Origin: Acidimicrobiia bacterium
GTDB taxonomy: Bacteria > Actinomycetota > Acidimicrobiia > Spongiisociales > ZC4RG35
Assembly: GCA_035292605.1 (NCBI GenBank)
Contig: DATDPT010000069.1
Span: forward strand, 56,599-120,598
Length of the DNA: 64,000 bases
Direction: 5' to 3'
In this document: positions 1 through 64,000 of the stretch, in pieces
Numbering within the stretch: position 1 is the stretch's first letter
How the letters are laid out: each line of letters opens with the position of its first letter
Notes under the pieces: model-generated
Seen by the model: the letters and a program-made list of their open reading frames with translations, nothing else
What the model was told of the DNA's origin: nothing
Database searches by the model: none
Position numbers and translations under genes: made by a program

Positions 1-229
1 CTGTCCGTTCCAAGCACCAACCATCGGTTTTCGAAGTCCCCTCGAGACATCCCGCGCCCATTGTCACGAATCACGAGGATTCTCTGTTCGCGAATCAGAT
101 CAGCTGTCACCTTTGTCGCGTAGGCATCGTGTGCGTTCTTGAACAGCTCGCTGATGGCAGTCGGAACACCTGCGATTTGTTGCCGGCCGAGCATGTCGAC
201 GGCACGGGCGCTCGTCTTGAACTGTGCCA

Positions 230-1309
230 CTAGGCAACCCTTCCGAGAATGGGACCTCTTGAGACAGTCGACCTACGGGCAAGGTGGCCAACCAGATGCC
301 GGCCGAGAGCTTCTGCGAGCAGCACGGGCACCGCGTTACCGATTTGCCGCGCCATCGACGCCATATTGCCAACGAACTCGAACTCAGCCGGGAACGTCTG
401 AAGACAAGCGGCCTCGCGGATGCTGATGGCTCGATCCTGTTCAGGATGACCGAACCGACCGTTGGAGTAGCTGACACAGCGGGTCGTGAGGCCTGTTGCG
501 GGCGCGTCCCATGACATGCGTCCGTACACATCGGTATGGCCGTCGTAGGTGCCGGAATGGCAGTCGAGCCAGAGGTGACTCGCCCAGTCACGGCGATCTC
601 CGCCCTCTGGAGTCGCGCGAATCCGCTCGAGGTTCTTCTGTGACAAGGCATGGGCACGGTGGTTCTTCACATCAGCGTGAAAATCGCCGGCAGCGATCGG
701 CGGGAGATCCCTTATCCAGTCTCGGACCGTTGAATATGGCTGGGCTCCCGGACCGTGTGTGGGCTCCGGAAATCCTGGTGCTCCATACGCTGAGGCGAGC
801 ACAACAAGTCGAGCCCGACGCTGCGGGACACCATACTGTCGGGCTTCTATCGTCCTCACCTCATACTCGTAGCCGAATTCATCGAGGTCGGCCAGGAAGT
901 CAGCCAACGGTCCTTCGCCGTCGTCGAACGTCTGAAGACCCGGAACATTCTCGATGAGAACCACGTCCGGTTGAATCCCCTGTACGAAACGACCGAGCTG
1001 CCGGAGCAGCGGAACTCGATCATCTTTCGGCCGAGGCGTCGTGCGTTGCTTCGAGAATGGCTGGCAGGGTGCGCATGCCGAAAGAATCACACGATCCACT
1101 GAATCGACCCGAAACTCCGCCAACACGAGATCAACGCCTAGTTGTCGGACATCGGCGCGAATGAATTGTGCGCCGGGAAAGTTCAATTGATAGGTCGCAG
1201 CAGCGTCCGAGTCGTTGTCGATTCCGCCCAGAACAACCATGCCCGCCTGACGCAAACCCAGGCTGGTGCCGCCGCAACCCGAGAAGAGATCAACTACACC
1301 AATTCTCAT
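230..1309 (-). CDS. dcm: DNA cytosine-5 methyltransferase
   Basis: C5-MTase motifs in translation: FSGCGG (motif I), PCQPFS (catalytic PC, motif IV), ENV (VI), QRR (VIII), GNAV (X). The likely start is the internal Met (MRIGVVDLFSGCGG). Confidence 0.9.
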   Translation of the reverse strand: MRIGVVDLFSGCGGTSLGLRQAGMVVLGGIDNDSDAAATYQLNFPGAQFIRADVRQLGVDLVLAEFRVDSVDRVILSACAPCQPFSKQRTTPRPKDDRVPLLRQLGRFVQGIQPDVVLIENVPGLQTFDDGEGPLADFLADLDEFGYEYEVRTIEARQYGVPQRRARLVVLASAYGAPGFPEPTHGPGAQPYSTVRDWIRDLPPIAAGDFHADVKNHRAHALSQKNLERIRATPEGGDRRDWASHLWLDCHSGTYDGHTDVYGRMSWDAPATGLTTRCVSYSNGRFGHPEQDRAISIREAACLQTFPAEFEFVGNMASMARQIGNAVPVLLAEALGRHLVGHLARRSTVSRGPILGRVA

Positions 1310-1397
1310 GAGCCTGCCGCGCCCTTTCACACACTTTGATTGATCTCAATCAGCTGGATGCCCCAAGGACGTTGTGCGCGAGCCCCGAGCCACCGAG

Positions 1398-1829
1398 TCA
1401 CTGTCGGCGACCTCGCACCGTCCGTTCGACCCTATCGGCTGCAGCAGACAGATCCTCGTGCTCCCAAATCCGAAGTACCTCCCACCCAGCCGTGGCGAGT
1501 TCCATGCCTTGCCGCCGATCTCGTTCGACATTTGCGTCGAGCTTCGCGAGCCACCACCTACGATTCGCCTTGGGAAGCGAGTGGTGTTGCGGGCATTTGT
1601 GCCAGAAACAACCATCTACAAACACCGCGACTTTCTCCGATGGAAACACCACGTCGGGACGAAGACGCGGCACGTCGGGGACTTTTGCGTGGAGACGGAA
1701 TCTCAGCCCCAGCCGATGGAGGATCCGTCGCAGCTCGATCTCGATGCCGGTATCTCGCTCGCGCTGCCGTCGCATACGGCTCGAGACGATGGGCGACGAC
1801 GGTTCCACACGATGGGCCGGCACGTTCAC
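1398..1829 (-). CDS. vsr: Very short patch repair endonuclease
   Basis: 143 aa with the FVDGCFWH signature and the conserved Vsr N-terminal block, adjacent to dcm on the same strand. Confidence 0.85.
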   Translation of the reverse strand: MNVPAHRVEPSSPIVSSRMRRQRERDTGIEIELRRILHRLGLRFRLHAKVPDVPRLRPDVVFPSEKVAVFVDGCFWHKCPQHHSLPKANRRWWLAKLDANVERDRRQGMELATAGWEVLRIWEHEDLSAAADRVERTVRGRRQ

Positions 1830-1934
1830 CTGATCCGAGCTTGGCGATCGGCATTGGGCTCGCAGTCTGAATCCCAGGGATGCGACCCGAGAAACGTGTG
1901 CAGGTCGGTCTCACTCAGATTTGCGCAGGTCAGC

Positions 1935-2189
1935 TCATGAGGCATTGTCTGACCTCTTCGGACGCGCTGCTCTACGATCGACCCAATCGAGGACCTCGGA
2001 GCGCAACCACAGACGTGGGCGACCACGCCCGAGATCGAGAACGGGCCTCGGCATGTCGTCGTACCGGTGCTGGTAGGTACTCACGCTGTTCGTATGCGAG
2101 AGGCCCAGGATCTCAGCCACCTCACGAGCGTCAATGAGATCCAGCGTGTCGACCTTAGGCATGGGTGTTGAGTCTAGAGGTGTCGACAA
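1935..2189 (-). CDS. Helix-turn-helix DNA-binding protein (AlpA/excisionase-like)
   Basis: 84 aa with ...LIDAREVAEILGLSHTNSVSTY..., typical of HTH_17/excisionase-family small regulators. Confidence 0.55.
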   Translation of the reverse strand: MSTPLDSTPMPKVDTLDLIDAREVAEILGLSHTNSVSTYQHRYDDMPRPVLDLGRGRPRLWLRSEVLDWVDRRAARPKRSDNAS

Positions 2190-2274
2190 GGTCGGTCCAG
2201 TATGGGGAGTCTATATCTATAGACAGGACTCGGCCGTTCGGCAACACCTCGAGAACTTGGATCGCAGTCGCGCA

Positions 2275-3033
2275 TTACTCGATCGCGAGCCGGATCGTGT
2301 CAACCTGATCCTGCATCGAGGGGGTGAGCGACCCAATGAGTTGTTGGAGTTCTTCCAACCGACGCACAGTGGCGGTCTGGTGCCAGCCGCAGAGGCCGTC
2401 GTATCGATATATCCCGGCTCGGCCCTCGGTGAGCTTGGGGCCGACCGGCTGGCTGACGGGATGCTCGATGGTCAGCCGGAGCTGGTCCATAGCGGGCGGC
2501 TGGAAAACCAGGAGGCCCGTAGGAGTAAGCCCGATTGGTGCACCGAGGCGGAGTCGCCAGTGCCCCGCGATGGCGTAGGCGGCGGACGGGTGGTCTTCAT
2601 GGATGAGCCGGCCAGGTTCGAGCCACCGCCCGCCGGTGGGTAGATAGTAGATAGGGATCTCGGCGTGAGCGGGGATGATGCTCCCGGTGGGTACAGGTGG
2701 CTCGGTGGCGATGGTTCTGGTTGGTCGCGCGATCCGCGAAGCCGAGTCGGATAGCTCATCGACCAGTCCGTGCGACTCGAGTGACTGCAACTCAGCAAGC
2801 CCGCTCTCTTCGATCCGACCAAGAACGGTGACCTCCGGGAATGGGTCGATCGGGAACTGCCGTGCTTCCACCAGCTCCCCTAGCGCGGGCCGGTACTGGA
2901 GCGTGTAGCCCTGGTCAGGCCAGCGGCCGACGACCTCGATGGTCTCGCCCGACAGGGCAGGTCGTGCCTGCTCATAGTGACCCCAGCCGTCGAAGTGGAG
3001 CGGGGCCCCAGTCCAGCTCGGCTCGCATGGCAT
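2275..3033 (-). CDS. Hypothetical protein
   Basis: 252-aa ORF co-oriented with the neighbouring operon; no recognisable motif. Confidence 0.4.
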   Translation of the reverse strand: MPCEPSWTGAPLHFDGWGHYEQARPALSGETIEVVGRWPDQGYTLQYRPALGELVEARQFPIDPFPEVTVLGRIEESGLAELQSLESHGLVDELSDSASRIARPTRTIATEPPVPTGSIIPAHAEIPIYYLPTGGRWLEPGRLIHEDHPSAAYAIAGHWRLRLGAPIGLTPTGLLVFQPPAMDQLRLTIEHPVSQPVGPKLTEGRAGIYRYDGLCGWHQTATVRRLEELQQLIGSLTPSMQDQVDTIRLAIE

Positions 3034-3084
3034 CGGCGTAAGCGCGCTCCGAGTCCGTCCACCCAGCCTCGGCCGGCTCCGTCA

Positions 3085-3351
3085 TCAGGATGCATTGACC
3101 CGCCGCAGGACGGCCAGGTAGTGGACCTTGTCGGTGATACCAGTAGCTGCGACGCGGCCTCCAGGGCTGATCCAGCCGGTGGTGAGCGGTGCGGCGGTGA
3201 TCTGGTCGATCTCCCATCCTTTTGCGGCGAGGCCGTTGATCTTGTCGATCACTTCTTCGCCGACGGGTGGCGTCGTCTCGCCGAGGCGGCCGCCGGCGGT
3301 GCTGGTGGCGCTGCCTTCCCACCACAAGTAGGTGTATTCGAAGGTGGTCAT
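3085..3351 (-). CDS. Hypothetical small protein
   Basis: Internal Met (MTTFEYTYLWW...) preceded by GGAGAAGAC, with a 4-nt overlap with the upstream T4CP stop. The long N-terminal extension in the ORF track is rejected. Confidence 0.45.
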   Translation of the reverse strand: MTTFEYTYLWWEGSATSTAGGRLGETTPPVGEEVIDKINGLAAKGWEIDQITAAPLTTGWISPGGRVAATGITDKVHYLAVLRRVNAS

Positions 3352-4715
3352 GTCTTCTCCTTTCTCTGTCGTGACGTGAGCGCAAACCGAGGAGGCTCGG
3401 GAGCCCTGGGGGCATCGAGCCAGCCGCCGAGGTGCCGCCACTGGGACTCTCGGTAGTAGGGGCGGAGCCGCACCTTGGCGGGTGGGGTGTTGTCGTGGAT
3501 GAGCACGGCGTGGCCAGCCGGGAGGGTGCGCAGCTCGCTGACGGGAGCGAGACGTTCCCACCTATGGGTCTCCGAGGTCGACGGCCCGTAGGAACCCTCA
3601 CTGACTGTCGTACTCACCGCCTGGCGCTCTCCGGCGAGATTGGAGAAGACCTCCAACAGCTCCGGGTCGGCCATCCCTGGGAGGAGCACACGGGCGACAT
3701 GGTTGTTGAGGATGGAGCGGGCGTTGTCCCGCCCCCACCGGCGGACAACCTGTCCGTAGTCCTGGAAGATGGTGACCAGCTGCACGTCCCGGGAGCGGAG
3801 GGTGGCGGCGTACTGGGGCAGCTTGGTCAGGGGTGCCGAGTTGGCGGCCTCGTCCAGCAGCAACAGCAGTGGCTTGTCGGCCCGGCGTCCCTGTTGCACG
3901 CGTTCCCCCACCCGGACCACAAGGGCGTCTATCAGCCCGACGAAAATCGGGCGGAGCTCGTCTTGGACGTCTTCGGTTCCGACGATGTAGAGGGTGTCGT
4001 CCGAGTCGAGGAGACTGTCGAAGTCGATGCCCGGCTGCTGGCGAGTGGACTGGACTCCAGCGCGGGTGGAGAAAACCTTGAGCGCTACCCGGGCGGTGGT
4101 GCAGAACGACAGCATGGTTTCCGCTGCGGTACCGACGGTGGCACCGCGCAAGGTGCGAGCCGCGATCTGGGCGTCATGGTCGTGCGCTCCGTCCAGTGTG
4201 GCGAGGGCCGTTCCGAAAGCGACTGTATGACCACCATCGAGAGAGGAGGTCCGAGAGCTCCGGGGGTCGGAGAGCCAGCCCATCATGTCCTCGATGCTTC
4301 GGCCACCGATTGCGGCGGCATGAAGCAGCGGACCCAAGAGGTCGGAGGCGGCCGACTGCCAAAAGTCGCCCTGGGTGACCGACATCAGGTCCGACAGCGA
4401 CACGAGATGGTGGGCGAGCCGGGTGGCCTTCTGAAAGTCAATGCATTGAGGCACCGGGTTCCAGCCGATGTGAACGGCACCGCCGACCGACCCGGTTGGG
4501 TCGTACACCCACGCCATCCGGTCGTGGCTCGACCGAACCGTGAGGGTGGTGTGGAGGATCTCGGAGGTGACCGAGCACACCACCGCCGGTCCGTCCCATT
4601 CCAGGACGTTTGGGATGGCGAAGGCCGAGGTCTTACCCGACCCGGGTGGACCGAACACCACAACCGATTCACGTTGCCGGGCGGCCACTAGTCGGCCTCC
4701 CATCCGGCCGATCAC
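3348..4715 (-). CDS. Type IV coupling protein (VirD4/TraG-like) ATPase domain
   Basis: Walker A VVFGPPGSGKTS, VYDPTGS (DPKGE-like), Walker B LLLLLDEAANS, IFQDYGQ. The GTG/ATG start is preceded by the strong RBS GGAGAGGAAGGA. The upstream part of the ORF-track frame is non-coding-like. Confidence 0.8.
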   Translation of the reverse strand: MIGRMGGRLVAARQRESVVVFGPPGSGKTSAFAIPNVLEWDGPAVVCSVTSEILHTTLTVRSSHDRMAWVYDPTGSVGGAVHIGWNPVPQCIDFQKATRLAHHLVSLSDLMSVTQGDFWQSAASDLLGPLLHAAAIGGRSIEDMMGWLSDPRSSRTSSLDGGHTVAFGTALATLDGAHDHDAQIAARTLRGATVGTAAETMLSFCTTARVALKVFSTRAGVQSTRQQPGIDFDSLLDSDDTLYIVGTEDVQDELRPIFVGLIDALVVRVGERVQQGRRADKPLLLLLDEAANSAPLTKLPQYAATLRSRDVQLVTIFQDYGQVVRRWGRDNARSILNNHVARVLLPGMADPELLEVFSNLAGERQAVSTTVSEGSYGPSTSETHRWERLAPVSELRTLPAGHAVLIHDNTPPAKVRLRPYYRESQWRHLGGWLDAPRAPEPPRFALTSRQRKEKT

Positions 4716-4740
4716 GATCCTTCCTCTCCGGGAGTGTGGT

Positions 4741-5163
4741 TCACGCCGCATCGGACGGCTCCTCCGCCTCGGCATGCGGCAGGTGCTGGTCGGACACGAG
4801 AAGGCCAGCCCTGCGCAGGTCGATCGTGGTGGCCCATTGCGCTCCCTCCTCGGCCAACCGCCCGAGCTTGAACAGCTTCCAAACCAACGGAGCGAATCCG
4901 GCCACCAGCACCACAGCAACGGCCCAGACCAGCCAGCTCGAGATGGACGGCTCCCAGGCACCACCCACGTCAGGGAAGGAGCGCAACAACGCGGCGACCC
5001 CCTCACCCCCGGTTCCGGGGAGTGAGGAACCGAGGATCGAACCGACCAGGATGCCGCTCCCCCACAACACGGCAACGCCTGCCAGACAGACGAGGGCCAG
5101 GGCGACGCCGGCTGTCTCGAGAGGAGATCGCCCGAGTCCGCCTCCATAGGGTCTACCGGTCAC
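4741..5163 (-). CDS. Membrane protein, probable N-terminal transmembrane module of the coupling protein (separate ORF)
   Basis: Different frame from the ATPase ORF. It has two hydrophobic helices (AGVALALVCLAGVAVLW..., WLVWAVAVVLVAGFAPLVW) and high GC3 in this frame. The GTG start is preceded by GGGAGG and the stop lies ~25 nt upstream of the ATPase-domain start. Confidence 0.5.
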   Translation of the reverse strand: MTGRPYGGGLGRSPLETAGVALALVCLAGVAVLWGSGILVGSILGSSLPGTGGEGVAALLRSFPDVGGAWEPSISSWLVWAVAVVLVAGFAPLVWKLFKLGRLAEEGAQWATTIDLRRAGLLVSDQHLPHAEAEEPSDAA

Positions 5164-6322
5164 GGCGGCCTCCCATGGCAGCGTTGGTGTCGATGAGTGG
5201 CCTCTCGATGTCGGTGACGATGTGCTCGACGACGGTGGACCGCCCACCGACCCTCCACAGCGCCTGGCCTGGAATGAGTCGCTGCACCACGGCGATCTCC
5301 TCCGGGGTAAGTCCGATCAGCTCACCGAGCGCGGCAGCCTGGTCGGGGGGTTGGCGGTACACGATGCGGGTTTCGGAGTCGGCCAGCAGCCCGTTGGCGA
5401 TGGCCCGGGTGTCCTCGTCGATGGAGCGGAGGTCGCCGAGGTGTTGGAGGACGGCGATGTAAGAGGCACCGTGCTCTCGGCTCATCTTGAAGGCGTACTT
5501 GGCCCACTCGGCAGTGGCGCGATCGGTGAGCAGCCTCCAGAACTCGTCCATCACCACCACCTTGGGTCGCAGACGGTCGGACCCCCACAGCCCGGTGATC
5601 CAGCCGGTGACGGCCACCATCAGCACTCGGAGGGTGTCGTCGTCGTGGCCGGAGAGGTCGACAAGGAGGTACGGGGTCGATGCGTCGACGGTCACCGTCG
5701 AGTCGCCGAACATCATCCGACCCGCGTGCGAAGAGGAGAGGGTGTGGAACCCGGCCACGAGATCGCGAACGTCACGGTCGGTGATAACCAGTGGGCTGGG
5801 CAGGTCCCCCGGGGAGGCGAGCCGTTCGGCGAGCTCCTCCAGGTTGCGCGCACCGTCGACGGCGGTTGCTGCGGTGACGGCGGCGGATTCGACCGGTGTG
5901 AGGGACCGGTTGAGAGCGGCCGAGGCCAGGGCGATGCCCATCCGTCCCCGGTCGCCGTGACTCAGCCCGTGGAATGGGTTGATCACTACTCGCCCCGGAC
6001 GGACCGGGTCCACCCCGAAGTAGGCGGCAAGGGGGAGACCTTCCCCCTTGGGATCGATGTGGCGGATCAGGTACCCGTGGGCGGCCATACGCACCGCCAG
6101 GCTCTTGACGAGAGTGGACTTACCTGAGCCCTTCGACCCGAGGACGAGCATCACCGGGTCGGTGACGATCCCCTGTTGGTAGGCCTGGAACGGGTCGAAG
6201 CAGAACGCCGACCCGGTATGGACGTCGAACCCGACCGGCACCCGGATCAGGCCTAGGGGACTGGGCGACTCCCAGGGGATGGCGCCCCGCAGATGGGCGG
6301 TGGTGGTGTTCACGCTGATCAT
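5153..6322 (-). CDS. VirB4/TrbE-like conjugative ATPase, C-terminal ATPase part
   Basis: Walker A LVLGSKGSGKSTL, IDPKGEG, Walker B VVVMDEFWRLL. An internal Met gives an ATGA overlap with the upstream gene. Confidence 0.8.
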   Translation of the reverse strand: MISVNTTTAHLRGAIPWESPSPLGLIRVPVGFDVHTGSAFCFDPFQAYQQGIVTDPVMLVLGSKGSGKSTLVKSLAVRMAAHGYLIRHIDPKGEGLPLAAYFGVDPVRPGRVVINPFHGLSHGDRGRMGIALASAALNRSLTPVESAAVTAATAVDGARNLEELAERLASPGDLPSPLVITDRDVRDLVAGFHTLSSSHAGRMMFGDSTVTVDASTPYLLVDLSGHDDDTLRVLMVAVTGWITGLWGSDRLRPKVVVMDEFWRLLTDRATAEWAKYAFKMSREHGASYIAVLQHLGDLRSIDEDTRAIANGLLADSETRIVYRQPPDQAAALGELIGLTPEEIAVVQRLIPGQALWRVGGRSTVVEHIVTDIERPLIDTNAAMGGRRDR

Positions 6323-7689
6323 CCGTCGACTCCTTTGTCGAGGCCCCGGCACAGGGGCAGCACCCAGGAGAGAGCGCGGAGCTGGCTTCCGCCGAGGACG
6401 GCGACCCGGCAGGAGCCGGCTACCGCGTTGGAGCGGACCGTCCCGCTGAGATCCTCAACCTCCTCCTCAGCCATCCCCGAGACTGCTACGGTTGCCAAAA
6501 GGCGGACCGGGACGTGTCCCTCGTTGAGTTCCCGTAGCTGACGGTCGAGCGAGTCCAGCTCTGCCTGCTTGCGATGGCGGCTCGCCTTGGCGGTCTCCAC
6601 CGCTGCCTGCGCCCGCCGGTAGGCCCAATCCAAGGAACGTTGGTGCGGCTCCGGATCGGCAGGGGCGATGAGGATGCTGACCACCCGGTTGCCTGCACCG
6701 GTGAGAAGCGGCGCCAGGAAACCGGAAGCCATCGGTCGCTGCGGCCACTGCCACAGCCACAGCAGCCGGTGCACGGTGTCGCCGACCGCCACGGTGTTCC
6801 ACTTCTCCTCTACACGGGATGGCTCAGGAAGATCACCAAGATCCGATGGCTGAGCCTCTCCGACACTCAGGACTTTGTGGAGGAGAGCGGTCCAATCGGC
6901 CGGAGCGAGAATCTCGGCCCGCAGCTGCTCGGGTGGCAGTTGGGCACCCAGGTGCTGCAGGGTGGAATGGAGGAGCCGCCCCACGGCTGCCTCCCCTCCT
7001 CTCCTCACCGTCCCCCTGGCGGCCGCGAGACCGAGCCGGACCACGAGGACGGTTTCTGTGTGGCGAACGTGAGTTGCGAGGTAGTAGGCCACTTCCTTCA
7101 AGACCTCGAGCCCGGGACCGTCGGCGGAGTCGGCGTCGCTAAGAAGGTGGTCGCCTCCGCCGTTCCTGCTTACGGTGAGAACTTGAAGACGGTCGACTGA
7201 TTCTGTGGGAATGGAGGTCACCACTCGAGCCCAGTCCTCGGCCGCCACCTCCCGGTCGGCTCTGCTCTGCAGCCAGGGGTCGCGGGTCGGGGACACCCTC
7301 ATGGCCGCCAGATACCTGCTGCGGTCCTTGACCACCCCCATCAACCCGTGCGGCAGCTCGCATCCGGTCACCTCCATCCCGGACAGCCACCTGGGTGGCG
7401 GACCACCATCCGAAGCGGTCCACTGTCTCCATCCCAGCCAGCCGCCCGCTAGATAGCGGAGGCCTAGGCCAACCCGGGTCCACGCCGGCGTCCCGGTCGG
7501 GTCGCGAAGGGTCAGCCCGCCAAGCACTGCAACGAGGACCAGAGCCGGGCCTCCCATCCCCGCCACCAGCATCAGGGCTGAGCACACCAGTCCGAGGACC
7601 GTCACCGAAGCCTGAGCCCATGAGTAGACGCGGAACGGCCCGCGTGGACCCCACTTGGGAAAGACGTGACCCCGCGGTTCCTCTGTCAT
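6319..7689 (-). CDS. VirB3/VirB4 N-terminal-like membrane-associated protein (SCO6880-like)
   Basis: 456 aa with N-terminal TM helices, directly upstream of and overlapping the VirB4-like ATPase part. The combined length of ~850 aa matches VirB4. Confidence 0.5.
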   Translation of the reverse strand: MTEEPRGHVFPKWGPRGPFRVYSWAQASVTVLGLVCSALMLVAGMGGPALVLVAVLGGLTLRDPTGTPAWTRVGLGLRYLAGGWLGWRQWTASDGGPPPRWLSGMEVTGCELPHGLMGVVKDRSRYLAAMRVSPTRDPWLQSRADREVAAEDWARVVTSIPTESVDRLQVLTVSRNGGGDHLLSDADSADGPGLEVLKEVAYYLATHVRHTETVLVVRLGLAAARGTVRRGGEAAVGRLLHSTLQHLGAQLPPEQLRAEILAPADWTALLHKVLSVGEAQPSDLGDLPEPSRVEEKWNTVAVGDTVHRLLWLWQWPQRPMASGFLAPLLTGAGNRVVSILIAPADPEPHQRSLDWAYRRAQAAVETAKASRHRKQAELDSLDRQLRELNEGHVPVRLLATVAVSGMAEEEVEDLSGTVRSNAVAGSCRVAVLGGSQLRALSWVLPLCRGLDKGVDG

Positions 7690-8696
7690 CGTGGTCCTCC
7701 CGGTGGAGCGGGCGGAGGGCGGCCTGCCGGAGAGATCGGCACCGCACCAGTCGAGCCAGCCGCCCCGCCGCCGCCTCCTGCCGCTCCTCCCACAGCGCCG
7801 AGACTCCGCGCGGCGAACACCACCGTGGTGGCCACCCCGACGCCCTTCAGCGCGACCCCGCCCAGCCCGCTGCTCAGACGGCCAGCCATCACGTCACCCA
7901 CCTGGGGCACGAACTTGAACATGAACGAAGGCACAAGTGCAGCGGCCAGAAAGGCCAGCAGGCCCATGGCCAACGCCTGCAGGTCCAGGAAGCCTTGGGC
8001 GGGGTCGATGCCCGATCCCACCATCACCCACGACAGCGACAACATGAAGCCGATCACCGGCTTCACCAGGATCAACACCACCAGCAGACTCAGCCAGGTG
8101 GTTGCCCACGATGAGGCGGCGGGCCACAACCTGGTGGCCAGCATTGCGGGGCCGACCAACACCGACAGCGCCACCCCCAGGTTGCGCATCAGCATCATCG
8201 CCCACACCAGCAGCGCCCCGATCATCGCTACCAGCGACAGCACCCCAACCAGCGGCATGAACTGCGGCTGCGCCACCAGAAAGGCCGCGTTGGGCAGACT
8301 GTTGAACGCCGACTGGAGAGATGCCACCGCAGCCTCGTCGATCACCCAGGCGGTGAGCGCGTCGGTGGCGGCCAGCAGTATCCCGGCGGCGGGGGCGATC
8401 ACCAGCATCGCGGCCCCGACCAGTGGACCCTCCACAAAGGCGAGTCGAGCAACCGCACCGGGATGGCCCTGCACCCCGGCCTGGATGACCCCAAGGAGGA
8501 TCATCAGCGGGAGCACGTAGCGGCCGACGGCCACGCCTTGGCGGATCATCGCCTGCATGGCCGTCGCCTCCAGCGCTCCGTCCGGGGAGTCGAGAATCCA
8601 ACCGATGATCATTCCGATCATCGCCGCAGTGGTCTCGATCACCCACCCGATCACCTGGCCCGCCAGCTCAGCCAGGAAGCTGCCCACGAAACCCAT
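7686..8696 (-). CDS. Polytopic membrane protein (VirB6/TrbL-like) with Pro/Gly-rich C-terminus
   Basis: At least six hydrophobic helices, in-operon position after the VirB4-like genes, PPPAPPGGP tail. Confidence 0.5.
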   Translation of the reverse strand: MGFVGSFLAELAGQVIGWVIETTAAMIGMIIGWILDSPDGALEATAMQAMIRQGVAVGRYVLPLMILLGVIQAGVQGHPGAVARLAFVEGPLVGAAMLVIAPAAGILLAATDALTAWVIDEAAVASLQSAFNSLPNAAFLVAQPQFMPLVGVLSLVAMIGALLVWAMMLMRNLGVALSVLVGPAMLATRLWPAASSWATTWLSLLVVLILVKPVIGFMLSLSWVMVGSGIDPAQGFLDLQALAMGLLAFLAAALVPSFMFKFVPQVGDVMAGRLSSGLGGVALKGVGVATTVVFAARSLGAVGGAAGGGGGAAGSTGAVPISPAGRPPPAPPGGPR

Positions 8697-8703
8697 ATTG
8701 GTC

Positions 8704-8988
8704 CTAGATCTCTGGGACGATCGCCAAGATCGTGTTGATGGACAGGCCGATGAAGAACACGATCAGCCCGGTGAGGATCCCCGCCTTCGCCCGGGACACG
8801 TTCTGGTAGTTGGAGGTGTTGGCCGAGAATCCCCAAACCAGCGCCGACACCAGGACTGTCAGCCCTCCTGCCCACAGGGTCCCGTACCGGACCCAGGACA
8901 AGATCTGGCCGAGTGTTCCCGCCAGCTCCGGCGGCGCAGTGGGAGCAGGCACCTCCACCTGCGCCAGAACTCCGAGCAAGTGCATCAC
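8704..8988 (-). CDS. Small two-TM membrane protein (pilin/VirB2-like candidate)
   Basis: 94 aa with two hydrophobic segments, inside the transfer operon. Confidence 0.4.
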   Translation of the reverse strand: MMHLLGVLAQVEVPAPTAPPELAGTLGQILSWVRYGTLWAGGLTVLVSALVWGFSANTSNYQNVSRAKAGILTGLIVFFIGLSINTILAIVPEI

Positions 8989-9000
8989 TGTCCCTTTCTC

Positions 9001-9627
9001 TCAGGCCTGGTCACCGGTATCACCGAAGACCAGGTCGGTTCCCACGTACTCCCAATGCCACGGCTCGGCGCCCGGATGCCCGCAGCGGGCCCACTCGGGG
9101 TGAACCCATCCGAATCGAGGCGCGAATAGCTGAAGCCAAAGAAGCTCAGAAGAGGAGCAGCCCAGCAATCCCGAGGCACCCCAAATGTCGACGGCCAACC
9201 CCCAGCCATGCATGCTGGTCCCGGGCCGGGCGGTCGGCGGATACGGGTCGCCGTCGCAGTTACCGGGGATATAGCAACGACGGCTGTTCCAGGCTGCCGC
9301 CTGTGCCTCATAGGTGCGGTAGCACCAACCGCCCTCGATCACCACCCCGTCGCCACGCGCCGCCGCCTCCAGCGCCACCCATGCCAGGTCCGCTCCTCCT
9401 ACCTTGGCCACCTTGCACCGGTAGCCAGGACGCTCCGACACCACTGTCAGCGCCTCATCGGGAAGCCGGCCGTTCGCGTGGCCGGCCGCCTGGAGTTGGG
9501 CCACGAGCGCCGAGCTCGAGCCCGCCGGCGGAGCCGAGGCCATGGCCCCGAAGGCTCCGGCAACGAAGACGACCGGCGCCATCGTGGCCACGAGGAGAAC
9601 CGCCAGTCCACCAACGATCCGACCCAT
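9001..9627 (-). CDS. Secreted M15-family peptidase (VanY-like D,D-carboxypeptidase), cell-wall hydrolase
   Basis: Internal start with signal peptide MGRIVGGLAVLLVATMAPVVFVAGAFGAMASA. The M15 metal-binding block SMHGWGLAVD (SxHxxGxAxD) is present. Confidence 0.7.
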   Translation of the reverse strand: MGRIVGGLAVLLVATMAPVVFVAGAFGAMASAPPAGSSSALVAQLQAAGHANGRLPDEALTVVSERPGYRCKVAKVGGADLAWVALEAAARGDGVVIEGGWCYRTYEAQAAAWNSRRCYIPGNCDGDPYPPTARPGTSMHGWGLAVDIWGASGLLGCSSSELLWLQLFAPRFGWVHPEWARCGHPGAEPWHWEYVGTDLVFGDTGDQA

Positions 9628-9968
9628 CAGCCACCTCCCCCGGGCCCGCACCTGATCGAGTCGAGATCGAGGTCGTGCACCTCGGCCTGGAACCCATGTC
9701 GACGATGGATCACCAACCGGATGGCGAACACAGCCGACAGGCCCGCCTGCCACGACGCGCCCCGCTGAGCCAGCAAGTAGTCGAGACTTCGGTTGACACA
9801 CACGAAGCGCACCCGCTGGGACCACCACCCCAACTCACCCACCATCAGGCCGCTGCGGGTTCGCCGTGCGGCCGCCACCTGCGCGAGCGTCCAATCCAGC
9901 TCCGTCAGACCCGCCCTCGACAGGGCATCTCGGGCATCCTCGAGAAGCGACTGGAGGGTTCGGGTCAC
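9627..9968 (-). CDS. Hypothetical protein
   Basis: 113-aa ORF with ATGA-type overlaps with both neighbours. Confidence 0.4.
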   Translation of the reverse strand: MTRTLQSLLEDARDALSRAGLTELDWTLAQVAAARRTRSGLMVGELGWWSQRVRFVCVNRSLDYLLAQRGASWQAGLSAVFAIRLVIHRRHGFQAEVHDLDLDSIRCGPGGGG

Positions 9969-10693
9969 CTCTCCCGCCTCCGTTCCATGCGAGGGGCCAT
10001 ATATCCGGCGGCCGCCACACCGATCACGGTGATGACCACGACCCAGGCGCTCAACACCGGGAGCTTGATCCCGGTGGAAGGCTCGGCACCGGCGACAGCC
10101 ATCCCGCCGTCCATCGCACTCGGTTCCCGCTGGGTGGCGAGTGCGGTCGGAGCGGTCGTCGTGGTCGACTCGGTGACCGTTGGTGGAGCGGTCGCCGGCA
10201 TGTCAGCAGGAATGGGAGGCTGATCCGCCGTAACCACCGTCCACACCTGCCAACGACCGTCGTTGAAGATCAGGTCGAAATCCCAGGCGAAGACCTGAGG
10301 GGAAAACCCAACGCGGGCAGCCTCCACCTTCGCCCACACCGTCGCCGTGGTCGAGTGGAGCCTACGAACACGGAGTTCGTGGACCTCCAGCCGGAAGGGC
10401 TCGGCACCAGCAGTGCCCTCCCACGCGACGGACTCTGTCTCAAACTGTCGCCATTGGGGGCTGTTCAATGCGAAGGAAGCGGCGAGCGCGGCCAAGTCCC
10501 CCGTCGTCGCGAACTGTGACCACTCGTCGAGCGCCTGGTGAACCAGTTGAGCCAGAGGATCTGGGACATCCTCGGATGCCGAGGCCGGGGTGCTCGTTGC
10601 CAACAGCAGAGCGGCCCCAGCCGCGAGGCCTGTGACGTACCGTAGGAGCCGTAACCGCGTGGTACTCCTGTGTAAGCTAGGGTTCCTCTGCAT
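9965..10693 (-). CDS. Secreted, C-terminally membrane-anchored protein
   Basis: Signal-peptide-like N-terminus (LAAGAALLLATSTPASASE), Thr/Pro-rich linker, and a C-terminal TM helix followed by RMERRRER. Confidence 0.5.
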   Translation of the reverse strand: MQRNPSLHRSTTRLRLLRYVTGLAAGAALLLATSTPASASEDVPDPLAQLVHQALDEWSQFATTGDLAALAASFALNSPQWRQFETESVAWEGTAGAEPFRLEVHELRVRRLHSTTATVWAKVEAARVGFSPQVFAWDFDLIFNDGRWQVWTVVTADQPPIPADMPATAPPTVTESTTTTAPTALATQREPSAMDGGMAVAGAEPSTGIKLPVLSAWVVVITVIGVAAAGYMAPRMERRRER

Positions 10694-10870
10694 TACTGGC
10701 TATTATATCATTATCTGTCGACTCTCTGCAACCGGCATGGCTACGTAACGTGGAGGACCTATCAAAGGCCCGACGTGATGCACTGGCGGCTCGAGGCGCC
10801 ACCACGAGAACCGACTGGATGTGCGCATCGCGCCGATGTTCCAGACGTCGCCGGCTCCCCTCCAACGTGA
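10694..10870. promoter_or_regulatory. AT-richer divergent intergenic region (putative promoters)
   Basis: Local GC drop (ctattatatcattatctgtcgact) between diverging minus- and plus-strand genes. Confidence 0.3.
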
Positions 10871-11446
10871 ATGCCAGGCAACCCCTCACAATCCTCGACG
10901 TACGATCAACCCGTGATCGGTGACGCCAATACCGCCACTCTGCCGAAAGACCACTGGGCAGCCTTGAAGACTTCCGTCGACGGGCTCATTGACGAGTTCA
11001 GCGAGGACATCGCGGGGCTGCTGCTCGACGAGGTCGCCTTCGAGCACACCTTCATGAGCAGCTACGTGCCGCCCCAGTTCACGTCGCGTTACACGGCCTT
11101 GTTCGCCAAGAAGATGCTCGTATGCTTGGTGACCGTGGGATGGAAGCTCGAACATCCCGGTCAGTGGCCACTGGCGTGTACCGGCGAGCAGCTCGCGCTG
11201 CGAGCCCTCATCGAGCGTGCCGAATCCCAGATGGAGCTAGACGGGCAAGCCTTTGACTTTGGCGACTTCGTGGAGCTGGCCTTCCAAGACACGGACCTCG
11301 ACATGCTCTTCGACCCGGCATGGGACGGCATCGAAGACTCGGACATCGCAGACCACCTCGGAGCCCGCCACCTGCATCCCGACCGATGGTTCGAACCCTT
11401 CTACGAGGGCATCCCAGTCCCCCCCTACGGGTCCGAAGGGACCTGA
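10871..11446 (+). CDS. Acidic hypothetical protein
   Basis: 191-aa Asp/Glu-rich ORF with no motif. Confidence 0.45.
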   Translation: MPGNPSQSSTYDQPVIGDANTATLPKDHWAALKTSVDGLIDEFSEDIAGLLLDEVAFEHTFMSSYVPPQFTSRYTALFAKKMLVCLVTVGWKLEHPGQWPLACTGEQLALRALIERAESQMELDGQAFDFGDFVELAFQDTDLDMLFDPAWDGIEDSDIADHLGARHLHPDRWFEPFYEGIPVPPYGSEGT

Positions 11447-11689
11447 GCGTCCTACCACCTGGTACTGATCCGAGCACCAATCGCGTAGGCGGTTCAGCGA
11501 TATGTCAGGGCAGCGCCGATTGCCGGTTAGGCAGCGGGTCCGAAGCGGTCGAATGAGTGGCTGAACCACATGTTATGTGCGGGGGTGCTAAGCGTGAGAA
11601 CGTTGAATCGGGGATTCCGGCTTCAGGAAGGCCACCCCAACGGGATTCCCCGCCGCTCGGGTCGAAGGGACCAGAGCCCCTGAGGACCG

Positions 11690-12196
11690 TTAGCGGCGTG
11701 CGAACTTCTCCAGTGGCTCAATAATTGCGTCGGCCGTTGCGTTGAGCCAGCGACCGAACTCTCTCCACTCGAACCCCTCGTCCAGGAACTCGAACGGATT
11801 AGCGCCTCGGTACTCGCCTTGCCGTAAGTGAGAGATGTAGCTCCCGGACAGCAGCGCACCGGCCGCCGTCATGAGGTCGTGGGCGGGGTCCTCGATCTTC
11901 GCTCTGAGTTTGGGGCGGAGTCGGCCGATGAGGATCGGTTGATCCAGCCTTAGGCGTCGCTCTGTCTCGACCCACTCGTCTTGGGTCGAGTCGTCGGGTT
12001 TGCCCCCGCCCCCGAGGTTGCGTTGCCAGGCTCTTGCAAGGTCGGATGCGAGACGTCCGGCGTCCTGTGCCCAGCGGACAACATCTCGGGCTTCGTCTTG
12101 TCGACGGTGTCGCTTGCCTTGGCTGAGACGTCGCCATCCCATCCCGACTGCGACGAGTGCGATGCCGATGCTCAAGTACGGGAGTACGTTGCTCAT
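11690..12196 (-). CDS. Membrane-anchored hypothetical protein (third gene of the HEPN operon)
   Basis: N-terminal TM helix (LPYLSIGIALVAVGMGW); ATGA overlap with the upstream gene. Confidence 0.5.
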   Translation of the reverse strand: MSNVLPYLSIGIALVAVGMGWRRLSQGKRHRRQDEARDVVRWAQDAGRLASDLARAWQRNLGGGGKPDDSTQDEWVETERRLRLDQPILIGRLRPKLRAKIEDPAHDLMTAAGALLSGSYISHLRQGEYRGANPFEFLDEGFEWREFGRWLNATADAIIEPLEKFARR

Positions 12197-13254
12197 GACT
12201 CGCTGTGGAAGCGCTCAAGCTGTTCGTCTCGTTCTCGGAGGCCGAGCGCAACCGCAAAGGGGTAGTTCATGTAGGTGGTTGCCCATTCGTGGCCCCGGTA
12301 GTAGTCCAGGAGCCGGAGGATGTCGCTGACGGCTTGGAGGGTCTCGTCGACGAATTCGGTGGTCGTCTCGATCCCGGTGTGCGTGACAAGGTTTCGGTTC
12401 GCGACCGCTTTCTTCACAACTGCGAGTGTCTCGTTGGGAGGCGGCATTACGTTCCCGGATGGGAGCGGGTTCTTCACGGGGAGTTTCGGCAGGTACTCGC
12501 GGAGCATCCTCTCGATCGGTGGAGACGGCGCATTCATCGCCAGCCACTCGGCGTCGGGTACCAGATCGACGACGAAGCTTTTGAAGCCGACTTCGAGGGC
12601 GACAACCGCGACGATTAGCGCGCCGCGGCGATTTGACGCCGAGAGTTCCGAGGCCTCGGCGAGTAACTCGAAGCCCAAGGGCTCCGAGGATTCGGAGTCG
12701 ACCATCGGCTGGACATACCGCTTGAAGTAGTCATCGTCGAATCGGACATGCGCCGTGGCCCAAGTCCGCCCCGAACCATGCGACGGGATGGTGTGCCAGT
12801 TCTCGCCGTCGAACGAGAATTGGAACCCGCGGGTAGAGAAGCCTCTGCGGCTGGGTGGGTAGGTATCCGTTCGCCAGCGGTAGATGTTTGCAACCGCACG
12901 GGCTGCGGTCGACATCTCGTCTCTCAGCATCTCGGCATACGAACGGAAGTATTCCGGCAGCACACTGGGAGACGGGATTCGGTTGTCGAGATACTCACCG
13001 GGCTCGACTCGCGCGTCGAGGGTTTCATAGGGCTCCGCGTCGTTCGGAAGCACGTCGGCAGCTAGGTTCTTGAATACCTGGAGGACTCGGTCATTCGATT
13101 CGAACTCTGTTGTGGCGATGAGTACGAGGGTGTCTTTGGTGTCCTCCGATGCGCTTGCGTGAACGGCGATGTTTCGGGGCCCGCCGAATTCGATTGTGGC
13201 CTCGCCTTCCCCGGTAGGGGTGTTGTGCACGTTCAGGTGATACCGGGCGAACAT
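12193..13254 (-). CDS. HEPN-motif protein (putative RNase/abortive-infection component)
   Basis: C-terminal AVANRNLVTHTG matches the Rx4H HEPN signature, in a helical C-terminal region. Confidence 0.55.
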   Translation of the reverse strand: MFARYHLNVHNTPTGEGEATIEFGGPRNIAVHASASEDTKDTLVLIATTEFESNDRVLQVFKNLAADVLPNDAEPYETLDARVEPGEYLDNRIPSPSVLPEYFRSYAEMLRDEMSTAARAVANIYRWRTDTYPPSRRGFSTRGFQFSFDGENWHTIPSHGSGRTWATAHVRFDDDYFKRYVQPMVDSESSEPLGFELLAEASELSASNRRGALIVAVVALEVGFKSFVVDLVPDAEWLAMNAPSPPIERMLREYLPKLPVKNPLPSGNVMPPPNETLAVVKKAVANRNLVTHTGIETTTEFVDETLQAVSDILRLLDYYRGHEWATTYMNYPFAVALGLRERDEQLERFHSES

Positions 13255-13256
13255 GG

Positions 13257-14063
13257 CTATTCGGCGGCAGGCATAAGGGGGCTTAGGAGGTCCGCGATTT
13301 GGGCCTCGGTCTCACTGGAGGCCGCCTGCCACGACTCGATGTTCCGACCTAGGCGCTCGACGATGACGTCGCCCGAGAGTTGAAGAAGGGCGAGCGCTGC
13401 GCCGAGTCGGCGGGCCCTGTCTTTCGGTTGGTTTGGTCCCCCGAGGTCGAAGTGCTCCTCGGTGTTGCTGCGCACGACGGTGCCGAGCGTGACGGCGGAG
13501 CCGTGAGCGGGGTCGCTCTCCCAGCGGAAGAGACCGTGGAGGTCTTCTCGCCCGAGGTCTTCCCACATCTTCTTGGCGTTGGGGAGACCACCGACCTTTC
13601 GGCCCAACTTCGCTTCTTGGTCGGCGATGAGCTTCTCTTGGTTGGCGAGTTGTTCCCACTCGTGCGGCAGTACCTGCCGACCAGTGCTCCCCTGGTATTC
13701 GTACTTGGATCGCGTCTGTTGGATGCCGTCCTTCCAGAAGATCACGGCCTGCTCGAATTGTCGCTCGGCGTCATCAGGTGCGTCGAGCCAAAGGATGATG
13801 CGGGTCAGCTCCGCAAGCCCCCGGACGAGCTGGCCCGCCTGCTCGGCGTAGAACGGCAGCGCCACAAGGAGAGCGACGCCGTAAACCTGCCTGACTACGA
13901 AGACGGCCTGTCGTGCGAGGAGCTGCTGGGTCGGTGTGTCGGCCGCGATCTTCTCGTTGGCCAACAGCTCGGCAAGGTGGTCGGCGAGACCCTTCAGTGC
14001 ATCGCAAGCGGCAACGATCCTCTCGTCTTCCGTCTTGCTGATCGATGCTCCCTCGCTCTTCAC
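13257..14063 (-). CDS. Hypothetical protein (first gene of the HEPN operon)
   Basis: 268 aa, tightly packed with the downstream gene; no motif. Confidence 0.5.
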   Translation of the reverse strand: MKSEGASISKTEDERIVAACDALKGLADHLAELLANEKIAADTPTQQLLARQAVFVVRQVYGVALLVALPFYAEQAGQLVRGLAELTRIILWLDAPDDAERQFEQAVIFWKDGIQQTRSKYEYQGSTGRQVLPHEWEQLANQEKLIADQEAKLGRKVGGLPNAKKMWEDLGREDLHGLFRWESDPAHGSAVTLGTVVRSNTEEHFDLGGPNQPKDRARRLGAALALLQLSGDVIVERLGRNIESWQAASSETEAQIADLLSPLMPAAE

Positions 14064-14372
14064 AGCGTGATGTTACGAACCCGGCGTTCAGGCGGGCGCC
14101 TGGTCGCTCCTCAATCGGCATAGCCAATCAACAGAATCCCCGAGCCGAGCGGACGGCGATTCTCGATATCGATCCTGTCCACCAAGGTGATTCGTCGGAT
14201 CGGGGTCTGGCGCCGACGACGTCATGAACGCTGCGAGAACGCTCGTGCGGTGATCTGCTCGGTCGGAGCCGTTGGTCCCGGCGACCCATGGTCACGACGC
14301 GGGCCGAGATCTCGCTCGATATCGCCCGCATCCACCTGTGCTCCACACCGGCACTATTGAGCGGGCGGGGGC

Positions 14373-15491
14373 ATGCTGATGGCGTCACCCGCATACCGAG
14401 TGACCGAAGACCAAGTACCTTCGGAGACCAAAGGTGGCTTGCGAGTGAGCTCTATGAAATGGTCTTTGACGAAAGAAGGGGAAGTCGTCCCAATTGCAGT
14501 CCGGATCGATCTTCCGTTCTGCCTGTACCTGGAGAACGGTACGTATGTAGTCGACGTTGATGGCATGCCAATCCAGATCGACACCGAGAAGATCTGGCGA
14601 AACTCGGAAGGGTCCTCCGATGATGACGCTGTTGCTGATCAGCAAACCTTCTTTACCGAGGCACACCTGATCGGTGGGCCCATAGGCGGCGACCCCGCGC
14701 AAGCGGCACATCTCGTTGCCAAGAACATGGAGTTCGCTGGGGACCGGACCGGCTATTTCCGTTACACACGGATGGCCATCGGCCTGACCTATCCGGCCGA
14801 CACTAAACCGCATGAACGGGGTGCTCGTATCGCACAAATGGCCGTGGATTCGGCGAACACGCTCATCGACAGCTACCGCTATGCAAGCGGTCGGGCGTAC
14901 GTTCCCCGCGTGCGTGTGGCAGACCTTCGGTTTATGGAGATCCAATATCCCCTGACGGGTGAGGTTGAGTTTGTTGGATTGTTCACCAAAGGGCTCAGGG
15001 TTGCCGTCGTTAACGATTCAAAGAGCGTCCACGCCGAGGTTCGTAGCATGGCCGAGGCTGGGGAAACCGTGCCGATTCATGCGGATCTCCTCCTTGCCGC
15101 AATCAGGGCACTGTGGGAGACCGACTTCCGCTTGGCAGCGATTGAGGCGTTCGCTGCCCTAGAAGTCTTCGTCGACAACCGGCTCTACACACTGCTATTC
15201 GACTCGGGTGCCATGAATGAGACCGAGTTCGATGACTTCATATACGAGGAAGGTCAAAACCTCGCTAAGAAAATGAAGAAGCCTCTTCGCCGAGCAGGCG
15301 TGCCGAGCCCAGCCGACAACACAGCACTATGGGAGGCATGGATAGCTGCCAACAAACTCCGGAACAGGGTCGTACACACGGGTTATCAACTGTCAGAAGA
15401 AGAAGCAAGGTCGATCGTTAGAACTGTCCAGCAGCTACTGGAGGAGATGGGTGACGAAGGTATGCACCTGGCCGAGGAGATGCCCGCGTAG
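14373..15491 (+). CDS. HEPN-motif protein, divergent paralogue-like partner
   Basis: C-terminal ANKLRNRVVHTGY is the same RNxVxHTG motif as the 12193..13254 product. Confidence 0.55.
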   Translation: MLMASPAYRVTEDQVPSETKGGLRVSSMKWSLTKEGEVVPIAVRIDLPFCLYLENGTYVVDVDGMPIQIDTEKIWRNSEGSSDDDAVADQQTFFTEAHLIGGPIGGDPAQAAHLVAKNMEFAGDRTGYFRYTRMAIGLTYPADTKPHERGARIAQMAVDSANTLIDSYRYASGRAYVPRVRVADLRFMEIQYPLTGEVEFVGLFTKGLRVAVVNDSKSVHAEVRSMAEAGETVPIHADLLLAAIRALWETDFRLAAIEAFAALEVFVDNRLYTLLFDSGAMNETEFDDFIYEEGQNLAKKMKKPLRRAGVPSPADNTALWEAWIAANKLRNRVVHTGYQLSEEEARSIVRTVQQLLEEMGDEGMHLAEEMPA

Positions 15492-16054
15492 TCAGACCGC
15501 AACGGCAGGCGTTCTCTCCACGTTCGGTCACCGTTGGGTCACAAGCCCGGGGAGCGCCTGAACCCACCACTCATCCAGAAAACGGACCTAGACCAAGTCG
15601 AGGAAACCTCAGGCTCTGAGGTTGCCACCGCTGCAAGCGCGTGCGCTGGACCCACCGGGGAGATCGCCTTCTTCAACGTCGGATCCGAAGTCACCGTCAC
15701 ATCCAACTAGCGCCGATCAACTGGTCTGCTTCGAAACCGCTCACATCTGAAACCGCTCGAGAACGCAGCACTTAGTGTGTTGGCATGGCCTCCTCGCTCG
15801 ACATTGATGACACCGCCGAGTCTTACCCGGCGCCAAGAGCAGGGAGGCCCCCCGCTCTTCATGGCATCACTGATGAATAGCCACCAGGTGGCTCGAAACG
15901 GGCTGGTTTGGGATCTCGTGTCAACAGGCGCAATGGCTCGCTTCCTGTCGGCCGGCGCGTGGTGTGGCTGGCCTCCTGGGAAAAGACACCGGGAAACCGC
16001 TCTCTCCCTTTGGCCGAGAGGATCGGAGGCTCGATTCATGACGCCCTTAGGCTG

Positions 16055-17107
16055 CTAGGTGTCGGTAAGAGCGACAGCCTGCAGAGAACTAACGGACGGA
16101 CCGTCACCGCCTATGCGTTCCGCCGCGTCTTGAACTGCCCGCACAATGTTGTGGTATCCGGTGCAGCCACAGAGGTTGCCTGCTAGGCCCTCCCGGATTT
16201 CGGCTTCGCTGGGAGACGGGTTGTCCATCAGAAGACCAACGGCTTGTAGGATCATGCCAGGAGTGCAGAAACCGCATTGGACCGCATGCATTCGCCAGAA
16301 GCTGTCTTGGACCGGGTGGAAACCTCCGGAGGGCGCTAGGCCCTCGATTGTTGTGATCACGCAGTCCTGGGCCTGTACCGTCAACATCATGCACGCCTTG
16401 ACGGGGTGGTCGTCCAGGAGCACCGTGCAGGCGCCGCAGTAACCGCTTTCGCAGCCGATGTGTGATCCTGTCAGGCCGAGGTCTTCCCTCAGGAAGTGGA
16501 TGAGGAGCAGGCGAGCCTCGACCTCGCGTTCGACCCGTTGCCCGTTGACTGTCATGGAGACCACATGCCTCCGCGAGGGGTCCTGTCCAGTGTGAGGAGT
16601 CCTGGGCGGTCCGAGAATCGCCAGCACCTCTTGGCCCAATGGAGTGATCTCCCATCCATTGACACGCCCGTATCGGGTCTTCGAAACGACACCGACATCC
16701 AAAAGCTGCCTACCCGCTCGGCTAACTGCGCTCTCGTCGTTGAGCCCAAGCCTTCGACCGACCTCGGTGTTGGAGATCCCAGGTCCGTGCGCCACCACGG
16801 ACAGGAAGCGATGCTTGTAGGTGTTCGGCTCCAACCGTGCAGCCAAGGACGTCCCTCGCATGCGGTCCTCGTAGGCACGGACCATTTCGGCAAGTGCCCG
16901 CGCATGAGAGGACGCGACCCCGCTGGACCGCGCCGCAATGGATGCGAGGCGATCGCTAAGTTGCTCAGGAGGATTGAACGAGCCGAGGAGAACGGCGATG
17001 AGAGCCTCTGCGAGAGCACGGAGCCGCCCAGCTCCAATATCGAGGTCTTCCTCGCTCATGTCTAAGAGGCGATGCAGTCGTTCTAGGGCAGCGTCCACGT
17101 CCTTCAT
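16055..17107 (-). CDS. Fusion protein: winged-HTH (MarR-like) domain plus CoxS/XdhC-type [2Fe-2S]-binding domain
   Basis: The C-terminal ~150 aa carry both CoxS cysteine clusters (GCESGYCGACTV and CGFCTPG...CGCTGY). The N-terminal ~190 aa contain a winged-helix segment (NTEVGRRLGLNDESAVSRAGRQLLDVGVV). Confidence 0.7.
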   Translation of the reverse strand: MKDVDAALERLHRLLDMSEEDLDIGAGRLRALAEALIAVLLGSFNPPEQLSDRLASIAARSSGVASSHARALAEMVRAYEDRMRGTSLAARLEPNTYKHRFLSVVAHGPGISNTEVGRRLGLNDESAVSRAGRQLLDVGVVSKTRYGRVNGWEITPLGQEVLAILGPPRTPHTGQDPSRRHVVSMTVNGQRVEREVEARLLLIHFLREDLGLTGSHIGCESGYCGACTVLLDDHPVKACMMLTVQAQDCVITTIEGLAPSGGFHPVQDSFWRMHAVQCGFCTPGMILQAVGLLMDNPSPSEAEIREGLAGNLCGCTGYHNIVRAVQDAAERIGGDGPSVSSLQAVALTDT

Positions 17108-17155
17108 TGTTTGTCACCCGGCTCGTCAGGTCCACTCTAGGAAAGTGTCAAGTAA

Positions 17156-18538
17156 ATGACAAGTGATTTCCGTCAAGATCCTGGCGACGCGTTCTGTCAA
17201 CTGTGGGACCACCATCAGCGTTCCTGGACCATCGGCAAGATCGAAGAGTGGACGGCGTCACCGAGATTCAAGGAAATGGAGGACGAACTTGCGAACGCCA
17301 TCATCACGCAGGGGTCCATCCCAGATGCAGCGATCAGAGAGATTGGTGAGGATGCATACCATGCATTCCTGCTCGCCGCTGCAATCAATCGCGCCCTGTA
17401 CGCGATCCATCCCCGGTATAGGCGCCGAGACATTTCTACACGTTTGGACTGGCTGAGAGACCGATACCATCAATCCGGGCGCCTAAACTCAGACGAGGTG
17501 GAAGGTGCCCTGCTCTTCCGTCTTGTTCAAACGGATCGCGTCGGGCCCGGCAGAGCAGATTGGATCGCAGACTGGTTCACGAACCTCCGGCGCCTCTCGG
17601 ACGAGCAGTGGGAGGATCTCGACCTCGTCTCACTTCTAATCGACCGCGACTTCGTCAGGGACGTGAGAGAGCGCAATAGGAAGTTGCGCGTCGGATGTCT
17701 CGCCTTGGTCGAAGACCTTGACGCTTTCGATATCACCGTGCGCGACACATTCAACTTAGCAACCGAACAGAAAGCGCTCAGATATCGAATCGGGCTCAAG
17801 GCCGGAGCCATCACCAAGGACCTCATTATGAAGGCAGTTCATGCTCTCGATGCCGCATTAGTCGACATCGCTCTCCTACCAGAGTCCACTCTCGATGATC
17901 GAGTGTGCCAATTGTGGATCGACGTAGTCCGCACCCACAGACCAGATCCGGGCAACCCGCTTCGCTGGATCGTTGCCGGTACCGGTCACATGGCTGATGG
18001 TCTCCGGCGCCGCAATACAGCAGTTGTCATTCATCGGCAAAGTGGCATAGAGCTGGCCAGACAGGACAAGACCGCGCGCTACACCATTCCACAGGGCACC
18101 GCCACTAAGTGGGGTATGGACACGCTGACTGGCGCAGACGAGTACTGGGAGGACATCGAACCAGGGACCACCGTCGTGGGCCTGGAGTCAGAAGCCGGCC
18201 GAATCGCCGTCGTGATTTGCGAGAGCTTGAGTCGCCCTGTACCAGAAACCGACAGGCTTCATCGACTGGGCGTAACGCACATTCTCGTACCCGTCCTCGA
18301 TCGTGAGCTCGGCGATGATCGTTGGGAGGTCCACTATTCCCGCGAAAGAGTTCGTGACATAGGCTGCTCGATCGTCATTGCCAACAGTCTCGCCATAGCT
18401 CGGCGCCGCCAAGCGCGACTCATCGAAGGCGCCCCACCACCTGGGTCCATCGTATGCAGCATGTCGCGAACCAGCACCTCGAGCTACCAGTTGAAGACCG
18501 CTGAGGGATGTCTCGACGTCCAGATCCACGAGGTGTAG
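17156..18538 (+). CDS. Hypothetical protein
   Basis: 460-aa ORF in a moderately lower-GC stretch; no recognisable motif. Confidence 0.4.
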   Translation: MTSDFRQDPGDAFCQLWDHHQRSWTIGKIEEWTASPRFKEMEDELANAIITQGSIPDAAIREIGEDAYHAFLLAAAINRALYAIHPRYRRRDISTRLDWLRDRYHQSGRLNSDEVEGALLFRLVQTDRVGPGRADWIADWFTNLRRLSDEQWEDLDLVSLLIDRDFVRDVRERNRKLRVGCLALVEDLDAFDITVRDTFNLATEQKALRYRIGLKAGAITKDLIMKAVHALDAALVDIALLPESTLDDRVCQLWIDVVRTHRPDPGNPLRWIVAGTGHMADGLRRRNTAVVIHRQSGIELARQDKTARYTIPQGTATKWGMDTLTGADEYWEDIEPGTTVVGLESEAGRIAVVICESLSRPVPETDRLHRLGVTHILVPVLDRELGDDRWEVHYSRERVRDIGCSIVIANSLAIARRRQARLIEGAPPPGSIVCSMSRTSTSSYQLKTAEGCLDVQIHEV

Positions 18539-18918
18539 GACCGTCCCGATGATCAACGCGCCCTGACGTGACCTCAGACTCCCCATCACCTGGTCCGGAG
18601 CGATCACACGCCATTCCCTACACCGAAGAACGGCACCTCGGTGCCATCGCATCTTGGCCGTGGTCAGTTCGGTGCAGATAAAGCGGAACCGGCACGAGAA
18701 ATGGCGCGACGCATTGACGCTGCCGACTCGCGTGTAGCGATGGACGAGGCACGGCTCCGGATGTCACAAGCCAGCGTTGCGAGATTGCTCATCAGACGCT
18801 CAGCGCTTTAGGAACAGAAGTCATGCTCCCCGGATTATCACCGAGGGGTGCGACGAGAAACGGCGCAGGTGACCGCAGAGGGCATCTCGGCGGCAAGGCA
18901 GCACGCTGAGAGCGCGGG

Positions 18919-19776
18919 CTACCCCGAGAGCCGGGACCGCACCTCGACAACCTCGTAGGTGTTGGGGACGTTCTCAGCGAGAGTGCTCGCGAAGCGGGCC
19001 CAGGTAGTCCAGACGCCGCCGACCACCATGACCTGGTACTCGCCAACCCAGAGCAGGTCGAGGCTGACAGGGTATCCGGCGTTGTACCCGGCCGCGGTGG
19101 AACTGGTGTTGTAGACGTGGCGGGCCGCCGGCGACTCGGGTGAGCCGCCCATGCTTGGCGCATCGTCCCATACGGCGGCGAACACCTGGTAGCTGGCCTC
19201 TCCGGTGTCCCAGGTAACCGACTCGGTCCAACCTCTCCCCCGAACGCCGAACTCGATGCCGGTCACCGGTTCCACCCAGATGGCGTCGATCGGTCCCACT
19301 TGGGATGGGTTGGAGTACCAGAGCCACGTCTCCAACCCGGTGAGGCCGACGCTGACTGAGGTGTCGGGGTTCGACTCCCACCGCGGGTCCGGCAGCGCCC
19401 GCACCGCCGAGGCGATGGCCTCCCAGATTGTGTTCTCGGCTTCGTCGAGGTCGATGCACTGGGTCTGGGTCTCCACCACCTCTCCATCCATGATCTGATC
19501 TCGAAGGGCGAGCACAAGCCCGCTATTGATGTCGATCAGCCCGCCGCCGACTACACCACCTCCACCACACTGGCCGACGATTTGCCACGTCGTCCAGTAG
19601 CTGGTCGCCGAGCCTTCTCCTCCACCTTCACCGTGGTCCTCGCACACCAGGCCAAGATCGGAGTCGAAGTAGCACTCGTGGTTGGCGACGGCAGGCGTGG
19701 CCGGAACCGCGACGACAACCCATGCCACGATCATCAACGCCGCTAGCCGACGACTTCGAGATTCTCCAGAACCCAT
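18919..19776 (-). CDS. Secreted hypothetical protein
   Basis: Signal peptide (LAALMIVAWVVVAVPATPAVA), Gly-rich, distal end of the Tad operon. Confidence 0.5.
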   Translation of the reverse strand: MGSGESRSRRLAALMIVAWVVVAVPATPAVANHECYFDSDLGLVCEDHGEGGGEGSATSYWTTWQIVGQCGGGGVVGGGLIDINSGLVLALRDQIMDGEVVETQTQCIDLDEAENTIWEAIASAVRALPDPRWESNPDTSVSVGLTGLETWLWYSNPSQVGPIDAIWVEPVTGIEFGVRGRGWTESVTWDTGEASYQVFAAVWDDAPSMGGSPESPAARHVYNTSSTAAGYNAGYPVSLDLLWVGEYQVMVVGGVWTTWARFASTLAENVPNTYEVVEVRSRLSG

Positions 19777-20459
19777 TCTCCTTCCCCTTCTCGGTAACGC
19801 AGCAACAGGCGGATGGTCGTCTCCCCGCCGAGCGGTTCATGGACGGTCACTACCGACCCGACTTCGGCGACGATGTAGCGGGGGATCGTGTCTGCGGCGA
19901 CCACAACCAGACGCAGCAACTCCCGCCGCTCGAAGAACTCGTCGAAGGTGGCGGACACCTCCACCGGTACGAAAGCGAAACCGAGGAGTCGCCTGGCCTC
20001 ATCACGACGTGCCTCCAACGCACCGAGCGTCTCCTCGTAGAAGACGCCGCCGGGAGTCACCGCGTGCTCCAGCGCGTCGACTCCCTCTGCGGGGTTGGCG
20101 TTGACCCATGAGAACCAGCCGAGCCATTCATTCACCCAGCGGTCGATGTCTTCAGGACCCTCAATGGTCAGGTCTGGGTCCGGTTCCGGCGCACCGATCT
20201 TGTTGCTGAGAACTGACGGCAGATCGTCAACGGTTTCGGCGTCGAGCGGGTAGTCGGCTGACCAAGGATCATCCGGATGTGTCGTCGAGGTGGCAGGAAT
20301 CGTTGTGGTGCTAGCCGTCGACGTGGTCGTGTCCTCCACCGTCGTCGGGGTCGTGTTTGGCTCCGCGACAGTGGTGGTTGGATCGTTCGCCGTGGGCGTG
20401 CACCCACCCACCACAAACAACAGGCCCACAACAATCCCAAGCTCTCGACTTGGTCTCAT
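19743..20459 (-). CDS. Lipoprotein with Thr-rich linker
   Basis: Internal start MRPSRELGIVVGLLFVVGGC (lipobox-like VGGC) followed by a TTSTASTTTIPATSTT linker. The N-terminal 126 aa of the ORF-track call are rejected. Confidence 0.5.
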   Translation of the reverse strand: MRPSRELGIVVGLLFVVGGCTPTANDPTTTVAEPNTTPTTVEDTTTSTASTTTIPATSTTHPDDPWSADYPLDAETVDDLPSVLSNKIGAPEPDPDLTIEGPEDIDRWVNEWLGWFSWVNANPAEGVDALEHAVTPGGVFYEETLGALEARRDEARRLLGFAFVPVEVSATFDEFFERRELLRLVVVAADTIPRYIVAEVGSVVTVHEPLGGETTIRLLLRYREGEGEWVLENLEVVG

Positions 20460-20866
20460 CCGCCCATACCCGGTTCGGAGTAGGCGGACACCGTGACTGC
20501 GGCTACCCGTCCGGGCACCAGCCCCGAGATGAACCGGAACGGGATGCTTCGGCTGACGGACACTGTGACACCCCCAGGTGTGGCAGCGGCAGACACGCTC
20601 ATGGTGGCATCCCAGGCGGGATGAGCGAGCGCCGCGCCCACGGCCCGAGCCTGCGCCGCTCCCGGCTCGAGGGCGAGGGTTCCTGACCGCCAGGCCTGCT
20701 CGTCGAGGGCCGTGGCCCCGGCGATGGCGGCGGAGTCGGCTATGGCGGCAGCTTGCTGGCGAGCGGAGAAACCGCTCCAGAGGTCGAGGGCGAGAAACCC
20801 GACGGCGAACAGGAGCAACGACATCCCCATCGCCCACAAGGTCATCGACCCCTGCTCGCCTCTCAT
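20456..20866 (-). CDS. TadE/TadG-like pseudopilin
   Basis: N-terminal GSMTLWAMGMSLLLFAVGFLAL hydrophobic segment typical of TadE-like proteins; in the Tad operon. Confidence 0.55.
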   Translation of the reverse strand: MRGEQGSMTLWAMGMSLLLFAVGFLALDLWSGFSARQQAAAIADSAAIAGATALDEQAWRSGTLALEPGAAQARAVGAALAHPAWDATMSVSAAATPGGVTVSVSRSIPFRFISGLVPGRVAAVTVSAYSEPGMGG

Positions 20867-21309
20867 GGTCCGAGACTCCGGTAGTCGTCGACGCGTTCTG
20901 TCGCCGCCCCCACGGCGTCGAAGGGGTTGCCGACCGATCCCAGCCCGGGCACCACCATCGGGTTGCCCCGAAGAGTGACGGTGACGGTGACTTCCTGACC
21001 TCGTTGCAGGTCGCCGGGCGGATTCGCGCTGACTGTCACACCGAGGAGGTCGGCCTGGTCGATTCCGTGGTTGCCGATGACGCCGGCGGCCGCGGTCTGG
21101 GCTCGGGCCACACCGTCGGCCATGCTTTCGGCCAGAGCGACCTGGCGTACGGCTTCCACTGCGGCGGTTTGGGCGGCATGGGAGGTTCCTACCCATCCGG
21201 GGAGCTGCGCCAGCAGGGCCGCCGCCGGGATCAGCAGGAAGCCGACGGCGAACATGGTCTCGACGGTGACGCTCCCCCGCTCACGTCGCGCCGCCCTGAA
21301 CCGGTTCAC
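20863..21309 (-). CDS. TadE-like pseudopilin
   Basis: ERGSVTVETMFAVGFLLIPAAALL matches the TadE GxxxVE motif. The GTG start has AGGAG 8 nt upstream. Confidence 0.6.
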   Translation of the reverse strand: MNRFRAARRERGSVTVETMFAVGFLLIPAAALLAQLPGWVGTSHAAQTAAVEAVRQVALAESMADGVARAQTAAAGVIGNHGIDQADLLGVTVSANPPGDLQRGQEVTVTVTLRGNPMVVPGLGSVGNPFDAVGAATERVDDYRSLGP

Positions 21310-21677
21310 GGGAACGGCTCCTGGGTTGCCCGACCGGTGGCGGTGATATTCAAGGTGGGCATGCCGGGTGTCGGCGAGTCGACCATGACCCCGACCTGGG
21401 ACACAAGGTCTGCTCCTTCGTTGGCGCAGGAGACCGACACCAAAGCACCCAACGGCCCGGGGAGGAGGGATTGGAATACTTCGGAAGCCCGTGTCTCGCA
21501 CACCGGTGGCCCGGCGTAGACACGGGACCCGGCTCGCACGCCTTCATCGGCGGCGGCCCGGGCCACGCCTTGTATGTACGTGGCCATGACGAGATGTACC
21601 AGGAACACCGCGGCGAACACGGTGAGAAGGGCCGCCAAGATGACTTCGAGGTTGACACTCCCCTCTTCTCCGGTCAG
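21306..21677 (-). CDS. TadE-like pseudopilin
   Basis: EEGSVNLEVILAALLTVFAAVFLV; the start codon is uncertain (non-ATG). Confidence 0.5.
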   Translation of the reverse strand: MTGEEGSVNLEVILAALLTVFAAVFLVHLVMATYIQGVARAAADEGVRAGSRVYAGPPVCETRASEVFQSLLPGPLGALVSVSCANEGADLVSQVGVMVDSPTPGMPTLNITATGRATQEPFP

Positions 21678-21865
21678 ATGCCGAGGGTGGTCGTGACGAA
21701 GCCGGCTGCACTGGTCAACATAGCCTCCAGCTGAGTGCGGAAGGCGAAGATGACGAGCGCCGACACGACCATCCAGGCGATCATCGAGACGTTGACTTCG
21801 CCTCGCTCGTCGGTGTGAGGCTCGGCAACACGCCGGGCCAGCACGGCCATGATGTGGGACATCAT
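21674..21865 (-). CDS. Flp-type pilin candidate
   Basis: 63 aa with a basic N-terminus, a Gly then a hydrophobic stretch (ERGEVNVSMIAWMVVSALVIFAF), immediately downstream of tadC. The Flp GxxxxEY motif is degenerate. Confidence 0.45.
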   Translation of the reverse strand: MMSHIMAVLARRVAEPHTDERGEVNVSMIAWMVVSALVIFAFRTQLEAMLTSAAGFVTTTLGI

Positions 21866-21895
21866 TTGCTGCTCCTTTCTTGTTTCTGTGCCTAC

Positions 21896-22849
21896 TCATG
21901 GGGATCCGCCTCCGAAGATCAGACTCGGAAGCGGAGCCGCCATGAAGGCGATGGCGATGGGGGCGAGGATGACGACGATCGGAATGACGGCGGCGATCCG
22001 CCGGGTGGCTGCCTTGGTGACGGCCTCGTCGCGGCGGGCAACCCGCAGGTCCTTAGAGAGGGCCAGAAGGCTGTCGGCGAGGTCGACGCCTCGCTCCTGG
22101 CCGATGGCGAGGGAGTGGTAGAGACGTGCCGCCTCAGGTTCGGCGGTGTTGGCGGCAGCTCGTCGTAGAGCCTCGGTGGTTGGAGTCCCGGTTCGCACCA
22201 ACCGGAGGATCTCCTGGACCTCGGAGACGATGACACCCCGACCTCGCTGGGCAACGTGGCGGAGAGCGTCTCCGACCCCGCCTCCGACACGGGCTCGCAT
22301 GGCGAGGATCTGGTTGACGGTGTACAGCTCGGAGCGGATGCGCCGCCGCCGCGAGTCGATTGCACGGTCGACCCGTCCTTTGGCCAGGAAGGACCCGAGA
22401 ACGAAGCCGCCAGTGGCGTACATCATCAGACCCACGCCCCCCTGCGACTGCCATCCGATCGCGCCGAGGATGGCGGCCACGGCAGCAGCGGTGGCGAACG
22501 ACCGGTTGCGGAACGCTCGCAGACGGTCGGTCGCTTCCATCCCCGGGTAGAGCCCGGATTGGCGGAGGCGGAGAACGAGCTGCTCCTCGTCTCGGGGTCC
22601 GAGGACCCGGGAGTGGATACGGGAGAGTCGCTCGATGAGAGGTTCGAATGCGTCGCGCACCCGTGCAGGGCTACGGGAGATCGTGAGGTAGGTCTCGGGG
22701 TCGACACCGCGGAGCAGCCGGGTTCGGACCACCTGAACGTACGGGGCGACTCGACCCCGGAGCCGGCGTGGTGGTCGGAGAATGACCCAGGCCGTGGCCG
22801 ACACCGTGGTCCCGGCGGTGATGGCGAGGACAAGCGTCAGCCGCGTCAT
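21896..22849 (-). CDS. tadC: TadC-like (T2SS-F family) pilus assembly membrane protein
   Basis: 317 aa with a GspF-like domain and two TM regions, following tadB. Confidence 0.7.
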   Translation of the reverse strand: MTRLTLVLAITAGTTVSATAWVILRPPRRLRGRVAPYVQVVRTRLLRGVDPETYLTISRSPARVRDAFEPLIERLSRIHSRVLGPRDEEQLVLRLRQSGLYPGMEATDRLRAFRNRSFATAAAVAAILGAIGWQSQGGVGLMMYATGGFVLGSFLAKGRVDRAIDSRRRRIRSELYTVNQILAMRARVGGGVGDALRHVAQRGRGVIVSEVQEILRLVRTGTPTTEALRRAAANTAEPEAARLYHSLAIGQERGVDLADSLLALSKDLRVARRDEAVTKAATRRIAAVIPIVVILAPIAIAFMAAPLPSLIFGGGSP

Positions 22850-23730
22850 GCCAGCCCCTCGTCGGCGGCGGCACCGAGCACGCGAGGCTCGACCTCACGT
22901 TTCTGCACGGCACGGAGGACGAGCAGGCCCATCGCCCACCAGACACCTGCCGCCAGCACCACCGTCCGCCCGGTGCCGGTCTGGTAGAAGGTGCGGTAGG
23001 CGCCCTGGCTGGCGGTGAGATAGACGAGTAGGAGCCACGGGACGACGCCCACCACCCACGACTCGATCCGCTGTGTGGTCCCCTCGGCCCGGATGGCTCG
23101 CTCGGTGCGAAGATCCTCGGTGATCTCGTTCGCCAAGTCGGTGAGGACCGCGACGACCAGCTCGCCGCCCCAGTCATGGGCAATCACCAGCACCTCGATC
23201 ACCCTGTCGGAGGTGGGGTCGGCCAGCTGCTCTCGAATAGTCTCCATGGCCGTGGCGAACCCGAGAAGCCGGGAGCGTTCCTCCCAGCCTTCGAAAGCGG
23301 ACAGGAGCGGAAGCGGACCTTGAGTGGCCAGGGCGGTGACGGCGACGGGAATCGTGGATCCGGAACGGACGTAGGAGAGGAGGAGACGGACGGCGTCGGG
23401 CCACGCCTCGGCGATGCCCAGCAGCCGTTCTCGGCGCCGCCGCTCGTAAGTCCAGGCCAGGTATCCGCTGCAGGCGGCGGCGGGGAAGAAGGAGGAGAAC
23501 CAGTCTCCCGTCAGCATCGCCAGTGCCGCCCACGCGGCCAGCCCGATGCCTGCCGAGGCCGCCAGGAACTGGATGGGGGCCAGCGGAGATCCGACCTGTC
23601 CCAGCCACTGCTGGATACGCCCACGCCTCGACCGCCTGCCGTTGTGGGTGAACGTCGGCGCCACCCCGAGGAGGAGACCGGCAACCAGGAAGGCGGTGAA
23701 CCCTCCGATCAGTGCGATGACCAATCTCAT
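22846..23730 (-). CDS. tadB: TadB-like (T2SS-F family) pilus assembly membrane protein
   Basis: Start MRLVIALIGG with an ATGA overlap with the cpaF stop. The long N-terminal extension in the ORF track is rejected. Confidence 0.7.
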   Translation of the reverse strand: MRLVIALIGGFTAFLVAGLLLGVAPTFTHNGRRSRRGRIQQWLGQVGSPLAPIQFLAASAGIGLAAWAALAMLTGDWFSSFFPAAACSGYLAWTYERRRRERLLGIAEAWPDAVRLLLSYVRSGSTIPVAVTALATQGPLPLLSAFEGWEERSRLLGFATAMETIREQLADPTSDRVIEVLVIAHDWGGELVVAVLTDLANEITEDLRTERAIRAEGTTQRIESWVVGVVPWLLLVYLTASQGAYRTFYQTGTGRTVVLAAGVWWAMGLLVLRAVQKREVEPRVLGAAADEGLA

Positions 23731-25004
23731 TCCGGGCTCCATTCGCCGTCGAGGATCATGGGCAGGGTGACTCCGTCGGGAAGCATGCGGTCGATTCGGG
23801 CTGTGAGTTCGGGGTCTGGCATGAGTCCGGTCCACCGCAGCTCGCCACCGTGCCGGTCGAAGAGCGGCTCGGTGTTCCATGTGTTGCGCCCGTCGGTGAG
23901 CGGCCCGACGATGATGATCTCCCGGCATTCCCGCTGCGACCCGCCGCCCTTGGTGATGTGCCGGTCGAGGTAGACGACGACGTCGAGGGCTTCGGAGAAG
24001 ATCGACCGGAGCGAAGAGTCGGGCATCTCCCCGGCAGCAAGCTTGGCCGCCGATGCCAGTGAAGTGAGGGCCCGCTGCGCCGAGTGGGAGTGGATCGTGC
24101 AGCAGAAGCCGCCACCGGCATTGACCGCTCGGATCAGCTCGAATGCCTCGCCGCCTCTGACCTCGCCCACACAGAGCATGTCGACCCTCATCGCCAGGCA
24201 AACCTTGATCAGGTCGCGGAGCGTATAGCGACGCTCCCCGTTGAGGCTCACACCCGAGGCCTCATAGAACGACGAATGAAGTGAGAGGGTCAGGTTGAGC
24301 TCTCGAACCTCCTCCACAACTCGCACGCATTGGTCGCGGGGAACCGCCCGGAGAAAGGCGCCCAAGGCGGTGGTCTTGCCGGCGCCGGTAGGCCCGGCGA
24401 AGAGGACCGATCCCCGCACCTGCGCCAGTGCCCAGAGAAAGCCCGCCGCCGCAGGAGACCAAACACCGCGACGGACCAGGCTGCCCAGGGTCTCGTCGGC
24501 GGCGGTGTACATGCGGAGGGTGGCCGACAGCCGGTGCGACACCGGTTCGATCACCGCGGTGAGGCGGGCACGCCCGTCGAGGACGTGGGCCTGCTGGATG
24601 GCGGACGTTGCATCGAGACGTCGACCCGTCCCATCCAGAAGCCGTTCGATGATGTGACGGTTCTCCCGCTCACTTGTCGGCTCGTTCAGGGCGACAAGCC
24701 TGCCCCCTTCCTCTATAAAGGAGACCCGGTCACCCTCGATGAATACCTCCTCGACGTCGTGGCGGGAGAACAGCCCGGTGAGCGGCCCGTACTCGGCGAG
24801 GGCTCGCCAGATGCGGTCCACCATCTGATCGGGTCGTCCCAAGGATTCCGCCCGTCCCGCCGCCGCCGTGGTCTGGTGCTCCCGAACCAGCTCCTCAATC
24901 AGACTGCGGGCGGCGTCGGGTTGCTCTGCGGGGCGGATGCGCCGCTCCTCGCACACCTCGGCAGCACGGGTGCGGATTCGCTCGTAGGTGGTCAAAGGGC
25001 TCAT
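23727..25004 (-). CDS. cpaF: CpaF/TadA secretion ATPase (VirB11 family)
   Basis: Walker A LFAGPTGAGKTT, Asp box, Walker B MLCVGEVRGGEA, His box CCTIHSHS. The start MSPLTT has an ATGA overlap with the upstream gene. Confidence 0.9.
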   Translation of the reverse strand: MSPLTTYERIRTRAAEVCEERRIRPAEQPDAARSLIEELVREHQTTAAAGRAESLGRPDQMVDRIWRALAEYGPLTGLFSRHDVEEVFIEGDRVSFIEEGGRLVALNEPTSERENRHIIERLLDGTGRRLDATSAIQQAHVLDGRARLTAVIEPVSHRLSATLRMYTAADETLGSLVRRGVWSPAAAGFLWALAQVRGSVLFAGPTGAGKTTALGAFLRAVPRDQCVRVVEEVRELNLTLSLHSSFYEASGVSLNGERRYTLRDLIKVCLAMRVDMLCVGEVRGGEAFELIRAVNAGGGFCCTIHSHSAQRALTSLASAAKLAAGEMPDSSLRSIFSEALDVVVYLDRHITKGGGSQRECREIIIVGPLTDGRNTWNTEPLFDRHGGELRWTGLMPDPELTARIDRMLPDGVTLPMILDGEWSPE

Positions 25005-26161
25005 GCCGCCCACCCCGCCAACAGGTCGGCGGTCATCTTGCCCACCGCCTTGTAGAACCGTCCCCGGTCGGGAAGGCGACCGTCCCACGCCGACATCGGG
25101 ACGCGAGAGTCGAACGGGAGGAACCAGAGAGATGCTGGAGCGGTGGTGCGGGATAGCTCTCGGCTCCACTCGGCCTTTCGGAACCCGCCGGCGGGCATGC
25201 GGTTGACCACAACGTGAATCGGTGCCTCGGTGAGGTTGCGGACATCGGCGATGGTGCCGAGGGTCCGGACCAGGCCGACAGGACTCCCCGATGTCGCCAA
25301 CAGCACCTCATCGGCCTTCTCGACTGTGTGGCGGCCGACGTCAAAACGGCCTTCCAGACCTGACAGGGGTGCCAGGTCCTCGAGGATCGGGTGGACCACT
25401 GCCAGGGTCGTTGCGTAGCGGTCTCGGAGGCCATCCAGCAGCTCCCCGGCATCGACCAGGGACAACTCGTCCCACTCCCTGGGATTGGCCAGACCAGGGA
25501 TCACAGCGCAGCCCGAGTGGTGGGGGAGGACGCTGTCCGTCCCGAAGCGGCCACGCCGGATGTGGTCGGAAGCGGTCAACAGGTTGGGGACGATCGCAAC
25601 GTCGAGTCGCTGGGCGATGGCAGGGCGGACGGTGTCCAGGTCGACCAGCACCGTCGAGCGGCGCGTCCGGCTCAGACCCGCGGCCAGGTTGACTGCAACC
25701 TCGGTGACCCCATCGTCGCCAGTCACCACGATCAGGCGGTGGTGACCATCCCTGGACGCGGGTTCGGCCGCGGGCGGGAACGGGTCTTCGAGTTCGTTGT
25801 CGATGTACCGGCGTACTGCTGCCACCTCGGCGGCGCGGGCGACGATTCGCTCGGCTTCGCTGGAAACCGGTAACGAAAGTGCCACCCCAAGGTCGCCGAG
25901 CCGGTTGGCCTCCGCCTCGGGTCGCTCGGAGTTGACCAGCACTAGCACCGCTCGCCCGTCTCGCTGCACCTGGTCGACCAGCCGGCGGGTGAGAAGCGAT
26001 GACCAGCTGTCAAGGACGAGAACGTCGAAGTCGGCGTCTACGACGTCGCTAGGTGTCAGTGCCTGCCCCACCATCTGTGCTCCACCGTGCTCGCTGACCC
26101 AGTGGGTCAGGGCGGTCACCCATCCATGCTGAGTGGCTCCGACGAGCAGGCGGGCCTCCAC
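25001..26161 (-). CDS. CpaE/TadZ-like protein with degenerate ParA/MinD ATPase fold
   Basis: Position between cpaB and cpaF. Has a MinD-like central region but a degenerate P-loop (IVVTGDDGVTEVAVNLAAGL). GTG start. Confidence 0.5.
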   Translation of the reverse strand: MEARLLVGATQHGWVTALTHWVSEHGGAQMVGQALTPSDVVDADFDVLVLDSWSSLLTRRLVDQVQRDGRAVLVLVNSERPEAEANRLGDLGVALSLPVSSEAERIVARAAEVAAVRRYIDNELEDPFPPAAEPASRDGHHRLIVVTGDDGVTEVAVNLAAGLSRTRRSTVLVDLDTVRPAIAQRLDVAIVPNLLTASDHIRRGRFGTDSVLPHHSGCAVIPGLANPREWDELSLVDAGELLDGLRDRYATTLAVVHPILEDLAPLSGLEGRFDVGRHTVEKADEVLLATSGSPVGLVRTLGTIADVRNLTEAPIHVVVNRMPAGGFRKAEWSRELSRTTAPASLWFLPFDSRVPMSAWDGRLPDRGRFYKAVGKMTADLLAGWAA

Positions 26162-26162
26162 C

Positions 26163-26867
26163 TCACCCCCCAGCTTCTGTTTCGGGGGGTGGATCGGTGG
26201 GCTCGTCTGGGACGGCCAGCTCCCAGATGGTGAGGCTCGGAGTCCCGGTGGACCGGAGCAGGTAGATGGTTCCGTTCTCCACGCCATCGGCAATCTCCAG
26301 GGCCTCGGACTCCTCCACCGCCAGGACCACCCACCAGGCCGAAGTGGCGCTCACCAGACCCGACGCCTCGGTGGCGGGGAGGGCGAGCACTGGGATGGCT
26401 TCGGCGACGAAACGGGTTCCTGTCTCCGTCACCACCAGCGCGTCCACCTCGTCACCCACCGCTAGGTCGCCGCCGACGGCGTTGGCCGGTGACATGGGAA
26501 CTGACATGGCACGCCGTCCCTCCTCGGCCGCCACCGGACGCAAGTCGCTGCGGAGGATGGGCTCGGAGGCTGATATGGAGCGGGTAGCCACCTGCCCCAC
26601 CAAACCGTCGAGGGAGTCGGCCGGGTAGATGGCGGCAGCAACCGTCGGATCTGAGGGAATCTCCGCGACTCGCAGATCGGTGGCCACAACGAGCGTTCCC
26701 GCCCGGATTTCCTCTGCTGCCAGCACCACTGACACCAGGTCTTCCTGGCCCCTGGTCCAGGAGAGGAGGAGGACGGCTGTGACCAGACCCGCCGCCACTG
26801 CGATCAGATGGGCGGTTCCGAAGCGGGCTCGCACCCGCTTTCCCGGCGCTTTCCCTTCGTTTCCCAT
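26163..26867 (-). CDS. cpaB: CpaB/RcpC-like Flp pilus assembly protein
   Basis: N-terminal TM anchor (LIAVAAGLVTAVLLL) plus a SAF-like domain; first gene of the Tad operon. Confidence 0.65.
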   Translation of the reverse strand: MGNEGKAPGKRVRARFGTAHLIAVAAGLVTAVLLLSWTRGQEDLVSVVLAAEEIRAGTLVVATDLRVAEIPSDPTVAAAIYPADSLDGLVGQVATRSISASEPILRSDLRPVAAEEGRRAMSVPMSPANAVGGDLAVGDEVDALVVTETGTRFVAEAIPVLALPATEASGLVSATSAWWVVLAVEESEALEIADGVENGTIYLLRSTGTPSLTIWELAVPDEPTDPPPETEAGG

Positions 26868-26970
26868 TATTCCTCTTGGAAGAAGGATGAACCCTATCTA
26901 ACCTGTGGACAACCCGCAAGAGATTCTTTTACTAGATCGTTCCCAGTGGTTCTGATATGATCCTTGGCCC
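26868..26970. promoter_or_regulatory. AT-richer divergent promoter region
   Basis: Local GC drop (tttactagatcgttcccagtggttctgatatgatcc) between cpaB (-) and the HTH gene (+). Confidence 0.35.
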
Positions 26971-27234
26971 ATGGGCGCATCACCAAGTACTGAGGAGTCG
27001 AAGGACCTGAGGGCGCAGGCAATCGAAGAGATTCGAAAGAGCTACCCGCCGATCCTTACTACGGCCCACGTCGCGGAGCTGATGCACTGCACCATCGGGG
27101 ACGTGCGGGACAAGGTCCACAACGGCGAGTTGTCCGCTGTGCGGTGGGGTCAGCAGTTCCGTTTCTTCCGCGAGGAAGTGCTCGCCGCTCTGAAAGACGT
27201 TCTAGAGGGCGAAAGGGAAGTCGCCGGCGACTGA
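26971..27234 (+). CDS. Helix-turn-helix DNA-binding protein (excisionase/MerR-like)
   Basis: TTAHVAELMHCTIGDVRDKVHNGELSAVRWGQQFRF is an HTH_17-type motif. Confidence 0.55.
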   Translation: MGASPSTEESKDLRAQAIEEIRKSYPPILTTAHVAELMHCTIGDVRDKVHNGELSAVRWGQQFRFFREEVLAALKDVLEGEREVAGD

Positions 27235-27765
27235 GATCGCCGCGACTTGCGCGCGCGCCGCAGCCATGTCGCCACCGGAGCCTGTCCTTATATATAGGTG
27301 ATCGGTGGCGGTGGCCACGAGGAGACCAGCGAGGCGGCGTCCGCCCACTATCGCGCACGACACCTGACCGCCCTCCACCATGCGGCAGAAGGCCACGAAC
27401 GACCCCAATGTCCGATCGCCAGACGAGCCCCGGCCGACCCGCCGTTCGGTCACCTCAAGTGTGGCCACCGCGTCGAGATTGACCGCTTGCACCCCCTGCT
27501 CGACGGAAAGCACCACCAGATCACTGACTACCGCGGTCGGTATCCCTTGGGTCTCGCCACCCGGCCACGTCAGGCGAATCCGATGACCCTGTTGCATCGC
27601 CTCCCACGCCACTTCTCTCAGGGAACGGGACATCAGGCGGAGCTGTTCGGCCGCAGCCTCGTCCTCGACCTGGTCCCTCCGAGCCTGTCGCTCGACGCGG
27701 CCCATCGACTCCTCGGCCTCATCCCACGGATCTGGTGCCAAGACGAACCCCTTGCCAAAGGTCAA
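27202..27765 (-). CDS. Hypothetical protein
   Basis: 187-aa ORF; its 3' end overlaps the HTH gene antisense. Weak. Confidence 0.3.
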   Translation of the reverse strand: MTFGKGFVLAPDPWDEAEESMGRVERQARRDQVEDEAAAEQLRLMSRSLREVAWEAMQQGHRIRLTWPGGETQGIPTAVVSDLVVLSVEQGVQAVNLDAVATLEVTERRVGRGSSGDRTLGSFVAFCRMVEGGQVSCAIVGGRRLAGLLVATATDHLYIRTGSGGDMAAARAQVAAISVAGDFPFAL

Positions 27766-27793
27766 CGTTCTGGATTACGCTAGTTCACGCTAT

Positions 27794-28514
27794 GTCAGAG
27801 AGCAATAGTGGGAGACCGCTTTCGCGTTTGGTCCGGTGGCTGATCCTGGCCTCGGTGCCGGGGATCGCCTTCGTGACCTTGCTCTCGGTCCAGCCTCCCC
27901 TTTCGGTCGGTGATATCCCCGGCGGAGCCCTGGAGCCGGTCCTCCTTAGCCTCGGACGGCTCGCCGGGGTAGCCCTTTCCGGGTGGCTTGTTGCCTCACA
28001 GATCCTCTACACCTTTGCCGTCGTCACTCGCACTCGATGGCTAGTCGACGTCCTTCGCCCCGTCGCGCTGCCCGTGGTCCGTCGGCTGGTCGCCGGAATC
28101 GCAACCGTCACCATAAGTCTCAACACCGTCACCGCGGTTGCCCAGGCTCCCACCGAGACCACCATCGTCACCGTCGAGCACAACGGCCTCCGACAGGAAG
28201 CCACCCCCACTCCGAACCTTCAACCACTGGTCGAGGTCGAGGCCACTGACCCCTGCATGCTCGACGAAGTCGTCGGCTCGTATAGCGCTCCCCTCACCTG
28301 GCTGGTCCGCCCCGGCGACCACCTATGGAAGATCGCCGCCGAGCACCTCACCATCGTCCTCGACCGCCCACCCACCCGAAACGAACACTCCCGCTACTGG
28401 GTCGAGGTCGCCAACTCGGCGAGACCGGTCATCCGCTCGGGAGATCCCGACCTGATCTACCCCGGCGAGGAAATACCTCTTCCTGCAACCCTCGACGCCG
28501 GAGTCAGACCATGA
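27794..28514 (+). CDS. Membrane protein with C-terminal LysM domain
   Basis: TM helices, then LVRPGDHLWKIAAEHL...DPDLIYPGEEIPLP, which matches the LysM consensus. Confidence 0.65.
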
Positions 28515-28738
28515 GCGGCGAGATCGACTACGCCCTGTGGTACCCCGACGTGCCGCCGGTGATGGACACCAGGCAACTCGCCGTGCTGCTCAACACCAAT
28601 GAGCAGATCGTTCGTGCCTACGCCCGAGACGGCGTCATCCCGGCTCACCGCCCACCCGGCGGCCGCAAGTTCACGTTCCTCCGCCACGAAATCTTCCAGT
28701 GGCTACTGGAGAATCGGTACGAGCCCAAGACCGATTAA
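28511..28738 (+). CDS. Helix-turn-helix (excisionase-family) DNA-binding protein
   Basis: 75 aa, MDTRQLAVLLNTNEQIVRAYARDGVIPAHRPPGGRKFTFLRHEIFQWL. ATGA overlap with the upstream gene. Confidence 0.6.
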   Translation: MSGEIDYALWYPDVPPVMDTRQLAVLLNTNEQIVRAYARDGVIPAHRPPGGRKFTFLRHEIFQWLLENRYEPKTD

Positions 28739-29193
28739 ACAGCGTCAGACACTGCGATCGTCTCCCCGGGTTTCATGGTGCCTCCGGGAATCGTCCACAG
28801 CGTGTTGTCCGTGCGCTTGCCAAGGAGGACCCGGCCTTCGTCGTCGGTGACGACCGCCGACGCGGCGGGTACGACGCGAGTCGCCCGGGAGCGTCGGGGT
28901 CGTTGAAGTGGTCGATGCGAGTCATGGTGCTGGGATCGGTTCCGAGACAGGTTCAGGCAAGGTGACCTTTCCCAAACAAGCTTGGGTCGGGGATCCGAGC
29001 AGCAACGCTGACACCGCCCGAGGGCGATCCGGATCGAATGACCCCCGGCCAGGCGACCTATCTTGATCGACCGCCGAAGAGGAGAGGTGGCAAAGGCCAG
29101 AGAGCCCCGGGAGCTGGTTCGACCGGACAGTCCCTAATATCAGAGTAGCCAGACTCACGGCACGGGATTCTCTATGGATGGTGCGACTAGCAG

Positions 29194-30315
29194 ATGAAGA
29201 GGCGCAGAGCCGCAGGGCTGATCATGGGAATGGCACTTGTAACGGTGAGTGGCGCCATCGGTTGGTATGCATCCTCCCTAATCCAGCCCAGCGATCAAGA
29301 GACTCTTGATGGGGAGAAGAGGTCGTTGCCCATCACAGTGCCTGTGGAAAGCGGAGTCCTAACGTCAACCGTCGTCACTCGAGGCAGAATCGAGTACTCA
29401 ACTACTCGAAGCCTGCAAGGTTCCCTTTGGGATGGTTCTCTCCTCCCAGTTATTACCATGGCTCCAGAGATTGGGACTGAGATCTCCGCGGGCGACGTGA
29501 TTTACGAATTGGCTACCCGTCCGACTATCGCTCTTCGGGGGCCCTATCCGCTGTTCCGCGACCTTGAGCCCGGCGACCAGGGTGACGATGTCCAAATGGT
29601 CCAGAAGGCGCTCGCGGCTATTGGGATCGATCCGGGGCCAGCCGACGGGACATTCCGGAGGGCGACTCAGCGAGCAGTCGATATCCTCTACACGGAGAGG
29701 GGCTATCGACCGATAGGTTCCACGGGAGAAGCCAAGAGTCTCTCGGAGATAATTCTGCCTATGGCCGAAGTGGCAGTCTTCAATCAGCTCCCCGTGATTG
29801 TCATCACATCTCGATCTGTGGGCGAGGTCGTTGATAGTGACGTACTCACCGTCGCGATATCAGGCATAAGCGTTGCGTCTTCTCTAACCACAGCCCAGCG
29901 GGAGCTCGTGGATGTAGGGGATCCAGTTTTGATTGAATCGACTGTATTGGGATTGTCGATGGCTGGTGTGGTGAGCCAGGTCGCCGACCAGCCTGGCGGC
30001 GAAGGCCTCGACCAGAATCAGTACCGCCTGGAAATTGATCCTGTGGATAACGTGCCTGACGCCTTGGTTGATGCAGATGTTCGGGTTACGGTCGAACCGG
30101 AATCGACGCCCGAAGCGGTACTACACGTCCCCTTTGCGGCAATATCGTCGGATGCCGACGGTCGCGCCTGGATCGCCGTGCTGCGTGACGATGTCGAGGT
30201 CGAGATCGTATACGTTGAAACGGGGCTCTCTGCGGGTGGGCGCGTCGAGATTCTGTCGAATTCCGGCGACCTGGCTGCTGGTGACCTGGTCGTGGTAGGC
30301 GAGGACATTGACTAA
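29194..30315 (+). CDS. Periplasmic adaptor (HlyD/MacA-like) with a peptidoglycan-binding domain
   Basis: N-terminal TM, PG_binding_1-like block (GDQGDDVQMVQKALAAIGIDPGPADGTFRRATQRAV), C-terminal beta-barrel-like region. Upstream of an ABC ATPase and an FtsX permease. Confidence 0.7.
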   Translation: MKRRRAAGLIMGMALVTVSGAIGWYASSLIQPSDQETLDGEKRSLPITVPVESGVLTSTVVTRGRIEYSTTRSLQGSLWDGSLLPVITMAPEIGTEISAGDVIYELATRPTIALRGPYPLFRDLEPGDQGDDVQMVQKALAAIGIDPGPADGTFRRATQRAVDILYTERGYRPIGSTGEAKSLSEIILPMAEVAVFNQLPVIVITSRSVGEVVDSDVLTVAISGISVASSLTTAQRELVDVGDPVLIESTVLGLSMAGVVSQVADQPGGEGLDQNQYRLEIDPVDNVPDALVDADVRVTVEPESTPEAVLHVPFAAISSDADGRAWIAVLRDDVEVEIVYVETGLSAGGRVEILSNSGDLAAGDLVVVGEDID

Positions 30316-31012
30316 CCCAATCACCTATGAGATGCCTAGAATCCGACTGAACAAAGTGTCGCGATCCTACGGCCAAGTCACGCCAGTAAGAGCGGTCGTC
30401 GACGTGGACCTGACGATCAACTCTGGAGAGTACGTCTCGATAGTCGGCCCTTCCGGATCAGGAAAAACGACCCTCCTTGGCGTCTTAGGCTGTCTCGACG
30501 CGCCTTCGCTCGGCTCTTACCACTTCGACGGTGTTGACGTTGCCACAATGGACGACAACGCCCGTAGTTTGCTTCGGGCATTGAGAATCGGCTTTGTGTT
30601 TCAGACCTTCCACTTGATGGCGCATCGTTCAGTCGAGGAGAACGTGTACACCGCCCTGATGTATGCCGGGGTATCGCGCAGCGAGAGAAGCAGCCGCGTC
30701 AACGATGCTCTCCAAATCGTTGGTTTGGCGAACAGAGCCTCCTTTTTGACAAAGACCCTGTCAGGAGGTGAGAAACAGCGAGTCGCAATCGCTCGTGCCA
30801 TCGTTAAACAGCCAGAACTGCTTCTGTGTGACGAACCAACCGGAAACCTCGACTCTTCCACATCGGCACCAATCCTCGATCTGCTTGATCAACTCGTTGG
30901 CCCACGGGGATTGACGCTCGTGGTTGTGACGCACGACCATTCGGTCAGCAAACGAGCCTCAAGAGGAATCACCATGCAAGACGGAAAAGTCACCAAAGAT
31001 GAGCAGAATTGA
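30308..31012 (+). CDS. ABC transporter ATP-binding protein (MacB/LolD type)
   Basis: Walker [10 protein letters not shown], signature [14 protein letters not shown], Walker [13 protein letters not shown]. Confidence 0.9.
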
Positions 31013-32244
31013 TGCCCCCGCGACGTTTGGGTCGTCTATCGCTGCTTGATCTCGTCGATGAAGCGATAGCGGGGCTCCTCATGAGGCCCGGTCGAACGGC
31101 TTTGACGATTCTTGGCTCGGTCGTAGGCATGGCCGCGATCATTGCCACGATTGGGATCGCGCAGAGTTCCGAAGATCGCATTCTCTCAAGGTTCGAAGAG
31201 TTCGGCGGGAGCTTCGTGATTGTCGGACGGACGTCGCCGGACTCGAGCACGGTCCTAGATCTAGCGTCGGACGTTATTCCCAGTGACGCGGACGCTCGCC
31301 TCAGTCACGTTGAGGGCATTGAGGCGGTCGGTTTGCTGTCGGTAGTAGACCTGGGTTCCGGGACCGTTGAGTCCGGCCTCGTCGGTAACACAGCCGGTCA
31401 ATCTGAGTTCCAACTTCCGGTTGTTGCCGCCACTCCGGAGATCTTTGCTGCTGCAAGGGCCTCGATAAGAGAAGGACGTCTTTTCGACGCAGGCCACTCG
31501 TCGCGCGGCGACAGAGTTGCAGTGGTCGGAAGTCGGGCAGCTACGAGACTCCATATTCACAGTCTCGAGGGCCAACCGGCGATCTTTGTGGAGGGCATCC
31601 CGCTGGTTGTTATAGGACTGCTCGAGAACGTTGGAGACCAAGAGCGTCTATTAGACAGCATCATTGTCCCTTCCGGTACGGCTGCGAAAGCATTCGGCAC
31701 TGTTGGAGTCGACGAGGTCGTTATCCGAACCTCTCCTGGAGCTGCGACCGATGTGGGACGACGTGTAGCGACGACCTTGTCACCCAACAACCCGAGCGCT
31801 CTGGAGGTTCGAGTACCTCGCGAGCCGATAGCTGTGAGATCCGCTATCAGTGGCGACCTAGATACGCTCATATTCGTCCTCGCTGGGCTGGCGCTGTTGA
31901 CAGGCGCAATTGGAATAGCGAACGTCATGTTGGTGGCAGTGCTGGAACGGGTGAGCGAGATCGGCGTACGCCGCTCGCTGGGTGCCACACGAGCACAAAT
32001 CGCCATGCAGTTTCTACTCGAGGCGGCCCTCATCGGACTCATTGGAGGCGTCGTGGCTTCTTCTCTGGGCTTGGTCACCGTTGTCGGCGTATCAGCGGTA
32101 CGTGGTTGGACACCGACGATGGATTCGTGGGTGCCCCTAGTGACACCGATAGCTGGCGTCTTTGAAGGGCTTGTTGCCGGCCTTCTTCCGGCCCGACGCG
32201 CAGCGTCGCTTCATCCGATGGAGGCATTGAGAACGACTGGATAG
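31009..32244 (+). CDS. ABC transporter permease, FtsX/MacB family
   Basis: 411 aa with an N-terminal TM, a large extracytoplasmic domain and three C-terminal TM helices. ATGA overlap with the ATPase gene. Confidence 0.85.
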   Translation: MMPPRRLGRLSLLDLVDEAIAGLLMRPGRTALTILGSVVGMAAIIATIGIAQSSEDRILSRFEEFGGSFVIVGRTSPDSSTVLDLASDVIPSDADARLSHVEGIEAVGLLSVVDLGSGTVESGLVGNTAGQSEFQLPVVAATPEIFAAARASIREGRLFDAGHSSRGDRVAVVGSRAATRLHIHSLEGQPAIFVEGIPLVVIGLLENVGDQERLLDSIIVPSGTAAKAFGTVGVDEVVIRTSPGAATDVGRRVATTLSPNNPSALEVRVPREPIAVRSAISGDLDTLIFVLAGLALLTGAIGIANVMLVAVLERVSEIGVRRSLGATRAQIAMQFLLEAALIGLIGGVVASSLGLVTVVGVSAVRGWTPTMDSWVPLVTPIAGVFEGLVAGLLPARRAASLHPMEALRTTG

Positions 32245-32339
32245 GTGTCAAGGGTTTCAGTCCCTGCGGACCTGTCAGATCCTCTGTGCAAGAGGGGCGG
32301 CCTGACATAGTGACCCTGGCGGTTGGAGTCGGGGTCCGT

Positions 32340-33044
32340 GGAAGGACAAATGATGACGGAGAGGAAGACGATCGAGGAGGGTTTGTCTTCGGCTGAGAGG
32401 TCGGCTGAGGGAACCTCTGGTGCCCGACGAGGTGTTGGACGAGCTGATGGCTCGTGTCGACGCTGAGGGGGCTGAACTGTTGGGCCCTGACGGCGTATTC
32501 TCTACGCTCGGGGGATGACGGTGCGGGACATCCGTTCGCATCTGGAGGAGATCTACGGGGTCGACGTCTCCCCGGATGTGATCTCCCGGGTCACCGATGC
32601 GGTGTGGGACGAACTGGATGAGTGGCGGAACCGGCCCCTCGATGAGGTGTATCCGACCCTCTACGTCGACGCGTTGAACATCAAGATCCGTGATGGGATC
32701 GTCTCCAATCGGCCCGCTTACCTGGCCCGTAGGCGTCGATTTGGAGGGCAGGAAACACGTCCTGGGGATCTGGATCGGCGACTCCGACGGGGAACGCTCC
32801 AAGTTCTGGCTCAGTGTTCTCACTGAGCTGAGAAACCGAGACTGCGCGGTGAGGCGGGGAGCCGCCTGCCAGTGTCGATGCGCCGAGCAGGCCTGGCCGA
32901 GTTCGAAGCGGGTCTCGGAGCCCGCTACCCGGCGATCACCCGGCTGTGGCGGGACCAGTGAGACGTTCATCACGTTCCTCGCTTTCGCTGGCAAGGTGAG
33001 GCGGGTGGTCTACACCACCAACATGATCGAATCGATCAATTACC
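32340..33044 (+). pseudogene. IS256-family transposase, 5' portion (frameshifted, internally deleted)
   Basis: Fragments in two frames match the IS256 family: [42 protein letters not shown]...[35 protein letters not shown]. The central DDE region is missing. Confidence 0.7.
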
Positions 33045-34476
33045 GGCTCTACGCGATGAAGTGTGGGGCGTTGTGAGCTTGGGAGACTGATTCCGAAATC
33101 CATGGACGCGGGCAAGGGCCCCGTCATTCTGCGGATTGATCGTCTGCAGAAGGAGAGACCCTTGTCCGTGATTCAAGGTAGCCGTGGGGCCACCGTGCTG
33201 GTTGGTATGCCCGGTTTCGTGGTCGGCGTCCAGGAGCTGGTCGAAGGGGAACTGTGGCTGTATGTGGAGACGACCGCGGATGTGGTCGGCTGTCCTGGCT
33301 GTGAGTCCAGAGCGACAGGTCATGGTCGGGCCCGGACACTGGTGCGGGACCTTCCCATCTCGGGGACGCCGACCGTGCTCTTGTGGTCTAAGCGGCGCTG
33401 GCGTTGCTCCGATCCTGACTGTGAGGTGAACACCTGGTCGGAGACGTCTCCGCAGATCGCTCCGAGGGCGGTGTTGACCGAACGGGCGAGGAGACGGCTG
33501 GCGGACATGGTCAATGTCGACGGTGACTCGATCGCTGCGGCGGCGGCCGAGTTGGGGGTTGGCTGGCATACCGCCAACCAGGCGGTGGCAGATCACACCG
33601 ACCCGCATGTCGAAGATCCTGACCGGCTAGTGGGTGTGGAAGCGATTGGGGTGGACGAGAAACGGTTCCTCAACGCCACCCCTGAGCGTCGGACCGTCTA
33701 TACGACTCAGATCGTCGACTTGGACCGTCACCGGCTCCTCGATGTGATCGAAGGCCGCTCCCAGGACGTGTTGGGCAGCTGGCTCGAGGCCCGGAGGGTC
33801 GACTGGTGCGCCAGGATCCGGTTGGCCAGTTTGGACCCGGCTGCCGGTTACCGCCGAGCCTTCGAAGAGCATCTTCCCAATGCCACCCTGGTAGTGGATC
33901 ATTTTCATGCGGTGAGGCTGGCCAACCGGGCCATCGATGATGTCCGCCGCCGTGTCCAACAACAGACATTCGGTCACCGAGGCAGAAAGGCCGACCCGCT
34001 GTATCGAGCACGCAGGGTCCTCCTCACCGCCGATGAGCGTCTCAGCGAGGAACGGTTCCAATGGATGGCAGGCCTGCTCGAGATCGGAGATCCCGACGGG
34101 GAGGTCAGCGCCGCCTGGGTCGCCAAGGAGCTACTCCGAGACGTCTATCAAGCAGTGGACCAGGCCCACGCCCGCCGGCGGATGATCGCCTTCTACATCT
34201 ACTGCGGCGACGCCGACATCCCCGAACTGGCTCGCCTCGCCCGCACCGTCAGCCGCTGGTCAGAGCAGATCTTCGCCTACCACTCCACCGGACGGGCGTC
34301 CAACGGACGAGTCGAGAACACCCACATGCTCGCCGAGAAGATCCGCCGCAACGCCCACGGATTCCGAAACCACGACCACTACCGCCGGCGCCTAATCGGA
34401 CGACTCGGCGTCAAATGGCATACTCAGACCACCGCACGAATACGAGGCCACCAACCACGGTTCATCGCGTAGAGCC
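33045..34476 (+). mobile_element. ISL3-family insertion sequence inserted into the IS256 transposase gene
   Basis: Terminal inverted repeats GGCTCTACGCGATGAA(GTGTGG) at 33045 and reverse-complemented at 34476. Perfect 8-bp direct repeats CAATTACC at 33037-33044 and 34477-34484. Confidence 0.8.
33063..34472 (+). CDS. ISL3-family transposase
   Basis: Typical ISL3 blocks: VGCPGCESRA zinc-ribbon-like N-terminus, VEAIGVDEKRF, VVDHFHAVRLANRAIDDVRRR, MAEKIRRNAHGFRN. The true start may be an internal codon. Confidence 0.85.
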   Translation: MGRCELGRLIPKSMDAGKGPVILRIDRLQKERPLSVIQGSRGATVLVGMPGFVVGVQELVEGELWLYVETTADVVGCPGCESRATGHGRARTLVRDLPISGTPTVLLWSKRRWRCSDPDCEVNTWSETSPQIAPRAVLTERARRRLADMVNVDGDSIAAAAAELGVGWHTANQAVADHTDPHVEDPDRLVGVEAIGVDEKRFLNATPERRTVYTTQIVDLDRHRLLDVIEGRSQDVLGSWLEARRVDWCARIRLASLDPAAGYRRAFEEHLPNATLVVDHFHAVRLANRAIDDVRRRVQQQTFGHRGRKADPLYRARRVLLTADERLSEERFQWMAGLLEIGDPDGEVSAAWVAKELLRDVYQAVDQAHARRRMIAFYIYCGDADIPELARLARTVSRWSEQIFAYHSTGRASNGRVENTHMLAEKIRRNAHGFRNHDHYRRRLIGRLGVKWHTQTTARIRGHQPRFIA

Positions 34477-34599
34477 CAATTACCAGCTACCAAGCACCGA
34501 GGGCACTTCCCCAACGAGCGGGCCGCCCTCAAACTGCTCTACCTGGCAGTCCGAAACATCACAACCGAGAGAGGAGGCGACACCGGCACCGGAACATAG
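34477..34599 (+). pseudogene. IS256-family transposase, 3' fragment
   Basis: In a shifted frame: LPATKHRGHFPNERAALKLLYLAVRNITTE, the conserved IS256 C-terminal block, continuing the gene interrupted at 33044. Confidence 0.65.
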
Positions 34600-34773
34600 G
34601 GATGGACCTACTGTCTGAACCAGCTGGCCATCTACTTCCCCGGGCGATTCGACATCGCCTAAACCAATGACCCAGCCGCACCACTTACACAGGCAATCGG
34701 ACAGGCCCGTCCCCGCTGCAGAGGAACTCTGTCACCGATGTCATTCCCTGATACCTACGATCTTGAGGGGACG

Positions 34774-35670
34774 CTAGTCGAGAGTTTCCACCAGGTCCTG
34801 GTTTTCCGCTACGAATCGAGACCGGTACTCCTGAAAAACAGACGCTAACTCCGATCTTCGTTCCTCCAGTCTGAGCCTTTCAGAACACTCCCATACGGAC
34901 TTGGCAAGACCAATCTCGTATTGTCGGATGTCTTCCATCGCCGCCACATACTCGCGCTCAGTCGAATCGGGGTTGATTGACTCAATCTGCGTCCGAACGA
35001 GGCCGTATACATCGTCAGGATTCTGGACGGATGTGTACCCCTCGGACCTGATGCACGCTGCCAACTCGTCATTGAGAGCGGCGACCTGCGGATCCCGCTC
35101 CGCCAGTTCCAGAAAGTCGCGGAGGCCTGCTTGGAACTCTTGTCCGGCTGCCCATTCAGGATGAGCGCCCTCCCACTCGCCGTTGGCCCAAGCAGTGCAC
35201 CCTCCCTGAACAATCTCGCCGTCGATCTCAACCGTGGACCAGAGTGCTGCTTGTTCAGCTGGGTCCTCGTCGGCGGCCGGCGTTTCACCCCCGCGTACCC
35301 AGTCTGGCACGTCCTCGTTTTCATAGATGGAGAGGTAGCCTGAAGCTATTCCAAACCCGTGGTATTCGACGCGCTCGTACCCTTCCGCAATTTCGCCGCT
35401 TGGCGTTGTGAGTGGGGGTTCCTGCCACGACTCGGCAGCGGTGGCCAAATAGCCGGTGAACCCCTGAGCCCGCATGCATTGAGTAATCAAGTCGTTGACT
35501 TCTGGTCCACGCGCCTGAGCAAGTCCAGCCATCGCTTCGTCGACCTGCTCAATGATCTCGTCTGGGTTCGCTGAACCGCCACAGGCGACCACGAGAACAG
35601 CTACCCCAACTACGATCCTGAAAGCGAGGCGCTCTCTCGACGCGGGCTCTCGGGGACCTTGCGTCACCAA
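34774..35670 (-). CDS. Lipoprotein, function unknown
   Basis: Lipobox LVVACGG after a hydrophobic N-terminus; acidic, Trp-rich; sits in a lower-GC stretch. Confidence 0.5.
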   Translation of the reverse strand: MVTQGPREPASRERLAFRIVVGVAVLVVACGGSANPDEIIEQVDEAMAGLAQARGPEVNDLITQCMRAQGFTGYLATAAESWQEPPLTTPSGEIAEGYERVEYHGFGIASGYLSIYENEDVPDWVRGGETPAADEDPAEQAALWSTVEIDGEIVQGGCTAWANGEWEGAHPEWAAGQEFQAGLRDFLELAERDPQVAALNDELAACIRSEGYTSVQNPDDVYGLVRTQIESINPDSTEREYVAAMEDIRQYEIGLAKSVWECSERLRLEERRSELASVFQEYRSRFVAENQDLVETLD

Positions 35671-35671
35671 C

Positions 35672-36052
35672 TTAGAAGTTCAGCCAATGACCGGTGTGGC
35701 ACGAGTAGTTGGGGGGATTCCAACACAATTGGTGACGTGACGTTGTTACTGACAAAAGGGTGGACGCGATTGCTGAGATCGTACCGACCGAGTCGGACGC
35801 ACCCGCCCTCCATGTCCCGCCGTTGTAGATGTCGACAATACCGAGGTCGCAATCTGAATCGGAAGAGTAAGTCTTCGCGAAGTAAGCGTATCCCGTAGTG
35901 TAGTCTCCGCGCCAATTCGAGTAGGTTCCCGAGCAGGTTCCACCTTGCACGTAGTAGGCCGCCTGAGCCGTGGCACCGGCTACCATCGCGAAGAGAAGCA
36001 CAAGGGCTGCGAGCAAACTGCCGAGGCGAGTTCTCGTCTGCAGGACGGACAT
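35672..36052 (-). CDS. Small secreted cysteine-containing protein (toxin/bacteriocin-like candidate)
   Basis: Signal peptide (LGSLLAALVLLFAMVAGATAQA), ~95-aa Gly/Tyr/Ser/Thr-rich mature part with 4 Cys. Sits 2 nt upstream of the lipoprotein gene. Confidence 0.5.
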   Translation of the reverse strand: MSVLQTRTRLGSLLAALVLLFAMVAGATAQAAYYVQGGTCSGTYSNWRGDYTTGYAYFAKTYSSDSDCDLGIVDIYNGGTWRAGASDSVGTISAIASTLLSVTTSRHQLCWNPPNYSCHTGHWLNF

Positions 36053-36237
36053 AGCATTCTCCTTTGTCAAGCCAACCCTAAAGCCCTCCGGTCCTTTCTA
36101 TGATAAGCGCTTTTGCCCCCCTCCTGCTGGTCTATCTTTCGCGTTCTCCGGCCCGAGCTCTCTGCTCTCACCTTTGTGACGTGAGCCCCGAATAGTGGTC
36201 CACCTTTTGTGGGAGTCTGATCCACGAGAGTGGGAGG

Positions 36238-36315
36238 ATGACCACGATGAAGAGGCACAGACATACCCCCGAGCAGGCGGTCCGGAAGCTCCGTGAGTCG
36301 CCGGCCTCCTGAAAC
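36238..36315 (+). pseudogene. IS3-family transposase OrfA N-terminal remnant
   Basis: MTTMKRHRHTPEQAVRKLRE then a stop, resembling the IS3-family HTH start (KRHTPEQIVRKLRE). Confidence 0.35.
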
Positions 36316-36344
36316 CGGCAGCAAGCCCCCATCTACCAGGGGTT

Positions 36345-36400
36345 TGCCTAGCGCGCCCGGGGTGACTCGAACACCCAACCTCCTGATCCGTAGATCTCCA
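36345..36400 (-). other. tRNA 3'-end-like fragment (T-arm plus acceptor 3' strand), possible attachment-site relic
   Basis: Reverse complement reads GGGTG-TTCGAGT-CACCC followed by CGGGCGCG (a perfect T-arm and acceptor 3' strand). No matching 5' half, so not an intact tRNA. Confidence 0.25.
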
Positions 36401-36755
36401 AGCGGTGTCCGTAGGCATCCACAGGAGTCCATTCGGCCAGGCGTCGCAGGCCTTCGGCTCCATCCCGGTCCACCTCCGTCCACGGCAATCCAGGCTGGAT
36501 GGCTCCCAACTTGGCTCCCAGAGGTCTGGCCCGCTACAGGAGCATCCAGGCCTTCACTTGGTTCATCGCGCCAATATGTCACAGGGACATCGCATACTCC
36601 ACACAGGCCGCGAACCTCGGGCTGGTCCGTCGGAGATTGGCCACCTAGGACCAAGCGTTTCACACCAGCCAGAAGAGGGACGGTGCCGGCGAGCACGGCT
36701 GCCATACTGAGAACAGAGCCCAAGGACACCACTAGGTCGGGAAGGAGCTGCGACG

Positions 36756-37973
36756 ATGACGGGTACCCCCAACGATGTGGCGACGCCGATCGTCGATATC
36801 AGGCCCCAAACTCCGATTGCACAATTGGACCGCTCGCGGTTCGGAGCCGAGGACTCGTTCAAGCCTGAGACGGTCGCGCCCGTCGTAGGCATGTCCCTGA
36901 CCTTCATCCGCAAGGTCGTCGGCCATCGCGGTTGGCTTTCCGGTGAGGACGTCCTTGCCCTGCTTGATCAGGACGCCTTCCATGAAACGTTCGTACCGCG
37001 AAGCAAGATTCTTGACTATCTCAAGGGATGCAACCAAGGCGACTCCGAATCGGTTGATGAGGTTCCAAACCCGGAGTCATGGGATCTGAGGCTCGGCAAC
37101 GCCCTCGACCTTGTGAGGGAGGTCACGGCGTCGTCTGTCAATTGCGTGGTGACCTCGACTCCCTACTGGGGGCTTCGTATCTATGAGGACACACAGGTGG
37201 TGGCATGGGCCGACGGCGAAGTCTGCGCCTACGGACACGAGCAGACCCCGGAAGGCTTTGCTCGGCACACGACCGAGACCCTATTGGCACTATCCCGGAT
37301 ATTGACCGATGACGGGTCGATCTGGTGGAACGTTATGGACTCATTCAATACGCGCACTCAGATCCGTGAGTCCGCAGCGGAGGCACTGCGTGCAATGCAA
37401 GGCATGGACTCCAGAAAATGGGGGGAGTACACGGCAAGACGGTACTCCGCTGGGCATTCGTACTTGAAGGACGGCGAGCAATGCCTGATCCCTCAGATGA
37501 TCGCCGAGCGAGCAAGCCGAGCGGGTCTCTACGTCAAGACGGTAATCACCTGGGCAAAGCGCTCCAGCATGCCCGAACCCCAGAATTCGCGGGTGTCGCG
37601 CAACTTGGAGTACGTGCTGCATATCACGAAGCAGCGCACTCCAAAGCTCGCGCGCCAGCCATACCACGACGCCGACCCCGAATTCGGTGGACGAAATAAC
37701 GGGTGGGAGTCTGAAAAGCTGTCTGACGTCTGGGTCTTGAGCACGTCATCGGGCGGCAATGGTCACGGAGCCCAATTCCCGACAGCACTTCCCGGCCGGT
37801 GTATAGCGCTATCGACCGAGCCAGGTGACGTTGTGTTGGACCCCTTCGTCGGCACGGGGACGTCAGGGATCGCAGCATTGCATCACGGCTGCTCATTCAT
37901 TGGGTTCGACACGTCCCAAACGTACTTGGCGATCGCCAAGGAGAAGCTCGGCAGCGTCAACGAAGGTCATTAG
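36756..37973 (+). CDS. Beta-class DNA amino-methyltransferase (N4-cytosine or N6-adenine)
   Basis: Motif IV variant VVTSTPYW before motif I DPFVGTGTSG (the beta permutation). RBS GGAAGGAG 8 nt upstream of the ATG. Confidence 0.8.
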   Translation: MTGTPNDVATPIVDIRPQTPIAQLDRSRFGAEDSFKPETVAPVVGMSLTFIRKVVGHRGWLSGEDVLALLDQDAFHETFVPRSKILDYLKGCNQGDSESVDEVPNPESWDLRLGNALDLVREVTASSVNCVVTSTPYWGLRIYEDTQVVAWADGEVCAYGHEQTPEGFARHTTETLLALSRILTDDGSIWWNVMDSFNTRTQIRESAAEALRAMQGMDSRKWGEYTARRYSAGHSYLKDGEQCLIPQMIAERASRAGLYVKTVITWAKRSSMPEPQNSRVSRNLEYVLHITKQRTPKLARQPYHDADPEFGGRNNGWESEKLSDVWVLSTSSGGNGHGAQFPTALPGRCIALSTEPGDVVLDPFVGTGTSGIAALHHGCSFIGFDTSQTYLAIAKEKLGSVNEGH

Positions 37974-39210
37974 GTTCCCCGGAGAGGAACGCGCTCACGA
38001 CATCGCCGATCCTGGTGGGTGACGTCGACCCGAGCACCACGCCAAGTTGCTGGTGCATCCCGACGGCGACACTGGTCTCGGGAACCATGTCGGAAGGACC
38101 GACGACGAACGACCACACTTCGTTAGCGAGCCCGGAGAGAGCATCGAGCGCGTAACTTGACGACTGATGGAAGCCATACCTTCCGACGTATTGGCTGTTT
38201 GTTGACCACTTACATTCGAACAACAGGGCGCGGTGCCCCTTGTCAATGAGCATGATGTCGACACCGATCGCTCCGCCAACCCCCGCAATCCCACGGACAG
38301 CGTCGTAGTACGCAGCTCGTGGTAGCCCGTATGCGCCGCGCGAGGCTCCGGCTTCGAACCACAGGTCATAGCGAGTGCCGCTCGGTCCAATCGCTTCTAT
38401 CTGCGCGCCGGGTCGAGTGCCCGATAACGGACGTCGCCACGTCACAACGAAACGGTGGTTGCGGAGTGCTCGGATCACCATCCCGTAGGACCCCAGGTGA
38501 AACAGCCGCCAGCCGATATCGGGGTCGGGGGTGATGAGTTCAAATGCAATGAACTCCGAGTCTCGTTCCGCTCGAACAGCAAGCTCGGCAGCCGCACCAA
38601 CGGATGCCCACGGATACCCGGAGGTCTTGAGCGACAACAAGCTGAGGCGGTCGGGGCGTGTCGCATCGATATCGGCGCTCCAGGGAGCGAGCGCATCGTC
38701 TACCACATCCAGACGTGCGCGGATCCGGAAAGAGCCCGACGCCCATAGCGACTCGACGTTGTTGACCGCTGCGCGCATTTGCCCGGCCAGCCACGCGAGC
38801 GTTCCTATCGCGACTTCGTCCATCACCCTGCGGCGGGTTCTCAACCTGAATTCCCGCGGTGGCCATCCGGACCTGGACCTTCGATGGGTTTCACGCCAGT
38901 TGATCGATCCTGCAGGGACTCGTGCGACATTGGGGTCCGAGACACTTGACGACGGCAGATACTCCTCCCAGTCAGATGCGGTCCGAGGCCATGTCGCAGA
39001 TATCGGATCGATGATGCCCAGGAGCACTCGCAACGCTCGACGGTGAATGTCGGTCGCAGTCCAGTCGAGCGCGTCCGGAGCCGAAACGTATGCCAAGGAC
39101 TCATAGATCGAGCCTTCACCAGACCATCCGCGAAGGACCTCGTCGATGCCGACGCGAGGGATCGAAAGCGTCAGCCGAGGGTCTGACGTTGGATGACTGT
39201 CCACTCCCAT
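37957..39210 (-). CDS. McrC-like PD-(D/E)xK nuclease subunit
   Basis: IGVDIMLIDKGHRALLFECKW is a D...ExK nuclease core. Sits directly downstream of and overlapping the McrB-like gene. Confidence 0.55.
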   Translation of the reverse strand: MGVDSHPTSDPRLTLSIPRVGIDEVLRGWSGEGSIYESLAYVSAPDALDWTATDIHRRALRVLLGIIDPISATWPRTASDWEEYLPSSSVSDPNVARVPAGSINWRETHRRSRSGWPPREFRLRTRRRVMDEVAIGTLAWLAGQMRAAVNNVESLWASGSFRIRARLDVVDDALAPWSADIDATRPDRLSLLSLKTSGYPWASVGAAAELAVRAERDSEFIAFELITPDPDIGWRLFHLGSYGMVIRALRNHRFVVTWRRPLSGTRPGAQIEAIGPSGTRYDLWFEAGASRGAYGLPRAAYYDAVRGIAGVGGAIGVDIMLIDKGHRALLFECKWSTNSQYVGRYGFHQSSSYALDALSGLANEVWSFVVGPSDMVPETSVAVGMHQQLGVVLGSTSPTRIGDVVSAFLSGEPNDLR

Positions 39211-40796
39211 TGCTCTCTCGTCATGGCCTGTTCATCTTCGACGACACGCGTTCCAAGTGCGTCGAAGACGACGTCGTCGAACGCACTAATGAACTTGCCG
39301 ACATTCGCGACGTAAGCCTCGGCCAGTTGCTCGGAAATGTCATCATCGGCGACACCGTCGAGGTAGTCCGCAAGTCGGAGAAAGATCGCGGGTCCCAGCA
39401 GAGTCTCCCGCTCCCCATAGTGCGCGGAGTACAGCGCCACAATCGACGTGCGAACGTCATCGGAAAGTTCGGGGTAAGTGTCACTCAGGAGTGAGTCGAA
39501 CTGCCCTGGGCTCAACGCTGGAACCGGGATAACCACGAATCTCCGTGATAGGGCCTGGCCCATCCTGAAGACGCGCTGAGCGTCCTGAGGATTGTATGTA
39601 CCTAACAATCGCCAGTCGCGACCGGCAAGATACCGGGTGGGCTCGCCAGTCGCGGTGTCCGTTGCAGTCGCCAATGAAATGTGAGAATCGGCCCAACCGA
39701 TGTGGATCGCATTGCCACCATGCGGGTTGGCTCTGCCAACCTCGACCTCTTGACGGGACAGCCACGTGAGTAGAGGCCCCATTATCTTGTCGAGGTCGGC
39801 CCGGTTCGTTTCGTCCAGTACGAGCCAGCGGTGCTCAGCAACCGCGTCCAGGAGCAGCCCGTTCGACCACACCAGGTTGGCGTTCTCATCCGGGGCTATC
39901 CCACCGACTAGGTCGAAGGCCGACCAGCTCTCATCGGGGGTGCGCCATATCGGATTCGGCACAAAATCGGGAGCGAAGCCGAACTCACCAGGATTCGCCG
40001 CGACCATGTTCACCATCCAGCGAACAAGTGTGCCTTTTCCCGTTCCTGGCGGGCCGACAAGCAGGATGCACGGATATCGCTCGACGGATCTGCGCAGCAT
40101 TCTCTCGGTTCGGGCATCCACGACGATTGTGACGTCCTCAGGAAGCATTCCGCCGGTAGGAGGAGTGGCCGGCGGCGCGGTGACCGTCACGGCCGCTGGA
40201 GGGCCTAGCGGATCGGGGATCTCATCGGGTGCCCACTCCGGTTCGCCGAGCAGCTGCACGCCGAGCGGTCGGCTGTCGGTCACGGTGTCTAGGGCAGCCT
40301 GAGTGATCGCAAGAGACGTGAGCAGCTGAGCCTCGGCCTTGGCCCAGTCGTCATTGTCTTCGAAATCCATGTTCCGGAGCAACAACGCAGCCAATGCCTG
40401 TTTCGATGGGAGCCGATCATCGGCCAAGGCTTCCGCGACGATCGCAGACGCGTTCGGCTTCAGCCCTTGGCGGATATCTTCGCCGTTGAAGATGCTCGTC
40501 GCCAACTTCGACCCGCGCGTTGTGTTGTTCCAGACTGTCTTGCGACCTGAGTCCTCAGCGCCCAGCCAGTCGTATCGGAATGGGTACAGCCGTCCGATCC
40601 TCTCCTCGGGTACGACATCGAACAGTGCCGACACAGCGTCGTTGGTGTCCGCGATCGCTGGGTCGGGATAACGCCCGTTTGCCTCCATCCACTTGGCCGT
40701 TAGGAACGACTCGAACATGGATACCTTGGCCCTGCTGTACTGCAGGCCTTTGAAGTCTCTGAGTGCGGCATTCATCGCCGCAGCGCTAACCCTCAT
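39171..40796 (-). CDS. McrB-like AAA+ GTPase subunit with N-terminal DNA-binding region
   Basis: Walker A LLVGPPGTGKGT, McrB-type Walker B LVLDETNRADLDKIMGPLLTWL, LLGTYNPQD...RRF. Confidence 0.75.
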   Translation of the reverse strand: MRVSAAAMNAALRDFKGLQYSRAKVSMFESFLTAKWMEANGRYPDPAIADTNDAVSALFDVVPEERIGRLYPFRYDWLGAEDSGRKTVWNNTTRGSKLATSIFNGEDIRQGLKPNASAIVAEALADDRLPSKQALAALLLRNMDFEDNDDWAKAEAQLLTSLAITQAALDTVTDSRPLGVQLLGEPEWAPDEIPDPLGPPAAVTVTAPPATPPTGGMLPEDVTIVVDARTERMLRRSVERYPCILLVGPPGTGKGTLVRWMVNMVAANPGEFGFAPDFVPNPIWRTPDESWSAFDLVGGIAPDENANLVWSNGLLLDAVAEHRWLVLDETNRADLDKIMGPLLTWLSRQEVEVGRANPHGGNAIHIGWADSHISLATATDTATGEPTRYLAGRDWRLLGTYNPQDAQRVFRMGQALSRRFVVIPVPALSPGQFDSLLSDTYPELSDDVRTSIVALYSAHYGERETLLGPAIFLRLADYLDGVADDDISEQLAEAYVANVGKFISAFDDVVFDALGTRVVEDEQAMTREQWEWTVIQRQTLG

Positions 40797-40972
40797 CGGA
40801 GTCTCCCCGCTGTGGAGTGGGTGCGGCGCAGCAAAGCCAGTCGGCCGGAGCGCTGCCGTCGTGGGTGTTGGCGAGATGGGGGGCGTGAATGGACTCGGCA
40901 GAGCGCCACCGCGTGTCCGGTTCTAATCGTTATGCGGTGATCTGATTTATCCATTGCCGTGGCCATGATCGA

Positions 40973-41248
40973 CTACCTCTGCCCTCTCGGGGGCGCACCG
41001 ATGCCGCCAACGAGGTCACCCGGATCGCACTCGAGTCCTTCCGCAAGCCGAAGGATGGAGATAACCCTGAGGCTTCGATTGCCACGCTCGATGTGGCTGA
41101 CAGTTGAATAATGCAATCCGGTCATGTGGGCCAGTCGCTCCTGTGAGATACCTATTGCCTCACGGCGGGCCCGGACCCGTCGACCGATCTCCGCTGCGAC
41201 TTGAGCGTCGTCGGCGGGGTGGAACTTGATGGGCTTTTCCTGTGCCAT
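40973..41248 (-). CDS. XRE-family helix-turn-helix regulator
   Basis: Internal start MAQEKPIKF...; IGISQERLAHMTGLHYSTVSHIERGNRSLRVISILRLAEGL is a classic Cro/C1 HTH. Confidence 0.65.
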   Translation of the reverse strand: MAQEKPIKFHPADDAQVAAEIGRRVRARREAIGISQERLAHMTGLHYSTVSHIERGNRSLRVISILRLAEGLECDPGDLVGGIGAPPRGQR

Positions 41249-41751
41249 GGAGGCACTAAGCCTTACCGCCAAGGTTGATATCGCCAAGAGCGCAATCACC
41301 AAGTGTGTTTCTGCCAATTCGGGTGGCAACGGCGACCACGCCCGAGGCCTTCGGATTACCCCCTCGGCGCGACTTTGCCCGTAGCGCACGGGCAACCGTC
41401 TCGACATTCGCAGGAAGGTGCTGAGGGATCGTATGAGAGCCGTAAACAGGCGAGTTCCTTGCGGGGCGTTTCGATGCGCGACGTCGACCGCAAATCGCTG
41501 GGGCCGAGGACGGCCCGTCAGGGCCGCCCGCAGGCCGGCCTCTTGATTCCGTAGAGAAAGTCCTCAGAGCCGGGCTCCCCGCTCTTTCGGGGAGCCCGGA
41601 ACGCGCTTCAGTTGCGATCACCAAGACACTATGGGCCACCTATTTGGAGGCGTGGACGCAACCACCGACGTCGGATGCGCTGCCGCGCCCAAGAACGCTC
41701 GTCCAGCATGCTCAGCCGTTCTCCCAAGTGAACAGAGAGGCCCACCCCGGT

Positions 41752-44700
41752 TCAGCGATGCAACATTGCTCCGTGCAGCACTGGACCCCTAAGGTCGATC
41801 CCACTGACATTCGTTAGATCGTAGGCGCTGACGGCGTCACGCCACTGGGCGGAGGCCACAAAGGCGGGGTCGCCAACATCGGCTGCCGGTCCCAGCTTGA
41901 TGCGAGCTTCTGCGTATCGGGCGACCGCTGACGACCACTGTTGACGGCGCAAGACGTCCATGGTCGGCGGAGGGCCAATGGCTTCAATGACTTCCTCAGG
42001 AGGGTGGATCTCGTAGGCGGCGACGCGTGCGTTGATACGGTGCTGCATTTCATCTGCGACAACCGCGTACCTGTGGAGAACACCAGCGTTCTGCTCCAGC
42101 CATGCTTCTCGGGTGACCACGTGTCGGTCTAGGTCGTCACGTCTTCCGACTAGCGCTCGGACCTGGGCGCGGGCACCGGACGTGCGAAGTCGTTCAGCGA
42201 TCTCGTTGGCTTCGTCGATAGCAGCTTCCACCGCGGTCAGCTCGTCGGTGACATCGGTCCCGATCGGACTCCGTCTGATGATGCCCTCAAGCTCGTCACG
42301 CCATTCGATGAGCTGTTGATCGGTGGCAGTCGTCACCGGGAGGCCCTGATCATGGGCAAGAGGTTCGATTACCGACTGCGAGAGCTGACGGGCGAGGGAG
42401 GCAACACGGTCCTCCGCGAGCGGATCGCCGTGGATGTAGGTGCATTCGCCGAGAGGGCCGGGCGCGTCGTTGATCCACAGATGGGTCTCTCCTCTGGCCC
42501 TGGAGAGGGCGGTGTAGCCGTGCTCCGCTCTCACTCCTGTGTCCGCATAGACATGCGTGCTCTGAAAGGTCTGTCCTTGGGAGGTATGGATGGTCTGGGC
42601 GTAGGCATGGTCGACGTTCCTGTCGAGGTAACGCTTTGGCAGTTCGATCACTTCGCCGTCGAGGTCTCTACGGAAGCTGACGCTGCCCGGGTCGGGGTGC
42701 ACGCTGAGCACGGTGCCAGTCTGGCCATTGCGTAGGTCGGCGTGTGCATACCAGTTGTCGCGCACCACTATTCGGTCACCGGCCTGGAACTCAATCCTCC
42801 AACGATTGACGATTGAGGGACCAGTTATCTCGGCAGCGTCCCGCATGCGGACCCGGGCCAGTTGGTTGAGCATCTGGACCTCGTCGCGACGAGAGGCGAG
42901 CATCCGCACGCCGTCGAGCCCATGATTCTGAACGTCGGTCCACCAGGCGTCGACCATCGCTGCCTTGGTCGCGTACTCATCGCGACCGAGGTGGAGCCGC
43001 CCAGCCTCGGCATATTCGTGGACGGCTTGTTCGATCTCTCCAGCGCGAAACCGATCGAGGGCGTGGCGGTCGAAGTCGAGGTGCTGTCGCTGGTTGACCC
43101 GCACCAGCTCATCGACAACCTGCTCACCTGAGGCGACGATCCGGTGGAACACTCCTCCCGAATCGACTGAGGGAAGCTGCTTCGGGTCGCCGACCAGCAC
43201 GAGTTTCCCGTGACAAGCCTCGACGTTTTCGACCAGCCATGCGAGGTCAGCAGTGGAGACCATGGAGGCCTCGTCCACCACGACCAGCGTCCCTGGGCGG
43301 AGCGGATCGGGGGATGCGTCGAGTTGATGCCGGAGCATGGCGATGGTTCCGGTCCATCGCTCGCCCAGATCTTCGCCCAGCTGGCGGGCAGCCGCCGCCG
43401 ACGTCGCTACTCCGATGACAGGGCACCCTGCGGCCGCGACAGCGTCGGCGTAGGCGCCGATTGAGTAGGTCTTGCCCGACCCGCCAGGTCCGACAACTGC
43501 CACTACTCGACCGTCGAGCTCTCCGAGATGTCGCACGGCTTCGGCCTGGCCCTCCACCAGTTCCCGAATGCGAATCGCCCGCTCTAGCGCTTCTCGGTCG
43601 GGTGCGAGCGGCGAGCTGACTTTGACCGAATCGAGCACTCGCTGTTCTCGTTCGAGGTGGAGGCGGGTGGTGTATCGGGCTTCACCAGGGAGCGCCCGGA
43701 ACCGCACCGTGCCGCCCTGCTGGAGCCAGCCAGGCCCCTGTCCTACTGCTATGTCCAACTCCTCGGTCGATAGAACAACACCTTCAGGGAGGACGAGCCC
43801 GGTCTCGGCGTGAGGAAGGATGGTGAGCACGTCCCCTGACTCTTGCGCGGCTCGGAGTAGCTCGCCGGTAGTGGCCAACAGCTCGACCTGGTTTGCTCCG
43901 TCGGGGAAGATTGACGAAACATGGGCGACCAGATCCCGTTCGGTGAACACCGCCTGCCGGTCCGACACCCACTCCACGAGACTCCGGGCCGCCGCCTTCA
44001 CTTGCTCCTCTTCAGGTCGGCGAGAGGGACGTGTCTCCCCCACCGCGGCCCTAACCACGGCTGCCACATCCTCGGGGGCGTCCATCGCTCGTCTCTGCCA
44101 GTGGGCCACCACGTCGGAAGTGATCCCGTAGTCCTTCATCTCCCGGGTCACCTCTGCCTCGCCTGTCGGATGCGACTTGGGCTGGCGGGTCTCCAGGGTG
44201 AAGGATTGCCACACACGCCGGTGCGCCTCCCCGCCCACCTCGGCCAGATATCGCTTCACCGCTTCGACGATCTCAGTACGGCGAGTGGAGAAATGACGGA
44301 CCAACTCAGGGGAGAACCCGGCGATGTCGGCGACACCGTTGACCACCGGCTGCCACGACACACCCAACCTCTGGGTAAGCACATCCCGCAGCACCGCCTG
44401 GTACACCGAGCCGCCCGCTTTGGCGTGGGCATAGGCCCGCTTAGCGTCTATCGCCCGCCAGCCTTCATCGGCCCACACCCGATTGATGACCACCACGTGG
44501 GTGTGGACTTGGGGATCGTTGGCCCGAGAGGTGAAATGGTCGAAGGCAGCGGCCACGTAACCTTCCGACTCCGCCGTGCGGGTGTTCACCTTCCACCTGC
44601 CTTCCGCGTCCCGGTGCTTAGTCGCCAGCCGCGAATGGGAACAGTGCTCCTCCATGTAGGACATAGCATCGGCTACCGCCGCCTGGTGAGCCGCCGTGAC

Positions 44701-45069
44701 CTCAACACGGACCCGCTCATCACCGAAGGCATACAGCAGCGACACCGACTTAGGAGCCGAGAAGGTGTGGTCGAAGGCAGCCACCTTTCCGTGGCTGGCA
44801 AACCTACGCACCATGGAGTCACCCCCCGGAGTCTGGTGACCCATCAGCTTGGTGAATACCTCCGAGTCCACCTCAGATCCGGACTCCAACCCGAGTCGTT
44901 CCATGCCGCCCCCCATCCACCGAGAGGGTGATTCGTGGGAGGCGTAGTAGTCCACCTGGGACGGCTTCCGCTCTCCCCGCAAGACCGGAACGTCCTCACC
45001 GACCGAGTGGCGGAGTTGTTGGGTGTAGTACTCCGCCTGGGAGGCCACCAGCTTGCCGATCGACTGCAT
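41752..45069 (-). CDS. traA: MobF-family conjugative relaxase/helicase (TrwC/TraA-like)
   Basis: N-terminal relaxase domain (start MQSIGKLVASQAEYYTQQ, HTHVVVINRV His motif) plus C-terminal RecD-like helicase (Walker A GPGGSGKTYS). Confidence 0.9.
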   Translation of the reverse strand: MQSIGKLVASQAEYYTQQLRHSVGEDVPVLRGERKPSQVDYYASHESPSRWMGGGMERLGLESGSEVDSEVFTKLMGHQTPGGDSMVRRFASHGKVAAFDHTFSAPKSVSLLYAFGDERVRVEVTAAHQAAVADAMSYMEEHCSHSRLATKHRDAEGRWKVNTRTAESEGYVAAAFDHFTSRANDPQVHTHVVVINRVWADEGWRAIDAKRAYAHAKAGGSVYQAVLRDVLTQRLGVSWQPVVNGVADIAGFSPELVRHFSTRRTEIVEAVKRYLAEVGGEAHRRVWQSFTLETRQPKSHPTGEAEVTREMKDYGITSDVVAHWQRRAMDAPEDVAAVVRAAVGETRPSRRPEEEQVKAAARSLVEWVSDRQAVFTERDLVAHVSSIFPDGANQVELLATTGELLRAAQESGDVLTILPHAETGLVLPEGVVLSTEELDIAVGQGPGWLQQGGTVRFRALPGEARYTTRLHLEREQRVLDSVKVSSPLAPDREALERAIRIRELVEGQAEAVRHLGELDGRVVAVVGPGGSGKTYSIGAYADAVAAAGCPVIGVATSAAAARQLGEDLGERWTGTIAMLRHQLDASPDPLRPGTLVVVDEASMVSTADLAWLVENVEACHGKLVLVGDPKQLPSVDSGGVFHRIVASGEQVVDELVRVNQRQHLDFDRHALDRFRAGEIEQAVHEYAEAGRLHLGRDEYATKAAMVDAWWTDVQNHGLDGVRMLASRRDEVQMLNQLARVRMRDAAEITGPSIVNRWRIEFQAGDRIVVRDNWYAHADLRNGQTGTVLSVHPDPGSVSFRRDLDGEVIELPKRYLDRNVDHAYAQTIHTSQGQTFQSTHVYADTGVRAEHGYTALSRARGETHLWINDAPGPLGECTYIHGDPLAEDRVASLARQLSQSVIEPLAHDQGLPVTTATDQQLIEWRDELEGIIRRSPIGTDVTDELTAVEAAIDEANEIAERLRTSGARAQVRALVGRRDDLDRHVVTREAWLEQNAGVLHRYAVVADEMQHRINARVAAYEIHPPEEVIEAIGPPPTMDVLRRQQWSSAVARYAEARIKLGPAADVGDPAFVASAQWRDAVSAYDLTNVSGIDLRGPVLHGAMLHR

Positions 45070-45163
45070 GCTCTCAACCCCCCGCAACCTGTGGTTGCAA
45101 CTGTGTACGGTCAAACCGGTCGGTGGGCGAGAGGCGGGTGACTGTCATGGACGGCGACCGGGG

Positions 45164-45577
45164 TCAGAGACGGGCTAGGACGGCGAGCAAGGGGCGCTGG
45201 CAGGCTCCGCAGCGGCAGGCTCGGGGAGTGGGATGGGTCCAGCCATCGGGCCAATACGGGAGGCTGGTCGCGCATGTGGTGCAAAGGGCATAGCCGCCGA
45301 TGAGGGGTATCAGCGTGTACTCGTCGTCTACCGGGATCTGGGTGTTGCAGAGGTCGCAGATCCACAACGTGTTGTCATCTGGAAGGCTGGAGATCATGAC
45401 CACCCCGAGCCGCTCCAGGTCGGCACGGAGTCCAGCTTCGGCGGCGACCCGCCGCCGGTAGACCTCACGGTGGGCAGCGGGGCGGACCACGAAGCGGAGC
45501 TCATCACGGCACCGGCGACACAGCCCGACGTCGGTCAGGGGCTCGTGGGTGTCGCAGCTCGGGCAGTCTCCGATCAT
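45164..45577 (-). CDS. Zinc-ribbon (multi-CxxC) protein
   Basis: CPSC, CRRC, CDLC, CTTC and CRCGAC pairs in 137 aa. Confidence 0.45.
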   Translation of the reverse strand: MIGDCPSCDTHEPLTDVGLCRRCRDELRFVVRPAAHREVYRRRVAAEAGLRADLERLGVVMISSLPDDNTLWICDLCNTQIPVDDEYTLIPLIGGYALCTTCATSLPYWPDGWTHPTPRACRCGACQRPLLAVLARL

Positions 45578-46581
45578 GCCGACACCGCTTTAAAGCAGAG
45601 CAGATGGTCATCCCAGTCGGGTGTGGCTTGTGCGAGGGTGTTGAGATCGGTCCCGTCCGGCAAGTCGAGGATTCGAGCGTCGAGTCCTCGAGCAGCGAGG
45701 AGTTGTTGGAGACGGTCGGCGGCGACTCGGCCGGGATCGTCGCCGTCGAAGCCGATCAGGATCTGGCGGTGGCCCGTGTGGTCGGCGATGGTCTGGGCGA
45801 TGCACATGCTGGGGTAGGCGGCACCAAGAACAGCGACAGCGGGGAGACCGGCGGTGGCTGCTGTCAGAGCGTCGAGGACACCCTCACAAACGATGAGCAG
45901 ATCAGGCTGGCGGAGGGACGGGATGTGAGGCCAGGCGAGACCTGGGTTGGTTCCCAGCCGCCGTGTCGGATTCCCGTACTTTGTCCCGGCCCCGGAGTCG
46001 AGGTAGCGGGCCTGGACGTAGCTGAGACCGCCGGTCGGGTCCAGGGCCGGAAGCACGGCGGCCACTCCTGACCGTGGGAGCCCGAACCGTCTGCGGAGCA
46101 GGTTCGGTCCCGGGTCGGCGCCCACCCTGTTGGCGTTCAGGACTGCGGGATCGAGCCGCCGTTCTTCGATGAGCCATTCGAGGACCTGCAGGCCGGTCCG
46201 GGTCCTCAGGATGCGCTGGCAGGCGTCGACGTAGTCCTCTACCGAAGGATGCAGTGGAACGGGCTCGTTGACGATCGTGTCGTGGGGGAGGGGATCGAGG
46301 TGGGCCACCGCGGCGAGTTGGACGATGGCCACGCCGACGGTCACACCATGGGCCGCGACCAGGGCGTCGATGGCGGTACCGCCTCGACCACAGGACCAGC
46401 ACCTCCAGCGGCCGATCCCGTCGACCACTCGCATGCTCACCGACGGATGGCGATCCTCGTGGTCTGGATCCAGGCAACGCCACCGGCGCCGCTGGTGGCG
46501 GTCGGACGAAGCGGTGAGACTGTCGAGGAGACCGGCCAGGTCGACCCTGCGGCGCAGGTCGATCCGGTCGACGTGGCTCAT
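45574..46581 (-). CDS. DNA primase (CHC2 zinc finger plus TOPRIM)
   Basis: CLDPDHEDRHPSVSM...WRCWSCGRGGTAIDAL (CHC2) and LIVCEGVLDALTA...IGFDGDDPGR (TOPRIM). Confidence 0.8.
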   Translation of the reverse strand: MSHVDRIDLRRRVDLAGLLDSLTASSDRHQRRRWRCLDPDHEDRHPSVSMRVVDGIGRWRCWSCGRGGTAIDALVAAHGVTVGVAIVQLAAVAHLDPLPHDTIVNEPVPLHPSVEDYVDACQRILRTRTGLQVLEWLIEERRLDPAVLNANRVGADPGPNLLRRRFGLPRSGVAAVLPALDPTGGLSYVQARYLDSGAGTKYGNPTRRLGTNPGLAWPHIPSLRQPDLLIVCEGVLDALTAATAGLPAVAVLGAAYPSMCIAQTIADHTGHRQILIGFDGDDPGRVAADRLQQLLAARGLDARILDLPDGTDLNTLAQATPDWDDHLLCFKAVSA

Positions 46582-46928
46582 TGCTCAGACCGGTGGATCT
46601 CAGCCGTGGCGAAGCGGATCGAGGCGGCCAGCTCGTCGGCGTCGACCACGTAGCGGCGGCGCTTCTCTCCCGTGTCTGTAATCCATTCGTCCTGACGCAT
46701 CCGACCAACGGCCACCACCCGGTCCCCTTGGTGCAGAGACGCGGCGGCATGCTCGGCCAGCTTCCGCCAGACCACTACCGAGTAGTAGCTGGTGCTCTGT
46801 AGGCACTGGCCGGACGAATCCTGGTAGTTGCGGTTCTCGGCGATGCGCAGGTCGGCCACCGCTACCCCGCCCGGTGTCTCGCGGAGCTCGGGGTCACCGC
46901 ACAGGTTGCCGACGATGGTCGCATTCAT
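46578..46928 (-). CDS. ssb: Single-stranded DNA-binding protein
   Basis: MNATIVGNLCGDPELRETPGGVAVADLRIAENR...SYYSVVVWRKLAEHAA, an OB-fold SSB pattern. Confidence 0.8.
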   Translation of the reverse strand: MNATIVGNLCGDPELRETPGGVAVADLRIAENRNYQDSSGQCLQSTSYYSVVVWRKLAEHAAASLHQGDRVVAVGRMRQDEWITDTGEKRRRYVVDADELAASIRFATAEIHRSEQ

Positions 46929-47863
46929 CTCCGCTCCTTCCGATCGGTTCCGCTCGGCTCACGATCAGACACCATCATCATATCACTACCTAGCGACATA
47001 ATGGAAGGAGGTAGCTCGATCCGATTGGTTCTGTCGGCTAACGGCTCTGAACGCTGCCAACGGTCGAGGATCTGTCGTGAGAAGGTGACGATCCGCTCCC
47101 CCGTGGTGAGCAGGATCCGGTTCGGGTCGTCTGTGGTGTCAGCCCAGCGGGCGACATAGGCGACCGAGTAGTCGGAGCTGTCGAGACCGGCAGCCGCGCA
47201 GACCACGTAGGCCACCGACTCCGCCTCCACCTCCACCCGTCCCCGACAGTCGATGTGCCCGTCGCCTGCGTGCATCAGGACGTGGGCCAGCTCGTGGATG
47301 GTGGTCTTGGTCAACTGGGCCCCGTCGAGGTCGGCCTCGACTATCACCTGCCGACTCGCTGGTCGGGTAACACCGTTGGGGCCTCGGAGCGGCGCCAGAC
47401 TGAACTGGTATCCGGCGTCTTCGATCATCGAGATCCCGGTCTCGAGCACGGCGGTGTCTCCGTCGCCGGTGAGGAGTCGAGGACCGACGTCCGGTAGCCG
47501 CTCGCCGTCGGTCTGGGAGAGGTCGAAGACGGTCACCACCCGGAAGCCGACCAGCACCCGCTCTTTCTCCTCCGTGTCGGCTCGATCGTCTTTGACACGA
47601 CGGGTAACCGGAGCGAGGATCCGGTAGCCGGTCTCTCCCCTTCGCACATGGCGATCGAGGTGTTGCCAGGTCCGGTACCCGGCTGGTCTTGTGACCGTGG
47701 TGCCTCTCTCCTCGGCTTGGGACCAGAGGAGAAGCCAGTTGCCCAGCGAGTAGTCGTGGAAGCGGGCTGCGGTCACCATCGCCTGCAGCCACTCCTCCGA
47801 GGTTCGCAGTCGGGCGACCTGGTCGATGAGCTGTCGGTGAAGCTGGTTCGCTGTGACGCTCAT
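46925..47863 (-). CDS. ardC: ArdC-like antirestriction protein (ssDNA-binding N-domain plus zincin metalloprotease)
   Basis: Internal start MSVTANQ...; FHDYSLGNWLLL (ArdC-N) and HExxH (IHELAHVLMH). Confidence 0.8.
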   Translation of the reverse strand: MSVTANQLHRQLIDQVARLRTSEEWLQAMVTAARFHDYSLGNWLLLWSQAEERGTTVTRPAGYRTWQHLDRHVRRGETGYRILAPVTRRVKDDRADTEEKERVLVGFRVVTVFDLSQTDGERLPDVGPRLLTGDGDTAVLETGISMIEDAGYQFSLAPLRGPNGVTRPASRQVIVEADLDGAQLTKTTIHELAHVLMHAGDGHIDCRGRVEVEAESVAYVVCAAAGLDSSDYSVAYVARWADTTDDPNRILLTTGERIVTFSRQILDRWQRSEPLADRTNRIELPPSIMSLGSDMMMVSDREPSGTDRKERR

Positions 47864-48027
47864 CGCCACCTCACCGGCTCGCACCCGAAACAGAACAGGA
47901 ACGACACGCCGTCGGAGAAGGTCATCCGATAACGGGCCCGCCGATGCCGACACGACTCGCAGCGCCGAAGCGGCCAAACCGCCTGGACCCGCTGGTACCT
48001 GGCGTCGTGCAACGGGCACCGCCACAT
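47860..48027 (-). CDS. Small zinc-ribbon protein
   Basis: 55-aa C-terminal part of a long ORF (MWRCPLH...CESC...CFGC) with an ATGA overlap with the ardC start. Weak. Confidence 0.3.
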   Translation of the reverse strand: MWRCPLHDARYQRVQAVWPLRRCESCRHRRARYRMTFSDGVSFLFCFGCEPVRWR

Positions 48028-48110
48028 CTCGATCACCCGGTACCGCCGACCCAGCTCGTGGATGCAGCCACACGGTGCGATCCCGATTCGAAGCTGCGGG
48101 GTGAGAAGAG

Positions 48111-48437
48111 TCACGTCCCCACCTCCTCCGAGTCCGGCTCGTTGACGGTGACCTGACTGGCCACTACCTCCAGGCGGCTCCGTCGACCATCCGGGCTCTC
48201 CCAGAACCGACGTTGCACCGCTCCGACCGTCCAGACCCGGACACCCGACTCCGAGACCTGCTCGACCAGGCCCTCGTCCGGGTCCCATAACGTGACCGGC
48301 ACCACGTCGACCCGCCGGGCAGGTGACTCGGTGCGGACACTGATCAGGAGACGCAGCAACCGGGTACCCGACTCGAACTGTCTCAGCTCCCCGGGGGTCG
48401 CCAGCCTCCCGCAGAGGACTATGAGGTTGAGATCCAT
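48111..48437 (-). CDS. Second SSB-like OB-fold protein
   Basis: Internal start MDLNLIVLCGRLATPGELRQFESGTRLLRLLISV...VTLWDPD, an SSB-like topology. Confidence 0.5.
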   Translation of the reverse strand: MDLNLIVLCGRLATPGELRQFESGTRLLRLLISVRTESPARRVDVVPVTLWDPDEGLVEQVSESGVRVWTVGAVQRRFWESPDGRRSRLEVVASQVTVNEPDSEEVGT

Positions 48438-48810
48438 GACCACCGCTCCTTTCTCTCGCTTGGTGGGGGCCTCTCGGCCGCAAGTGCCGTCCACCACGCC
48501 GCTGGAGCGGAGTGCAAGGGGGTCGGCCCGCAGGGCCGACGGCGAGGACAAGGAGCGAAGCGGAGTCCCGCAGCCGCTCGCCCCCTTGCGCGGAGCGGGC
48601 GGCGTGGTAGGTCTTGCGGCTGGTCGAGAGGCCCCCAGGCGAAAGCCGAGCGGTTAGTCGGAGTCGGACGGACCCTGGCTTGCGGTCAAGGGGGTCCGGT
48701 GCGCCGAGCACAAGGATGAAAGGCCGCCACAAGACTCGCTCGGGTCCGGAGCAAGCTGGGCACGCGTGCAACTGTGTGCGGCTTAGTGCGGCGATGAGCT
48801 ACAGGCTCGG

Positions 48811-49092
48811 TCAGGACCCCCAACGCCGCCGGCGGCTGCGGCCTTGATCTCCCTCGCCGGGTTCAACGGTCTGGGTGAGTTCGGGCTCCCGGGATGACAC
48901 CGTCTTGGTGGCATGTAGTTCCTCGAGTGCGGCCCTGGGGACGCGCAGTTGGCGACCCAACTCGACCACCGGGAGCCCGCTGCGCCCAGCTGTCTCGCGC
49001 CACTCGCGGGCTAAGGCGTACGCCGATGTACGGCCTATCCGAAGGAGCGCAGCGGCCTCCTCGACTGTCAGAAACTCGGGCAGATCAGACAC
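48811..49092 (-). CDS. xis: Excisionase-family HTH protein
   Basis: LTVEEAAALLRIGRTSAYALAREW, an HTH divergent from the integrase. Confidence 0.6.
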   Translation of the reverse strand: MSDLPEFLTVEEAAALLRIGRTSAYALAREWRETAGRSGLPVVELGRQLRVPRAALEELHATKTVSSREPELTQTVEPGEGDQGRSRRRRWGS

Positions 49093-49232
49093 AGCTCACC
49101 AGCTCAGGTAGGTCGATGTTATCCACAGTACCACCCGCCTTGCAATGATCAATGTTGTAATACTGGTGTCTGAAAGACAGTGTTAGTGTATTACCTGACC
49201 CACTACCGAACACCACGTAACCAGGAGGTCGC
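49093..49232. promoter_or_regulatory. AT-rich divergent xis/int promoter region
   Basis: Lowest-GC stretch in the window (gcaatgatcaatgttgtaatactggtgtctgaaagacagtgttagtgtattacc), with AGGAGG before the int ATG. Confidence 0.45.
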
Positions 49233-50474
49233 ATGAGCAGAAGAGAGGGAGGGCTCTTTCGACGGTGCCACACATGCGGACAGCGGGTCCCATCTCCATT
49301 GAAGACCTGCGGCTACGTCGATCAGGCCGGTTCGGTGTGTGGAGGTGAGGTGGGCTGGGGCTTTGTGTTCGACGTTGCACTTCCTGGTGCGAAGCGTCGG
49401 AAGAGAGTCACTCGTTCCGGGTTCTCCACGAAGAAGCAAGCCGTCGCAGCGATGCGCGAGGTGCAGGAGGCCGACGCCAAAGGGAGCCTCGTGGAGCCCA
49501 CGAGGCTGACGGTCGGTGAGTACCTGGCCGAGTGGCTGGCAGCTACTCGAAGCCGCGTAGGTGACGATCTCAGTGCTACCGGATGGCGTGACTACGAGAT
49601 TCACGTCAGACGGCACATCACACGCAGGATTGAGGAGGTGCCACTTCAGGCTCTCGACCGCAACCACGTGAAGGCTCTTTATGCGTGGGTTCAGGAGGGG
49701 AACTCGTCTCGGGGAGGGCGCCGGCCATCACCCAAGACAGTCCACAACATCCATCTCACGCTCCACAGAGCCCTCGAAGACGCGGTCGCTGACGGGTTGA
49801 TCGCCCGCAACCCAGCGACGAGGGCTCGCAAGGCGCCGAAAGCAGGTCGGGAAATGCTCACCTGGGATGAGGACCAGCTGCGCAGCTTCTTCCACGCCAG
49901 CGCCGAGGATCGCCTCTTCCCCTTATGGCAGATGACAGCCATGTCCGGGATGCGTCGGGGCGAGATCCTGGGGCTGCGGTGGGACGACGTCGACTTCAAG
50001 TCCTCGACGGTCACCGTCAACCGCCAGTGGAGGCGGGGTGAAAAGGGGTTGGTCCTGGCGCCACCAAAGACCGAGCGGAGCCGCCGTACCATCGACCTCG
50101 ACACTGAGACCGTCACAGTCCTCAAGAAATGGCGAACGGCGCAGCTCGAGGAGCAGATGGCCTACGACGGCGAGTGGCAAGACAACGGGTTCATCTTCAC
50201 CCGCAAGGATGGAAGACGCCACGACGTCGACGTTGTGTCTCAGCACTTCGATCGACTCGTGGCCCGGGCCGGGGTACCGCCTGTCAGGTTCCACGACATG
50301 AGGCATACCCACGCAACTCTGCTTCTCCTAGCCGGTGTCCCAGCCCATGTCGTCTCAATGCGTCTTGGGCATCGAAGCGTGGCGTTCACCTTGCAGCAGT
50401 ATGCGCACGTACTCCCCCAACAGCAGGCGGATGCGATCAAGTTGTTGGCGATACGCCTCTTCGGTGAAACGTAG
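49233..50474 (+). CDS. int: Tyrosine-type integrase with N-terminal zinc-ribbon-like segment
   Basis: Catalytic blocks R...HDMRHTHATLLL...LGHRS...Y. N-terminal CHTCGQ...CGYVDQAGSVCGG. Confidence 0.9.
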   Translation: MSRREGGLFRRCHTCGQRVPSPLKTCGYVDQAGSVCGGEVGWGFVFDVALPGAKRRKRVTRSGFSTKKQAVAAMREVQEADAKGSLVEPTRLTVGEYLAEWLAATRSRVGDDLSATGWRDYEIHVRRHITRRIEEVPLQALDRNHVKALYAWVQEGNSSRGGRRPSPKTVHNIHLTLHRALEDAVADGLIARNPATRARKAPKAGREMLTWDEDQLRSFFHASAEDRLFPLWQMTAMSGMRRGEILGLRWDDVDFKSSTVTVNRQWRRGEKGLVLAPPKTERSRRTIDLDTETVTVLKKWRTAQLEEQMAYDGEWQDNGFIFTRKDGRRHDVDVVSQHFDRLVARAGVPPVRFHDMRHTHATLLLLAGVPAHVVSMRLGHRSVAFTLQQYAHVLPQQQADAIKLLAIRLFGET

Positions 50475-51135
50475 GCCGACTATGCGGCGAGTCATTCGTG
50501 CAACTCCAACCCAGTCTGATGACGATCACGCGTCCGAGTCCCGAGGCGACGGTCCCCTCTCGCAGACCGGCGTCACCAAACCGAACTGGTAAGTCGTCGT
50601 CGAAACGTCCCTTGCCAACAATGGCACGTGCCACGTGTCCACCCTGGCCCCTTTCTCTCACCAACCCTCGTACACTTATCCGAATCCAGAGCCATGCAGC
50701 CCCTCATGCCACTTAACAATGGAAACCCGCACGTCGAGGTCATCCGCCCTCGCTGACCGAACGCAGCCGCCTGAGAACCACAGCTCAGGGAGATCGAACC
50801 ACCGACCGATGCCAGTAACGAGAGTCTTGGAACGGCCTCCGTCGGCTCCGGTGACGACGTGGGAATCTGTCGGTGGTTCGACGTACGGTGCAACGGCAAC
50901 CCCGATGACAAGGAGCGCGAGTGGGTGATGTCTACAAGCGAACGGCAAGCCAGGATCGCCTCGTTCACTCCGTCGATGCGAGCAGCCATCTCGCGGGCTC
51001 ACCCTACAGTTCCGCGTCTCGTGTCAACTGGCGGCGGGACCTGGTGATGCGGTGTCTCGGGCCGAGCAGAACCACCTCGGCCCTAGAGGAGTCGCCTGCC
51101 GAGGTGCCCATATCCAACCAACGAATGGACCGGGG

Positions 51136-54100
51136 ATGGCCATGAAGCCTCGAGACTTGGTCGCCAATGAGTCACCGAATCGGATCCGCGATCATTTCAA
51201 CCGAAAGGCTCGCTATAACCCGACGAAGAGCCTTACCGCACTCACCAGTCAGCTCACCCAGGAGTACGAAGACAGATTCCTGGTTGAACTGATCCAGAAC
51301 GCATACGACGCGCATCCTCCTGGTACCTCTGACGGACGAGTCCATGTGCGGTTGGACGAGTCCGCTGACAATCAACCTGTCCTCTACGTCGCAAACACGG
51401 GCAATTCGTTCAGGGAGAGGGACTTTGACGCATTGACGAACGTTGCGCAAAGCAGCAAGCCTCCGGGGGAAGGTATCGGAAACAAGGGAGTTGGCTTCCG
51501 CAGTGTTCTCCAGGTATGCGACTCGCCCGAGATCTACTCGTGTAACCCTGACCACCTGAGCGGCCCAGACTTTGATGGCTTCTGCTTCGGCTTCGCCACC
51601 GACCTTCAGATCCACGACATGGTCGAAGACGAGTCTCAGTACGAGATCATCAAGCGTGACTTCTCCCGTTACCTGCTTCCGGTCATCGCCTCGCCCACCG
51701 ACCTCCACCTCCGCATGTTGCGAGCCATCGGGATGGTGACGGTTGTGCGCCTTCCTCTCACCACAGAACGAGCGGTCGAACTCGCCCGAACTCAGGTACA
51801 TCGCCTACTCGAACCGACGCCGCCTGTCGCACTCTTCCTCGATCGTCTTCGGTCAATCAGCGTCGAACTCGTTGACAGTGATGGCCATCAGGAGATGGCT
51901 CAGGTCGACCGACTCGTGGAGGAGGTTCGCGGCGCGGAGGGTGGACCCATTCTCCGATGGGTCGAGACGGTGGGCACGCGGTTCCTCACCGCCAGCCGGG
52001 TGCTAACTGGTTCAGACGTGCGGAGCGTTGTCCGCGAGGCCATAGGTCTCGGCGAACTCGACCGTTCATGGGCGGCATGGGACAGCGACGTCGAGGTGTC
52101 TCTGGCGGTACCTACTGGATTGGACTCGCACGATGCTGGCTGGCCTTCGACTTACACCTACCTGCCAATGCGAGTTCCTGCACCCGTCTACGCGCATCTG
52201 CACGCACCATTCCACACAAAGATGGCGCGTCTCGATCTCAACGAGGACTCCGTGTTCAACGCATTCCTGATCGAGACGGCGGCGGAGCTAGCTGTCGACA
52301 CGATCCAAAGGCTCATTACCGGAGACGACCTCGACCTGGATCTCCAAACCAGACGGGCCGCAGTCGTTGATTTGCTCTGCTGGAACTCCGACCACATCAC
52401 CCACCTGGAAGGCGCTCTGAAGAAGGCAGAGCTCGATCTCGAGAGTTCGCCTCTAGTACCGGCTCGCGGGCCAAACGGCGGCGGATGGGCTGGTCTCGAC
52501 TCCGTGCGCGTTTGGAATTCGGACGGTCTCAACGTTCTAACCGCGCAGGCCATCGAGGCGCACACGCATCTCTTGGACCAGTCGATCGGACTTGACCGTG
52601 TCCTGCGACTGAAGGCCGTTTGCGAACACACCCTGTCGTACGACCTCGACCCAGAAGACCACGAGGTAGCAGATTGGATCGAGAAGGTCGCAAAGGGCCT
52701 GCAGAGCGCATCGGTCAGTAAATGGAACCGCTTCCTCAGCGACGTCGCATCGGTATTCGAGTCCCGCCAACCGAATGCACTTCAAGGACGGTTCATCCTC
52801 CTAGATGATAAGAAGAAGCTCCGACGATCAGGTCCATGGGATGCCGTGGGGGCAAATTCGTCGGAGCCGACCGTGTTCATACCGCCCAGCCCGGCGGCGG
52901 CGAAGAAAAGCGATGCCGGCGAGGGTTCCGAGTTCGCGACAGTTCCGAAGAATCTGCAGCGCGCAATCGCGTTCCTGCACCACGACATCAAGACTCGGAC
53001 CCGTGTCGGCAGCTCCTACAAACGCACCGCCGTGGGCGAACTCTTCAAGAAGGGTGACCTCGTAGAGCCTTTCGAACTGATGACGGTACTCAGTCACCTC
53101 GAGCGCCTCCTCGCCGGCAAAGTCTCAGACACCACGCACCGCCAGGCCTTGTCCTGGGTCTACGCGCAGGAGCATGCCTCTCGTTCGAACATAGCTGATC
53201 TGCCCCGTCTCGGACTTCGCGTTCCCACCGCCGACGGCTGGGTGCCCGCGAAGCAAGCCGTGTTTTCGCCTGAGTGGGAGACGCCCCGCGCTTCGGCGGT
53301 CGCAGCCTTGGTGGAGGACTCTGCGGGCGCATCTGAGTCGATCCAAAGATTTGGCGAAGGTGCCATCCGAGCGCCCGCGGACTGGCCCTTCAAGCTGACC
53401 GACGTCGATGCGTTTCGGGAGTTCCTCGCCCGCTGTGGCGTCCGAGACGGCCTCTTCCCGGTGGCCCTTCACTCAAGAACAACCATCAGGATGAATGGCA
53501 ACAGCTTCACACCGTCCGCCATCGCGAATCGATTCGGTCTTGCCGACTATCAATACTGGGCACAGCACACCAACGAAACCTGGCACCCGATCCTGGCTGG
53601 CCCCTACACGCCCTACACCGGAGACCAAGAACTTTGGATGGTCCCGGGCCAGGAAGCCTTCGAGTCGTTCGAAACGAACACCAAGGATCGGCTAGCGGCA
53701 ACGATTCTCGATAGCATCGCCGACTGGCCCGAAGAGGCGTGGACCTACGACTTCCGTCGACGATCACCACAGCACAGGCACAAGCCCGATCCTCAGGCGT
53801 GGCCATCGCCAGCGAGGACCTTCGTGGAGAAAGCCGATTGGTTCCCCATGTCGGACGCTGGTCGCCGCGATGACCACTACTTCGTGCCGCTCCAGGAAGG
53901 GTGGACGTTTGATGAGACAGCCAGCGAAACCGCACCCCGGTTCGCACGGCTCGCGCCAATCGACCACAGACGCAGGCTCACGGCCTCGAAACCAGCGCAG
54001 GAGCGTCTTGAGAAAGCCGGCCTCAAGACCTGGAACAGCCCTGCCTCCGCAGGGCCGCGACTGGCCGAGCTCGCCCGCCTCGTGGCGTCGGGTGAGGTGG

Positions 54101-56472
54101 CCGAAGCCGAGCTGCCATCGGTCCGAAGGGCCGCTAGCCGAGCATGGTCTGAGTTGGTTGGGCTATCACCCCTGACCGTCTCACCGGATCTCAGGCTGGT
54201 CACTTCCCGGGGCTCTGCTCTCGGGATACTTGAACCTTCTGATTCCAAAACCCCGGGGTTGTTCGTGCACGATGTGCCTCCTGGTCTCGTGGCTCAGGTG
54301 CTGGAAGCGGGCAGTTTCCCGCTCCTCGTCGCTGATCCAGCGGATGGAGAACGGATCGCCGATGCACTCGCCGGGAACGAAGGCATCCGGGTTCAACGCA
54401 CCTCGACGGTCGAGGCGAAGATCGTTCTCGACGGCCGAGAATTGACCCCTTCGGCCGAGAACGGCGAAGCACTCCTGGACGTATTCGGCTTCTGGCTGGT
54501 TCGTACCGTGCTAGCCATCGTCGATCTTCGCTCGACCCGATTCGTTCGAGTCACGAACAAGGTTCTGCACGACGCCGAGGCGACGCTGCGCCGCATGAGG
54601 TTGGCCATAGGCTCAGCAATTGACCTCACCGTTGATGACCGAACTCTCCCGGCTGCCGGGCGACTTGCCGAATGCGTACACATTGACGACCCGGACAATC
54701 CACTCCTTGTTCTCAACGGAACCGAGGTCGTGGTGCCCTCCTGGCGCGCTCTCGAGATGCTCGCCGATGACCTCGCAGAACTCATTGGCCAAGCGCAAGC
54801 GGCTTCCGAGATCCGTGCCGCAGCCCTCGCATTCGAGCGCTCGGTCGGCGACTGGCGCGAACCGTCTGACGCAGAGATCGCCAAAGTCCTGCGATGCAGT
54901 GTCGAAGCCGTGACGGATGTCCTCCACAATCTGCGGACCTCTACTGACCATCTCCGATTGCTCTTGGCCCCCTTTGTCGGCGTACTGGCCGGCATCGAGG
55001 TAGCTCGCCGGATCGACAGCGAGACAGTCGGAGATCTCAATGAACTTCATGTGCTGCTCGCGGACCTGATCGGTGACGACCAGGCGGCTGTCCTCTTTGA
55101 AAGCGCAGCACGCGCTGAGTCGGTGGATGGGATCAGGCGAGTCTTGGAGACGGAGCTTGGTCAACTCAACACCATGCTGTCAGAGCTCGGTCGCCCGCCG
55201 CTCTACTTCGCGGAGCTTCACCGAACAGCTCTGGACAGTTACCTCAACGAACACCGAGTGGGCGTGCTGAGTGCGCTCCGCAAACGCTTCCTGAAGCGGT
55301 TCGACGCCCTCTCGAGTCTCGTGGACTACGTGACGGCGAGGGACTTTCGAGACATCGCGCCCGATCCCAATTGGTTGCACGACTATGAGGTCCCCACCAA
55401 TGCGATGATGCGGGAGCTGTTGGACGGGTGGCTCGCCACCAAGGGCGAACCTCCGCCACCGACGGCCAAGACGCTGAAATCGATTGACGACGTCCGAGAG
55501 GCGAACCGGTCTCTGCTGGACCGTTGTCTGCCGCAGATCGCTCATCTCATCAGGGCCTGGTCCACTAAACGGGCATTAGACGCAGGCGACGTCTGGTCCG
55601 AGATTCAACCGGTGCGCGACACACTTGAGACGTCTGGATGTCTCGACTTCGTGGACCTCGAAGAACAACAGCTCATCGAGTGGCTGGACACGCTCGATCT
55701 CTGGCCTACCGGTATGGGCATGACACTCGACCCATCCGAACTCGGACTCTCGGTCGCTGATCTCGACGCTGCGAGCTCGTCGAGGTCGACAGCGGACGAC
55801 AAGCGACGACGACGACGTACTGAGCTGAAATTCGGAGAACAGACCTTTGACACTGCCAATACCGAGGGTCTACGAGAGTTAATCGACGCCGTCGCTGCGT
55901 CTGTCGACGACGACTTCCCGCAAACGCGATCGACGCCCACGAGACTCATAGCCGTCAGCCCACCCGAACGCCGCTCGCGCGGACCGAGAACCGGCTCTGG
56001 TACCACACCGAGGTCATACGGTGGACCGAAGCCAACCCAAGAACAGACCTCGGCCATCGGTCTCGCTGGGGAGGTTCTCGCATACAAGTGGCTGCAGGCG
56101 GCGTACAAGGAAACCACACCAGACTCGTGGGTGTCTGCCAACCGCACGTTCCTGCTCGGGGGTCATGCTGGCGATGACAGCCTCGGCTACGACTTCCGAA
56201 TTGCTCGCAAGAACGAGACTCTCTACTTCGAGGTCAAGGCCACCACCACGGACGAGTACGAGTTCGATATCGGTGAGTCCGAACTCCGAGCAGCACGTGC
56301 AGCCAGGAAAGGTAGGTATCGGATCATCTTCATCAGGTCGACCTTCGTCCCAGAAGAGCGACGGCTCCTAGTCCTCCCGAATCCGCTCGAGCCGGATGTC
56401 ATGACCTCGTTCGCCCAGATCAACCAGGGGATGCGACTCCGGTTCGATCCCGCCTTGGGCCGAGGTGGGTGA
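51136..56472 (+). CDS. Giant sacsin-type GHKL ATPase fused to a C-terminal DUF3883 (PD-(D/E)xK-like) domain
   Basis: N-terminus has Bergerat N-box ELIQNAYDA, G1 ANTGNSF, G2 GIGNKGVGFRSV. C-terminus has GYDFRIARKNETLYFEVKATT, DUF3883-like. Single ~1780-aa ORF. Confidence 0.75.
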   Translation: MAMKPRDLVANESPNRIRDHFNRKARYNPTKSLTALTSQLTQEYEDRFLVELIQNAYDAHPPGTSDGRVHVRLDESADNQPVLYVANTGNSFRERDFDALTNVAQSSKPPGEGIGNKGVGFRSVLQVCDSPEIYSCNPDHLSGPDFDGFCFGFATDLQIHDMVEDESQYEIIKRDFSRYLLPVIASPTDLHLRMLRAIGMVTVVRLPLTTERAVELARTQVHRLLEPTPPVALFLDRLRSISVELVDSDGHQEMAQVDRLVEEVRGAEGGPILRWVETVGTRFLTASRVLTGSDVRSVVREAIGLGELDRSWAAWDSDVEVSLAVPTGLDSHDAGWPSTYTYLPMRVPAPVYAHLHAPFHTKMARLDLNEDSVFNAFLIETAAELAVDTIQRLITGDDLDLDLQTRRAAVVDLLCWNSDHITHLEGALKKAELDLESSPLVPARGPNGGGWAGLDSVRVWNSDGLNVLTAQAIEAHTHLLDQSIGLDRVLRLKAVCEHTLSYDLDPEDHEVADWIEKVAKGLQSASVSKWNRFLSDVASVFESRQPNALQGRFILLDDKKKLRRSGPWDAVGANSSEPTVFIPPSPAAAKKSDAGEGSEFATVPKNLQRAIAFLHHDIKTRTRVGSSYKRTAVGELFKKGDLVEPFELMTVLSHLERLLAGKVSDTTHRQALSWVYAQEHASRSNIADLPRLGLRVPTADGWVPAKQAVFSPEWETPRASAVAALVEDSAGASESIQRFGEGAIRAPADWPFKLTDVDAFREFLARCGVRDGLFPVALHSRTTIRMNGNSFTPSAIANRFGLADYQYWAQHTNETWHPILAGPYTPYTGDQELWMVPGQEAFESFETNTKDRLAATILDSIADWPEEAWTYDFRRRSPQHRHKPDPQAWPSPARTFVEKADWFPMSDAGRRDDHYFVPLQEGWTFDETASETAPRFARLAPIDHRRRLTASKPAQERLEKAGLKTWNSPASAGPRLAELARLVASGEVAEAELPSVRRAASRAWSELVGLSPLTVSPDLRLVTSRGSALGILEPSDSKTPGLFVHDVPPGLVAQVLEAGSFPLLVADPADGERIADALAGNEGIRVQRTSTVEAKIVLDGRELTPSAENGEALLDVFGFWLVRTVLAIVDLRSTRFVRVTNKVLHDAEATLRRMRLAIGSAIDLTVDDRTLPAAGRLAECVHIDDPDNPLLVLNGTEVVVPSWRALEMLADDLAELIGQAQAASEIRAAALAFERSVGDWREPSDAEIAKVLRCSVEAVTDVLHNLRTSTDHLRLLLAPFVGVLAGIEVARRIDSETVGDLNELHVLLADLIGDDQAAVLFESAARAESVDGIRRVLETELGQLNTMLSELGRPPLYFAELHRTALDSYLNEHRVGVLSALRKRFLKRFDALSSLVDYVTARDFRDIAPDPNWLHDYEVPTNAMMRELLDGWLATKGEPPPPTAKTLKSIDDVREANRSLLDRCLPQIAHLIRAWSTKRALDAGDVWSEIQPVRDTLETSGCLDFVDLEEQQLIEWLDTLDLWPTGMGMTLDPSELGLSVADLDAASSSRSTADDKRRRRRTELKFGEQTFDTANTEGLRELIDAVAASVDDDFPQTRSTPTRLIAVSPPERRSRGPRTGSGTTPRSYGGPKPTQEQTSAIGLAGEVLAYKWLQAAYKETTPDSWVSANRTFLLGGHAGDDSLGYDFRIARKNETLYFEVKATTTDEYEFDIGESELRAARAARKGRYRIIFIRSTFVPEERRLLVLPNPLEPDVMTSFAQINQGMRLRFDPALGRGG

Positions 56473-57067
56473 ATCCCGTCTTACAGCCTTGCGGAGATAC
56501 CGCGAGATCCAGCAGGGAGAGCAGCGACCGAACACCTGTTCGCCTAGCCTATGCGTTGTGTTGCGCGACCTCAGCTACCGCCTCGACATCGCCCGGCGAT
56601 CACTCGCGAGCACTACCCGTCCAGACGGAAGTGTCGAACTCACCCGGGATGTCTACTCGAGATCCCACTTCGGGAGGTTGCAGCACTCTGCAACTCGGGT
56701 GATTGCTCAGCTCGTTTCTATACCGCTGCCGTCTTAGAAACGGGACGGTTCGCAAGTGGAGAGCCCATCATCAGGCCGCAAACCCGTCCACTGAATCTCT
56801 GCCAAACCGGTGTCATCCATGGACGGCGTTCAGGTTCGAATTCGGGACGGCAACGGTCGCCGGTCCCGTAGTCCTTGAGGCCGAAGACACCCCTCAGCCA
56901 GTCATCGCCCGAGAGCAAAGGGCCCCTGTCTCGGCGTCACTGCGGTCCCTTGTCGATGGGTCGAGGAGGAGGGAGCGGGGAACCATCCAGGGTCGTAAGG
57001 CCGGGCTCGACGCTGACCTTTTCGGTCGGGGAGGTGCACCAGCAACGGTGGTGGTGAGGATTACAAC

Positions 57068-59146
57068 TTAGGTACGCGGCCGAGATGTAACGAGGCCGCG
57101 GTCGTGGTAGTCAAGAATCGCTCGCTCGGCCGCTGAGCGGACTTCGTCTTCGGGTGCGTTTGATACGTCGATCATCAGGTCGATCGCCTCGGCCACAGGA
57201 ATCGGTCCCTGTGTGAGTGCTTCAAAGAGAGCTGCCGTTGAGAGTGTGAGCTCCAAGATGTTGGTCCGGAACGACCTTGCGTCCCTCTCGATGAGCACGT
57301 ACCACGGTCTGACACTCGTGAGATGAGGATGTCGAGAGAGACGAAGAAATCGGTGGGGGGCTGTGAGACCGAGAAGTCCAGCAGGAGCGAAATCCGCCGC
57401 GTCCGAGTCAGGTGTGGGTTCGGAGTAGAGGACCTCGGATCGGGTCCCAACGAGGAGAACCTGGTCTCGGATCAGACCGGCCTGCTCTCCGTCTGGACCG
57501 TTTGAATCCAGGCACGAAAGCACAAGTGCCTTGAACCGACCAAAATCGGACGGAAGCCCGGCATCATCGAGGACCCATTGCTCAAGAAAACGTGACCGGC
57601 TGGAGTCTCCAAGTTCACTGTACTGGGCGAATAACACTTCGAAAGGACGACTCAGAAAGTGGTACTTTTTTGTGAGGATGCTTCGACAGTATCGCTCAAG
57701 TGCCTCCTCATCCATCGATAGCTCGATCAGCGAACGACCTTCGTGTTGCGTGAGTTGCTCACGCGCAACCTCGGGAATCTCACCATTCCTGCGCATCGTT
57801 AATCGATACTCCCTGTCGGAATAAAGGCGAACCAATGCTCTATTGAAGCCGTCGATGGCCATTCTTCGGGTCTCCTTCTCTTGATAGTCAACGTGCACAG
57901 CCCCTATCAGGCGGTCGATCCAGCGCTTGCCAGTGTCATCGCTTGGCAGTGAGTACACGCTCCGACTCTTCTCGGCGATGGCTCCGCCAATGTCCGGATC
58001 CAATGCTGCGACGAGAGCTTCTGCGAGTTGATCGATCTCGCGCGGGTCGCTTACTAGAAGCACATTCTCTCTATCGATCAGAGGTTCGGTGGTTCGCTGG
58101 TATTCGGCGACATCCTTGGTGAGGATCACGCATTTTCCGGCACTCATGGCTTCACGGGGGATCTGGGGTCGATGAATCGTGATGGGAAACCTGTTCTCGA
58201 GAAAGGCAACAACCGAGGCGCGCGCCAGTATCTCCGGGACTCTCCAAGGTGGGAGGTAGGGAACAGCGATGAACCGTTCGGTGAGATTCCTGTTCTCAAC
58301 GTCACGAAGCAACCCTTCAAACCACGGCCCGCTCTGGCCGGTCACGAACAAGAGGCAGAAGTCAAGGCCTTGGTTCTGAAGGCGCTCAGCGGCCGCAATG
58401 AGCTCAGTGGTGCCCTTGAACTCCCCAAGCTTTCCGTAGACGAGAACCACCGGAGACGAGGTGGCCGTTGGCCCGATATACCGATAGTCGGACGAGCCAT
58501 CCAGGTCGGTCGCGAGGTCACGTAAGTCCAAAGGCATTGTCGCCTTGAACAGGGAGCGAGGCGCGAACAAGGGCCGCCCCACAATCATGCTTGCTGGGTC
58601 GGCTCCTAACTCCAAGACGGTTTGGGCCGCCGTCGGACTAGTAAGTATGCGATCCGCCTGCGCCAGTGCGGCCCCGTAAACGGAGCGCCTCGCAATCGAA
58701 GTAGAAAGGCGGGTGATGTCGCTTCCGGCGTGCATCAGATAAAGGGGGACCCCGGTTGCGGTGGCCGCAACCTGGGCAGCGACCCCAAACGGTTCCAGGT
58801 AGATGCCGATGACCGCTCGACAGTGCCCTTCATTGATGACTCGGACTGCCTCGCCCGAGAGTCGAGTGACCAAAGCGTTGGTCGTTGGGATCGAGTAGGA
58901 ACCTGACGATGACTCGAGATCATGGACCTTGACCCGACTCAGAGAGGGAAATTGATCAGACGCGTAAAGCCACTCGTTCGGCCGATGGAACTGGAGCTGA
59001 CTTGCTGATGGAACACGACCCGTCCCCACGACGTGCACATCATTGCCGGCTTCTGCTAGGCGATGTGTGAGCCATAGAGCTTGGGCGCTTGTCCCGCCTA
59101 TCAGGGGAGGGAACTTGCCGATGATGCATAGCGCAGTCGAGTCCAT
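57068..59146 (-). CDS. GT4-family glycosyltransferase with ~280-aa C-terminal extension
   Basis: N-terminal CIIGKFPPLIGGTSAQALWLTHRLAEAGNDVHVV and a GT-B C-terminal half (REAMSAGKCVILT); lower GC. Confidence 0.7.
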   Translation of the reverse strand: MDSTALCIIGKFPPLIGGTSAQALWLTHRLAEAGNDVHVVGTGRVPSASQLQFHRPNEWLYASDQFPSLSRVKVHDLESSSGSYSIPTTNALVTRLSGEAVRVINEGHCRAVIGIYLEPFGVAAQVAATATGVPLYLMHAGSDITRLSTSIARRSVYGAALAQADRILTSPTAAQTVLELGADPASMIVGRPLFAPRSLFKATMPLDLRDLATDLDGSSDYRYIGPTATSSPVVLVYGKLGEFKGTTELIAAAERLQNQGLDFCLLFVTGQSGPWFEGLLRDVENRNLTERFIAVPYLPPWRVPEILARASVVAFLENRFPITIHRPQIPREAMSAGKCVILTKDVAEYQRTTEPLIDRENVLLVSDPREIDQLAEALVAALDPDIGGAIAEKSRSVYSLPSDDTGKRWIDRLIGAVHVDYQEKETRRMAIDGFNRALVRLYSDREYRLTMRRNGEIPEVAREQLTQHEGRSLIELSMDEEALERYCRSILTKKYHFLSRPFEVLFAQYSELGDSSRSRFLEQWVLDDAGLPSDFGRFKALVLSCLDSNGPDGEQAGLIRDQVLLVGTRSEVLYSEPTPDSDAADFAPAGLLGLTAPHRFLRLSRHPHLTSVRPWYVLIERDARSFRTNILELTLSTAALFEALTQGPIPVAEAIDLMIDVSNAPEDEVRSAAERAILDYHDRGLVTSRPRT

Positions 59147-59164
59147 GCTCAGGTGCCAGTTGCC

Positions 59165-59998
59165 CTAACTGGGGAGGTCTCTTGAGATCGACTTGAGGCG
59201 GCCGACTTCGACAACTAGATCGGCGAGCATCTCAAACTTGGCGTCACGTTCCAGGATGATGATGCTCGGCCGCTGGACATTCAAGGCGTCCTCGTAAACG
59301 GAGAAGATCTCCTCCTGAATCGGAGCATCATGTGAATCAATAAGGAAACTGTCATGCCCGACCGAATAGCCGGCCACGTGGAATTGAGTCCATGGGACGC
59401 CTGCAATGTCGCCGAAGAGGTCATCCAAGTCACCAGCTATTCCGTTTGTCGCATTCAGCCACACGTTCGTTACGTCGACCAGGAGAGTTGCTCCAGTCCG
59501 TCGATGAAGCTCAGCGAGGAATTCCCCCCAACCGTACGTTGCCCCTGGGAGGCGTACCATTTCAGTGATCGTCTCGAGAACCAGAGGCAATCCGAGTTCC
59601 TCCCTCGCGATGTCAGCATTGTTGGCGATGACATCCAGGCCGCCTTGAGTGCGCCAAACGGGTGAGAGGTGCCAGATATCGAATCCTCCGGCGCGAGAGA
59701 TTGCCACATGTTCGCTGAAGTACGGCGGCTCGATAAGGTCTAGTAACCGCTTGAGATCGCCAAACATAGGCATCTCGCGAGGGTCTGATGACCCCAGAGA
59801 CATACTGACCCCATGTGGTATTAGTTCGAAGGACTCTCGAAGGGCTTCCAGTTCTCCGATGCGATCATTGGTTAATGGAAGGAATTGTTCGACAAGGATC
59901 TCCAGGACGTCAAGCTCGCTTGACAGCTCATGAAACTGGTCCGCCAAGGGCCGACGGTATCCGACTCCGAACTTCGTTTCGACAATGGACACGCTCAC
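59165..59998 (-). CDS. DUF692/MNIO-family enzyme (MbnB/TglH-like)
   Basis: Conserved DUF692 blocks HGVSMSLGS, EHVAISRAGGFD, LVLETITE, LLVDVTNVWLN, FHVAGYS, FLIDSHD. GTG start overlapping (GTGA) the AsnB-like stop. Confidence 0.75.
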   Translation of the reverse strand: MSVSIVETKFGVGYRRPLADQFHELSSELDVLEILVEQFLPLTNDRIGELEALRESFELIPHGVSMSLGSSDPREMPMFGDLKRLLDLIEPPYFSEHVAISRAGGFDIWHLSPVWRTQGGLDVIANNADIAREELGLPLVLETITEMVRLPGATYGWGEFLAELHRRTGATLLVDVTNVWLNATNGIAGDLDDLFGDIAGVPWTQFHVAGYSVGHDSFLIDSHDAPIQEEIFSVYEDALNVQRPSIIILERDAKFEMLADLVVEVGRLKSISRDLPS

Positions 59999-61638
59999 TT
60001 GGCCAGCTCCAGCCAGAACTCGGCGTACCACGTCTTCAGCACGGGGGGAAAGGGAATACGAGAGAACCACTCAGGCATGGCAGAGGCAATCTCAGACGCG
60101 GCGGCCTCAGTCGGCGGCTGTCGGAATCCCGCGTCGAACGCATTCGGAAGGCCAGATTTGGGCCGCGTCATGAATCTCTCCGGGAACTCATGCATAGATC
60201 TCAGCAATTGCCTCAGTAGGGGTTTCTGCTCCCAGGATTGAGTGTGAAGTCCGCGTTCAACCAAGCTGTCAGCGAAGGCGACGTTCTCCGTCGCCAGATA
60301 CGGCACACGGACCTCGAATCCGTGAGCCATTGACGCGTGGTCAAAGGGCAAGAGATGGGCATCGATAAGTTGGTGAGTCCTGTCAGTATTGGCGAACATC
60401 GAGTGTTGATACTGAGCACCGGCCCCGACGTTCTCAATGGCAGTTAGAACGGTATTGATGAGATCAGTGCTGTGTTCGACTTGGGAGTGTCTTCGAACGA
60501 TCCGTTCGATCCGCGGGCTCGGGTCTGCGTGCCACGGATAGCCCAAGTAGAGTTCGTCTGCGCCTTCTCCGCAGATCACCACCTTCGATTCTGGGAATTC
60601 CTTGCGAAGGCGAGCGAACATCCAGTACATCGTATAGGCGGAACTACCCCCCATCGAGAGAGCTGCTTTGCCGGGGCTCTCGAACAGGCCATCAAGTTCG
60701 GGTTGAACAGTCAGCAGCCGAATGCCGGCTTCGCGAGCTACATAGCGCGACCATTCCGCGTCCGGCGACCCAGGTGGGCCGACATAGACCCCCACCATTC
60801 TGTCTTTGAACCCCAGTCGAGACGCGAGTAGTGCAAGTAGTGATGAGTCAATCCCACCGGAAAGGAGTAGAAGAACTTCGGCTCCGGTGCCGTGAGTGAT
60901 GGTGTCGGTGACAGCTCTATCCAGAATGGAGAGTTGCTCTGCAACGATCGCTTCATCCGATCCGAGCGATCGAGTCCCGATTCGGCCGAGTTGTTCCCAC
61001 GTCTCCGAGATCGATCTAGGTCCATCCACCTCGATCTGGACAACGCTCGACGGTGGCACCTGTTCGATCCCTTCGATGACGCTGTTGCGGTAGTCCGAGA
61101 AGCCAAGGACGAAACGATTGACGAAGAAATCTCGGTTGAGGGCGATCCCATCCTCGGCCTGGACGCCGGCGACATGTGATGAGAGTGTTACCGCCATGCC
61201 GTCCTGAGCACGGTAAAGGAACAAAGGCTTGATCCCCTCCCTGTCTCGAGCTGCGACCACTCGCTTGTTCCTTTTGTCAACGATGACGATCGCGAACATT
61301 CCGTTCAGATCGTCGAAGAGGCGAATGCCGCGATATCGGTATGCCTCGCGGAGGAAGTCGTACTCGTTTCGAATTCCCCTTAATCCGTATGCGCTGGAGA
61401 GCGCCCGGTAGTTCCAGATCTCTCCGTTGAGTAGGGCGATGATCTCCTGGCCATCGTTCGATGATCCGATGCTGGCTTGCGGAGACTCGATAGCAAGGCG
61501 CACAAAGCCGGCGGCGTACCAAGCGTCGGCTTCCAACCAGTGCTCATCAGGGCCACGATCTTTGATTCGGAAGAGTCCTGTCTGGATACTTCCCCGCTCG
61601 AGTTCAGGAGCGTTGACGGTAACGACGATCCCACACAA
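59995..61638 (-). CDS. Asparagine-synthetase-like glutamine amidotransferase
   Basis: N-terminal MCGIVV (Ntn Cys) and PP-loop LLSGGIDSS; 547 aa. Confidence 0.85.
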   Translation of the reverse strand: MCGIVVTVNAPELERGSIQTGLFRIKDRGPDEHWLEADAWYAAGFVRLAIESPQASIGSSNDGQEIIALLNGEIWNYRALSSAYGLRGIRNEYDFLREAYRYRGIRLFDDLNGMFAIVIVDKRNKRVVAARDREGIKPLFLYRAQDGMAVTLSSHVAGVQAEDGIALNRDFFVNRFVLGFSDYRNSVIEGIEQVPPSSVVQIEVDGPRSISETWEQLGRIGTRSLGSDEAIVAEQLSILDRAVTDTITHGTGAEVLLLLSGGIDSSLLALLASRLGFKDRMVGVYVGPPGSPDAEWSRYVAREAGIRLLTVQPELDGLFESPGKAALSMGGSSAYTMYWMFARLRKEFPESKVVICGEGADELYLGYPWHADPSPRIERIVRRHSQVEHSTDLINTVLTAIENVGAGAQYQHSMFANTDRTHQLIDAHLLPFDHASMAHGFEVRVPYLATENVAFADSLVERGLHTQSWEQKPLLRQLLRSMHEFPERFMTRPKSGLPNAFDAGFRQPPTEAAASEIASAMPEWFSRIPFPPVLKTWYAEFWLELAK

Positions 61639-61732
61639 CAGAGAACGGCTCCTTCCCCAGCTCAGGCATGGCGGTCAGCGGCCAAGATGCTCTGCATATT
61701 GTGTGTGTCGATTATCAGTTCTGGAGCGCACA

Positions 61733-62254
61733 ATGATCACTAGGAAGGGCATACTAGATGGGGCCGCGTGGAGCGACCTGCCGTTGACGCTCGCCGTCGT
61801 ACTGTTGAGTCTCCGCGGTTACTCCACATTAACGAGCAAGTCAGTCCTTGGCAGTAGCGAGTACGGCATGTTCGCGAGAGGCCATCGTGAAATCGTACGA
61901 GGGTTTCCCATGGTCGAACTCCTTCAATCAGATGGGAGCACGACGGAGCTTCTTCACCCTAGATCTCTACTACCGATCGAAGCGGGTCATGCTCTGAACT
62001 GCTTTGCGGCAGTCTTTTTCGGCCACGACAGCGCAGCAAAGGCCCGTCTCGCAGACGTCGTCGTATCGCGACTCAACAAGGGGCACTGGCCGGCTCGCGG
62101 AGAACGGTGGCCTTCGCCGTCGCGTATCCCCGGGGTGCACTACATCGGGATGCGGGTCATCTCAGCAACGATCGATCTCAGGCCGCTTGCTCTGGGCTCG
62201 AGTGAGGTAGTGACGCCGAGCACGGTGGTTTTCGACTGGAGGTCAGATGGGTAG
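61733..62254 (+). CDS. Hypothetical protein
   Basis: Internal start MITRKG... (172 aa). 8-nt overlap with the downstream gene. Confidence 0.4.
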   Translation: MITRKGILDGAAWSDLPLTLAVVLLSLRGYSTLTSKSVLGSSEYGMFARGHREIVRGFPMVELLQSDGSTTELLHPRSLLPIEAGHALNCFAAVFFGHDSAAKARLADVVVSRLNKGHWPARGERWPSPSRIPGVHYIGMRVISATIDLRPLALGSSEVVTPSTVVFDWRSDG

Positions 62255-63098
62255 GTCACTCGACGAGAACCGGCCGATCGAAGACCGATTGTTACTCACA
62301 AAGTTAACGTGTGGTGCCGCTCTCATCAGGGTCGTCTGGGATTCGCCGAATCCTAAGTTTGTCAGCGACGTTGCTGAAGCGGTTGGTGAGTCTCGTGACT
62401 CTCCCACTCGGCTGACCACGGCATGGCAGCTGTATGCAATGCGAGCCGCGATCGCTCCGTGCGTTGTCTATTGGTGCGCGGGGAAGGGCAAGTGGGCGGC
62501 CGTGTCGGGCCTCATGTCAGTTGCAGTCTCCGCTCGCACGATGGCTCTCGTTAGAGGCTCGATCCCGGGGAGGTTGAGCACACGGCGACACCTGCATGAA
62601 GTCTCTTCGGTCATCGCGGTGTCGGACTTCTTGATTGCTGTCGGGCCATCGCAGGAGGCATCAGCACTCGCTCAACGAACTCGAGGTCGGGCGCTTTCGG
62701 GAGCTCAATTGATGGTGGCCGCCGTATACACACAAGCAGGTATCGCCAAACTGAAAAATGGCTGGTCGGGTTGGATCTCTCAAGGATCTTCACCGCGAAA
62801 CGCTCTTGCGATGTCGGGCACAGCGTTCGGTCGATTGCTAAGCAAAGAAGACCTGAGTGCTGCCATTGCTCGACCTGTCGTTCTGCTGGAACTTCTGTCA
62901 CTACCACTGGTTCTCGTGGGGGACACCGGTCGGCGGATTGTCGGCTTGTCTAATGTGAGTATTCACATTGGTAGCAACTACGCGATGCGCATCTCCTACT
63001 GGCACCTCGCGTGGCTAACGTCGGTCCTCTTGCTTCTCCCAGATTGCCTCGTGAAGAGACTGGCTTCCGCGTTGAGTTGGATCGGAGGGAGACACTGA
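62247..63098 (+). CDS. Polytopic membrane protein
   Basis: 283 aa with several hydrophobic helices. Confidence 0.45.
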   Translation: MGRSLDENRPIEDRLLLTKLTCGAALIRVVWDSPNPKFVSDVAEAVGESRDSPTRLTTAWQLYAMRAAIAPCVVYWCAGKGKWAAVSGLMSVAVSARTMALVRGSIPGRLSTRRHLHEVSSVIAVSDFLIAVGPSQEASALAQRTRGRALSGAQLMVAAVYTQAGIAKLKNGWSGWISQGSSPRNALAMSGTAFGRLLSKEDLSAAIARPVVLLELLSLPLVLVGDTGRRIVGLSNVSIHIGSNYAMRISYWHLAWLTSVLLLLPDCLVKRLASALSWIGGRH

Positions 63099-63147
63099 AT
63101 ACGGCGCGCTCCCGGGTGCGACACCAGTCGGTCGCCAGGGTGATGAG

Positions 63148-63306
63148 CTAGGTGCCGTGACTCCCGGTGCAACCGCTGCAACCCTCGCTGGTGCATCCAT
63201 CTGATGTGGCACATGAGTCGCCACTCTCAGCGGAATCGGCGTACGGGTCCACAACCTCCTTGATTGCGAACAGAGTCGCATGCTCCTGAGTGGTTGGGAG
63301 AGTCAT
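63148..63306 (-). CDS. Small precursor-peptide-like ORF (52 aa) with a Cys/Ser/Thr/Gly-rich C-terminal core
   Basis: Start ATG preceded by AAGGAGGA at 6-nt spacing. Product MTLPTTQEHATLFAIKEVVDPYADSAESGDSCATSDGCTSEGCSGCTGSHGT. The N-terminal extension in the ORF track has no RBS. Confidence 0.5.
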   Translation of the reverse strand: MTLPTTQEHATLFAIKEVVDPYADSAESGDSCATSDGCTSEGCSGCTGSHGT

Positions 63307-63598
63307 AACCCGTCCTCCTTGCCATAGGGACAACAAGTCTATGCCGGGAGTGAGCCGGACGTCAACGCATCCGAACGATTTTCTCGGGAGAGCTGCAGCC
63401 AAGATGGCCCATTGTGAGCGGATCACTAGGACGAGGCTGCTATCTGCCCCGGGGACCTGGTGCAGGCGACCGTCGTGGTCGCGTGAGTCGACCTCATTCA
63501 TTCTTGTCGAGGCTGGGCGCACCAAGGCCGCCAAAGCGCCCAGCCGAACAAAGTCACCAGCGACGCCTTCAAATCTAGTATGACGTCTTACGCATGGC

Positions 63599-63964
63599 TC
63601 ACTTGAATCGGTAGCGGTTCCACATGGCCGTTTCCTCCCGGGCGGTTTGGGCCATTTCGTCGAGGATCTTGCAAAGGGATTCTGACCCCTGCTCGAGACT
63701 CAAATGTCTCTCAGCTTGGGCGGTGAACCCGCCTGCGTCGATCAGAGAAGTCCCTACGGCCATGTAGGAGGTTCCGTTTGAGCGCCTGACCTCGATGGTG
63801 AGCTGCTCGCCGTTCCACTCCAAGGCATAGATTCCCTCATGGTCAACGACATAGGGGATGGGATGCGAATTCAGAATCTGTTCCACGACTCGGTGGGCAT
63901 GTGCTGTGAGCTCGGAGAGCCGGACACTGTCATCGGCGATCTCGTTGACGGCTTGCTCGACCAT
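63599..63964 (-). CDS. Hypothetical protein, possibly continuing beyond the window edge
   Basis: Open upstream to position 64000 with no stop. Confidence 0.35.
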   Translation of the reverse strand: MVEQAVNEIADDSVRLSELTAHAHRVVEQILNSHPIPYVVDHEGIYALEWNGEQLTIEVRRSNGTSYMAVGTSLIDAGGFTAQAERHLSLEQGSESLCKILDEMAQTAREETAMWNRYRFK

Positions 63965-64000
63965 CGAGACAAGGTCTGGGTCGGAGTCGTCGGTGTGGTC

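Follow-up and report, generated by a model that had tools for sequence, protein, structure and literature searches.

One open reading frame (ORF) in the 64-kb stretch of DNA analyzed here (the window) joins a predicted DNA-binding module to an iron-sulfur module of the molybdenum-enzyme type, which raises the question of whether its product senses redox state or simply records the recent merger of two genes. CoxS/CutS-type subunits are encoded and assembled with a molybdopterin-binding large subunit, usually also with an FAD medium subunit. To our knowledge, the complete two-cluster module has its normal home in molybdenum enzymes only. We regard the fused protein, whose sequence features are collected in Table 1, as a candidate new redox-sensing regulator.

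Table 1. Features of the fused gene and its divergent neighbor (positions are those of the window)
Feature	Position	Strand	Details
Terminator-like hairpin and T-rich tail	15991..16008	-	47 nt past stop codon; consensus scan only
Fused ORF	16055..17107	-	ATG start, 350 aa
Complete CoxS/CutS-type small-subunit module, residues 182-333	16109..16564	-	Fer2 and Fer2_2, 8 cluster cysteines
Linker LGPPRTPHTGQDPSRRH, residues 167-181	16565..16609	-	Low pLDDT
GGAGG	16568..16572	-	3 nt before GTG (V182, 16562-16564), 12 nt before ATG (M185, 16553-16555)
MarR-like winged helix-turn-helix, residues 96-166	16610..16822	-	AlphaFold2 pLDDT 90-96; Foldseek MarR-family matches
Four-helix N-terminal region, residues 1-95	16823..17107	-	AlphaFold2 pLDDT 76-91; alignable with family
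Promoter-like site of fused gene: TTGTCA, 17-nt spacer, TAGAGT	17134..17162	-	Consensus scan only
Tandem direct repeat ACTTGTCA-TTT-ACTTGACA, candidate operator	17146..17164	-	Zero mismatches, unique in 64-kb window
CN-hydrolase-like gene	17156..18538	+	460 aa, divergent from fused gene

The fused ORF is continuous and recurs in several assemblies

The JGI, ENA, and Logan gene calls all give the same 350 aa for the fused ORF, and the NCBI record (HLF43046.1) is a shorter call of 334 aa that begins at Met17. Because the first 16 residues of the longer call can be aligned with members of the family of the N-terminal module (N-module), we favor the 350-aa start. The promoter-like and terminator-like sites that frame the gene, both located by consensus scan, are compatible with a single unit.

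An assembly or sequencing artifact, either a chimera or a homopolymer indel, might have merged two separate genes. Indeed, a 1-nt change in a CCCC run at 16577 to 16580, just upstream of the junction between the halves, would end the regulator at a TGA overlapping the ATG of M185. Against this, the same 1,053 nt were recovered in four assemblies (the NCBI TPA MAG, JGI 3300002124, the ENA ERZ27254861 MEGAHIT assembly, and the Logan SRR3989295 contigs), which come from different pipelines but possibly from common reads; the copies at loci L009, L010, and L011 are identical to that of the window. The two halves are also alike in composition, GC, and GC3, a point on the same side, although such likeness leaves composition uninformative on a chimera. 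Because the ORF is identical in three further assemblies, we consider an artifact very unlikely.

The C-terminal half is a complete CoxS-type module

The first-pass annotation had claimed a complete CoxS-type module with two [2Fe-2S] clusters, and this was borne out. Pfam Fer2 matched residues 186 to 234 (E = 1.8e-6) and Fer2_2 matched residues 253 to 326 (E = 1.9e-30). All eight cysteines were found, with both the first (C219-x4-C224-x2-C227-x11-C239) and the second (C278-x2-C281-x31-C313-x-C315) ligand sets intact. Solved small subunits were matched end to end (4zoh_C, E = 4.7e-57; CutS 1ffu_A, E = 8.2e-57; CoxS 1n5w_A, E = 2.7e-55), with query residues 180 to 334 aligned to chain residues of about 3 to 160. 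Identity was 55 to 64% to ordinary small subunits and 55 to 60% to the solved ones. The module nonetheless scored below every NCBIfam equivalog cutoff, the best being glyceraldDH_gamma at 218.5 bits versus a cutoff of 290.

At 8 of the 58 columns with at least 90% conservation, the module deviates from its homologs, the joint highest count among 120 sequences; the deviations include G233D, G248D, and R314G, the last within the C-R-C motif. Mean identity to homologs was 60%, versus 67% among the homologs themselves. Both measures are compatible, at the sequence level, with changed constraints on the module. Because one homolog (P0104) also deviates at 8 conserved columns and another (P0115) shares R314G, however, ordinary small subunits vary enough that the module does not clearly stand apart from them.

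Genes for molybdopterin and FAD subunits had been said to be absent nearby, and none was found: tblastn retrieved no CoxL or CoxM homolog from the 64-kb window, and none occurs among the gene calls of the 9 kb past its high end. A tblastn search of the 560-nt stretch downstream of the fused gene likewise found no CoxL/CoxM remnant. The closest relatives of the module lie in ordinary coxS-coxL arrangements, one of which is decaying beside integrase fragments.

The N-terminal half models as a MarR-like regulator

Residues 1 to 175 comprise a helical bundle and a MarR-like winged helix. The AlphaFold2 model of the N-terminal half, built from an 11-sequence alignment, had a mean pLDDT of 88.5 and placed helices at residues 97 to 107, 113 to 120, and 125 to 137, strands at 141 to 146 and 149 to 154, and then a helix at 156 to 165. 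From a single sequence the full-length protein modeled poorly (mean pLDDT, 48), and that model served for winged-helix topology only. Foldseek searches of the PDB with the N-terminal half returned MarR/SlyA/MexR/PcaV and ArsR/SmtB regulators as best matches (probability 1.00, E from 3e-3), and the top 50 were mostly MarR-family or ArsR/SmtB-type regulators. By model and structural matches alike, the N-terminal region appears to be a DNA-binding fold. Of the MarR/PadR-like assignment first proposed, the MarR-like part stands and the PadR-like part does not; as modeled, the fold is MarR-like rather than PadR-like. The four-helix region that precedes the winged helix is a putative dimerization or accessory bundle.

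Pfam profiles were less informative for this half. The domain search suggested in the first-pass annotation succeeded for Fer2 and Fer2_2 but gave no helix-turn-helix match, as residues 1 to 181 hit no family even at E ≤ 10; nor did the fused protein match a MerR or Rrf2 domain. Pfam MarR, MarR_2, and HTH_24 are matched by relatives of the N-module (e.g., P0126, MarR_2 at 42.3 bits), some of which are named MarR-family by NCBI. Residues 1 to 181 contain no cysteine, and the clusters are confined to the separate CoxS-type module. A defense-system assignment was dropped, as the PADLOC matches, of the winged helix with CARF3 (E = 8.5e-4) and of a neighboring gene with the Csx1/Csm6 HEPN, were all weak.

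Word-index homolog searches lacked sensitivity for the N-module and retrieved 1 protein at first and 10 later, while an exhaustive HMMER profile search gave 546 representative relatives. The family is large, actinobacterial, and uncharacterized. Its usual members are standalone proteins of about 200 aa (e.g., P0121, E = 1.1e-13, with 45% identity to the winged helix) or fusions to ROK regulators; 25 of 84 long relatives were joined to whole ROK regulators with a sugar-kinase-like domain. Because the family often carries C-terminal additions, the gain of a C-terminal domain would be in character. Fusion to CN-hydrolases was ruled out for the long relatives, none being found by blastp and the longest ones checked being ROK fusions.

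A divergent CN-hydrolase-like gene and a candidate operator accompany the regulator

The divergent gene encodes an N-terminal helical region and a CN-hydrolase domain of divergent sequence (nitrilase superfamily) that contains E243, K305, and C355. A CN-hydrolase-like gene adjoins the regulator in all six loci examined, divergently in five, and the window gene is homologous to the regulator neighbors in L001, L003, L004, L015, and L016. A search for related loci with family alignments retrieved none from genome contigs and one weak locus from metagenome contigs. On comparative sequence grounds, the N-module is predicted to be the cognate regulator of the CN-hydrolase-like gene.

Every homologous regulator/CN-hydrolase locus examined contains a conserved tandem repeat, ACTTGNCA-N3-ACTTGNCA, in its control region. 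The candidate operator can also be described as a ACTTGTCATTTACTTGACA repeat. The control region yielded no inverted repeat. Since all of these loci share the conserved repeat, and its single occurrence in the window falls precisely between the two divergent genes' control elements, the regulator appears to be intact here together with its operator and target. The regulator half is very likely functional, since its pairing with the divergent CN-hydrolase-like gene and the operator-like repeat has been retained. The fused protein would bind the repeat at 17146 to 17164; as this repeat overlaps the CN-hydrolase-like start codon (ATG) as well as the predicted −35 of the regulator's own promoter, such binding would repress both genes. 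Our tentative preference, held at a little less than an even chance, is for a repressor that controls its own gene along with the CN-hydrolase gene and has gained an Fe-S input domain.

The junction resembles a recent merger of neighboring genes

In the alignment, the P-R-x-P-H motif at the tail of standalone family members is still present in the linker, and the join connects the end of one complete parent to the start of the other. This arrangement is consistent with a young stop-loss fusion of neighboring genes. The GGAGG-N3-GTG at the junction is like the start of a former coxS gene, which suggests that the event is young or that the Fe-S part is translated separately. The GGAGG itself could possibly, and weakly, mark a relic or an internal ribosome-binding site of that gene; its chance expectation is about 6% (3 GGAGG in the gene), and its spacers of 3 and 12 nt are atypical relative to the 4 to 6 nt at GGAGG-using genes of the window. 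For a repressor with a gained input domain, the CoxS-type module would have been joined to the regulator's C-terminal tail by loss of a stop codon or by a small indel between adjacent genes.

Might the ORF instead yield two products, with an internal start at GTG182 or ATG185 giving a free CoxS-like ferredoxin of 166 to 169 aa as the functional form? The GGAGG 3 nt ahead of GTG182 would suit this, as would the fact that homology to solved small subunits begins at residues 180 to 183. Because residue 3 of 8uem_C aligns to residue 183, a start at GTG182 would give a small subunit of normal length. The spacer to GTG182 is nonetheless shorter, and that to ATG185 longer, than is usual in the window. 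Moreover, with no stop codon between the halves, ribosomes on the regulator must read on into the Fe-S module. We consider this explanation improbable.

A more serious rival is a young, selectively neutral fusion with the Fe-S module as a passenger, which we hold to be a distinct possibility though well short of an even chance. Here, a coxS-type gene would have inserted immediately behind the regulator within the cargo of the mobile element that carries the locus, and a single change (e.g., a TAG-to-TCG substitution at codon 178 or the gain or loss of 1 nt within CCCC) would have merged the ORFs. The regulator would act as in its standalone relatives, with the Fe-S module either inert or serving as the electron-transfer subunit of a molybdoenzyme encoded elsewhere. 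The completeness of both parents and the start-like junction favor this account, as does an alternative frame (ORF 16552..17037) that closes with a TGA overlapping ATG185. It is further favored by the identity of the CoxS part to ordinary small subunits, the coxS-coxL setting of its nearest relatives (including the decaying one), the low-GC ICE (integrative conjugative element) cargo setting, and the singleton status of the fusion, whose sequence is identical in all assemblies. Conversely, the eight ligands and the full module have stayed intact despite elevated change at conserved columns, and in none of the relatives does coxS lie downstream of the regulator. The likelihood of a chance GGAGG, its atypical spacing to either start, and the downstream stretch free of CoxL/CoxM remnants also count against neutrality.

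The fusion was found in one lineage only

The first-pass annotation had asked about the phylogenetic spread of the fusion, which was found in one strain-level lineage only, in the low-GC cargo region of an ICE. No Fer2 or Fer2_2 domain was found among the best 150 of the 546 representative N-module relatives, and no relative of the regulator had a coxS gene downstream. The fusion architecture was absent among the 120 best CoxS-type matches listed and was not found in 72,556 plasmid records; the N-module itself was not found in the plasmid collection. The exact junction 48-mer did not occur in GTDB representative genomes. One plasmid match (H9, Caballeronia; 79% coverage) was rejected as a tblastn extension into noncoding sequence upstream of an ordinary S-M-L operon.

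Literature searches returned nothing relevant on a CoxS-type/Fer2_2 module in a regulator, a MarR-ferredoxin fusion, the regulator/CN-hydrolase pair, or XDH R149C, nor did they uncover a CoxS-type module that acts as a sensor. The combination of a winged helix with a CoxS-type module thus appears unprecedented.

A possible sensing role for the Fe-S module

If the fused protein is a repressor with a gained input domain, the CoxS module, outside any molybdoenzyme, may act as a tethered input domain, by analogy with known Fe-S regulators. The oxidation state or occupancy of the clusters would then alter dimer geometry or oligomeric state and, through these, operator occupancy. The continuous ORF, the confident MarR-like winged helix, the intact operator and target, and the presence of all eight ligands are compatible with a regulator. 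The first-pass reading of a redox-sensing transcription factor finds partial support, in the architecture and in the lack of molybdopterin and FAD subunit genes in the neighborhood. Weighing against a sensor, the copies are 100% identical and come from one lineage, so that selective upkeep is without comparative support. We rate it as somewhat unlikely that this is a working transcription factor using the two-cluster module as a redox or iron sensor.

Should the Fe-S module modulate DNA binding, the small group of Fe-S transcription factors would gain a new kind of sensor module, and one mutation on a mobile element would be seen to suffice for recruiting an enzyme subunit to signaling. Modules of the CoxS type evolved to transfer electrons intramolecularly, and their two clusters differ in potential. 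A true sensor would be the first regulator built on the two-cluster module of the xanthine-oxidoreductase family and would tie expression of a mobile-element CN-hydrolase-like gene to host redox state via the ACTTGNCA tandem operator. A neutral fusion, in turn, would give a clear picture of a gene fusion just after its birth. Sensing aside, the analysis defines a widespread, uncharacterized actinobacterial unit in which a regulator is paired with a CN-hydrolase-like enzyme and a tandem-repeat operator, and for which the predicted binding site is precise and testable.

Comparison with known systems

SoxR (MerR family) and RsrR/IscR/NsrR (Rrf2 family) are [2Fe-2S] transcription factors with a single cluster, whose three or four ligand residues lie within the fold of the regulator itself. 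The proposed logic resembles that of SoxR and RsrR in that the state of a [2Fe-2S] cluster may control the activity of a DNA-binding regulator. Unlike these proteins, the window protein has two clusters in a separate, enzyme-derived module of 150 residues, belongs to another DNA-binding fold family, and has a direct repeat as its candidate operator.

The CoxS/CutS small subunits (1n5w_A, 1ffu_A, and 4zoh_C) resemble residues 182 to 333 end to end, including both [2Fe-2S] ligand sets. In contrast to these subunits, the window module sits behind a DNA-binding module with no adjacent L or M gene, and it carries R314G in the C-R-C motif together with two Gly-to-Asp changes at conserved positions.

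Standalone family members (P0121; P0276 from Actinomadura gamaensis; P0275 from Spirillospora sp., named MarR-family by NCBI) have the same helical region and winged helix at 30 to 45% identity, and they share with the window locus the CN-hydrolase-like neighbor and the control-region tandem repeat. These proteins stop 10 to 20 residues past the wing helix, whereas the window protein adds an Fe-S module of 170 residues. The ROK regulators P0123 to P0126 also carry the N-module at the N terminus, followed by further domains; their added part is a complete ROK repressor, with its own winged helix and sugar-kinase-like domain, rather than an Fe-S module.

MarR repressors (e.g., PcaV 4fht, SlyA 1lj9, MexR 1lnw, and MarR 1jgs) are like the window protein in their winged-helix fold and divergent target gene. 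The window protein differs from them in lacking a Pfam MarR match and in having a 95-residue N-terminal helical region. Whereas the MarR-family operator is a palindrome, the candidate operator here is a tandem direct repeat.

Reality and spread of the fusion

Gene calls from JGI, ENA, and Logan gave the same 350 aa for the fused gene. The NCBI annotation (HLF43046.1, named [quoted passage not shown]) begins at Met17; we prefer the 350-aa start because residues 1-16 can be aligned to family members. An artefactual fusion is very improbable: the identical 1053 nt recur in three further contigs (JGI 3300002124, 71 kb; ENA ERZ27254861, 85 kb; Logan SRR3989295), so neither a chimera nor an indel introduced by the assembler is likely, with the caveat that the assemblies may have reads in common. 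Over 21 kb, the ENA contig differs from the window solely by an adjacent CG-to-GT change at 9641-9642, attributable either to strain variation or to the consensus.

The fusion is real and confined to one lineage. Its phylogenetic spread, which the first-pass annotation had singled out for checking, yielded no other instance among the proteins and plasmids searched. Among the best 120 of 3575 CoxS-type matches in a 5.8-billion-protein set, no second instance of this fusion was found, and the fused protein was the only entry covering more than about half of the query. A CoxS domain was likewise absent (blastp) from the N-terminal module's 150 best-ranked representative relatives, and neither Fer2 nor Fer2_2 was among the 25 most frequent Pfam families of the 84 of these with at least 280 aa; within this 50%-identity representative library, fused relatives could hide under CoxS-type representatives, as the fused protein itself apparently does. 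A CoxS-type match was present in 1474 plasmid records, none reaching 80% query coverage. A single plasmid match at 79% coverage was rejected as a spurious extension.

A 301-aa protein on a 1641-bp Logan contig (P0051) carries a CoxS-type module with an odd N-terminal extension, of which residues ~1-70 resemble, by eye, a HicB-family antitoxin. Fusions thus seem to capture CoxS-type genes from time to time.

The iron-sulfur module

The C-terminal half contains Fer2 (residues 186-234) and Fer2_2 (residues 253-326; Pfam, E 1.9e-30 for Fer2_2). Solved small subunits (4zoh_C, CutS 1ffu_A, and CoxS 1n5w_A) matched over their full length (E 1e-55 to 1e-57), with query residues 180-334 aligned to chain residues about 3-160. 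All eight cysteine ligands are present (C219/224/227/239 and C278/281/313/315), so the first-pass description of a complete module with both clusters holds. The module scores below every NCBIfam equivalog cutoff. Molybdopterin and FAD subunits had been reported as missing nearby, and we agree: tblastn with query proteins containing CoxL and CoxM segments gave no further match in the 64-kb window, and no CoxL or CoxM gene is among the gene calls for 9 kb past its high end.

Compared with 119 homologs, the module differs at 8 of the 58 columns conserved at ≥90% (T221S, G233D, S238A, A243T, G248D, G275A, L276V, and R314G), the joint top count in a set where most sequences have 0 to 2. Its mean identity to the other homologs is 60%, versus 67% among themselves. 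Position 314, in the motif C-R-C-T-G-Y, is flanked by two cluster ligands and carries Arg in 118/119 homologs; its counterpart in human XDH, Arg149, is a disease-mutation site, on which our literature search retrieved nothing. The eight changes would fit a module that has lost its customary contacts with other subunits. Because one homolog (P0104) is equally deviant and another (P0115) also has R314G, the column test does not separate new from relaxed constraints.

The closest CoxS relatives are found in ordinary coxS-coxL arrangements, with one adjoining coxL and integrase fragments. At this last locus (L012, 6001-7570), integrase-fragment ORFs precede the CoxS relative (P0003, 60% identity), which is followed by two short partial-CoxL ORFs (Ald_Xan_dh_C, 164 aa; MoCoBD_1, 107 aa). 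The region looks like a decaying cox operon beside mobile-element debris.

The DNA-binding module

Residues 1-181 have no Pfam match. Searched exhaustively with a profile, 1.84 billion representatives yielded 546 relatives (245 at E ≤1e-10), some of which have matches to Pfam MarR, MarR_2, and HTH_24 in the corresponding segment or are named by NCBI as [quoted passage not shown] (Spirillospora and Actinomadura). The AlphaFold2 model (11-sequence alignment; mean pLDDT 88.5) has four helices in residues 2-92, followed by a winged helix at pLDDT 90-96 (H97-107, H113-120, H125-137, β-hairpin 141-154, H156-165). Foldseek matched it to PcaV, SlyA, MexR, MarR, OhrR, and ArsR/SmtB proteins in the PDB (probability 1.00, E from 3e-3, about 75-100 residues aligned). 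With this winged helix and these regulator matches, the N-terminal region does model as a DNA-binding fold, contrary to one of the outcomes that the first-pass annotation named as refuting. The earlier picture of a winged helix fused to a complete CoxS module survives; of its MarR/PadR-like label, the MarR-like part fits better.

Standalone proteins, roughly 200 aa long, make up about half of the listed relatives; in the closest, P0121 (199 aa; 45% identity over residues 72-162), the chain stops shortly beyond the wing helix. C-terminal additions are common in the family, with ROK in 25 of 84 long relatives and Replic_Relax, TetR_N, and DUF2188 in others. Many of the relatives P0123-P0140 are ROK-family regulators in which the helical-plus-wHTH module precedes their own winged helix and ROK domain; this two-wHTH architecture was absent from the results of our literature search.

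Anatomy of the join

The regulator tail, LGPPRTPHTGQ, retains a P-R-x-P-H motif that lies a few residues ahead of the stop codon in standalone relatives, and CoxS homology starts at residues 180-183. Both parents are thus complete, joined end to start via about 15 residues. The junction DNA (gac ccc tcg cgg agg cat GTG gtc tcc ATG aca) would be split into separate genes by one TCG-to-TAG change at codon 178 or by a 1-nt change in the CCCC run, after which the other frame reaches a TGA overlapping ATG185. This is the signature expected from stop-loss fusion of adjacent genes. However, the GGAGG at the junction (3 nt 5' of GTG182 and 12 nt 5' of ATG185) is weakly significant, with three GGAGG in the fused gene and about a 6% chance of one falling there, and its spacing is atypical of window genes using GGAGG (4- to 6-nt spacers). 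No coxS gene lies downstream of the regulator in the relatives' loci inspected, so the juxtaposition itself is lineage specific.

Internal initiation at GTG182 or ATG185, which could release a free CoxS-like protein, we consider improbable.

Partner gene, candidate operator, and proposed role

Besides the window, the comparison covered five loci of other organisms or from other samples (L001, L003 from Actinomadura gamaensis, L004/L005, L015 from Spirillospora, and L016). Each has, next to the regulator, a homolog of the gene that adjoins it in the window (17156-18538; 28-30% identity, E 1e-14 to 1e-46). The pair is divergent in 5/6 loci and convergent in L001. By sequence, the neighbor's product is a divergent CN-hydrolase: the L004 homolog matches PF00795, and a four-sequence profile matches the glutaminase domain of Mycobacterium tuberculosis NAD+ synthetase (3dla_A, E 1.4e-4). 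Family-invariant P-E, D-K, and C-E motifs, represented in the window protein by E243, K305, and C355, fall within this alignment.

All compared control regions contain a tandem direct repeat on the regulator sense strand, with consensus (C)ACTTGACA-N3-(C)ACTTGRCA in a 12-nt register; L001 and L004 have two copies each. The window copy is the sole match in 64 kb with ≤2 mismatches allowed (shuffle expectation, 0.23), and it overlaps the CN-hydrolase-like gene's start codon (ATG at 17156) as well as the -35 hexamer in the promoter-like site of the fused gene. Since the conserved neighbor and the repeat are both kept, regulator, probable operator, and target are all intact in the window. No description of a regulator/CN-hydrolase unit was present in the literature retrieved.

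At L001 (4122-4697 and 4782-4798), the standalone regulator and an ECF sigma factor gene are divergent. One copy of the repeat falls within the opening 30 nt of the annotated regulator ORF, whose start codon may therefore be mis-called.

We tentatively favor an autoregulating repressor. Acting at the tandem repeat, the fused protein would repress the divergent CN-hydrolase-like gene and its own gene, and the tethered 2×[2Fe-2S] module would supply redox or cluster-occupancy input. Addition of such a module is plausible because the N-terminal family often carries C-terminal additions. A young neutral fusion, its Fe-S module a passenger or still serving a molybdoenzyme encoded elsewhere, is the main rival and only slightly less likely. 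Because sequence divergence within the fusion lineage is nil, the repressor-sensor and neutral readings are not separated.

If functional at all, the fused protein would follow a logic like that of SoxR and Rrf2-type [2Fe-2S] regulators. It is not a member of either group: the DNA-binding fold differs, residues 1-181 lack cysteine, and the clusters belong to a separate module of enzyme origin. The C-terminal half groups with CoxS/CutS small subunits by sequence but not by context. The N-terminal half shares the MarR fold but escapes that family's Pfam models, and the candidate operator is a direct repeat. The first-pass observation holds, and its interpretation as a redox-sensing regulator is supported in part. 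The protein is best described as a putative Fe-S-bearing transcription regulator with an unprecedented module, a singleton; the literature retrieved held no description of a CoxS-type module in a regulator. The architecture is unusual and its candidate binding site sharply testable, with significance tempered by the single lineage and signs of recent, possibly neutral origin.

Mobile-element setting

Features of the window and its apparent mobile element
Feature	Position	Strand	Remarks
T4SS (type IV) coupling protein	3348-5147
TraG P-loop ATPase	5153-6352
EccE-like protein	6319-7689
R-x4-H-T-G protein	12193-13254	-	No Pfam family
Weak DUF5677 protein	13257-14063		Between the R-x4-H-T-G proteins
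R-x4-H-T-G protein	14373-15491	+	No Pfam family; 372 aa
Terminator-like hairpin	16008-15991	-	After fused gene's stop codon
Fused ORF	16055-17107	-	ATG start; 350 aa
Promoter-like site of fused gene	17162-17134	-	TTGTCA, 17 nt, TAGAGT
Tandem repeat ACTTGTCATTTACTTGACA, candidate operator	17146-17164	-	Comparison of control regions
Tad-type pilus cluster	about 19-27 kb		With T2SSE/T2SSF/RcpC
ISL3 transposase	33063-34472
N6/N4 DNA methylase	36756-37973
Protein without family	37957-39210		417 aa
AAA_5 ATPase	39171-40796
TrwC relaxase	41752-45114
Tyrosine integrase	49233-50474
VanY	within element
SACS/NOV_C-type protein	51052-56472		1806 aa
Glycosyltransferase	57068-59146
MbnB/TglH/ChrH-family protein	about 59165-60070
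Asparagine-synthase-like protein	59995-61638

The window resembles an integrative conjugative element or similar mobile region. Genes typical of such an element lie within 1-50500; no tRNA gene is present. The methylase, 417-aa protein, and AAA_5 ATPase form a McrBC-like arrangement, with the ISL3 transposase nearby.

The fused gene's stretch has a GC content of 56-62%, versus 65-70% in its flanks; by GC3, the halves of the fusion cannot be told apart. This low-GC stretch also contains the DUF5677 protein and the two R-x4-H-T-G proteins (weak HEPN match), which share the C-terminal motif A-x-N/K-(L)-R-N-x-V-x-H-T-G (R-x4-H, HEPN-like). In the 372-aa protein, there is a weak match to the HEPN region of PADLOC's Csx1/Csm6 model (E 5e-4). 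The 12193-15491 proteins may constitute a small defense or abortive-infection cargo block adjoining the fused gene. Farther along the window, the genes at 51052-61638, also present in two other loci (L007/L008), may form a peptide-modification cluster.

Follow-up and report, generated by a model that had tools for sequence, protein, structure and literature searches.

The question raised by this locus is what function is encoded by the single very long reading frame that follows an integrase gene in a 64,000-nucleotide stretch of DNA from an Acidimicrobiia bacterium (the window, in what follows). An initial annotation had read it as a GHKL-ATPase–DUF3883 fusion and a candidate single-gene defence system. 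The frame is open without interruption over 51052..56472 (+), and its product comprises 1776 aa, or 2 aa more (1778 aa) if the upstream alternative ATG at 51136 is used. An NCBI protein of 1776 aa from an Acidimicrobiia metagenome-assembled genome (P0001) is 100% identical to this product and starts at 51142 (MKPRD...), two codons downstream of the ATG chosen initially. The ~1780-aa frame described at the outset is thus real, and each motif quoted for it is present in the translation (VELIQNAYDAH, VANTGNSF, GEGIGNKGVGFRSV and LGYDFRI...LYFEVKATT). Moreover, a chance origin is excluded because the protein has 687 homologues at E<=1e-5, the best of them near full length: the best 120 of the 687 are mostly 1740-1830 aa long, with 97-100% query coverage and 29-76% identity. 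The features of the locus are collected in Table 1.

Table 1. Coordinates of tmtA, its domains and the adjoining integrase region (window numbering).
Feature	Position	Strand	Remarks
Tyrosine integrase	49233..50474	+	413 aa; directly upstream of tmtA, same strand; context, not defence gene
Integrase–tmtA spacer	50475..51141	.	667 bp, non-coding; between two + genes
tmtA coding sequence	51142..56472	+	1776 aa plus stop; from ORF list and translation
GHKL (Bergerat-fold) ATPase domain, sacsin/Hsp90 type	51259..51846	+	residues ~40-235
Second, transducer/middle-like domain of the GHKL module	51847..52341	+	residues ~236-400
Conserved middle region, ~1,230 aa	52342..56037	+	residues ~401-1632; mixed alpha/beta, then mostly helical
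NOV_C/DUF3883 PD-(D/E)xK nuclease domain	56038..56469	+	residues ~1633-1776

The PADLOC model PDLC03971, which describes TmtA, matches the protein with E=0 and 1470.6 bits, aligning residues 4-1772 with profile positions 12-1780 of 1782. Since this match runs from end to end, the gene belongs to Tiamat, the single-gene anti-phage defence system described by Millman et al. 2022. The earlier statement that bacterial counterparts of the fusion are uncharacterised has to be withdrawn, as PADLOC contains nine models for this architecture, one matching here at full length and seven other sub-models also matching. The reading as a GHKL-ATPase–DUF3883 fusion holds, with the family matches and folds given below: Pfam finds SACS and NOV_C in the protein, which combines a GHKL fold, a PD-(D/E)xK fold and a long region between them, as TmtA does. 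We therefore consider it probable that the gene is tmtA, the sole component of a Tiamat-type anti-phage system, located at that end of a large conjugative element which bears the integrase; judged by its sequence, it is an intact but distant member of the family.

The distance is best seen against the member with demonstrated activity. The supplement of Millman et al. 2022 annotates TmtA of Bacillus cereus FORC_005 (1590 aa) as 'Hsp90, DUF3684, DUF3883' and marks it as verified, while a second TmtA in the same supplement (Enterobacter, 1429 aa) gave no defence on testing. Like the window protein, the verified one is encoded by one large gene and begins with an Hsp90/sacsin-like ATPase, which a long middle separates from a DUF3883 nuclease at the C-terminus; the two are probably homologous, at least as far as residue ~385. 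Its N-terminal 399 aa, the part covered by the comparison, show 24% identity with the window protein over 384 positions (E=5e-7). The two nevertheless differ in sub-family: the verified TmtA falls in PDLC03964, to which residues 39-770 of the window protein match with 201 bits, and the window protein is ~190 aa longer, gives no match to Pfam DUF3684 and comes from a host of another phylum (Actinomycetota, class Acidimicrobiia). As the experimentally verified TmtA is only distantly related to the PDLC03971 sub-family, defence is not to be assumed here, and no paper was found in which members of the PDLC03971 type (~1780 aa) had been tested for it. Table S20 of Millman et al. 2022 includes Actinobacteria and Burkholderia plantarii ATCC 43733. 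A B. plantarii plasmid encodes a protein homologous to that of the window along its full length (26% identity, 98% coverage). Going by the species name, we presume its gene to be the one listed in that table. The locus is, then, largely a confirmation, as a standard defence-finder model already recognises the gene; it adds one more Tiamat locus, in a little-studied class and next to the integrase of a conjugative element.

Within the N-terminal ~400 residues, two domains together make up a GHKL module of the sacsin/Hsp90/MutL/MORC/topoisomerase-II type, in which the ATP-contacting residues are all conserved. Pfam SACS matches residues 32-214 (E=4e-11, over cut-off) and NCBIfam P_loop_sacsin residues 46-134 (78 bits vs a cut-off of 50); of the two Pfam families proposed for checking, DUF3883 was found above its cut-off, whereas HATPase_c_3 stayed under threshold. 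With motif positions assigned after PMC9880540, the key residues are the N-box E49/N53/D56, N85-x-G87...F90, S104/K106 in the lid, the G2 box G113-x-K115-G116-x-G118-F119, and T200. Among 100 homologues, E49/N53/D56 are kept in 99 and N85 likewise in 99, while G113, G116 and G118 are present in all 100, as is T or S at position 200. At N85 the protein has Asn, as in sacsin, where Hsp90 has Asp. The claim that all three Bergerat-fold motifs are present consequently stands as regards the type of ATPase, with the correction that its G1 box takes the sacsin-type form N-x-G...F in place of the canonical DxGxG. Furthermore, the best PDB sequence matches are crystal structures of sacsin SR1, which is the nearest relative of the ATPase domain in both sequence and structure; for sacsin-type domains, ATP binding itself is described as being under debate (PMC9880540). 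The transducer-like domain carries an invariant A355-P356-F357...R363 motif, with R363 as a candidate for the gamma-phosphate-sensing arginine.

At the other end, the C-terminal ~145 residues have an Hjc-like PD-(D/E)xK nuclease fold with the E...D...ExK...E site intact. The NOV_C/DUF3883 family of Pfam matches residues 1681-1733 (E=1.8e-5, over cut-off), so that both match and fold agree with the initial view of DUF3883 as a PD-(D/E)xK-like module. The candidate catalytic residues are E1644 (helix 1), D1684, E1697-V-K1699 and E1714; in 100 homologues, reaching down to ~26% identity, E1644, D1684 and K1699 are invariant, E1697 is kept in 99 and E1714 in 97, and the acidic and lysine residues expected of such a nuclease are therefore present in the alignment. 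The SACS and NOV_C pair, both above their Pfam cut-offs within this one protein, corresponds to the two families named after eukaryotic sacsin and NO VEIN (NOV), and going by this Pfam naming it is presumably the pair present in NOV; the NO VEIN-like domain pair proposed initially is borne out in this sense, the similarity shown being that of the two terminal domains. Sacsin itself differs in ending with DnaJ and HEPN domains instead of NOV_C (PMC3710099). As regards the effector, the closest comparison is with HmaA, a Snf2 helicase fused to NOV_C in which nicking by NOV_C is required for phage defence (PMC11232893). HmaA shares the NOV_C/DUF3883 PD-(D/E)xK effector and its D...ExK...E residues with TmtA, while its motor is a Snf2 helicase and not a GHKL ATPase, and Hma comprises three genes (HmaA, HmaB and HmaC; PMC11232893) as against one in Tiamat.

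Between both modules lies a region which makes up ~70% of the protein. The earlier figure of >1300 unannotated residues was roughly right, the interval being ~1,460 aa between the Pfam matches and ~1,230 aa between the structural domains. This region is conserved and, in the structure prediction that had been recommended for it, folds with confidence, ending in a basic low-confidence linker (~1611-1627); no known relatives of it were found by sequence or by fold. Moreover, it has only 500 representatives among 1.84 billion proteins and is confined to one fixed architecture. It is conceivable, though rather doubtful, that the ~1780-aa proteins of the PDLC03971 type constitute a mechanistically distinct Tiamat branch, in which the middle region would be a new infection sensor that controls both the GHKL clamp and the Hjc-like nuclease. 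If this were true, the branch would represent a prokaryotic counterpart of the eukaryotic sacsin / NO VEIN architecture, which is itself still unexplained.

No mechanism for Tiamat was found in the literature searched, and reviews give it as unknown. MutL is a GHKL ATPase that gates a C-terminal endonuclease, and the nearest functional logic for TmtA may be that of MutL combined with the NOV_C nickase effector of HmaA. By analogy with MutL, MORC, GyrB and Hsp90, ATP binding would close the lid and dimerise the N-terminal domains. The large middle region might then act as sensor and scaffold, recognising an infection cue, be it phage DNA, replication intermediates or a phage protein, and the ATP-driven conformational change would release the nuclease tethered to it for the nicking or cleavage of DNA. 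Phage replication could in this way be stopped either directly or through the killing of the cell.

The integrase upstream of tmtA matches Pfam Phage_integrase with E=4e-27 and also has arm-binding and SAM-like domains, and the element carries, in addition, an ArdC anti-restriction protein, a relaxase and a coupling protein. Its conjugation genes extend back to window position 3348 or further, and its far boundary is therefore probably outside the window. The spacer between integrase and tmtA presumably holds the tmtA promoter, with no sigma-70-like consensus found in it, and could also hold the element boundary. Neither a window-wide search for att-like direct repeats nor a 13-mer search anchored on the three spacers that surround integrase and tmtA gave more than chance-level matches; no long direct repeat of the 667-bp spacer occurs elsewhere in the window, and no tRNA genes or Rfam matches were found. 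Among 185,579 species genomes, no close relative of the integrase was detected (the best full-length matches reached 38% identity), and neither an empty site nor a sister element could be identified among its relatives. As none of the 62 loci with such relatives carries a tmtA homologue (0/62), the pairing of integrase and tmtA is not a conserved module. The description of the gene as typical cargo of an integrative and conjugative element (ICE), placed right after int, is correct as to the position of the integrase; cargo status is no more than plausible, since att repeats were not detected and tmtA stands outward of the integrase. An ORF at 50573..50989 (-), considered as a hidden partner, was rejected as spurious, being of implausible composition, without family match and without a homologue beside other tmtA genes; in 56473-57067 there are no credible ORFs.

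The neighbourhoods of the homologues are variable, with other neighbours in each of the nine contexts compared. Mobile-element or defence hallmarks were found in 7 of 9 tmtA contexts (window included), a small sample to which no statistical defence score is attached. Two of the nine have no defence genes, which speaks against the defence reading, as does a study of Actinobacteria reporting that Tiamat is nearly always found on the chromosome and not on phages or plasmids. A 76%-identical homologue has toxin-antitoxin/NERD/PycTM genes on one side and DISARM DrmD with a methyltransferase on the other, and another is flanked by Wadjet and BREX. In three contexts, the window counted, an integrase and a TrwC relaxase stand beside tmtA, with restriction-modification (RM) genes among these; one further context has an integrase and one has transposases. 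The context survey proposed initially thus returned settings in which mobile elements and defence genes abound, as opposed to housekeeping ones. All-against-all BLASTP and tblastn revealed no upstream neighbours shared across eight related loci or with the window, and a helicase neighbour recurs in only 2 of the 9 contexts. TmtA has no conserved partner gene, which, together with the Tiamat model match, upholds its candidacy as a single-gene system.

The same contexts admit another reading, namely that the gene serves conflict between mobile elements or element maintenance, as a plasmid- or rival-element exclusion system or an addiction module, instead of phage defence. It would fit with the position of tmtA beside the integrase of an element provided with ArdC, relaxase and coupling protein, with two further homologues in integrase and relaxase islands, with 19 plasmid records carrying homologues (7 on conjugative plasmids), and with neighbours such as Wadjet, which target plasmids. 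It is nonetheless unlikely, since the Tiamat family is defined by anti-phage activity, for which one member is verified, and many homologues lie outside recognisable mobile elements. Both roles, element conflict and phage defence, are not mutually exclusive.

With phage defence retained as the preferred reading, two cellular functions were also weighed. A housekeeping factor for DNA repair or chromosome organisation, MutL- or MORC-like and near the element by chance, is highly improbable in view of the wholly unconserved neighbourhoods, the rarity of the middle region, the association with integrases, transposases and defence systems, and the homologues on plasmids. The likeness to MutL and MORC is itself limited: TmtA has an ATP-binding domain of sacsin subtype, with N85 replacing the G1-box Asp, ~1,230 unrelated residues separate ATPase and nuclease, MutS- or MutH-like partners are missing, and the nuclease has the PD-(D/E)xK fold in place of the MutL C-terminal metal site. 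Alternatively, the protein might be an ATP-dependent chaperone or scaffold resembling sacsin, with a NOV_C domain that binds nucleic acid without cutting it; this could account for the kinship of the ATPase domain with sacsin SR1, sacsin being described as a chaperone (PMC3710099). Even so, such a role is hardly credible: the full catalytic set is near-invariant in the 100 homologues, which favours catalysis over mere binding, and the homologous domain of HmaA is an active nickase needed for defence (PMC11232893). These conserved positions also provide a residue map for mutagenesis, with E49, N53, D56, N85, K106 and R363 in the ATPase and E1644, D1684, E1697, K1699 and E1714 in the nuclease.

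The tmtA gene of the window is, as judged from its sequence, a new and distant member of a known family, Tiamat/TmtA, with a predicted role in defence. It is a single uninterrupted ORF, placed by the ORF listing at window positions 51052..56472 (+), in which the ATG at 51136, taken as the start in the initial annotation, gives a product of 1778 aa; an NCBI protein, P0001, named 'DUF3883 domain-containing protein' and derived from a metagenome-assembled Acidimicrobiia genome (124.6-kb contig), is 100% identical and starts at 51142 (1776 aa). The motifs quoted in that annotation were all found in the ORF translation. Regarding the proposed domain pair, the Pfam families SACS (residues 32-214, E=4e-11) and NOV_C/DUF3883 (residues 1681-1733, E=1.8e-5) matched above their curated cut-offs, HATPase_c_3 giving a sub-threshold match only, and NCBIfam assigned a sacsin N-terminal ATP-binding-like domain. 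In addition, 687 homologues were found at E<=1e-5; among the top 120, lengths of 1740-1830 aa and alignments over 97-100% of the query at 29-76% identity prevail.

The PADLOC TmtA profile PDLC03971 matched residues 4-1772 of the window protein (E=0, 1470.6 bits, profile positions 12-1780 of 1782), and 7 further TmtA sub-models also matched. Tiamat, a system reported by Millman et al. 2022, consists of tmtA alone; it is described in the supplementary tables of the preprint and is absent from its text. In this supplement, SG165 'Tiamat' is marked as verified for Bacillus cereus FORC_005 (TmtA of 1590 aa, 'Hsp90, DUF3684, DUF3883'), and another candidate, a 1429-aa protein of Enterobacter, as non-protecting. 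In its Table S20 the family extends over various phyla; Burkholderia plantarii ATCC 43733 and several Actinobacteria are among the entries. On a B. plantarii plasmid, a protein is encoded that is homologous to the window protein over its full length (26% identity, 98% coverage) and is presumably the entry in that table. The initial annotation had considered the bacterial counterparts uncharacterised; in fact, the architecture is that of a named and catalogued defence family (PADLOC PDLC03971; Millman supplement), so that its observation and functional reading were right and its claim of novelty was not.

By alignment and profile scores, the window protein is a genuine but distant relative of the verified TmtA. 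The comparison was confined to the N-terminal ~400 aa of the latter; 384 positions aligned, with 24% identity (E=5e-7). This N-terminal fragment falls in PADLOC PDLC03964 (462 bits), a model which scores 201 bits against residues 39-770 of the window protein; used as a query, it returned short fragments only, without the full-length verified sequence. No experimental test of the sub-family to which the window protein belongs was found in the literature.

Conservation was counted in alignments of 46 and then 100 homologues, near gap-free over the entire length, and two AlphaFold2 models were built from 43-sequence alignments (residues 1-1000, mean pLDDT 88.1; residues 961-1776, mean pLDDT 89.8). 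The relatives given for the N-terminal module are topoisomerase IV ParE 43 kDa, the MutL N-terminal domain, MORC3, MORC2, SMCHD1, TRAP1 and GRP94, which leads to its division into a Bergerat ATP-binding domain and a second domain (Table). The ATP-contacting positions, mapped with the sacsin/Hsp90 residue table in PMC9880540 and a profile alignment to sacsin, were kept in 89-100 of the 100 homologues. Moreover, R363, within an invariant APF...R motif, was present in all 100 and may be the arginine that the middle domain contributes.

Table. Features of the window (nucleotide positions) and of the N-terminal module of the window protein (residues)
Feature	Position	Strand	Remark
Type IV coupling protein (T4SS-DNA_transf/TraG-D_C)	3348-5147	-	
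EccE-like protein	6319-7689	-	
N6/N4 DNA methyltransferase	36756-37973	+	PADLOC MTase_II, E=4e-45
417-aa protein	37957-39210	-	no family match
AAA_5 ATPase, 541 aa	39171-40796	-	
TrwC relaxase-helicase	41752-45114	-	
CHC2/Toprim primase-like protein	45574-46581	-	
ArdC anti-restriction protein	46925-48073	-	
Tyrosine integrase	49233-50474	+	
Opposite-strand block beyond tmtA	57068-61638	-	lower GC (~0.57)
Bergerat ATP-binding domain	residues ~40-235		
Second, transducer/middle-like domain	residues ~236-400		
N-box	E49, L50, N53, D56, A57		
N85 and F90	N85, F90		in place of Hsp90 D79 and M84, as in sacsin
Lid	S104, K106		
Glycine box	G113, G116, G118, F119		
Conserved threonine	T200		

At the other end of the protein, the candidate catalytic residues E1644, D1684 and K1699 were each found in 100/100 homologues, E1697 in 99/100 and E1714 in 97/100. 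Since the acidic/lysine triad, whose loss would have counted against the initial annotation, is kept across the alignment, the interpretation given there stands. DUF3883 had earlier been placed in the PD-(D/E)xK superfamily and termed a novel restriction-endonuclease domain (PMC3424549; PMC3710099). The NOV_C residues of HmaA that correspond to these (D1084, E1104, K1106, E1121) are conserved, and mutating key NOV_C residues abolished nicking and phage defence alike (PMC11232893).

The truly unexplained part of the protein is the region of ~1,230 residues (about 400-1630) between both modules, which was modelled at high confidence except for a loop (586-597) and a basic linker (~1611-1627). 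Pfam gave no match above threshold to this region in the six members scanned, and no credible PDB sequence match was obtained. When residues 401-1500 were searched with phmmer in a set of 1.84 billion representative proteins, only 500 were found, 236 of them at E<=1e-30; the full-length ones place the region identically within a protein of ~1750-1830 aa, and the others are shorter, apparently partial sequences.

The window protein combines an intact GHKL ATPase module and an intact PD-(D/E)xK site; a large region of conserved sequence and, after it, a basic flexible tether separate the two, and no partner gene was found for tmtA. A mechanism can be proposed by analogy with HmaA and with MutL, MORC, GyrB and Hsp90, members of the well-established GHKL family: ATP binding would dimerise the N-terminal modules, the middle region would sense an infection cue, and the ensuing change of conformation would allow the nuclease at the C-terminus to nick or cut DNA, for which direct defence and abortive infection are both conceivable outcomes. 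Published reviews list the Tiamat mechanism as unknown, and one preprint classes the system among single-gene PD-(D/E)xK systems, nothing more.

Nine distinct neighbourhoods of tmtA homologues, the window included, were compared. Next to a 76%-identical homologue lie, on one side, toxin-antitoxin genes, NERD and PycTM and, on the other, an RNase_H_2/SF1 helicase, DISARM DrmD, an N6/N4 methyltransferase and a further helicase. A 54%-identical homologue has a Wadjet-like operon (DUF2397, DUF2398, SMC-like, DUF3323/DUF2399) on one side, and AddAB-like PDDEXK_1/UvrD genes followed by BREX (BrxE, BrxA, BrxB, BrxC) on the other; its locus, L010, is a compact multi-system defence island (1514-9844 and 15533-25334). 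Two ~31%-identical homologues share their islands with integrase and TrwC relaxase genes, in one case together with a restriction-modification pair; another has an integrase 6 kb away, another has transposases all around, and two of the nine neighbourhoods lack obvious defence genes. Variable surroundings with defence and mobile genes, rather than mainly conserved housekeeping contexts, were found, and the absence of any conserved neighbour gene across them fits a mobile, single-gene defence function. In two neighbourhoods, a 1150-1170-aa protein with RNase_H_2 and SF1 helicase domains (AAA_11/AAA_12/AAA_30) adjoins tmtA (L001, 15403-18918, +; L006, 15335-18781, -). It gave only a partial PADLOC match, MkoA/MkoC-like, in its C-terminal helicase region, and may be an uncatalogued defence gene travelling with Tiamat.

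A conjugative element takes up most of the window (Table); many ORFs at 7-27 kb lack a Pfam match and may be mating-pore genes. Because of its place outward of the integrase, tmtA may be either cargo of this element or a separate islet beside it, at one shared integration hotspot. Searches for att-like direct repeats, tRNA genes and Rfam elements had no result, and no close relative of the integrase was found that would allow a comparison. The integrase is followed by a 667-bp spacer (50475-51141), tmtA and a 595-bp stretch (56473-57067). These two unusually long spacers, which could contain regulatory elements or element boundaries, showed no credible ORF, tRNA, Rfam match or sigma-70-like promoter consensus, and no repeat in common with the rest of the window.

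Cargo is also scattered within the element, namely an ISL3 transposase, an ABC transporter and a methyltransferase adjoining an AAA_5 ATPase. The transposase ORF (33063-34472, +; 469 aa) carries all three ISL3 domains (DDE_Tnp_ISL3, E=6e-55, zinc ribbon and HTH) and adjoins an ABC transporter/FtsX permease pair (30308-32244). The methyltransferase/AAA_5 group, a pair unrecognised by PADLOC, may be a McrBC-like or other unclassified restriction/defence pair. Directly downstream of tmtA, the opposite-strand block resembles a small cluster for peptide modification (RiPP-type) or for a glycoconjugate. It encodes a group-1 glycosyltransferase of 692 aa, in which a weak NGO1945_C-like match below threshold lies towards the C-terminus, an enzyme of the MbnB/TglH/ChrH family (DUF692; E=7e-57) and an asparagine-synthase-like amidotransferase.

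Follow-up and report, generated by a model that had tools for sequence, protein, structure and literature searches.

MNIO (DUF692) enzymes number about 14,000, of which a handful have been characterized, and to our knowledge every clade newly studied so far has yielded new peptide chemistry. In the bufferin and HvfB systems (BufB-BufC and HvfB-HvfC), the MNIO acts with a partner of the NGO1945-type fold (DUF2063-like plus RRE) and converts cysteines to thiooxazole (or oxazolone/thioamide) groups, yielding copper-binding RiPPs. In the 3-thiaglutamate pathway of Pseudomonas syringae, a peptide aminoacyl-tRNA ligase appends a C-terminal Cys, from which TglH then excises the beta-carbon; TglI, the partner of TglH, is a separate protein. 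The nitrilobacillin pes cluster of Peribacillus simplex is the only described RiPP cluster that we found to combine an MNIO, a partner, and an asparagine-synthetase-like enzyme (PMC13060819, a 2026 preprint). Its precursors end in R(V/T)DN, the MNIO, which lacks the third-iron HxD motif, hydroxylates Asp, and PesC amidates the C-terminal carboxylate with glutamine and ATP before dehydrating it to a nitrile (PMC13060819). In the TIGR04222-associated MNIO clusters of Actinomycetota, for which no GT4 or AsnB has been reported, the substrate is the C-terminal tail of a polytopic membrane protein (PMC12452194), and partners of PME-type 2 pair with precursors that lack a Sec signal (Antoine et al. 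2025, PMC12452194). RRE-fused tailoring enzymes, including the RRE-glycosyltransferase fusions listed by RRE-Finder, join a leader-binding domain to a tailoring enzyme; the reported glycosyltransferase fusions belong to PF00535 (GT2) (PMC12710340).

The locus described here, part of a 64-kb stretch of DNA that was analyzed whole (the window), is real and rare, a hitherto undescribed gene cluster that probably serves to make a modified Cys-rich peptide. Our literature search found no description of this cluster family, which comprises 12 real cluster representatives among 1.84 billion. Three minus-strand ORFs, encoding an AsnB-like amidotransferase, an MNIO, and a GT4 fusion protein, lie where a first-pass annotation of this DNA had placed them (Table 1), and its central reading, an uncharacterized, horizontally acquired MNIO-dependent RiPP-type cluster, emerges strengthened. 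We think it likely that the locus is a biosynthetic cluster for a RiPP and represents a new variant of the MNIO-dependent pathway, in which Cys oxidation and carboxylate amidation would probably be combined with glycosylation of the peptide.

Table 1. Features of the MNIO locus in the window (aa, amino acids)
Feature	Position	Strand	Basis
Predicted MNIO partner domain (PME-type 2), residues 429-692 of the fusion protein plus stop codon	57068..57862	-	Fold
GT4-type (GT-B) glycosyltransferase domain, residues 1-428 of the fusion protein	57863..59146	-	Pfam
Whole gene of the 692-aa GT4 fusion protein, next gene after the MNIO	57068-59146	-	
MNIO (DUF692) enzyme, 277 aa, GTG start	59165..59998	-	PF05114, E 7.4e-57
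AsnB-like glutamine-dependent amidotransferase, 547 aa, TTG start	59995..61638	-	Pfam
173-aa protein, divergent from the operon, cluster membership uncertain	61733..62254	+	No homologue in other family loci compared as DNA
283-aa hydrophobic protein, possibly HTTM-like, cluster membership uncertain	62247..63098	+	Hydropathy, Pfam
Candidate precursor gene, 52 aa, MTLPTTQEHATLFAIKEVVDPYADSAESGD (leader) followed by SCATSDGCTSEGCSGCTGSHGT (core)	63148..63306	-	Sequence read, family pattern
Ribosome-binding site AAGGAGG, 7 nt before the ATG of the 52-aa ORF	63314..63320	-	Direct read
Sigma-70-like promoter match (TTGACG and TAGACT, 18 nt apart), about 30 nt before the 52-aa ORF	63336..63365	-	

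The DUF692 identity of the MNIO is borne out by its Pfam match (193 bits against a gathering score of 25). Its iron-ligand set, which the first-pass annotation had allowed might be missing, is complete: all nine residues (H62, H97, E142, D175, N178, H207, D221, H223, and E250) do not vary among 10 family members and align with iron-ligand positions in MbnB, TglH, and 3bww. We take the corresponding ligands of MbnB to be H54, H90, E133, D163, N166, H192, D208, H210, and E239. Among NCBIfam models the best match is BufB (167.5 bits, cutoff 310), followed by HvfB (127 bits, cutoff 360) and, at a much greater distance, MbnB; these scores are far below every characterized equivalog cutoff, so the type of reaction cannot be confidently transferred. 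A bufferin assignment was rejected on the BufB score and the absence of bufferin precursor signatures, and a methanobactin (MbnA/B/C) assignment on the MbnB equivalog score and the criteria for an MbnC partner.

The neighboring fusion protein is, as had been proposed, a GT4 protein with an extra domain. Glycos_transf_1 (PF00534) matches residues 229-382 (7e-11, 42.4 bits against a threshold of 26.4), alongside weak Glyco_trans_4 matches, and a C-terminal domain of about 264 aa follows. Four family members keep the motifs GKxPPxxGGT, GKxGxxKG, and FLE...PRE without variation, and the catalytic roles of these motifs are presumably those of GT4 enzymes in general. A phmmer search of PDB sequences with the GT4 domain gave no match, the domain being too divergent in sequence to align with a solved glycosyltransferase.

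By fold comparison, the C-terminal domain is predicted to be an MNIO partner, a DUF2063-like helical domain with an RRE-like winged helix, as in NGO1945 (3dee) and TglI (8hi7). The first-pass annotation had recognized no DUF2063/RRE partner in the cluster; this holds for sequence signatures but not for fold, which shows that "no partner protein" calls made from Pfam signatures can be wrong. Word-indexed searches with the domain alone or with a five-sequence profile returned itself and one relative, profile searches of PDB sequences returned nothing even at E 10, and tblastn against 72,556 plasmids found no match. An AlphaFold model built from a two-sequence alignment had a pLDDT of 43 and was left out of the fold search. 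In Nonomuraea sp. SBT364 (locus L011), the gene that immediately follows the MNIO encodes a stand-alone homologue of the domain, and this protein matches the ApyI and HvfC partner models. Since the DUF2063 Pfam signature is absent, we class the window partner as PME-type 2 rather than type 1, in keeping with its relation to NGO1945 and TglI and with a precursor that has no Sec signal. The Nonomuraea glycosyltransferase bears a PqqD-type RRE of its own, above the Pfam threshold, which argues that this glycosyltransferase lineage acts on peptides.

The AsnB-like protein is a glutamine amidotransferase, as first annotated, with GATase_7 (7e-18) and Asn_synthase (5e-32) domains, a Met-Cys start, and an intact SGGxDS loop. 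The Cys2 nucleophile, the NGEI glutaminase motif, the SGGIDS pyrophosphatase loop, and GEGADEL are invariant across four family members. The match to NCBIfam asn_synth_AEB (170.8 bits) is below the cutoff of 267, and the nearest solved structures are ASNS, a TsnB9-type hydroxyamidotransferase, and beta-lactam synthetase. Translational coupling to the MNIO was confirmed, the MNIO GTG start overlapping the AsnB-like stop codon as GTGA at 59995-59998. A lasso peptide assignment was rejected, given a cyclase model score of 55 bits against a cutoff of 525, the intact glutaminase Cys2, and the lack of a transglutaminase-like protease; we know of no lasso cyclase with a functional glutaminase nucleophile.

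The Cys-rich 52-aa ORF is present as first described, its ribosome-binding site at ideal spacing. Its product has a leader of about 30 aa, in which the FxIxEV motif lies, and a 22-aa core that abounds in Cys, Ser, Thr, and Gly and ends in ...CTGSHGT; all four Cys fall within the last 21 residues. In at least seven other loci, small ORFs that immediately precede the homologous operons share the leader motif FxIxEV...ESGxxC and the Cys-rich core (a small Cys-rich ORF is seen in this place in L003, L007, L004-6, L018, L021, L022, and L011). When the window was translated in all six frames, a single copy of the family motif was found, in this ORF, which is also the sole ORF of its kind in the 21-kb locus (L001). 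Hydropathy analysis revealed no signal-like segment in the peptide, NCBIfam and Pfam searches gave no match, and an exact look-up of the product among called genes returned none; gene callers place a 117-aa ORF at this position instead. The sigma-70-like promoter pattern is weak evidence, with three matches in the region against 2.3 expected, and the match listed in Table 1 falls within the longer 117/128-aa ORF of the gene callers. The window precursor is not adjacent to the operon but 1.5 kb away, with two opposite-strand genes between. The closest relative (P0002, 77% identical) is similarly arranged, with a small same-strand ORF and AsnB parted by a reverse gene.

Across the family the pair formed by the MNIO and the glycosyltransferase-partner fusion is kept and the remaining genes vary. 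AsnB genes are present in the window, in L003, L007, and L011, and on the P0002 contigs, whereas L004 has a Mur ligase and a second glycosyltransferase in place of AsnB; L003 has an extra amidohydrolase and L022 an extra TauD. No protease or transporter was recognizable by Pfam or NCBIfam in the window cluster.

Of the two intervening genes, the one for the 283-aa protein overlaps that for the 173-aa protein by 8 nt. Two membrane proteins had been proposed here, which holds in part: in the 283-aa protein one segment is strongly hydrophobic and several are moderately so, and there is a sub-threshold Pfam HTTM match (E 0.041, 13.9 bits), whereas the 173-aa protein has only a moderately hydrophobic segment at its N-terminus. 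Neither has a homologue in the other family loci compared as DNA, and searches of Pfam, NCBIfam, and PADLOC with these and the 197-, 261-, and 69-aa neighbors gave nothing above threshold. An integrase-bearing island that adjoins a tRNA-Met gene carries the cluster as cargo; the neighbors of the cluster are the integrase, the Tiamat anti-phage defense gene (TmtA), proteins of unknown function, and the tRNA. The drop in GC content noticed earlier is real (0.67-0.70 at 48.0-49.0 kb against 0.53-0.61 at 57-64 kb), but it sets in at about 48.8-49.0 kb, by the integrase gene, and not at 57 kb. The earlier suggestion of horizontal acquisition gains support from the integrase, from the tRNA-Met at the flank, and from neighboring conjugation and defense genes. 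A search for an att repeat of the tRNA-Met 3' end found none; the tRNA-side edge of the island shares four isolated 13-mers with positions 1-58000.

Even within a RiPP cluster, the GT4 and AsnB-like enzymes need not both act on the peptide backbone. The glycosyltransferase might add a uronic-acid sugar whose carboxylate the AsnB-like enzyme (or a Mur ligase of the L004 type) would amidate or extend, or the glycosyltransferase domain might serve mainly as a scaffold for the partner domain. Mur ligases act on sugar-linked carboxylates and AsnB-like amidation of glycan uronic acids is known (WbpS-type), both of which count for this possibility, as do the exchange of AsnB for a Mur-type ligase and a second GT4 in L004, both enzyme types activating carboxylates, and the L003 and L007 cores, which contain no Asp or Glu. 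The target carboxylate could sit on a sugar instead of the peptide. We nevertheless regard such a division of labor as improbable. The invariance of the glycosyltransferase motifs (GG, GKxGxxKG, and two Glu) argues against a pure scaffold, and C-terminal amidation of RiPPs by asparagine-synthetase-like enzymes is established (TsrC and ScdTA, with PesC acting alongside an MNIO; PMC13060819) and requires no extra assumption.

Less probable still is that the 52-aa ORF is not the substrate, or that the window copy is an incomplete, non-functional passenger on the mobile island. The two opposite-strand genes between ORF and operon, absent from the other family loci compared as DNA, would fit this, as would a product with no exact match among called genes and the absence of a recognizable protease or exporter. 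Against it stand the strong, ideally spaced ribosome-binding site and the promoter-like site, the match of leader motif and core to the family precursors in the only such ORF of the 64 kb, three intact enzyme genes with conserved catalytic residues, and the similar layout of P0002. GT4 and AsnB-like genes also occur together in clusters for exopolysaccharides, O-antigens, or cell-envelope glycans; that this locus is one of these, its DUF692 protein having a role unrelated to peptides, seems to us very improbable. Sub-threshold matches link the AsnB-like protein to EPS-type amidotransferase models (TIGR03108) and the glycosyltransferase to EPS GT4 models, and in L014-L016 distant glycosyltransferase relatives (24-27% identical) adjoin AsnB genes without an MNIO. 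These relatives, however, are of ordinary length (380-478 aa) with no partner domain, and since such loci have no MNIO, partner domain, or peptide, the EPS reading was rejected. No priming transferase, flippase, polymerase, chain-length, or export gene was recognizable among the flanking ORFs, and the glycosyltransferase of the window is fused to the MNIO-partner/RRE fold. The synteny with EPS or O-antigen loci that the first-pass annotation had considered was not seen: the relatives are compact operons, with a conserved Cys-rich small ORF directly before (AsnB)-MNIO-glycosyltransferase.

For the RiPP pathway that we favor, the genes suggest the following scheme. The C-terminal domain of the fusion protein, given its fold, would recognize the precursor leader and recruit the tri-iron MNIO, which would oxidize core cysteines; thiooxazole or oxazolone/thioamide heterocycles are the likeliest products, being favored by the order of family proximity. 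Because the partner is covalently fused to the GT4 domain, the same leader-binding module would also present the peptide to the glycosyltransferase, which probably glycosylates a core Ser, Thr, or Cys. The translationally coupled AsnB-like enzyme would amidate a carboxylate with glutamine and ATP, most likely at the peptide C-terminus, since the homologous L003 and L007 cores offer no acidic side chain. The product would likely be a metal-binding (copper-type) or antimicrobial peptide. More tentatively, a glycosylated, amidated peptide with several Cys-derived heterocycles may be the founding example of a new RiPP class, in which one GT4-fused leader-binding partner domain serves both an iron oxidase and a glycosyltransferase; as the cluster lies beside Tiamat on a mobile island, its product could be a transferable metal-stress or chemical-defense trait. 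The related cluster in the cultured Nonomuraea sp. SBT364 offers a practical route to the compound.

The first-pass annotation held that the cluster matches no described pathway, which is true of the whole, although the pairing of MNIO and asparagine-synthetase-like enzyme has a precedent in pes (PMC13060819). The window family differs from pes in its Cys-rich cores, in the presence of the D221/H223 motif in its MNIO, and in lacking PesX, an HExxH enzyme, and an M16 peptidase, while pes itself has no glycosyltransferase; a nitrilotide (pes-type) reading was rejected on the C-terminal end of the precursor and the lack of a second TIM-barrel or PesX-like gene in the locus. With the bufferin and HvfB systems, the closest by MNIO score, the locus shares the iron-ligand set, cysteines as the evident target, and the fold of the partner. 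It differs from them in an MNIO far under both equivalog cutoffs, in a precursor without a Sec signal peptide, DUF2282, Buf_6-12Cys, or EGKCG signature, in a GT4-fused partner that lacks the DUF2063 Pfam signature, and in having an AsnB-like enzyme and no DoxX. Unlike the substrate of TglHI, the window peptide has internal and multiple Cys, and there is no PEARL-type gene. The TIGR04222-associated clusters, one of which (L019) has an MNIO 34% identical to that of the window, resemble it in their Cys/Gly/Ser-rich substrate tails, PME-type 2 partners, and actinobacterial hosts, but here the substrate would be a free 52-aa peptide with a leader. Three features are new with respect to the literature that we found: a glycosyltransferase belongs to the conserved core of an MNIO pathway; a carboxylate-activating enzyme, either AsnB-like or Mur-ligase-like, recurs; and the partner/RRE module is joined to a second tailoring enzyme, implying that two catalysts share a single recognition domain. 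The logic is that of the RRE-fused tailoring enzymes, which the Nonomuraea homologue, a glycosyltransferase-PqqD fusion, resembles; in the window, in contrast to the reported GT2 fusions, a GT4 is joined to a complete two-domain MNIO partner, so that a single module would serve two enzymes.

As read from sequence and structure prediction, the locus encodes an intact tri-iron-type MNIO (a DUF692 iron enzyme). Translationally coupled to it is an intact glutamine-dependent adenylating amidotransferase. A GT4 glycosyltransferase (GT) carries the partner fold as a fusion, and a leader-bearing, Cys-rich peptide of family type is also encoded. All genes reported by the first-pass annotation were found where it had placed them (see table), as was the GTGA coupling: the AsnB-like gene closes with ...AAG TGA, and the GTG start of the MNIO gene overlaps this stop (59995-59998). 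The gene for the fusion protein (GT::partner) starts 18 bases downstream of the MNIO gene; across the family loci the MNIO and GT genes usually overlap by 1-4 nt.

Features in and next to the window (window coordinates unless marked L001, the locus on the window's own contig)
Feature	Coordinates	Strand	Remarks
MacB/FtsX permease	31009-32244		upstream of cluster
ISL3 transposase	33063-34472		upstream of integrase
DNA methylase	36756-37973		upstream of integrase
AAA_5 ATPase	39171-40796		upstream of cluster
TrwC relaxase	41752-45114		upstream of integrase
Toprim primase	45574-46581		upstream of integrase
ArdC-N	46925-48073		upstream of integrase
Xis-like HTH ORF	~48815-49083		strand opposite to integrase
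Tyrosine integrase	49233-50474		on L001
TmtA-matching protein, 1778/1806 aa	51136-56472	+	PADLOC TmtA (Tiamat anti-phage) over full length, 1473 bits
GT::partner, 692 aa	57068-59146	-	GT4-type Glycos_transf_1 + ~264 extra C-terminal residues
MNIO, 277 aa	59165-59998	-	Pfam PF05114 MbnB_TglH_ChrH, E 7.4e-57
AsnB-like protein, 547 aa	59995-61638	-	GATase_7 + Asn_synthase domains
Overlapping gene pair, 173 aa + 283 aa	61733-63098	+	between precursor and operon
Cys-rich ORF, 52 aa	63148-63306	-	candidate precursor; AAGGAGG 7 nt before ATG
117-aa ORF	63148-63534	-	called in metagenomes
197-, 261-, and 69-aa proteins	63599-63964 and L001 4684-6400	- (window part)	C-terminal 121 aa of 197-aa protein in window
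tRNA-Met	window-equivalent 65791-65867 (L001 4132-4208)		~1.8 kb past window end

Nine MNIO residues (H62, H97, E142, D175, N178, H207, D221, H223, and E250) show no variation when the ten closest relatives are aligned, and they fall on conserved metal-ligand positions in alignments to solved MbnB, TglH, and 3bww, so the lack of an iron-binding set, which the first-pass annotation had named as grounds for abandoning its reading, does not apply. The MNIO scores below the cutoffs of the NCBIfam models BufB (167.5 bits, cutoff 310), HvfB (127, cutoff 360), MbnB (58, cutoff 325), and ApyH (55, cutoff 400). It is not an orthologue of any characterized MNIO, and relatives so distant do not allow a reaction type to be transferred. 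The Met-Cys N-terminus, NGEI glutaminase motif, SGGxDS loop, and GEGADEL of the AsnB-like protein are kept in all four family members compared; it reaches 170.8 against a cutoff of 267 for the NCBIfam asparagine synthase equivalog and falls far short of the lasso cyclase cutoff. The GT domain motifs GKxPPxxGGT, GKxGxxKG, and FLE...PRE are invariant in the family. The NCBI annotation gives the fusion protein a later start and 460 aa (P0020), and a JGI contig has the homologous GT in two pieces (216 + 356 aa).

The MNIO had been thought to lack a recognizable DUF2063/RRE partner, but model and profile homology place a partner fold in the C-terminal extension of the GT protein (C-domain, residues 429-692). 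Pfam detects NGO1945_C there at sub-threshold level only (E 0.0024 for the full protein, 1.5e-4 at best among relatives). When 1.84 billion cluster representatives were scanned exhaustively with HMMER, just 13 proteins carried the C-domain, one of which is a repeat artifact, leaving 12 real representatives; most are GT fusions of 628-693 aa, and two stand alone (257 and 261 aa). The AlphaFold2 model, built on an 11-sequence alignment (pLDDT 88.5, pTM 0.82), begins with eight helices and ends in a winged-helix module made up of a beta-sheet and three helices. Its best Foldseek match in the PDB is 3dee (NGO1945; E 2.5e-5), the archetypal DUF2063+RRE protein. TglI in the TglHI holoenzyme follows (E 8.4e-5 and 5.1e-4), and the next best match lies at E 0.06; the lasso leader-binding protein TbiB1 is also listed, for the winged helix only. 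In an independent comparison, the C-domain profile could be aligned over its whole length (245 columns, probability 88.6%, E 2.6e-6) with a stand-alone protein of Nonomuraea sp. SBT364 that is encoded directly after the MNIO and matches two NCBIfam models of partner proteins, ApyI and HvfC. The fold assignment, though predicted, is confident and is corroborated by this profile homology, and under the classification of Antoine et al. (2025; PMC12452194) the C-domain counts as a PME-type 2 partner of full length. Such partners go with precursors without a Sec signal (Antoine et al. 2025), and the window precursor likewise has none.

Every related locus read as DNA has, immediately upstream of the operon, a small ORF whose C-terminus is Cys-rich. 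The C-terminal parts of these peptides read ...ILDLIELGGVPVATADAACGSCSSGGSCGGGGSCGGCGSCGGSAHN (L003), ...LAVVEIPAITSTSDAACGSCSGGGSCGGGGSCGGCGSCGGSV (L007), ...ELFRITEVTTVPGAESGAACSISLESGAACSIGLEPGASC... (L004-6), ...RFAVTELVAPARSEVGAACSV... (L018), and ...PFLITEVTARSTVESGAACAQGPDLGASCALHAETGASCAITAEVGAACAIG... (L021); Nonomuraea (L011) has a pair, ...LEFELEQLATRFAAAEPEVSCAGCSSCKA and ...LEFELEQLESKIVMAQPQVSCSGCGSCSGCAHSGCSGCAH, also written ...EPEVSCAGCSSCKA and ...QPQVSCSGCGSCSGCAHSGCSGCAH, and L022 a very acidic peptide of 60 aa that contains three Cys (…PTCFTD…PTCCDPGG…). The window peptide (...TLFAIKEVVDPYADSAESGDSCATSDGCTSEGCSGCTGSHGT) shares their leader motif and core style and is the only candidate precursor in the 21-kb contig stretch L001. 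Across all six reading frames of the 64-kb window, a pattern built from the family sequences has exactly one match, at the 52-aa ORF, against 0 to 0.1 matches in shuffled sequence; because the window sequence partly shaped the pattern, this single match is supportive rather than independent. Gene callers of metagenomes report a 117-aa ORF instead. We favor the 52-aa product, since its ribosome-binding site and a promoter-like site fall inside the longer ORF. Two opposite-strand genes separate precursor from operon in the window, and the layout around P0002, the closest relative (MNIO 77% identical; JGI contigs 3300043331 and 3300056388), is comparable (small same-strand ORF, reverse gene, then AsnB). 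These contigs have ORFs of 45 and 53 aa as possible precursors and a reverse gene of 199 aa.

Precursor, MNIO, and GT::partner form the conserved core of the family loci, to which different genes are added: an AsnB-like gene (window, L003, L007, P0002 contigs, Nonomuraea), a Mur-type ligase and second GT4 replacing AsnB (L004), an amidohydrolase (L003), a TauD dioxygenase (L022), or two ABC exporters (Nonomuraea). The family is rare; a word-indexed search of a 5.8-billion-protein collection found only eight MNIOs of at least 43% identity. The Nonomuraea partner is encoded as a protein of its own, and the GT there has its own PqqD-type RRE instead (Pfam 24.4 bits, cutoff 23.4), a point in favor of this GT lineage acting on leader-bearing peptides. 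The cluster of this cultured actinomycete (NZ_LAVL01000059, L011 1380-11133) is fuller: it comprises a GT-PqqD fusion, two Cys-rich precursors, AsnB, an MNIO (34% identical), a stand-alone partner, and two ABC exporters, and offers a practical experimental entry point.

One subfamily (L004, L005, L006, L018, and L021; MNIO 45-53% identical) always lies beside NifU, Rieske, and SufBD iron-sulfur genes, and its precursors contain repeated GA(A/S)C(A/S)xxx(E/D) units. L022 (448-4238; MNIO 39% identical), a more distant member, encodes a 708-aa GT fusion and the TauD-type dioxygenase. L019 (2410-4244) and L020, with MNIOs 34-38% identical, have other Cys/Gly-rich substrates: a TIGR04222 membrane protein ending ...GGGCSSGGGCGGGCGGGCGG and a small ORF ending ...GGSCGGCGCGCCGCW, respectively.

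We propose that the partner domain binds the leader through its winged helix and, on the pattern of TglHI and MbnBC, docks the MNIO through its helical domain. The MNIO would then oxidize core Cys, with thiooxazole or oxazolone/thioamide as the likeliest product because of its proximity to BufB and HvfB, and the tethered GT4 would glycosylate Ser, Thr, or Cys. AsnB would amidate a carboxylate. The C-terminus is the site we consider likeliest, because acidic residues are absent from the cores of L003 and L007 and because RiPP C-termini are amidated by asparagine-synthetase-like enzymes (PMC13060819). A sugar carboxylate is a live alternative target, given that a Mur-type ligase replaces AsnB in L004.

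The reported GC drop is real, but it sets in at ~48.8-49.0 kb rather than at 57 kb. Horizontal acquisition, also proposed in the first-pass annotation, is backed by the integrase, tRNA-Met, relaxase, primase, ArdC, methylase, and ISL3 transposase; the cluster is therefore cargo of an integrative, probably mobilizable element. An att repeat of the island was sought and none was found. Because the TmtA-matching protein (sacsin-like HATPase N-terminus, NOV_C C-terminus) sits between integrase and cluster, the island places a defense gene next to a RiPP cluster. The 173-aa and 283-aa proteins have no homologue in the other family loci examined as DNA; the latter has a sub-threshold HTTM match (E 0.041). 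Their arrangement recalls SdpA/SdpB peptide-maturation pairs, and an SdpAB-like maturation or export role is only a lead. The 197-, 261-, and 69-aa proteins between precursor gene and tRNA-Met have no family match; a similar pair (269 aa + 50 aa) occurs on the P0002 contig.

In the literature searched, from which subscription journals were largely missing, neither a GT-containing MNIO cluster nor a GT::partner fusion was found described, so an earlier description elsewhere is possible; a 2025 survey of MNIO clusters contains no occurrence of "glycosyl" or "asparagine". The view that the cluster departs from described pathways held: bufferin, methanobactin, TglHI, nitrilotide, TIGR04222-type, and lasso readings were each ruled out on the defining features tested. 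The system works like known RiPP systems that pair an MNIO with a partner protein, and it belongs to the MNIO superfamily and the PME-type 2 partner class.

Follow-up and report, generated by a model that had tools for sequence, protein, structure and literature searches.

The window analysed here is a 64,000-nucleotide stretch of DNA from an Acidimicrobiia bacterium. Near its end, on the minus strand, lies a small gene (63148-63306, start at 63306, stop included) that encodes 52 amino acids: MTLPTTQEHATLFAIKEVVDPYADSAESGDSCATSDGCTSEGCSGCTGSHGT. The peptide consists of a leader-like part (residues 1-31) and a cysteine core (residues 32-52, with C32, C38, C43, and C46), and its C-terminus is GSHGT. 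An earlier note on this DNA had described the leader as acidic, and its composition agrees, with six Asp/Glu against one Lys and one His. The N-terminus, MTLPTTQEHATLFAIKEVVD, is likewise acidic; it carries no hydrophobic h-region, and there is no Pfam match. Every cysteine is followed by a small residue, as had been claimed (A, T, S, and T, respectively), and no Lys adjoins any of them. The spacing of the cysteines had been given as CxxxxCxxxCxxC; it is in fact Cx5Cx4Cx2C, so two of the gaps were off by one.

The strong ribosome-binding site attributed to this open reading frame (ORF) is present: the Shine-Dalgarno (SD) sequence AAGGAGGA (63313-63320, minus strand) is followed by a 6-nt spacer, CGGGTT, and then by the ATG at 63304-63306. 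Among the 2,133 start/ORF combinations of 30-120 aa in the window, only 4 are preceded by an SD match of 7 nt or more. Of these ORFs, none but this reading frame combines 4 or more Cys with 18 or more small residues in its last 25 aa, and no other pairs a strong SD with a Cys-rich tail. Upstream lies a promoter-like -35/-10 pair (TTGACG, 18 nt, TAGACT; 63336-63365, minus strand); this is a consensus match only, with 1 found against 0.6 expected, and thus constitutes weak evidence. No intrinsic terminator or significant hairpin was found after the ORF, and a search of 56-64 kb of the window against Rfam families gave no match and no structured RNA tied to the ORF. A second SD-like sequence, AAGGAGG, occurs inside the ORF (63249-63260, minus strand; codons K16-E17-V18), with a GTG (V19) 2 nt later; a gap that small makes a start there implausible, and the sequence is probably coincidental.

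Three enzyme genes lie downstream on this strand. The first encodes an MNIO (DUF692; 59165-59998, minus strand) of 277 aa, with a PF05114 match of 7e-57 and a start that overlaps the stop of the second gene described below. The earlier note placed the peptide about 3 kb from the MNIO gene; the peptide stop lies 3.1 kb from the MNIO start. The same note saw in the residues after the Cys the context in which methanobactin-type MNIOs form oxazolone/thioamide pairs; by its NCBIfam scores, this MNIO is not of the methanobactin type: 168 bits for BufB (cut-off 310) and 128 bits for HvfB (cut-off 360), both below equivalog level, versus 59 bits for MbnB (cut-off 325). For ApyH, the score is 55 bits (cut-off 400). 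The best solved relative is TglH (8hci_D, E 7.5e-19). Residues H62, H97, E142, D175, N178, H207, D221, H223, E250, and D252 are invariant in the subfamily; the same metal-ligand pattern is invariant in comparison with annotated bufferin maturases, and an ERD motif is also common to both. Beyond the subfamily, the next relative is P0009 (37% identical), whose surroundings are those of a canonical bufferin cluster: BufA1, DoxX, ECF sigma/NrsF, and HvfC_N.

The second gene (59995-61638, minus strand) encodes a 547-aa asparagine-synthetase-like (AS-like), glutamine-dependent amidotransferase (Pfam Asn_synthase 5e-32, GATase_7 7e-18). The protein has the N-terminus M-C-G-I-V, with Cys2, and an NGE motif; its score for NCBIfam asn_synth_AEB, 171 bits, is below the cut-off of 267. 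A role as lasso cyclase was considered and rejected: the score is 55 bits versus a cut-off of 525, the glutaminase Cys is kept, and the cluster contains no lasso protease.

The third gene (57068-59146, minus strand) encodes a fusion protein of 692 aa. Approximately residues 1-410 (57917-59146) form a GT-B glycosyltransferase (GT) domain of the GT4/GT1 type (Glycos_transf_1 7e-11, Glyco_trans_1_4 4e-8), in which GK.G..KG and E317...R331-E332 are invariant across the family. The C-terminal approximately 270 residues are conserved in all relatives. Sequence searches with this region (residues 425-692; 57068-57874, minus strand) gave only a sub-threshold NGO1945_C match and no HvfC_N (DUF2063) match, and a sequence-profile search against PDB sequences gave no meaningful match. 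Fold comparison was informative: the predicted model scored 9.4 with TglI (8hci_C, 178 residues aligned), 8.7 with NGO1945 (3dee_A), 8.0 and 7.0 with TbiB1 and TfuB1 (both lasso-peptide RREs), 6.7 with MbnC, and 6.5 with PqqD. On the basis of these fold matches, we read the 692-aa protein as a glycosyltransferase joined to an MNIO partner that consists of a DUF2063-like helical part and an RRE-like winged helix, the latter modelled with low confidence (pLDDT ~50). A partner protein of predicted DUF2063-like/RRE fold is thus encoded next to the MNIO. The GT-partner fusion is conserved in all members of the subfamily.

Two plus-strand genes lie between the peptide gene and the enzymes. One encodes a 173-aa protein with one N-terminal hydrophobic segment and no family match (61733-62254); the other encodes a 283-aa hydrophobic protein (62247-63098) with sub-threshold HTTM (E 0.04) and DUF6343 matches and no homologue in the distant clusters. 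The peptide gene is convergent with these hydrophobic ORFs, in line with the claim that it converges with membrane-protein genes. A second candidate precursor had been suspected in an ORF that runs off the window. On the ENA contig that contains the window (L001, k141_4221249; the stretch is also present in Logan run SRR3989295), this ORF (window 63599-64000, minus strand; L001 5807-6400) encodes a 197-aa protein that is not Cys-rich, has no family match, and is absent from related clusters; it was therefore rejected as a precursor.

The earlier note proposed a search for homologous small ORFs at related MNIO (DUF692) clusters and a check that the Cys spacing is conserved. A word-indexed homologue search with the 52-aa peptide gave no match. 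Conversely, phmmer against 1.84 billion representative proteins returned three matches: P0078, which is the 117-aa call of the peptide itself, P0079, and P0080. P0080 was rejected as a spurious repeat protein; P0079 (53 aa, E 2e-11, MTTRGAAQDMESLFTITMVEDPYADSVEGGDACASEGGCDSSGCSGCTGSHGN) is the sole true homologue in this search, and it is encoded in the most closely related MNIO cluster. The two peptides are 59-62% identical, with 30/51 identities in an ungapped alignment. The start of P0079 aligns with M1 of the window peptide, and the length is kept as well. Residues 1-10 have diverged; the conserved positions comprise LF.I, DPYADS, GCSGCTGSHG, and all four Cys at identical spacing. P0079 is found on exactly two JGI contigs (longest 9,282 bp), as is the MNIO P0002, with 77% identity to that of the window. 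These contigs reproduce the unusual layout of the window: the 53-aa gene lies upstream of opposite-strand genes, one of which, of 199 aa, stands at the place of the 173-aa gene, and the AS-like and MNIO genes follow. The neighboring enzymes are 58-77% identical between the two clusters (58% for the GT fusion); at approximately 60% identity, the peptide is conserved to a similar degree. On the same contigs (JGI samples 3300043331 and 3300056388), an extra plus-strand gene of 45 aa stands between the gene for the 53-aa precursor and that for the AS-like enzyme; it may be a second precursor.

Within the leader, the segment TLFAIKEVVDPYADS (residues 11-25; 63232-63276, minus strand) is conserved, with LF.I..V.DPYADS identical in P0079. 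It is a putative recognition sequence for the RRE. Distant precursors carry related leader motifs: LFRITEV, PFLITEV, RFAVTEL/T, and LAVVEIP. The motif is soft: already in P0079, FAIKEV has become FTITMV and has lost its Glu.

The subfamily extends to six distant clusters (L090, L003, L005-7, L092, L088, and L004), in which the MNIO is 41-53% identical to that of the window and the GT-partner fusion is always present. Analogous small ORFs occur at every distant member with upstream DNA to hand. Each is 50-85 aa long, preceded by an SD, and combines a hydrophobic-F/A-x-[IV]-x-x-[VT] leader motif with Cys flanked by G/A/S; across the homologous precursors, SD-like sequences lie 4-9 nt upstream of the start. 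The clusters form two subgroups. Subgroup (a) has an AS-like gene and comprises L090, where a 50-aa peptide (MNVPVTDTLAVVEIPAITSTSDAACGSCSGGGSCGGGGSCGGCGSCGGSV) lies directly upstream of the AS-like, MNIO, and fusion genes, and L003, with a 61-aa peptide (...LALTEFKLSALDTSAGEGCESCSGGSDCGGGGGCNGCSSCSGGDGAQ); AS-like homologues hold the same position in L090, L003, and L089. Subgroup (b) has a MurC-like ligase and comprises L005-7, L092, L088, and L004, whose peptides carry LFRITEV, PFLITEV, or RFAVTEL, then 1-4 units of GA[AGS]C[AS][IVLQA]. The spacing Cx2Cx5Cx5Cx2Cx2C is common to L090 and L003; judged by this pattern, the window core reads as a shortened version of it. In the family alignment, all eight peptides have in common a strand-like, hydrophobic motif in the leader and Cys with small neighboring residues, and the linkage of small ORF and MNIO recurs in 8 related contexts. 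In L090 and L005, the precursor directly precedes the enzymes, whereas in the window the two opposite-strand genes split them, which counts against the precursor reading.

Subgroup (b) shows further features. The AS-like gene is replaced by a ligase at MurC equivalog level (350 bits vs cut-off 335), whose start overlaps the stop of the GT-partner gene, and a further GT4-like gene follows (ligase/GT loci: L005 3694-5022 and 5013-6200; L004 3323-4648). The ligase raises the question of a muramyl-type sugar donor. The idea that the AS-like enzyme and the Mur ligase share a carboxylate amidation was set aside: the ligase is a MurC equivalog, not MurT/GatD-like, and the idea remains speculation. 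In L005-L007 and L092 (for example, L006 1080-3377), on four independent contigs, the cluster is divergently adjacent to NifU-like, Rieske, and SufB/D genes for Fe-S assembly, a possible sign of a connection with metal or redox stress.

The family is rare. The MNIO subfamily amounts to eight 90%-identity clusters among 5.8 billion, the window's own included, and the family as a whole to about ten metagenome contigs; a metagenome scan added at least one further locus, L088. Two pattern-limited scans of 185,579 species genomes, one with a single protein and one with alignment A1, returned no subfamily member among the matches listed, which were only bufferin-type MNIOs from Proteobacteria at no more than 36% identity.

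The observations on the reading frame, on its SD and conservation, and on the domains encoded in the cluster point in one direction: we consider it likely that the 52-aa ORF is a genuine, independently translated RiPP precursor (A) peptide with the maturation route proposed below. The central claim of the earlier note, that the small ORF is a precursor for the nearby MNIO, is supported by the orthologue and by the analogous ORFs in distant clusters. Judged from sequence comparison, a substrate family is very probably assigned here to a small MNIO subfamily known only from metagenomes.

We propose the following route. The strand-like TLFAIKEVVDPYADS in the acidic leader would be bound by the RRE-like C-terminal domain of the 692-aa fusion, and the partner domain would present the Cys/Ser/Thr/Gly-rich core to the multi-iron MNIO. 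The MNIO may then oxidise some or all of C32, C38, C43, and C46. The tethered GT4-type domain would attach a sugar to the peptide while it is bound, at Ser/Thr or at a sulfur. RiPP carboxylates are turned into amides or nitriles by AS-like enzymes (PMC13060819); with TsrC and PesC as models (PMC13060819), the glutamine-dependent AS-like enzyme would amidate a carboxylate, either at the C-terminus or at Asp/Glu.

What the MNIO makes of the cysteines can be graded by analogy. MNIOs of the BufB/HvfB type install 5-thiooxazoles on Cys, a modification diagnosed by a loss of 4 Da per Cys and absorbance near 302 nm (PMC13097082). The BufB and HvfB scores, together with the position of P0009 in a bufferin cluster, make thiooxazole a better guess than oxazolone/thioamide. 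We give a 5-thiooxazole, as in bufferins and captophorins, roughly even chances, and hold an oxazolone/thioamide to be rather unlikely; the remaining probability falls to other chemistry. On the captophorin analogy, the default guess is that the product is probably a thiol/heterocycle-rich, metal-binding (copper) peptide.

The peptide could also be a true precursor on which the MNIO acts elsewhere than Cys, by Asp/Thr hydroxylation or backbone cleavage, with the Cys serving as thiols, disulfides, or glycosylation sites. MNIO subfamilies do differ in chemistry, including Asp hydroxylation, Asn cleavage, and others (PMC13174530, PMC13060819), and this MNIO falls under every equivalog cut-off. 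The MNIO of the only other described MNIO plus AS-like cluster hydroxylates Asp (PMC13060819), and the window core offers D30, D36, and E41 as candidate Asp/Glu targets; yet the L090 core has no Asp/Glu after its first Cys, and among residue types Cys alone recurs in all cores of both subgroups. The nearest characterised MNIO relatives, BufB, HvfB, TglH, and MbnB, all modify Cys. We regard action away from Cys as unlikely.

A very improbable reading takes the real product to be a small protein of 117-128 aa with a Cys-rich tail, started at 63498 or 63534. The frame is open back to 63534, and two metagenome gene callers extended the peptide to 117 aa (P0078) and 124 aa (P0081). However, these upstream starts have no SD, the promoter-like site falls within the extension, already in its 117-aa form, and the strong SD stands exactly before the M1 that matches the start of the orthologue. 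Moreover, the orthologue was called at 53 aa, and all homologues have 50-85 aa. An exact look-up of the 52-aa peptide and of a 301-aa reading of the MNIO gave no match, the public calls being 117 aa and 277 aa. Public annotations mis-set the starts of both the GT fusion (57068-59146) and the peptide (63148-63534), both on the minus strand; PGAP calls the fusion from residue 233 only (P0059, 460 aa). With such starts, standard genome-mining pipelines would miss both fusion and precursor.

It is highly improbable that the peptide is an unmodified, metallothionein-like, Cys-rich metal-binding peptide, or an unrelated bacteriocin, that lies near the MNIO by chance. Opposite-strand genes do separate it from the enzymes, and Cys/His-rich tails can bind metals without modification; against this, such peptides co-occur with the MNIO subfamily in eight independent contexts and nowhere else in 1.84 billion representative proteins, and no YcaO, Lan, or radical-SAM gene lies within 10 kb on either side. 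Finally, a chance ORF in non-coding DNA can practically be dismissed: the ORF is short, and GC at codon positions (GC3) does not discriminate frames in this island, but a length-matched orthologue has approximately 60% identity and keeps all Cys, and the strong SD plus Cys-rich tail has no equal in the window.

Read as a RiPP precursor, the peptide and its cluster can be compared with known systems. Bufferins and captophorins (BufA-BufB-BufC; HvfA-HvfB-HvfC; fontiphorin) are copper-binding peptides whose Cys are converted to 5-thiooxazoles. The window MNIO scores best against BufB/HvfB and shares their metal-ligand pattern and ERD motif, the partner has an NGO1945-like fold, and the core is Cys-rich with a small residue after each Cys. 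Unlike bufferin precursors, the window peptide lacks a Sec signal peptide, a DUF2282 domain, and any EGKCG or Cys-Lys motif. The MNIO is below BufB/HvfB equivalog level, and the partner, itself fused to a GT, carries no DUF2063/HvfC_N Pfam signature and resembles the bufferin partner in fold alone. In addition, an AS-like enzyme is present, there are no clear DoxX or sigma/anti-sigma genes, and the host belongs to the Acidimicrobiia instead of the Pseudomonadota. The methanobactin system (MbnA-MbnB-MbnC) is similar in its short leader-core precursor without signal peptide, in the small residue after Cys, and in the pairing of MNIO and partner, but nothing in the window cluster reaches MbnB or MbnC equivalog level. 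In the 3-thiaglutamate pathway (TglA/TglHI; pearlins), a PEARL enzyme appends the one C-terminal Cys that TglH modifies, whereas the four Cys of the window peptide are internal and a PEARL gene is absent.

Microcin B17-type linear azole peptides have Gly/Ser/Cys-rich cores and are made by a YcaO/McbBCD cyclodehydratase. The L090 core, GSCSGGGSCGGGGSCGGCGSCGG, resembles them, and the window core is a less glycine-rich version. Here, however, there is no YcaO/McbBCD, with no YcaO family among the Pfam matches for the 19 genes of L001, and heterocycles would come oxidatively from the MNIO. Nitrilobacillins (pes: MNIO PesH, partner PesI, AS-like PesC) are the only described RiPP type with both an MNIO and an AS-like enzyme (PMC13060819). 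Their precursors lack a Cys core and terminate in R(V/T)DN (PMC13060819), whereas the window peptide ends in GSHGT. Furthermore, PesH hydroxylates Asp, and pes clusters occur in Bacillota and have no glycosyltransferase.

MNIO enzymes attract active study for the unusual peptide chemistry that they perform, and identifying their substrates is a recognised bottleneck; a 2025 survey of the MNIO landscape called precursor assignment in minor MNIO groups 'not straightforward' (PMC12452194). That survey does not describe a GT-partner fusion (PMC12452194), and none was found in full-text literature on MNIO with glycosyl, Mur ligase, or asparagine synthetase. Three features of the family are absent from the literature searched: a leader-binding partner fused to a glycosyltransferase; precursors of about 50 aa without signal peptide, some with microcin B17-like cores; and a cluster with either an AS-like amidotransferase or a MurC-like ligase. 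The cluster is a new architectural variant of MNIO RiPP clusters, and the finding is its substrate gene. As a compact four-gene set, it is open to synthesis and direct expression, and could show whether MNIO-made heterocycles get glycosylated.

A bolder reading, which we find doubtful but worth stating, is that of a new RiPP class: a short peptide rich in Gly/Ser/Thr/Cys, with Cys heterocycles made oxidatively by an MNIO and not by a YcaO, glycosylated by the GT that is fused to the leader-binding partner, possibly on the thiooxazole sulfur, then amidated, and encoded on a mobile island with Tiamat. If so, the product would be a glycosylated poly-thiooxazole peptide, with a role that may be antibiotic or anti-phage and not copper buffering.

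The genomic setting adds several observations. A search for an att-type direct repeat matching the end of the tRNA-Met was negative, and none of the genes of the island could be recognised as encoding a protease or an exporter. Together, the RiPP cluster and TmtA occupy a stretch of approximately 16 kb with lower GC content (57-59% vs 60-68%). This stretch is bounded by a tyrosine integrase (49233-50474, plus strand) and a tRNA-Met (L001 4132-4208) that sits 1.8 kb past the window end; with these borders, it looks like an integrated island. TmtA, of the Tiamat anti-phage defence (51052-56472, plus strand; 1806 aa), adjoins the RiPP cluster and is full-length, matching PADLOC PDLC03971 with 1473 bits over profile positions 12-1780 of 1782.
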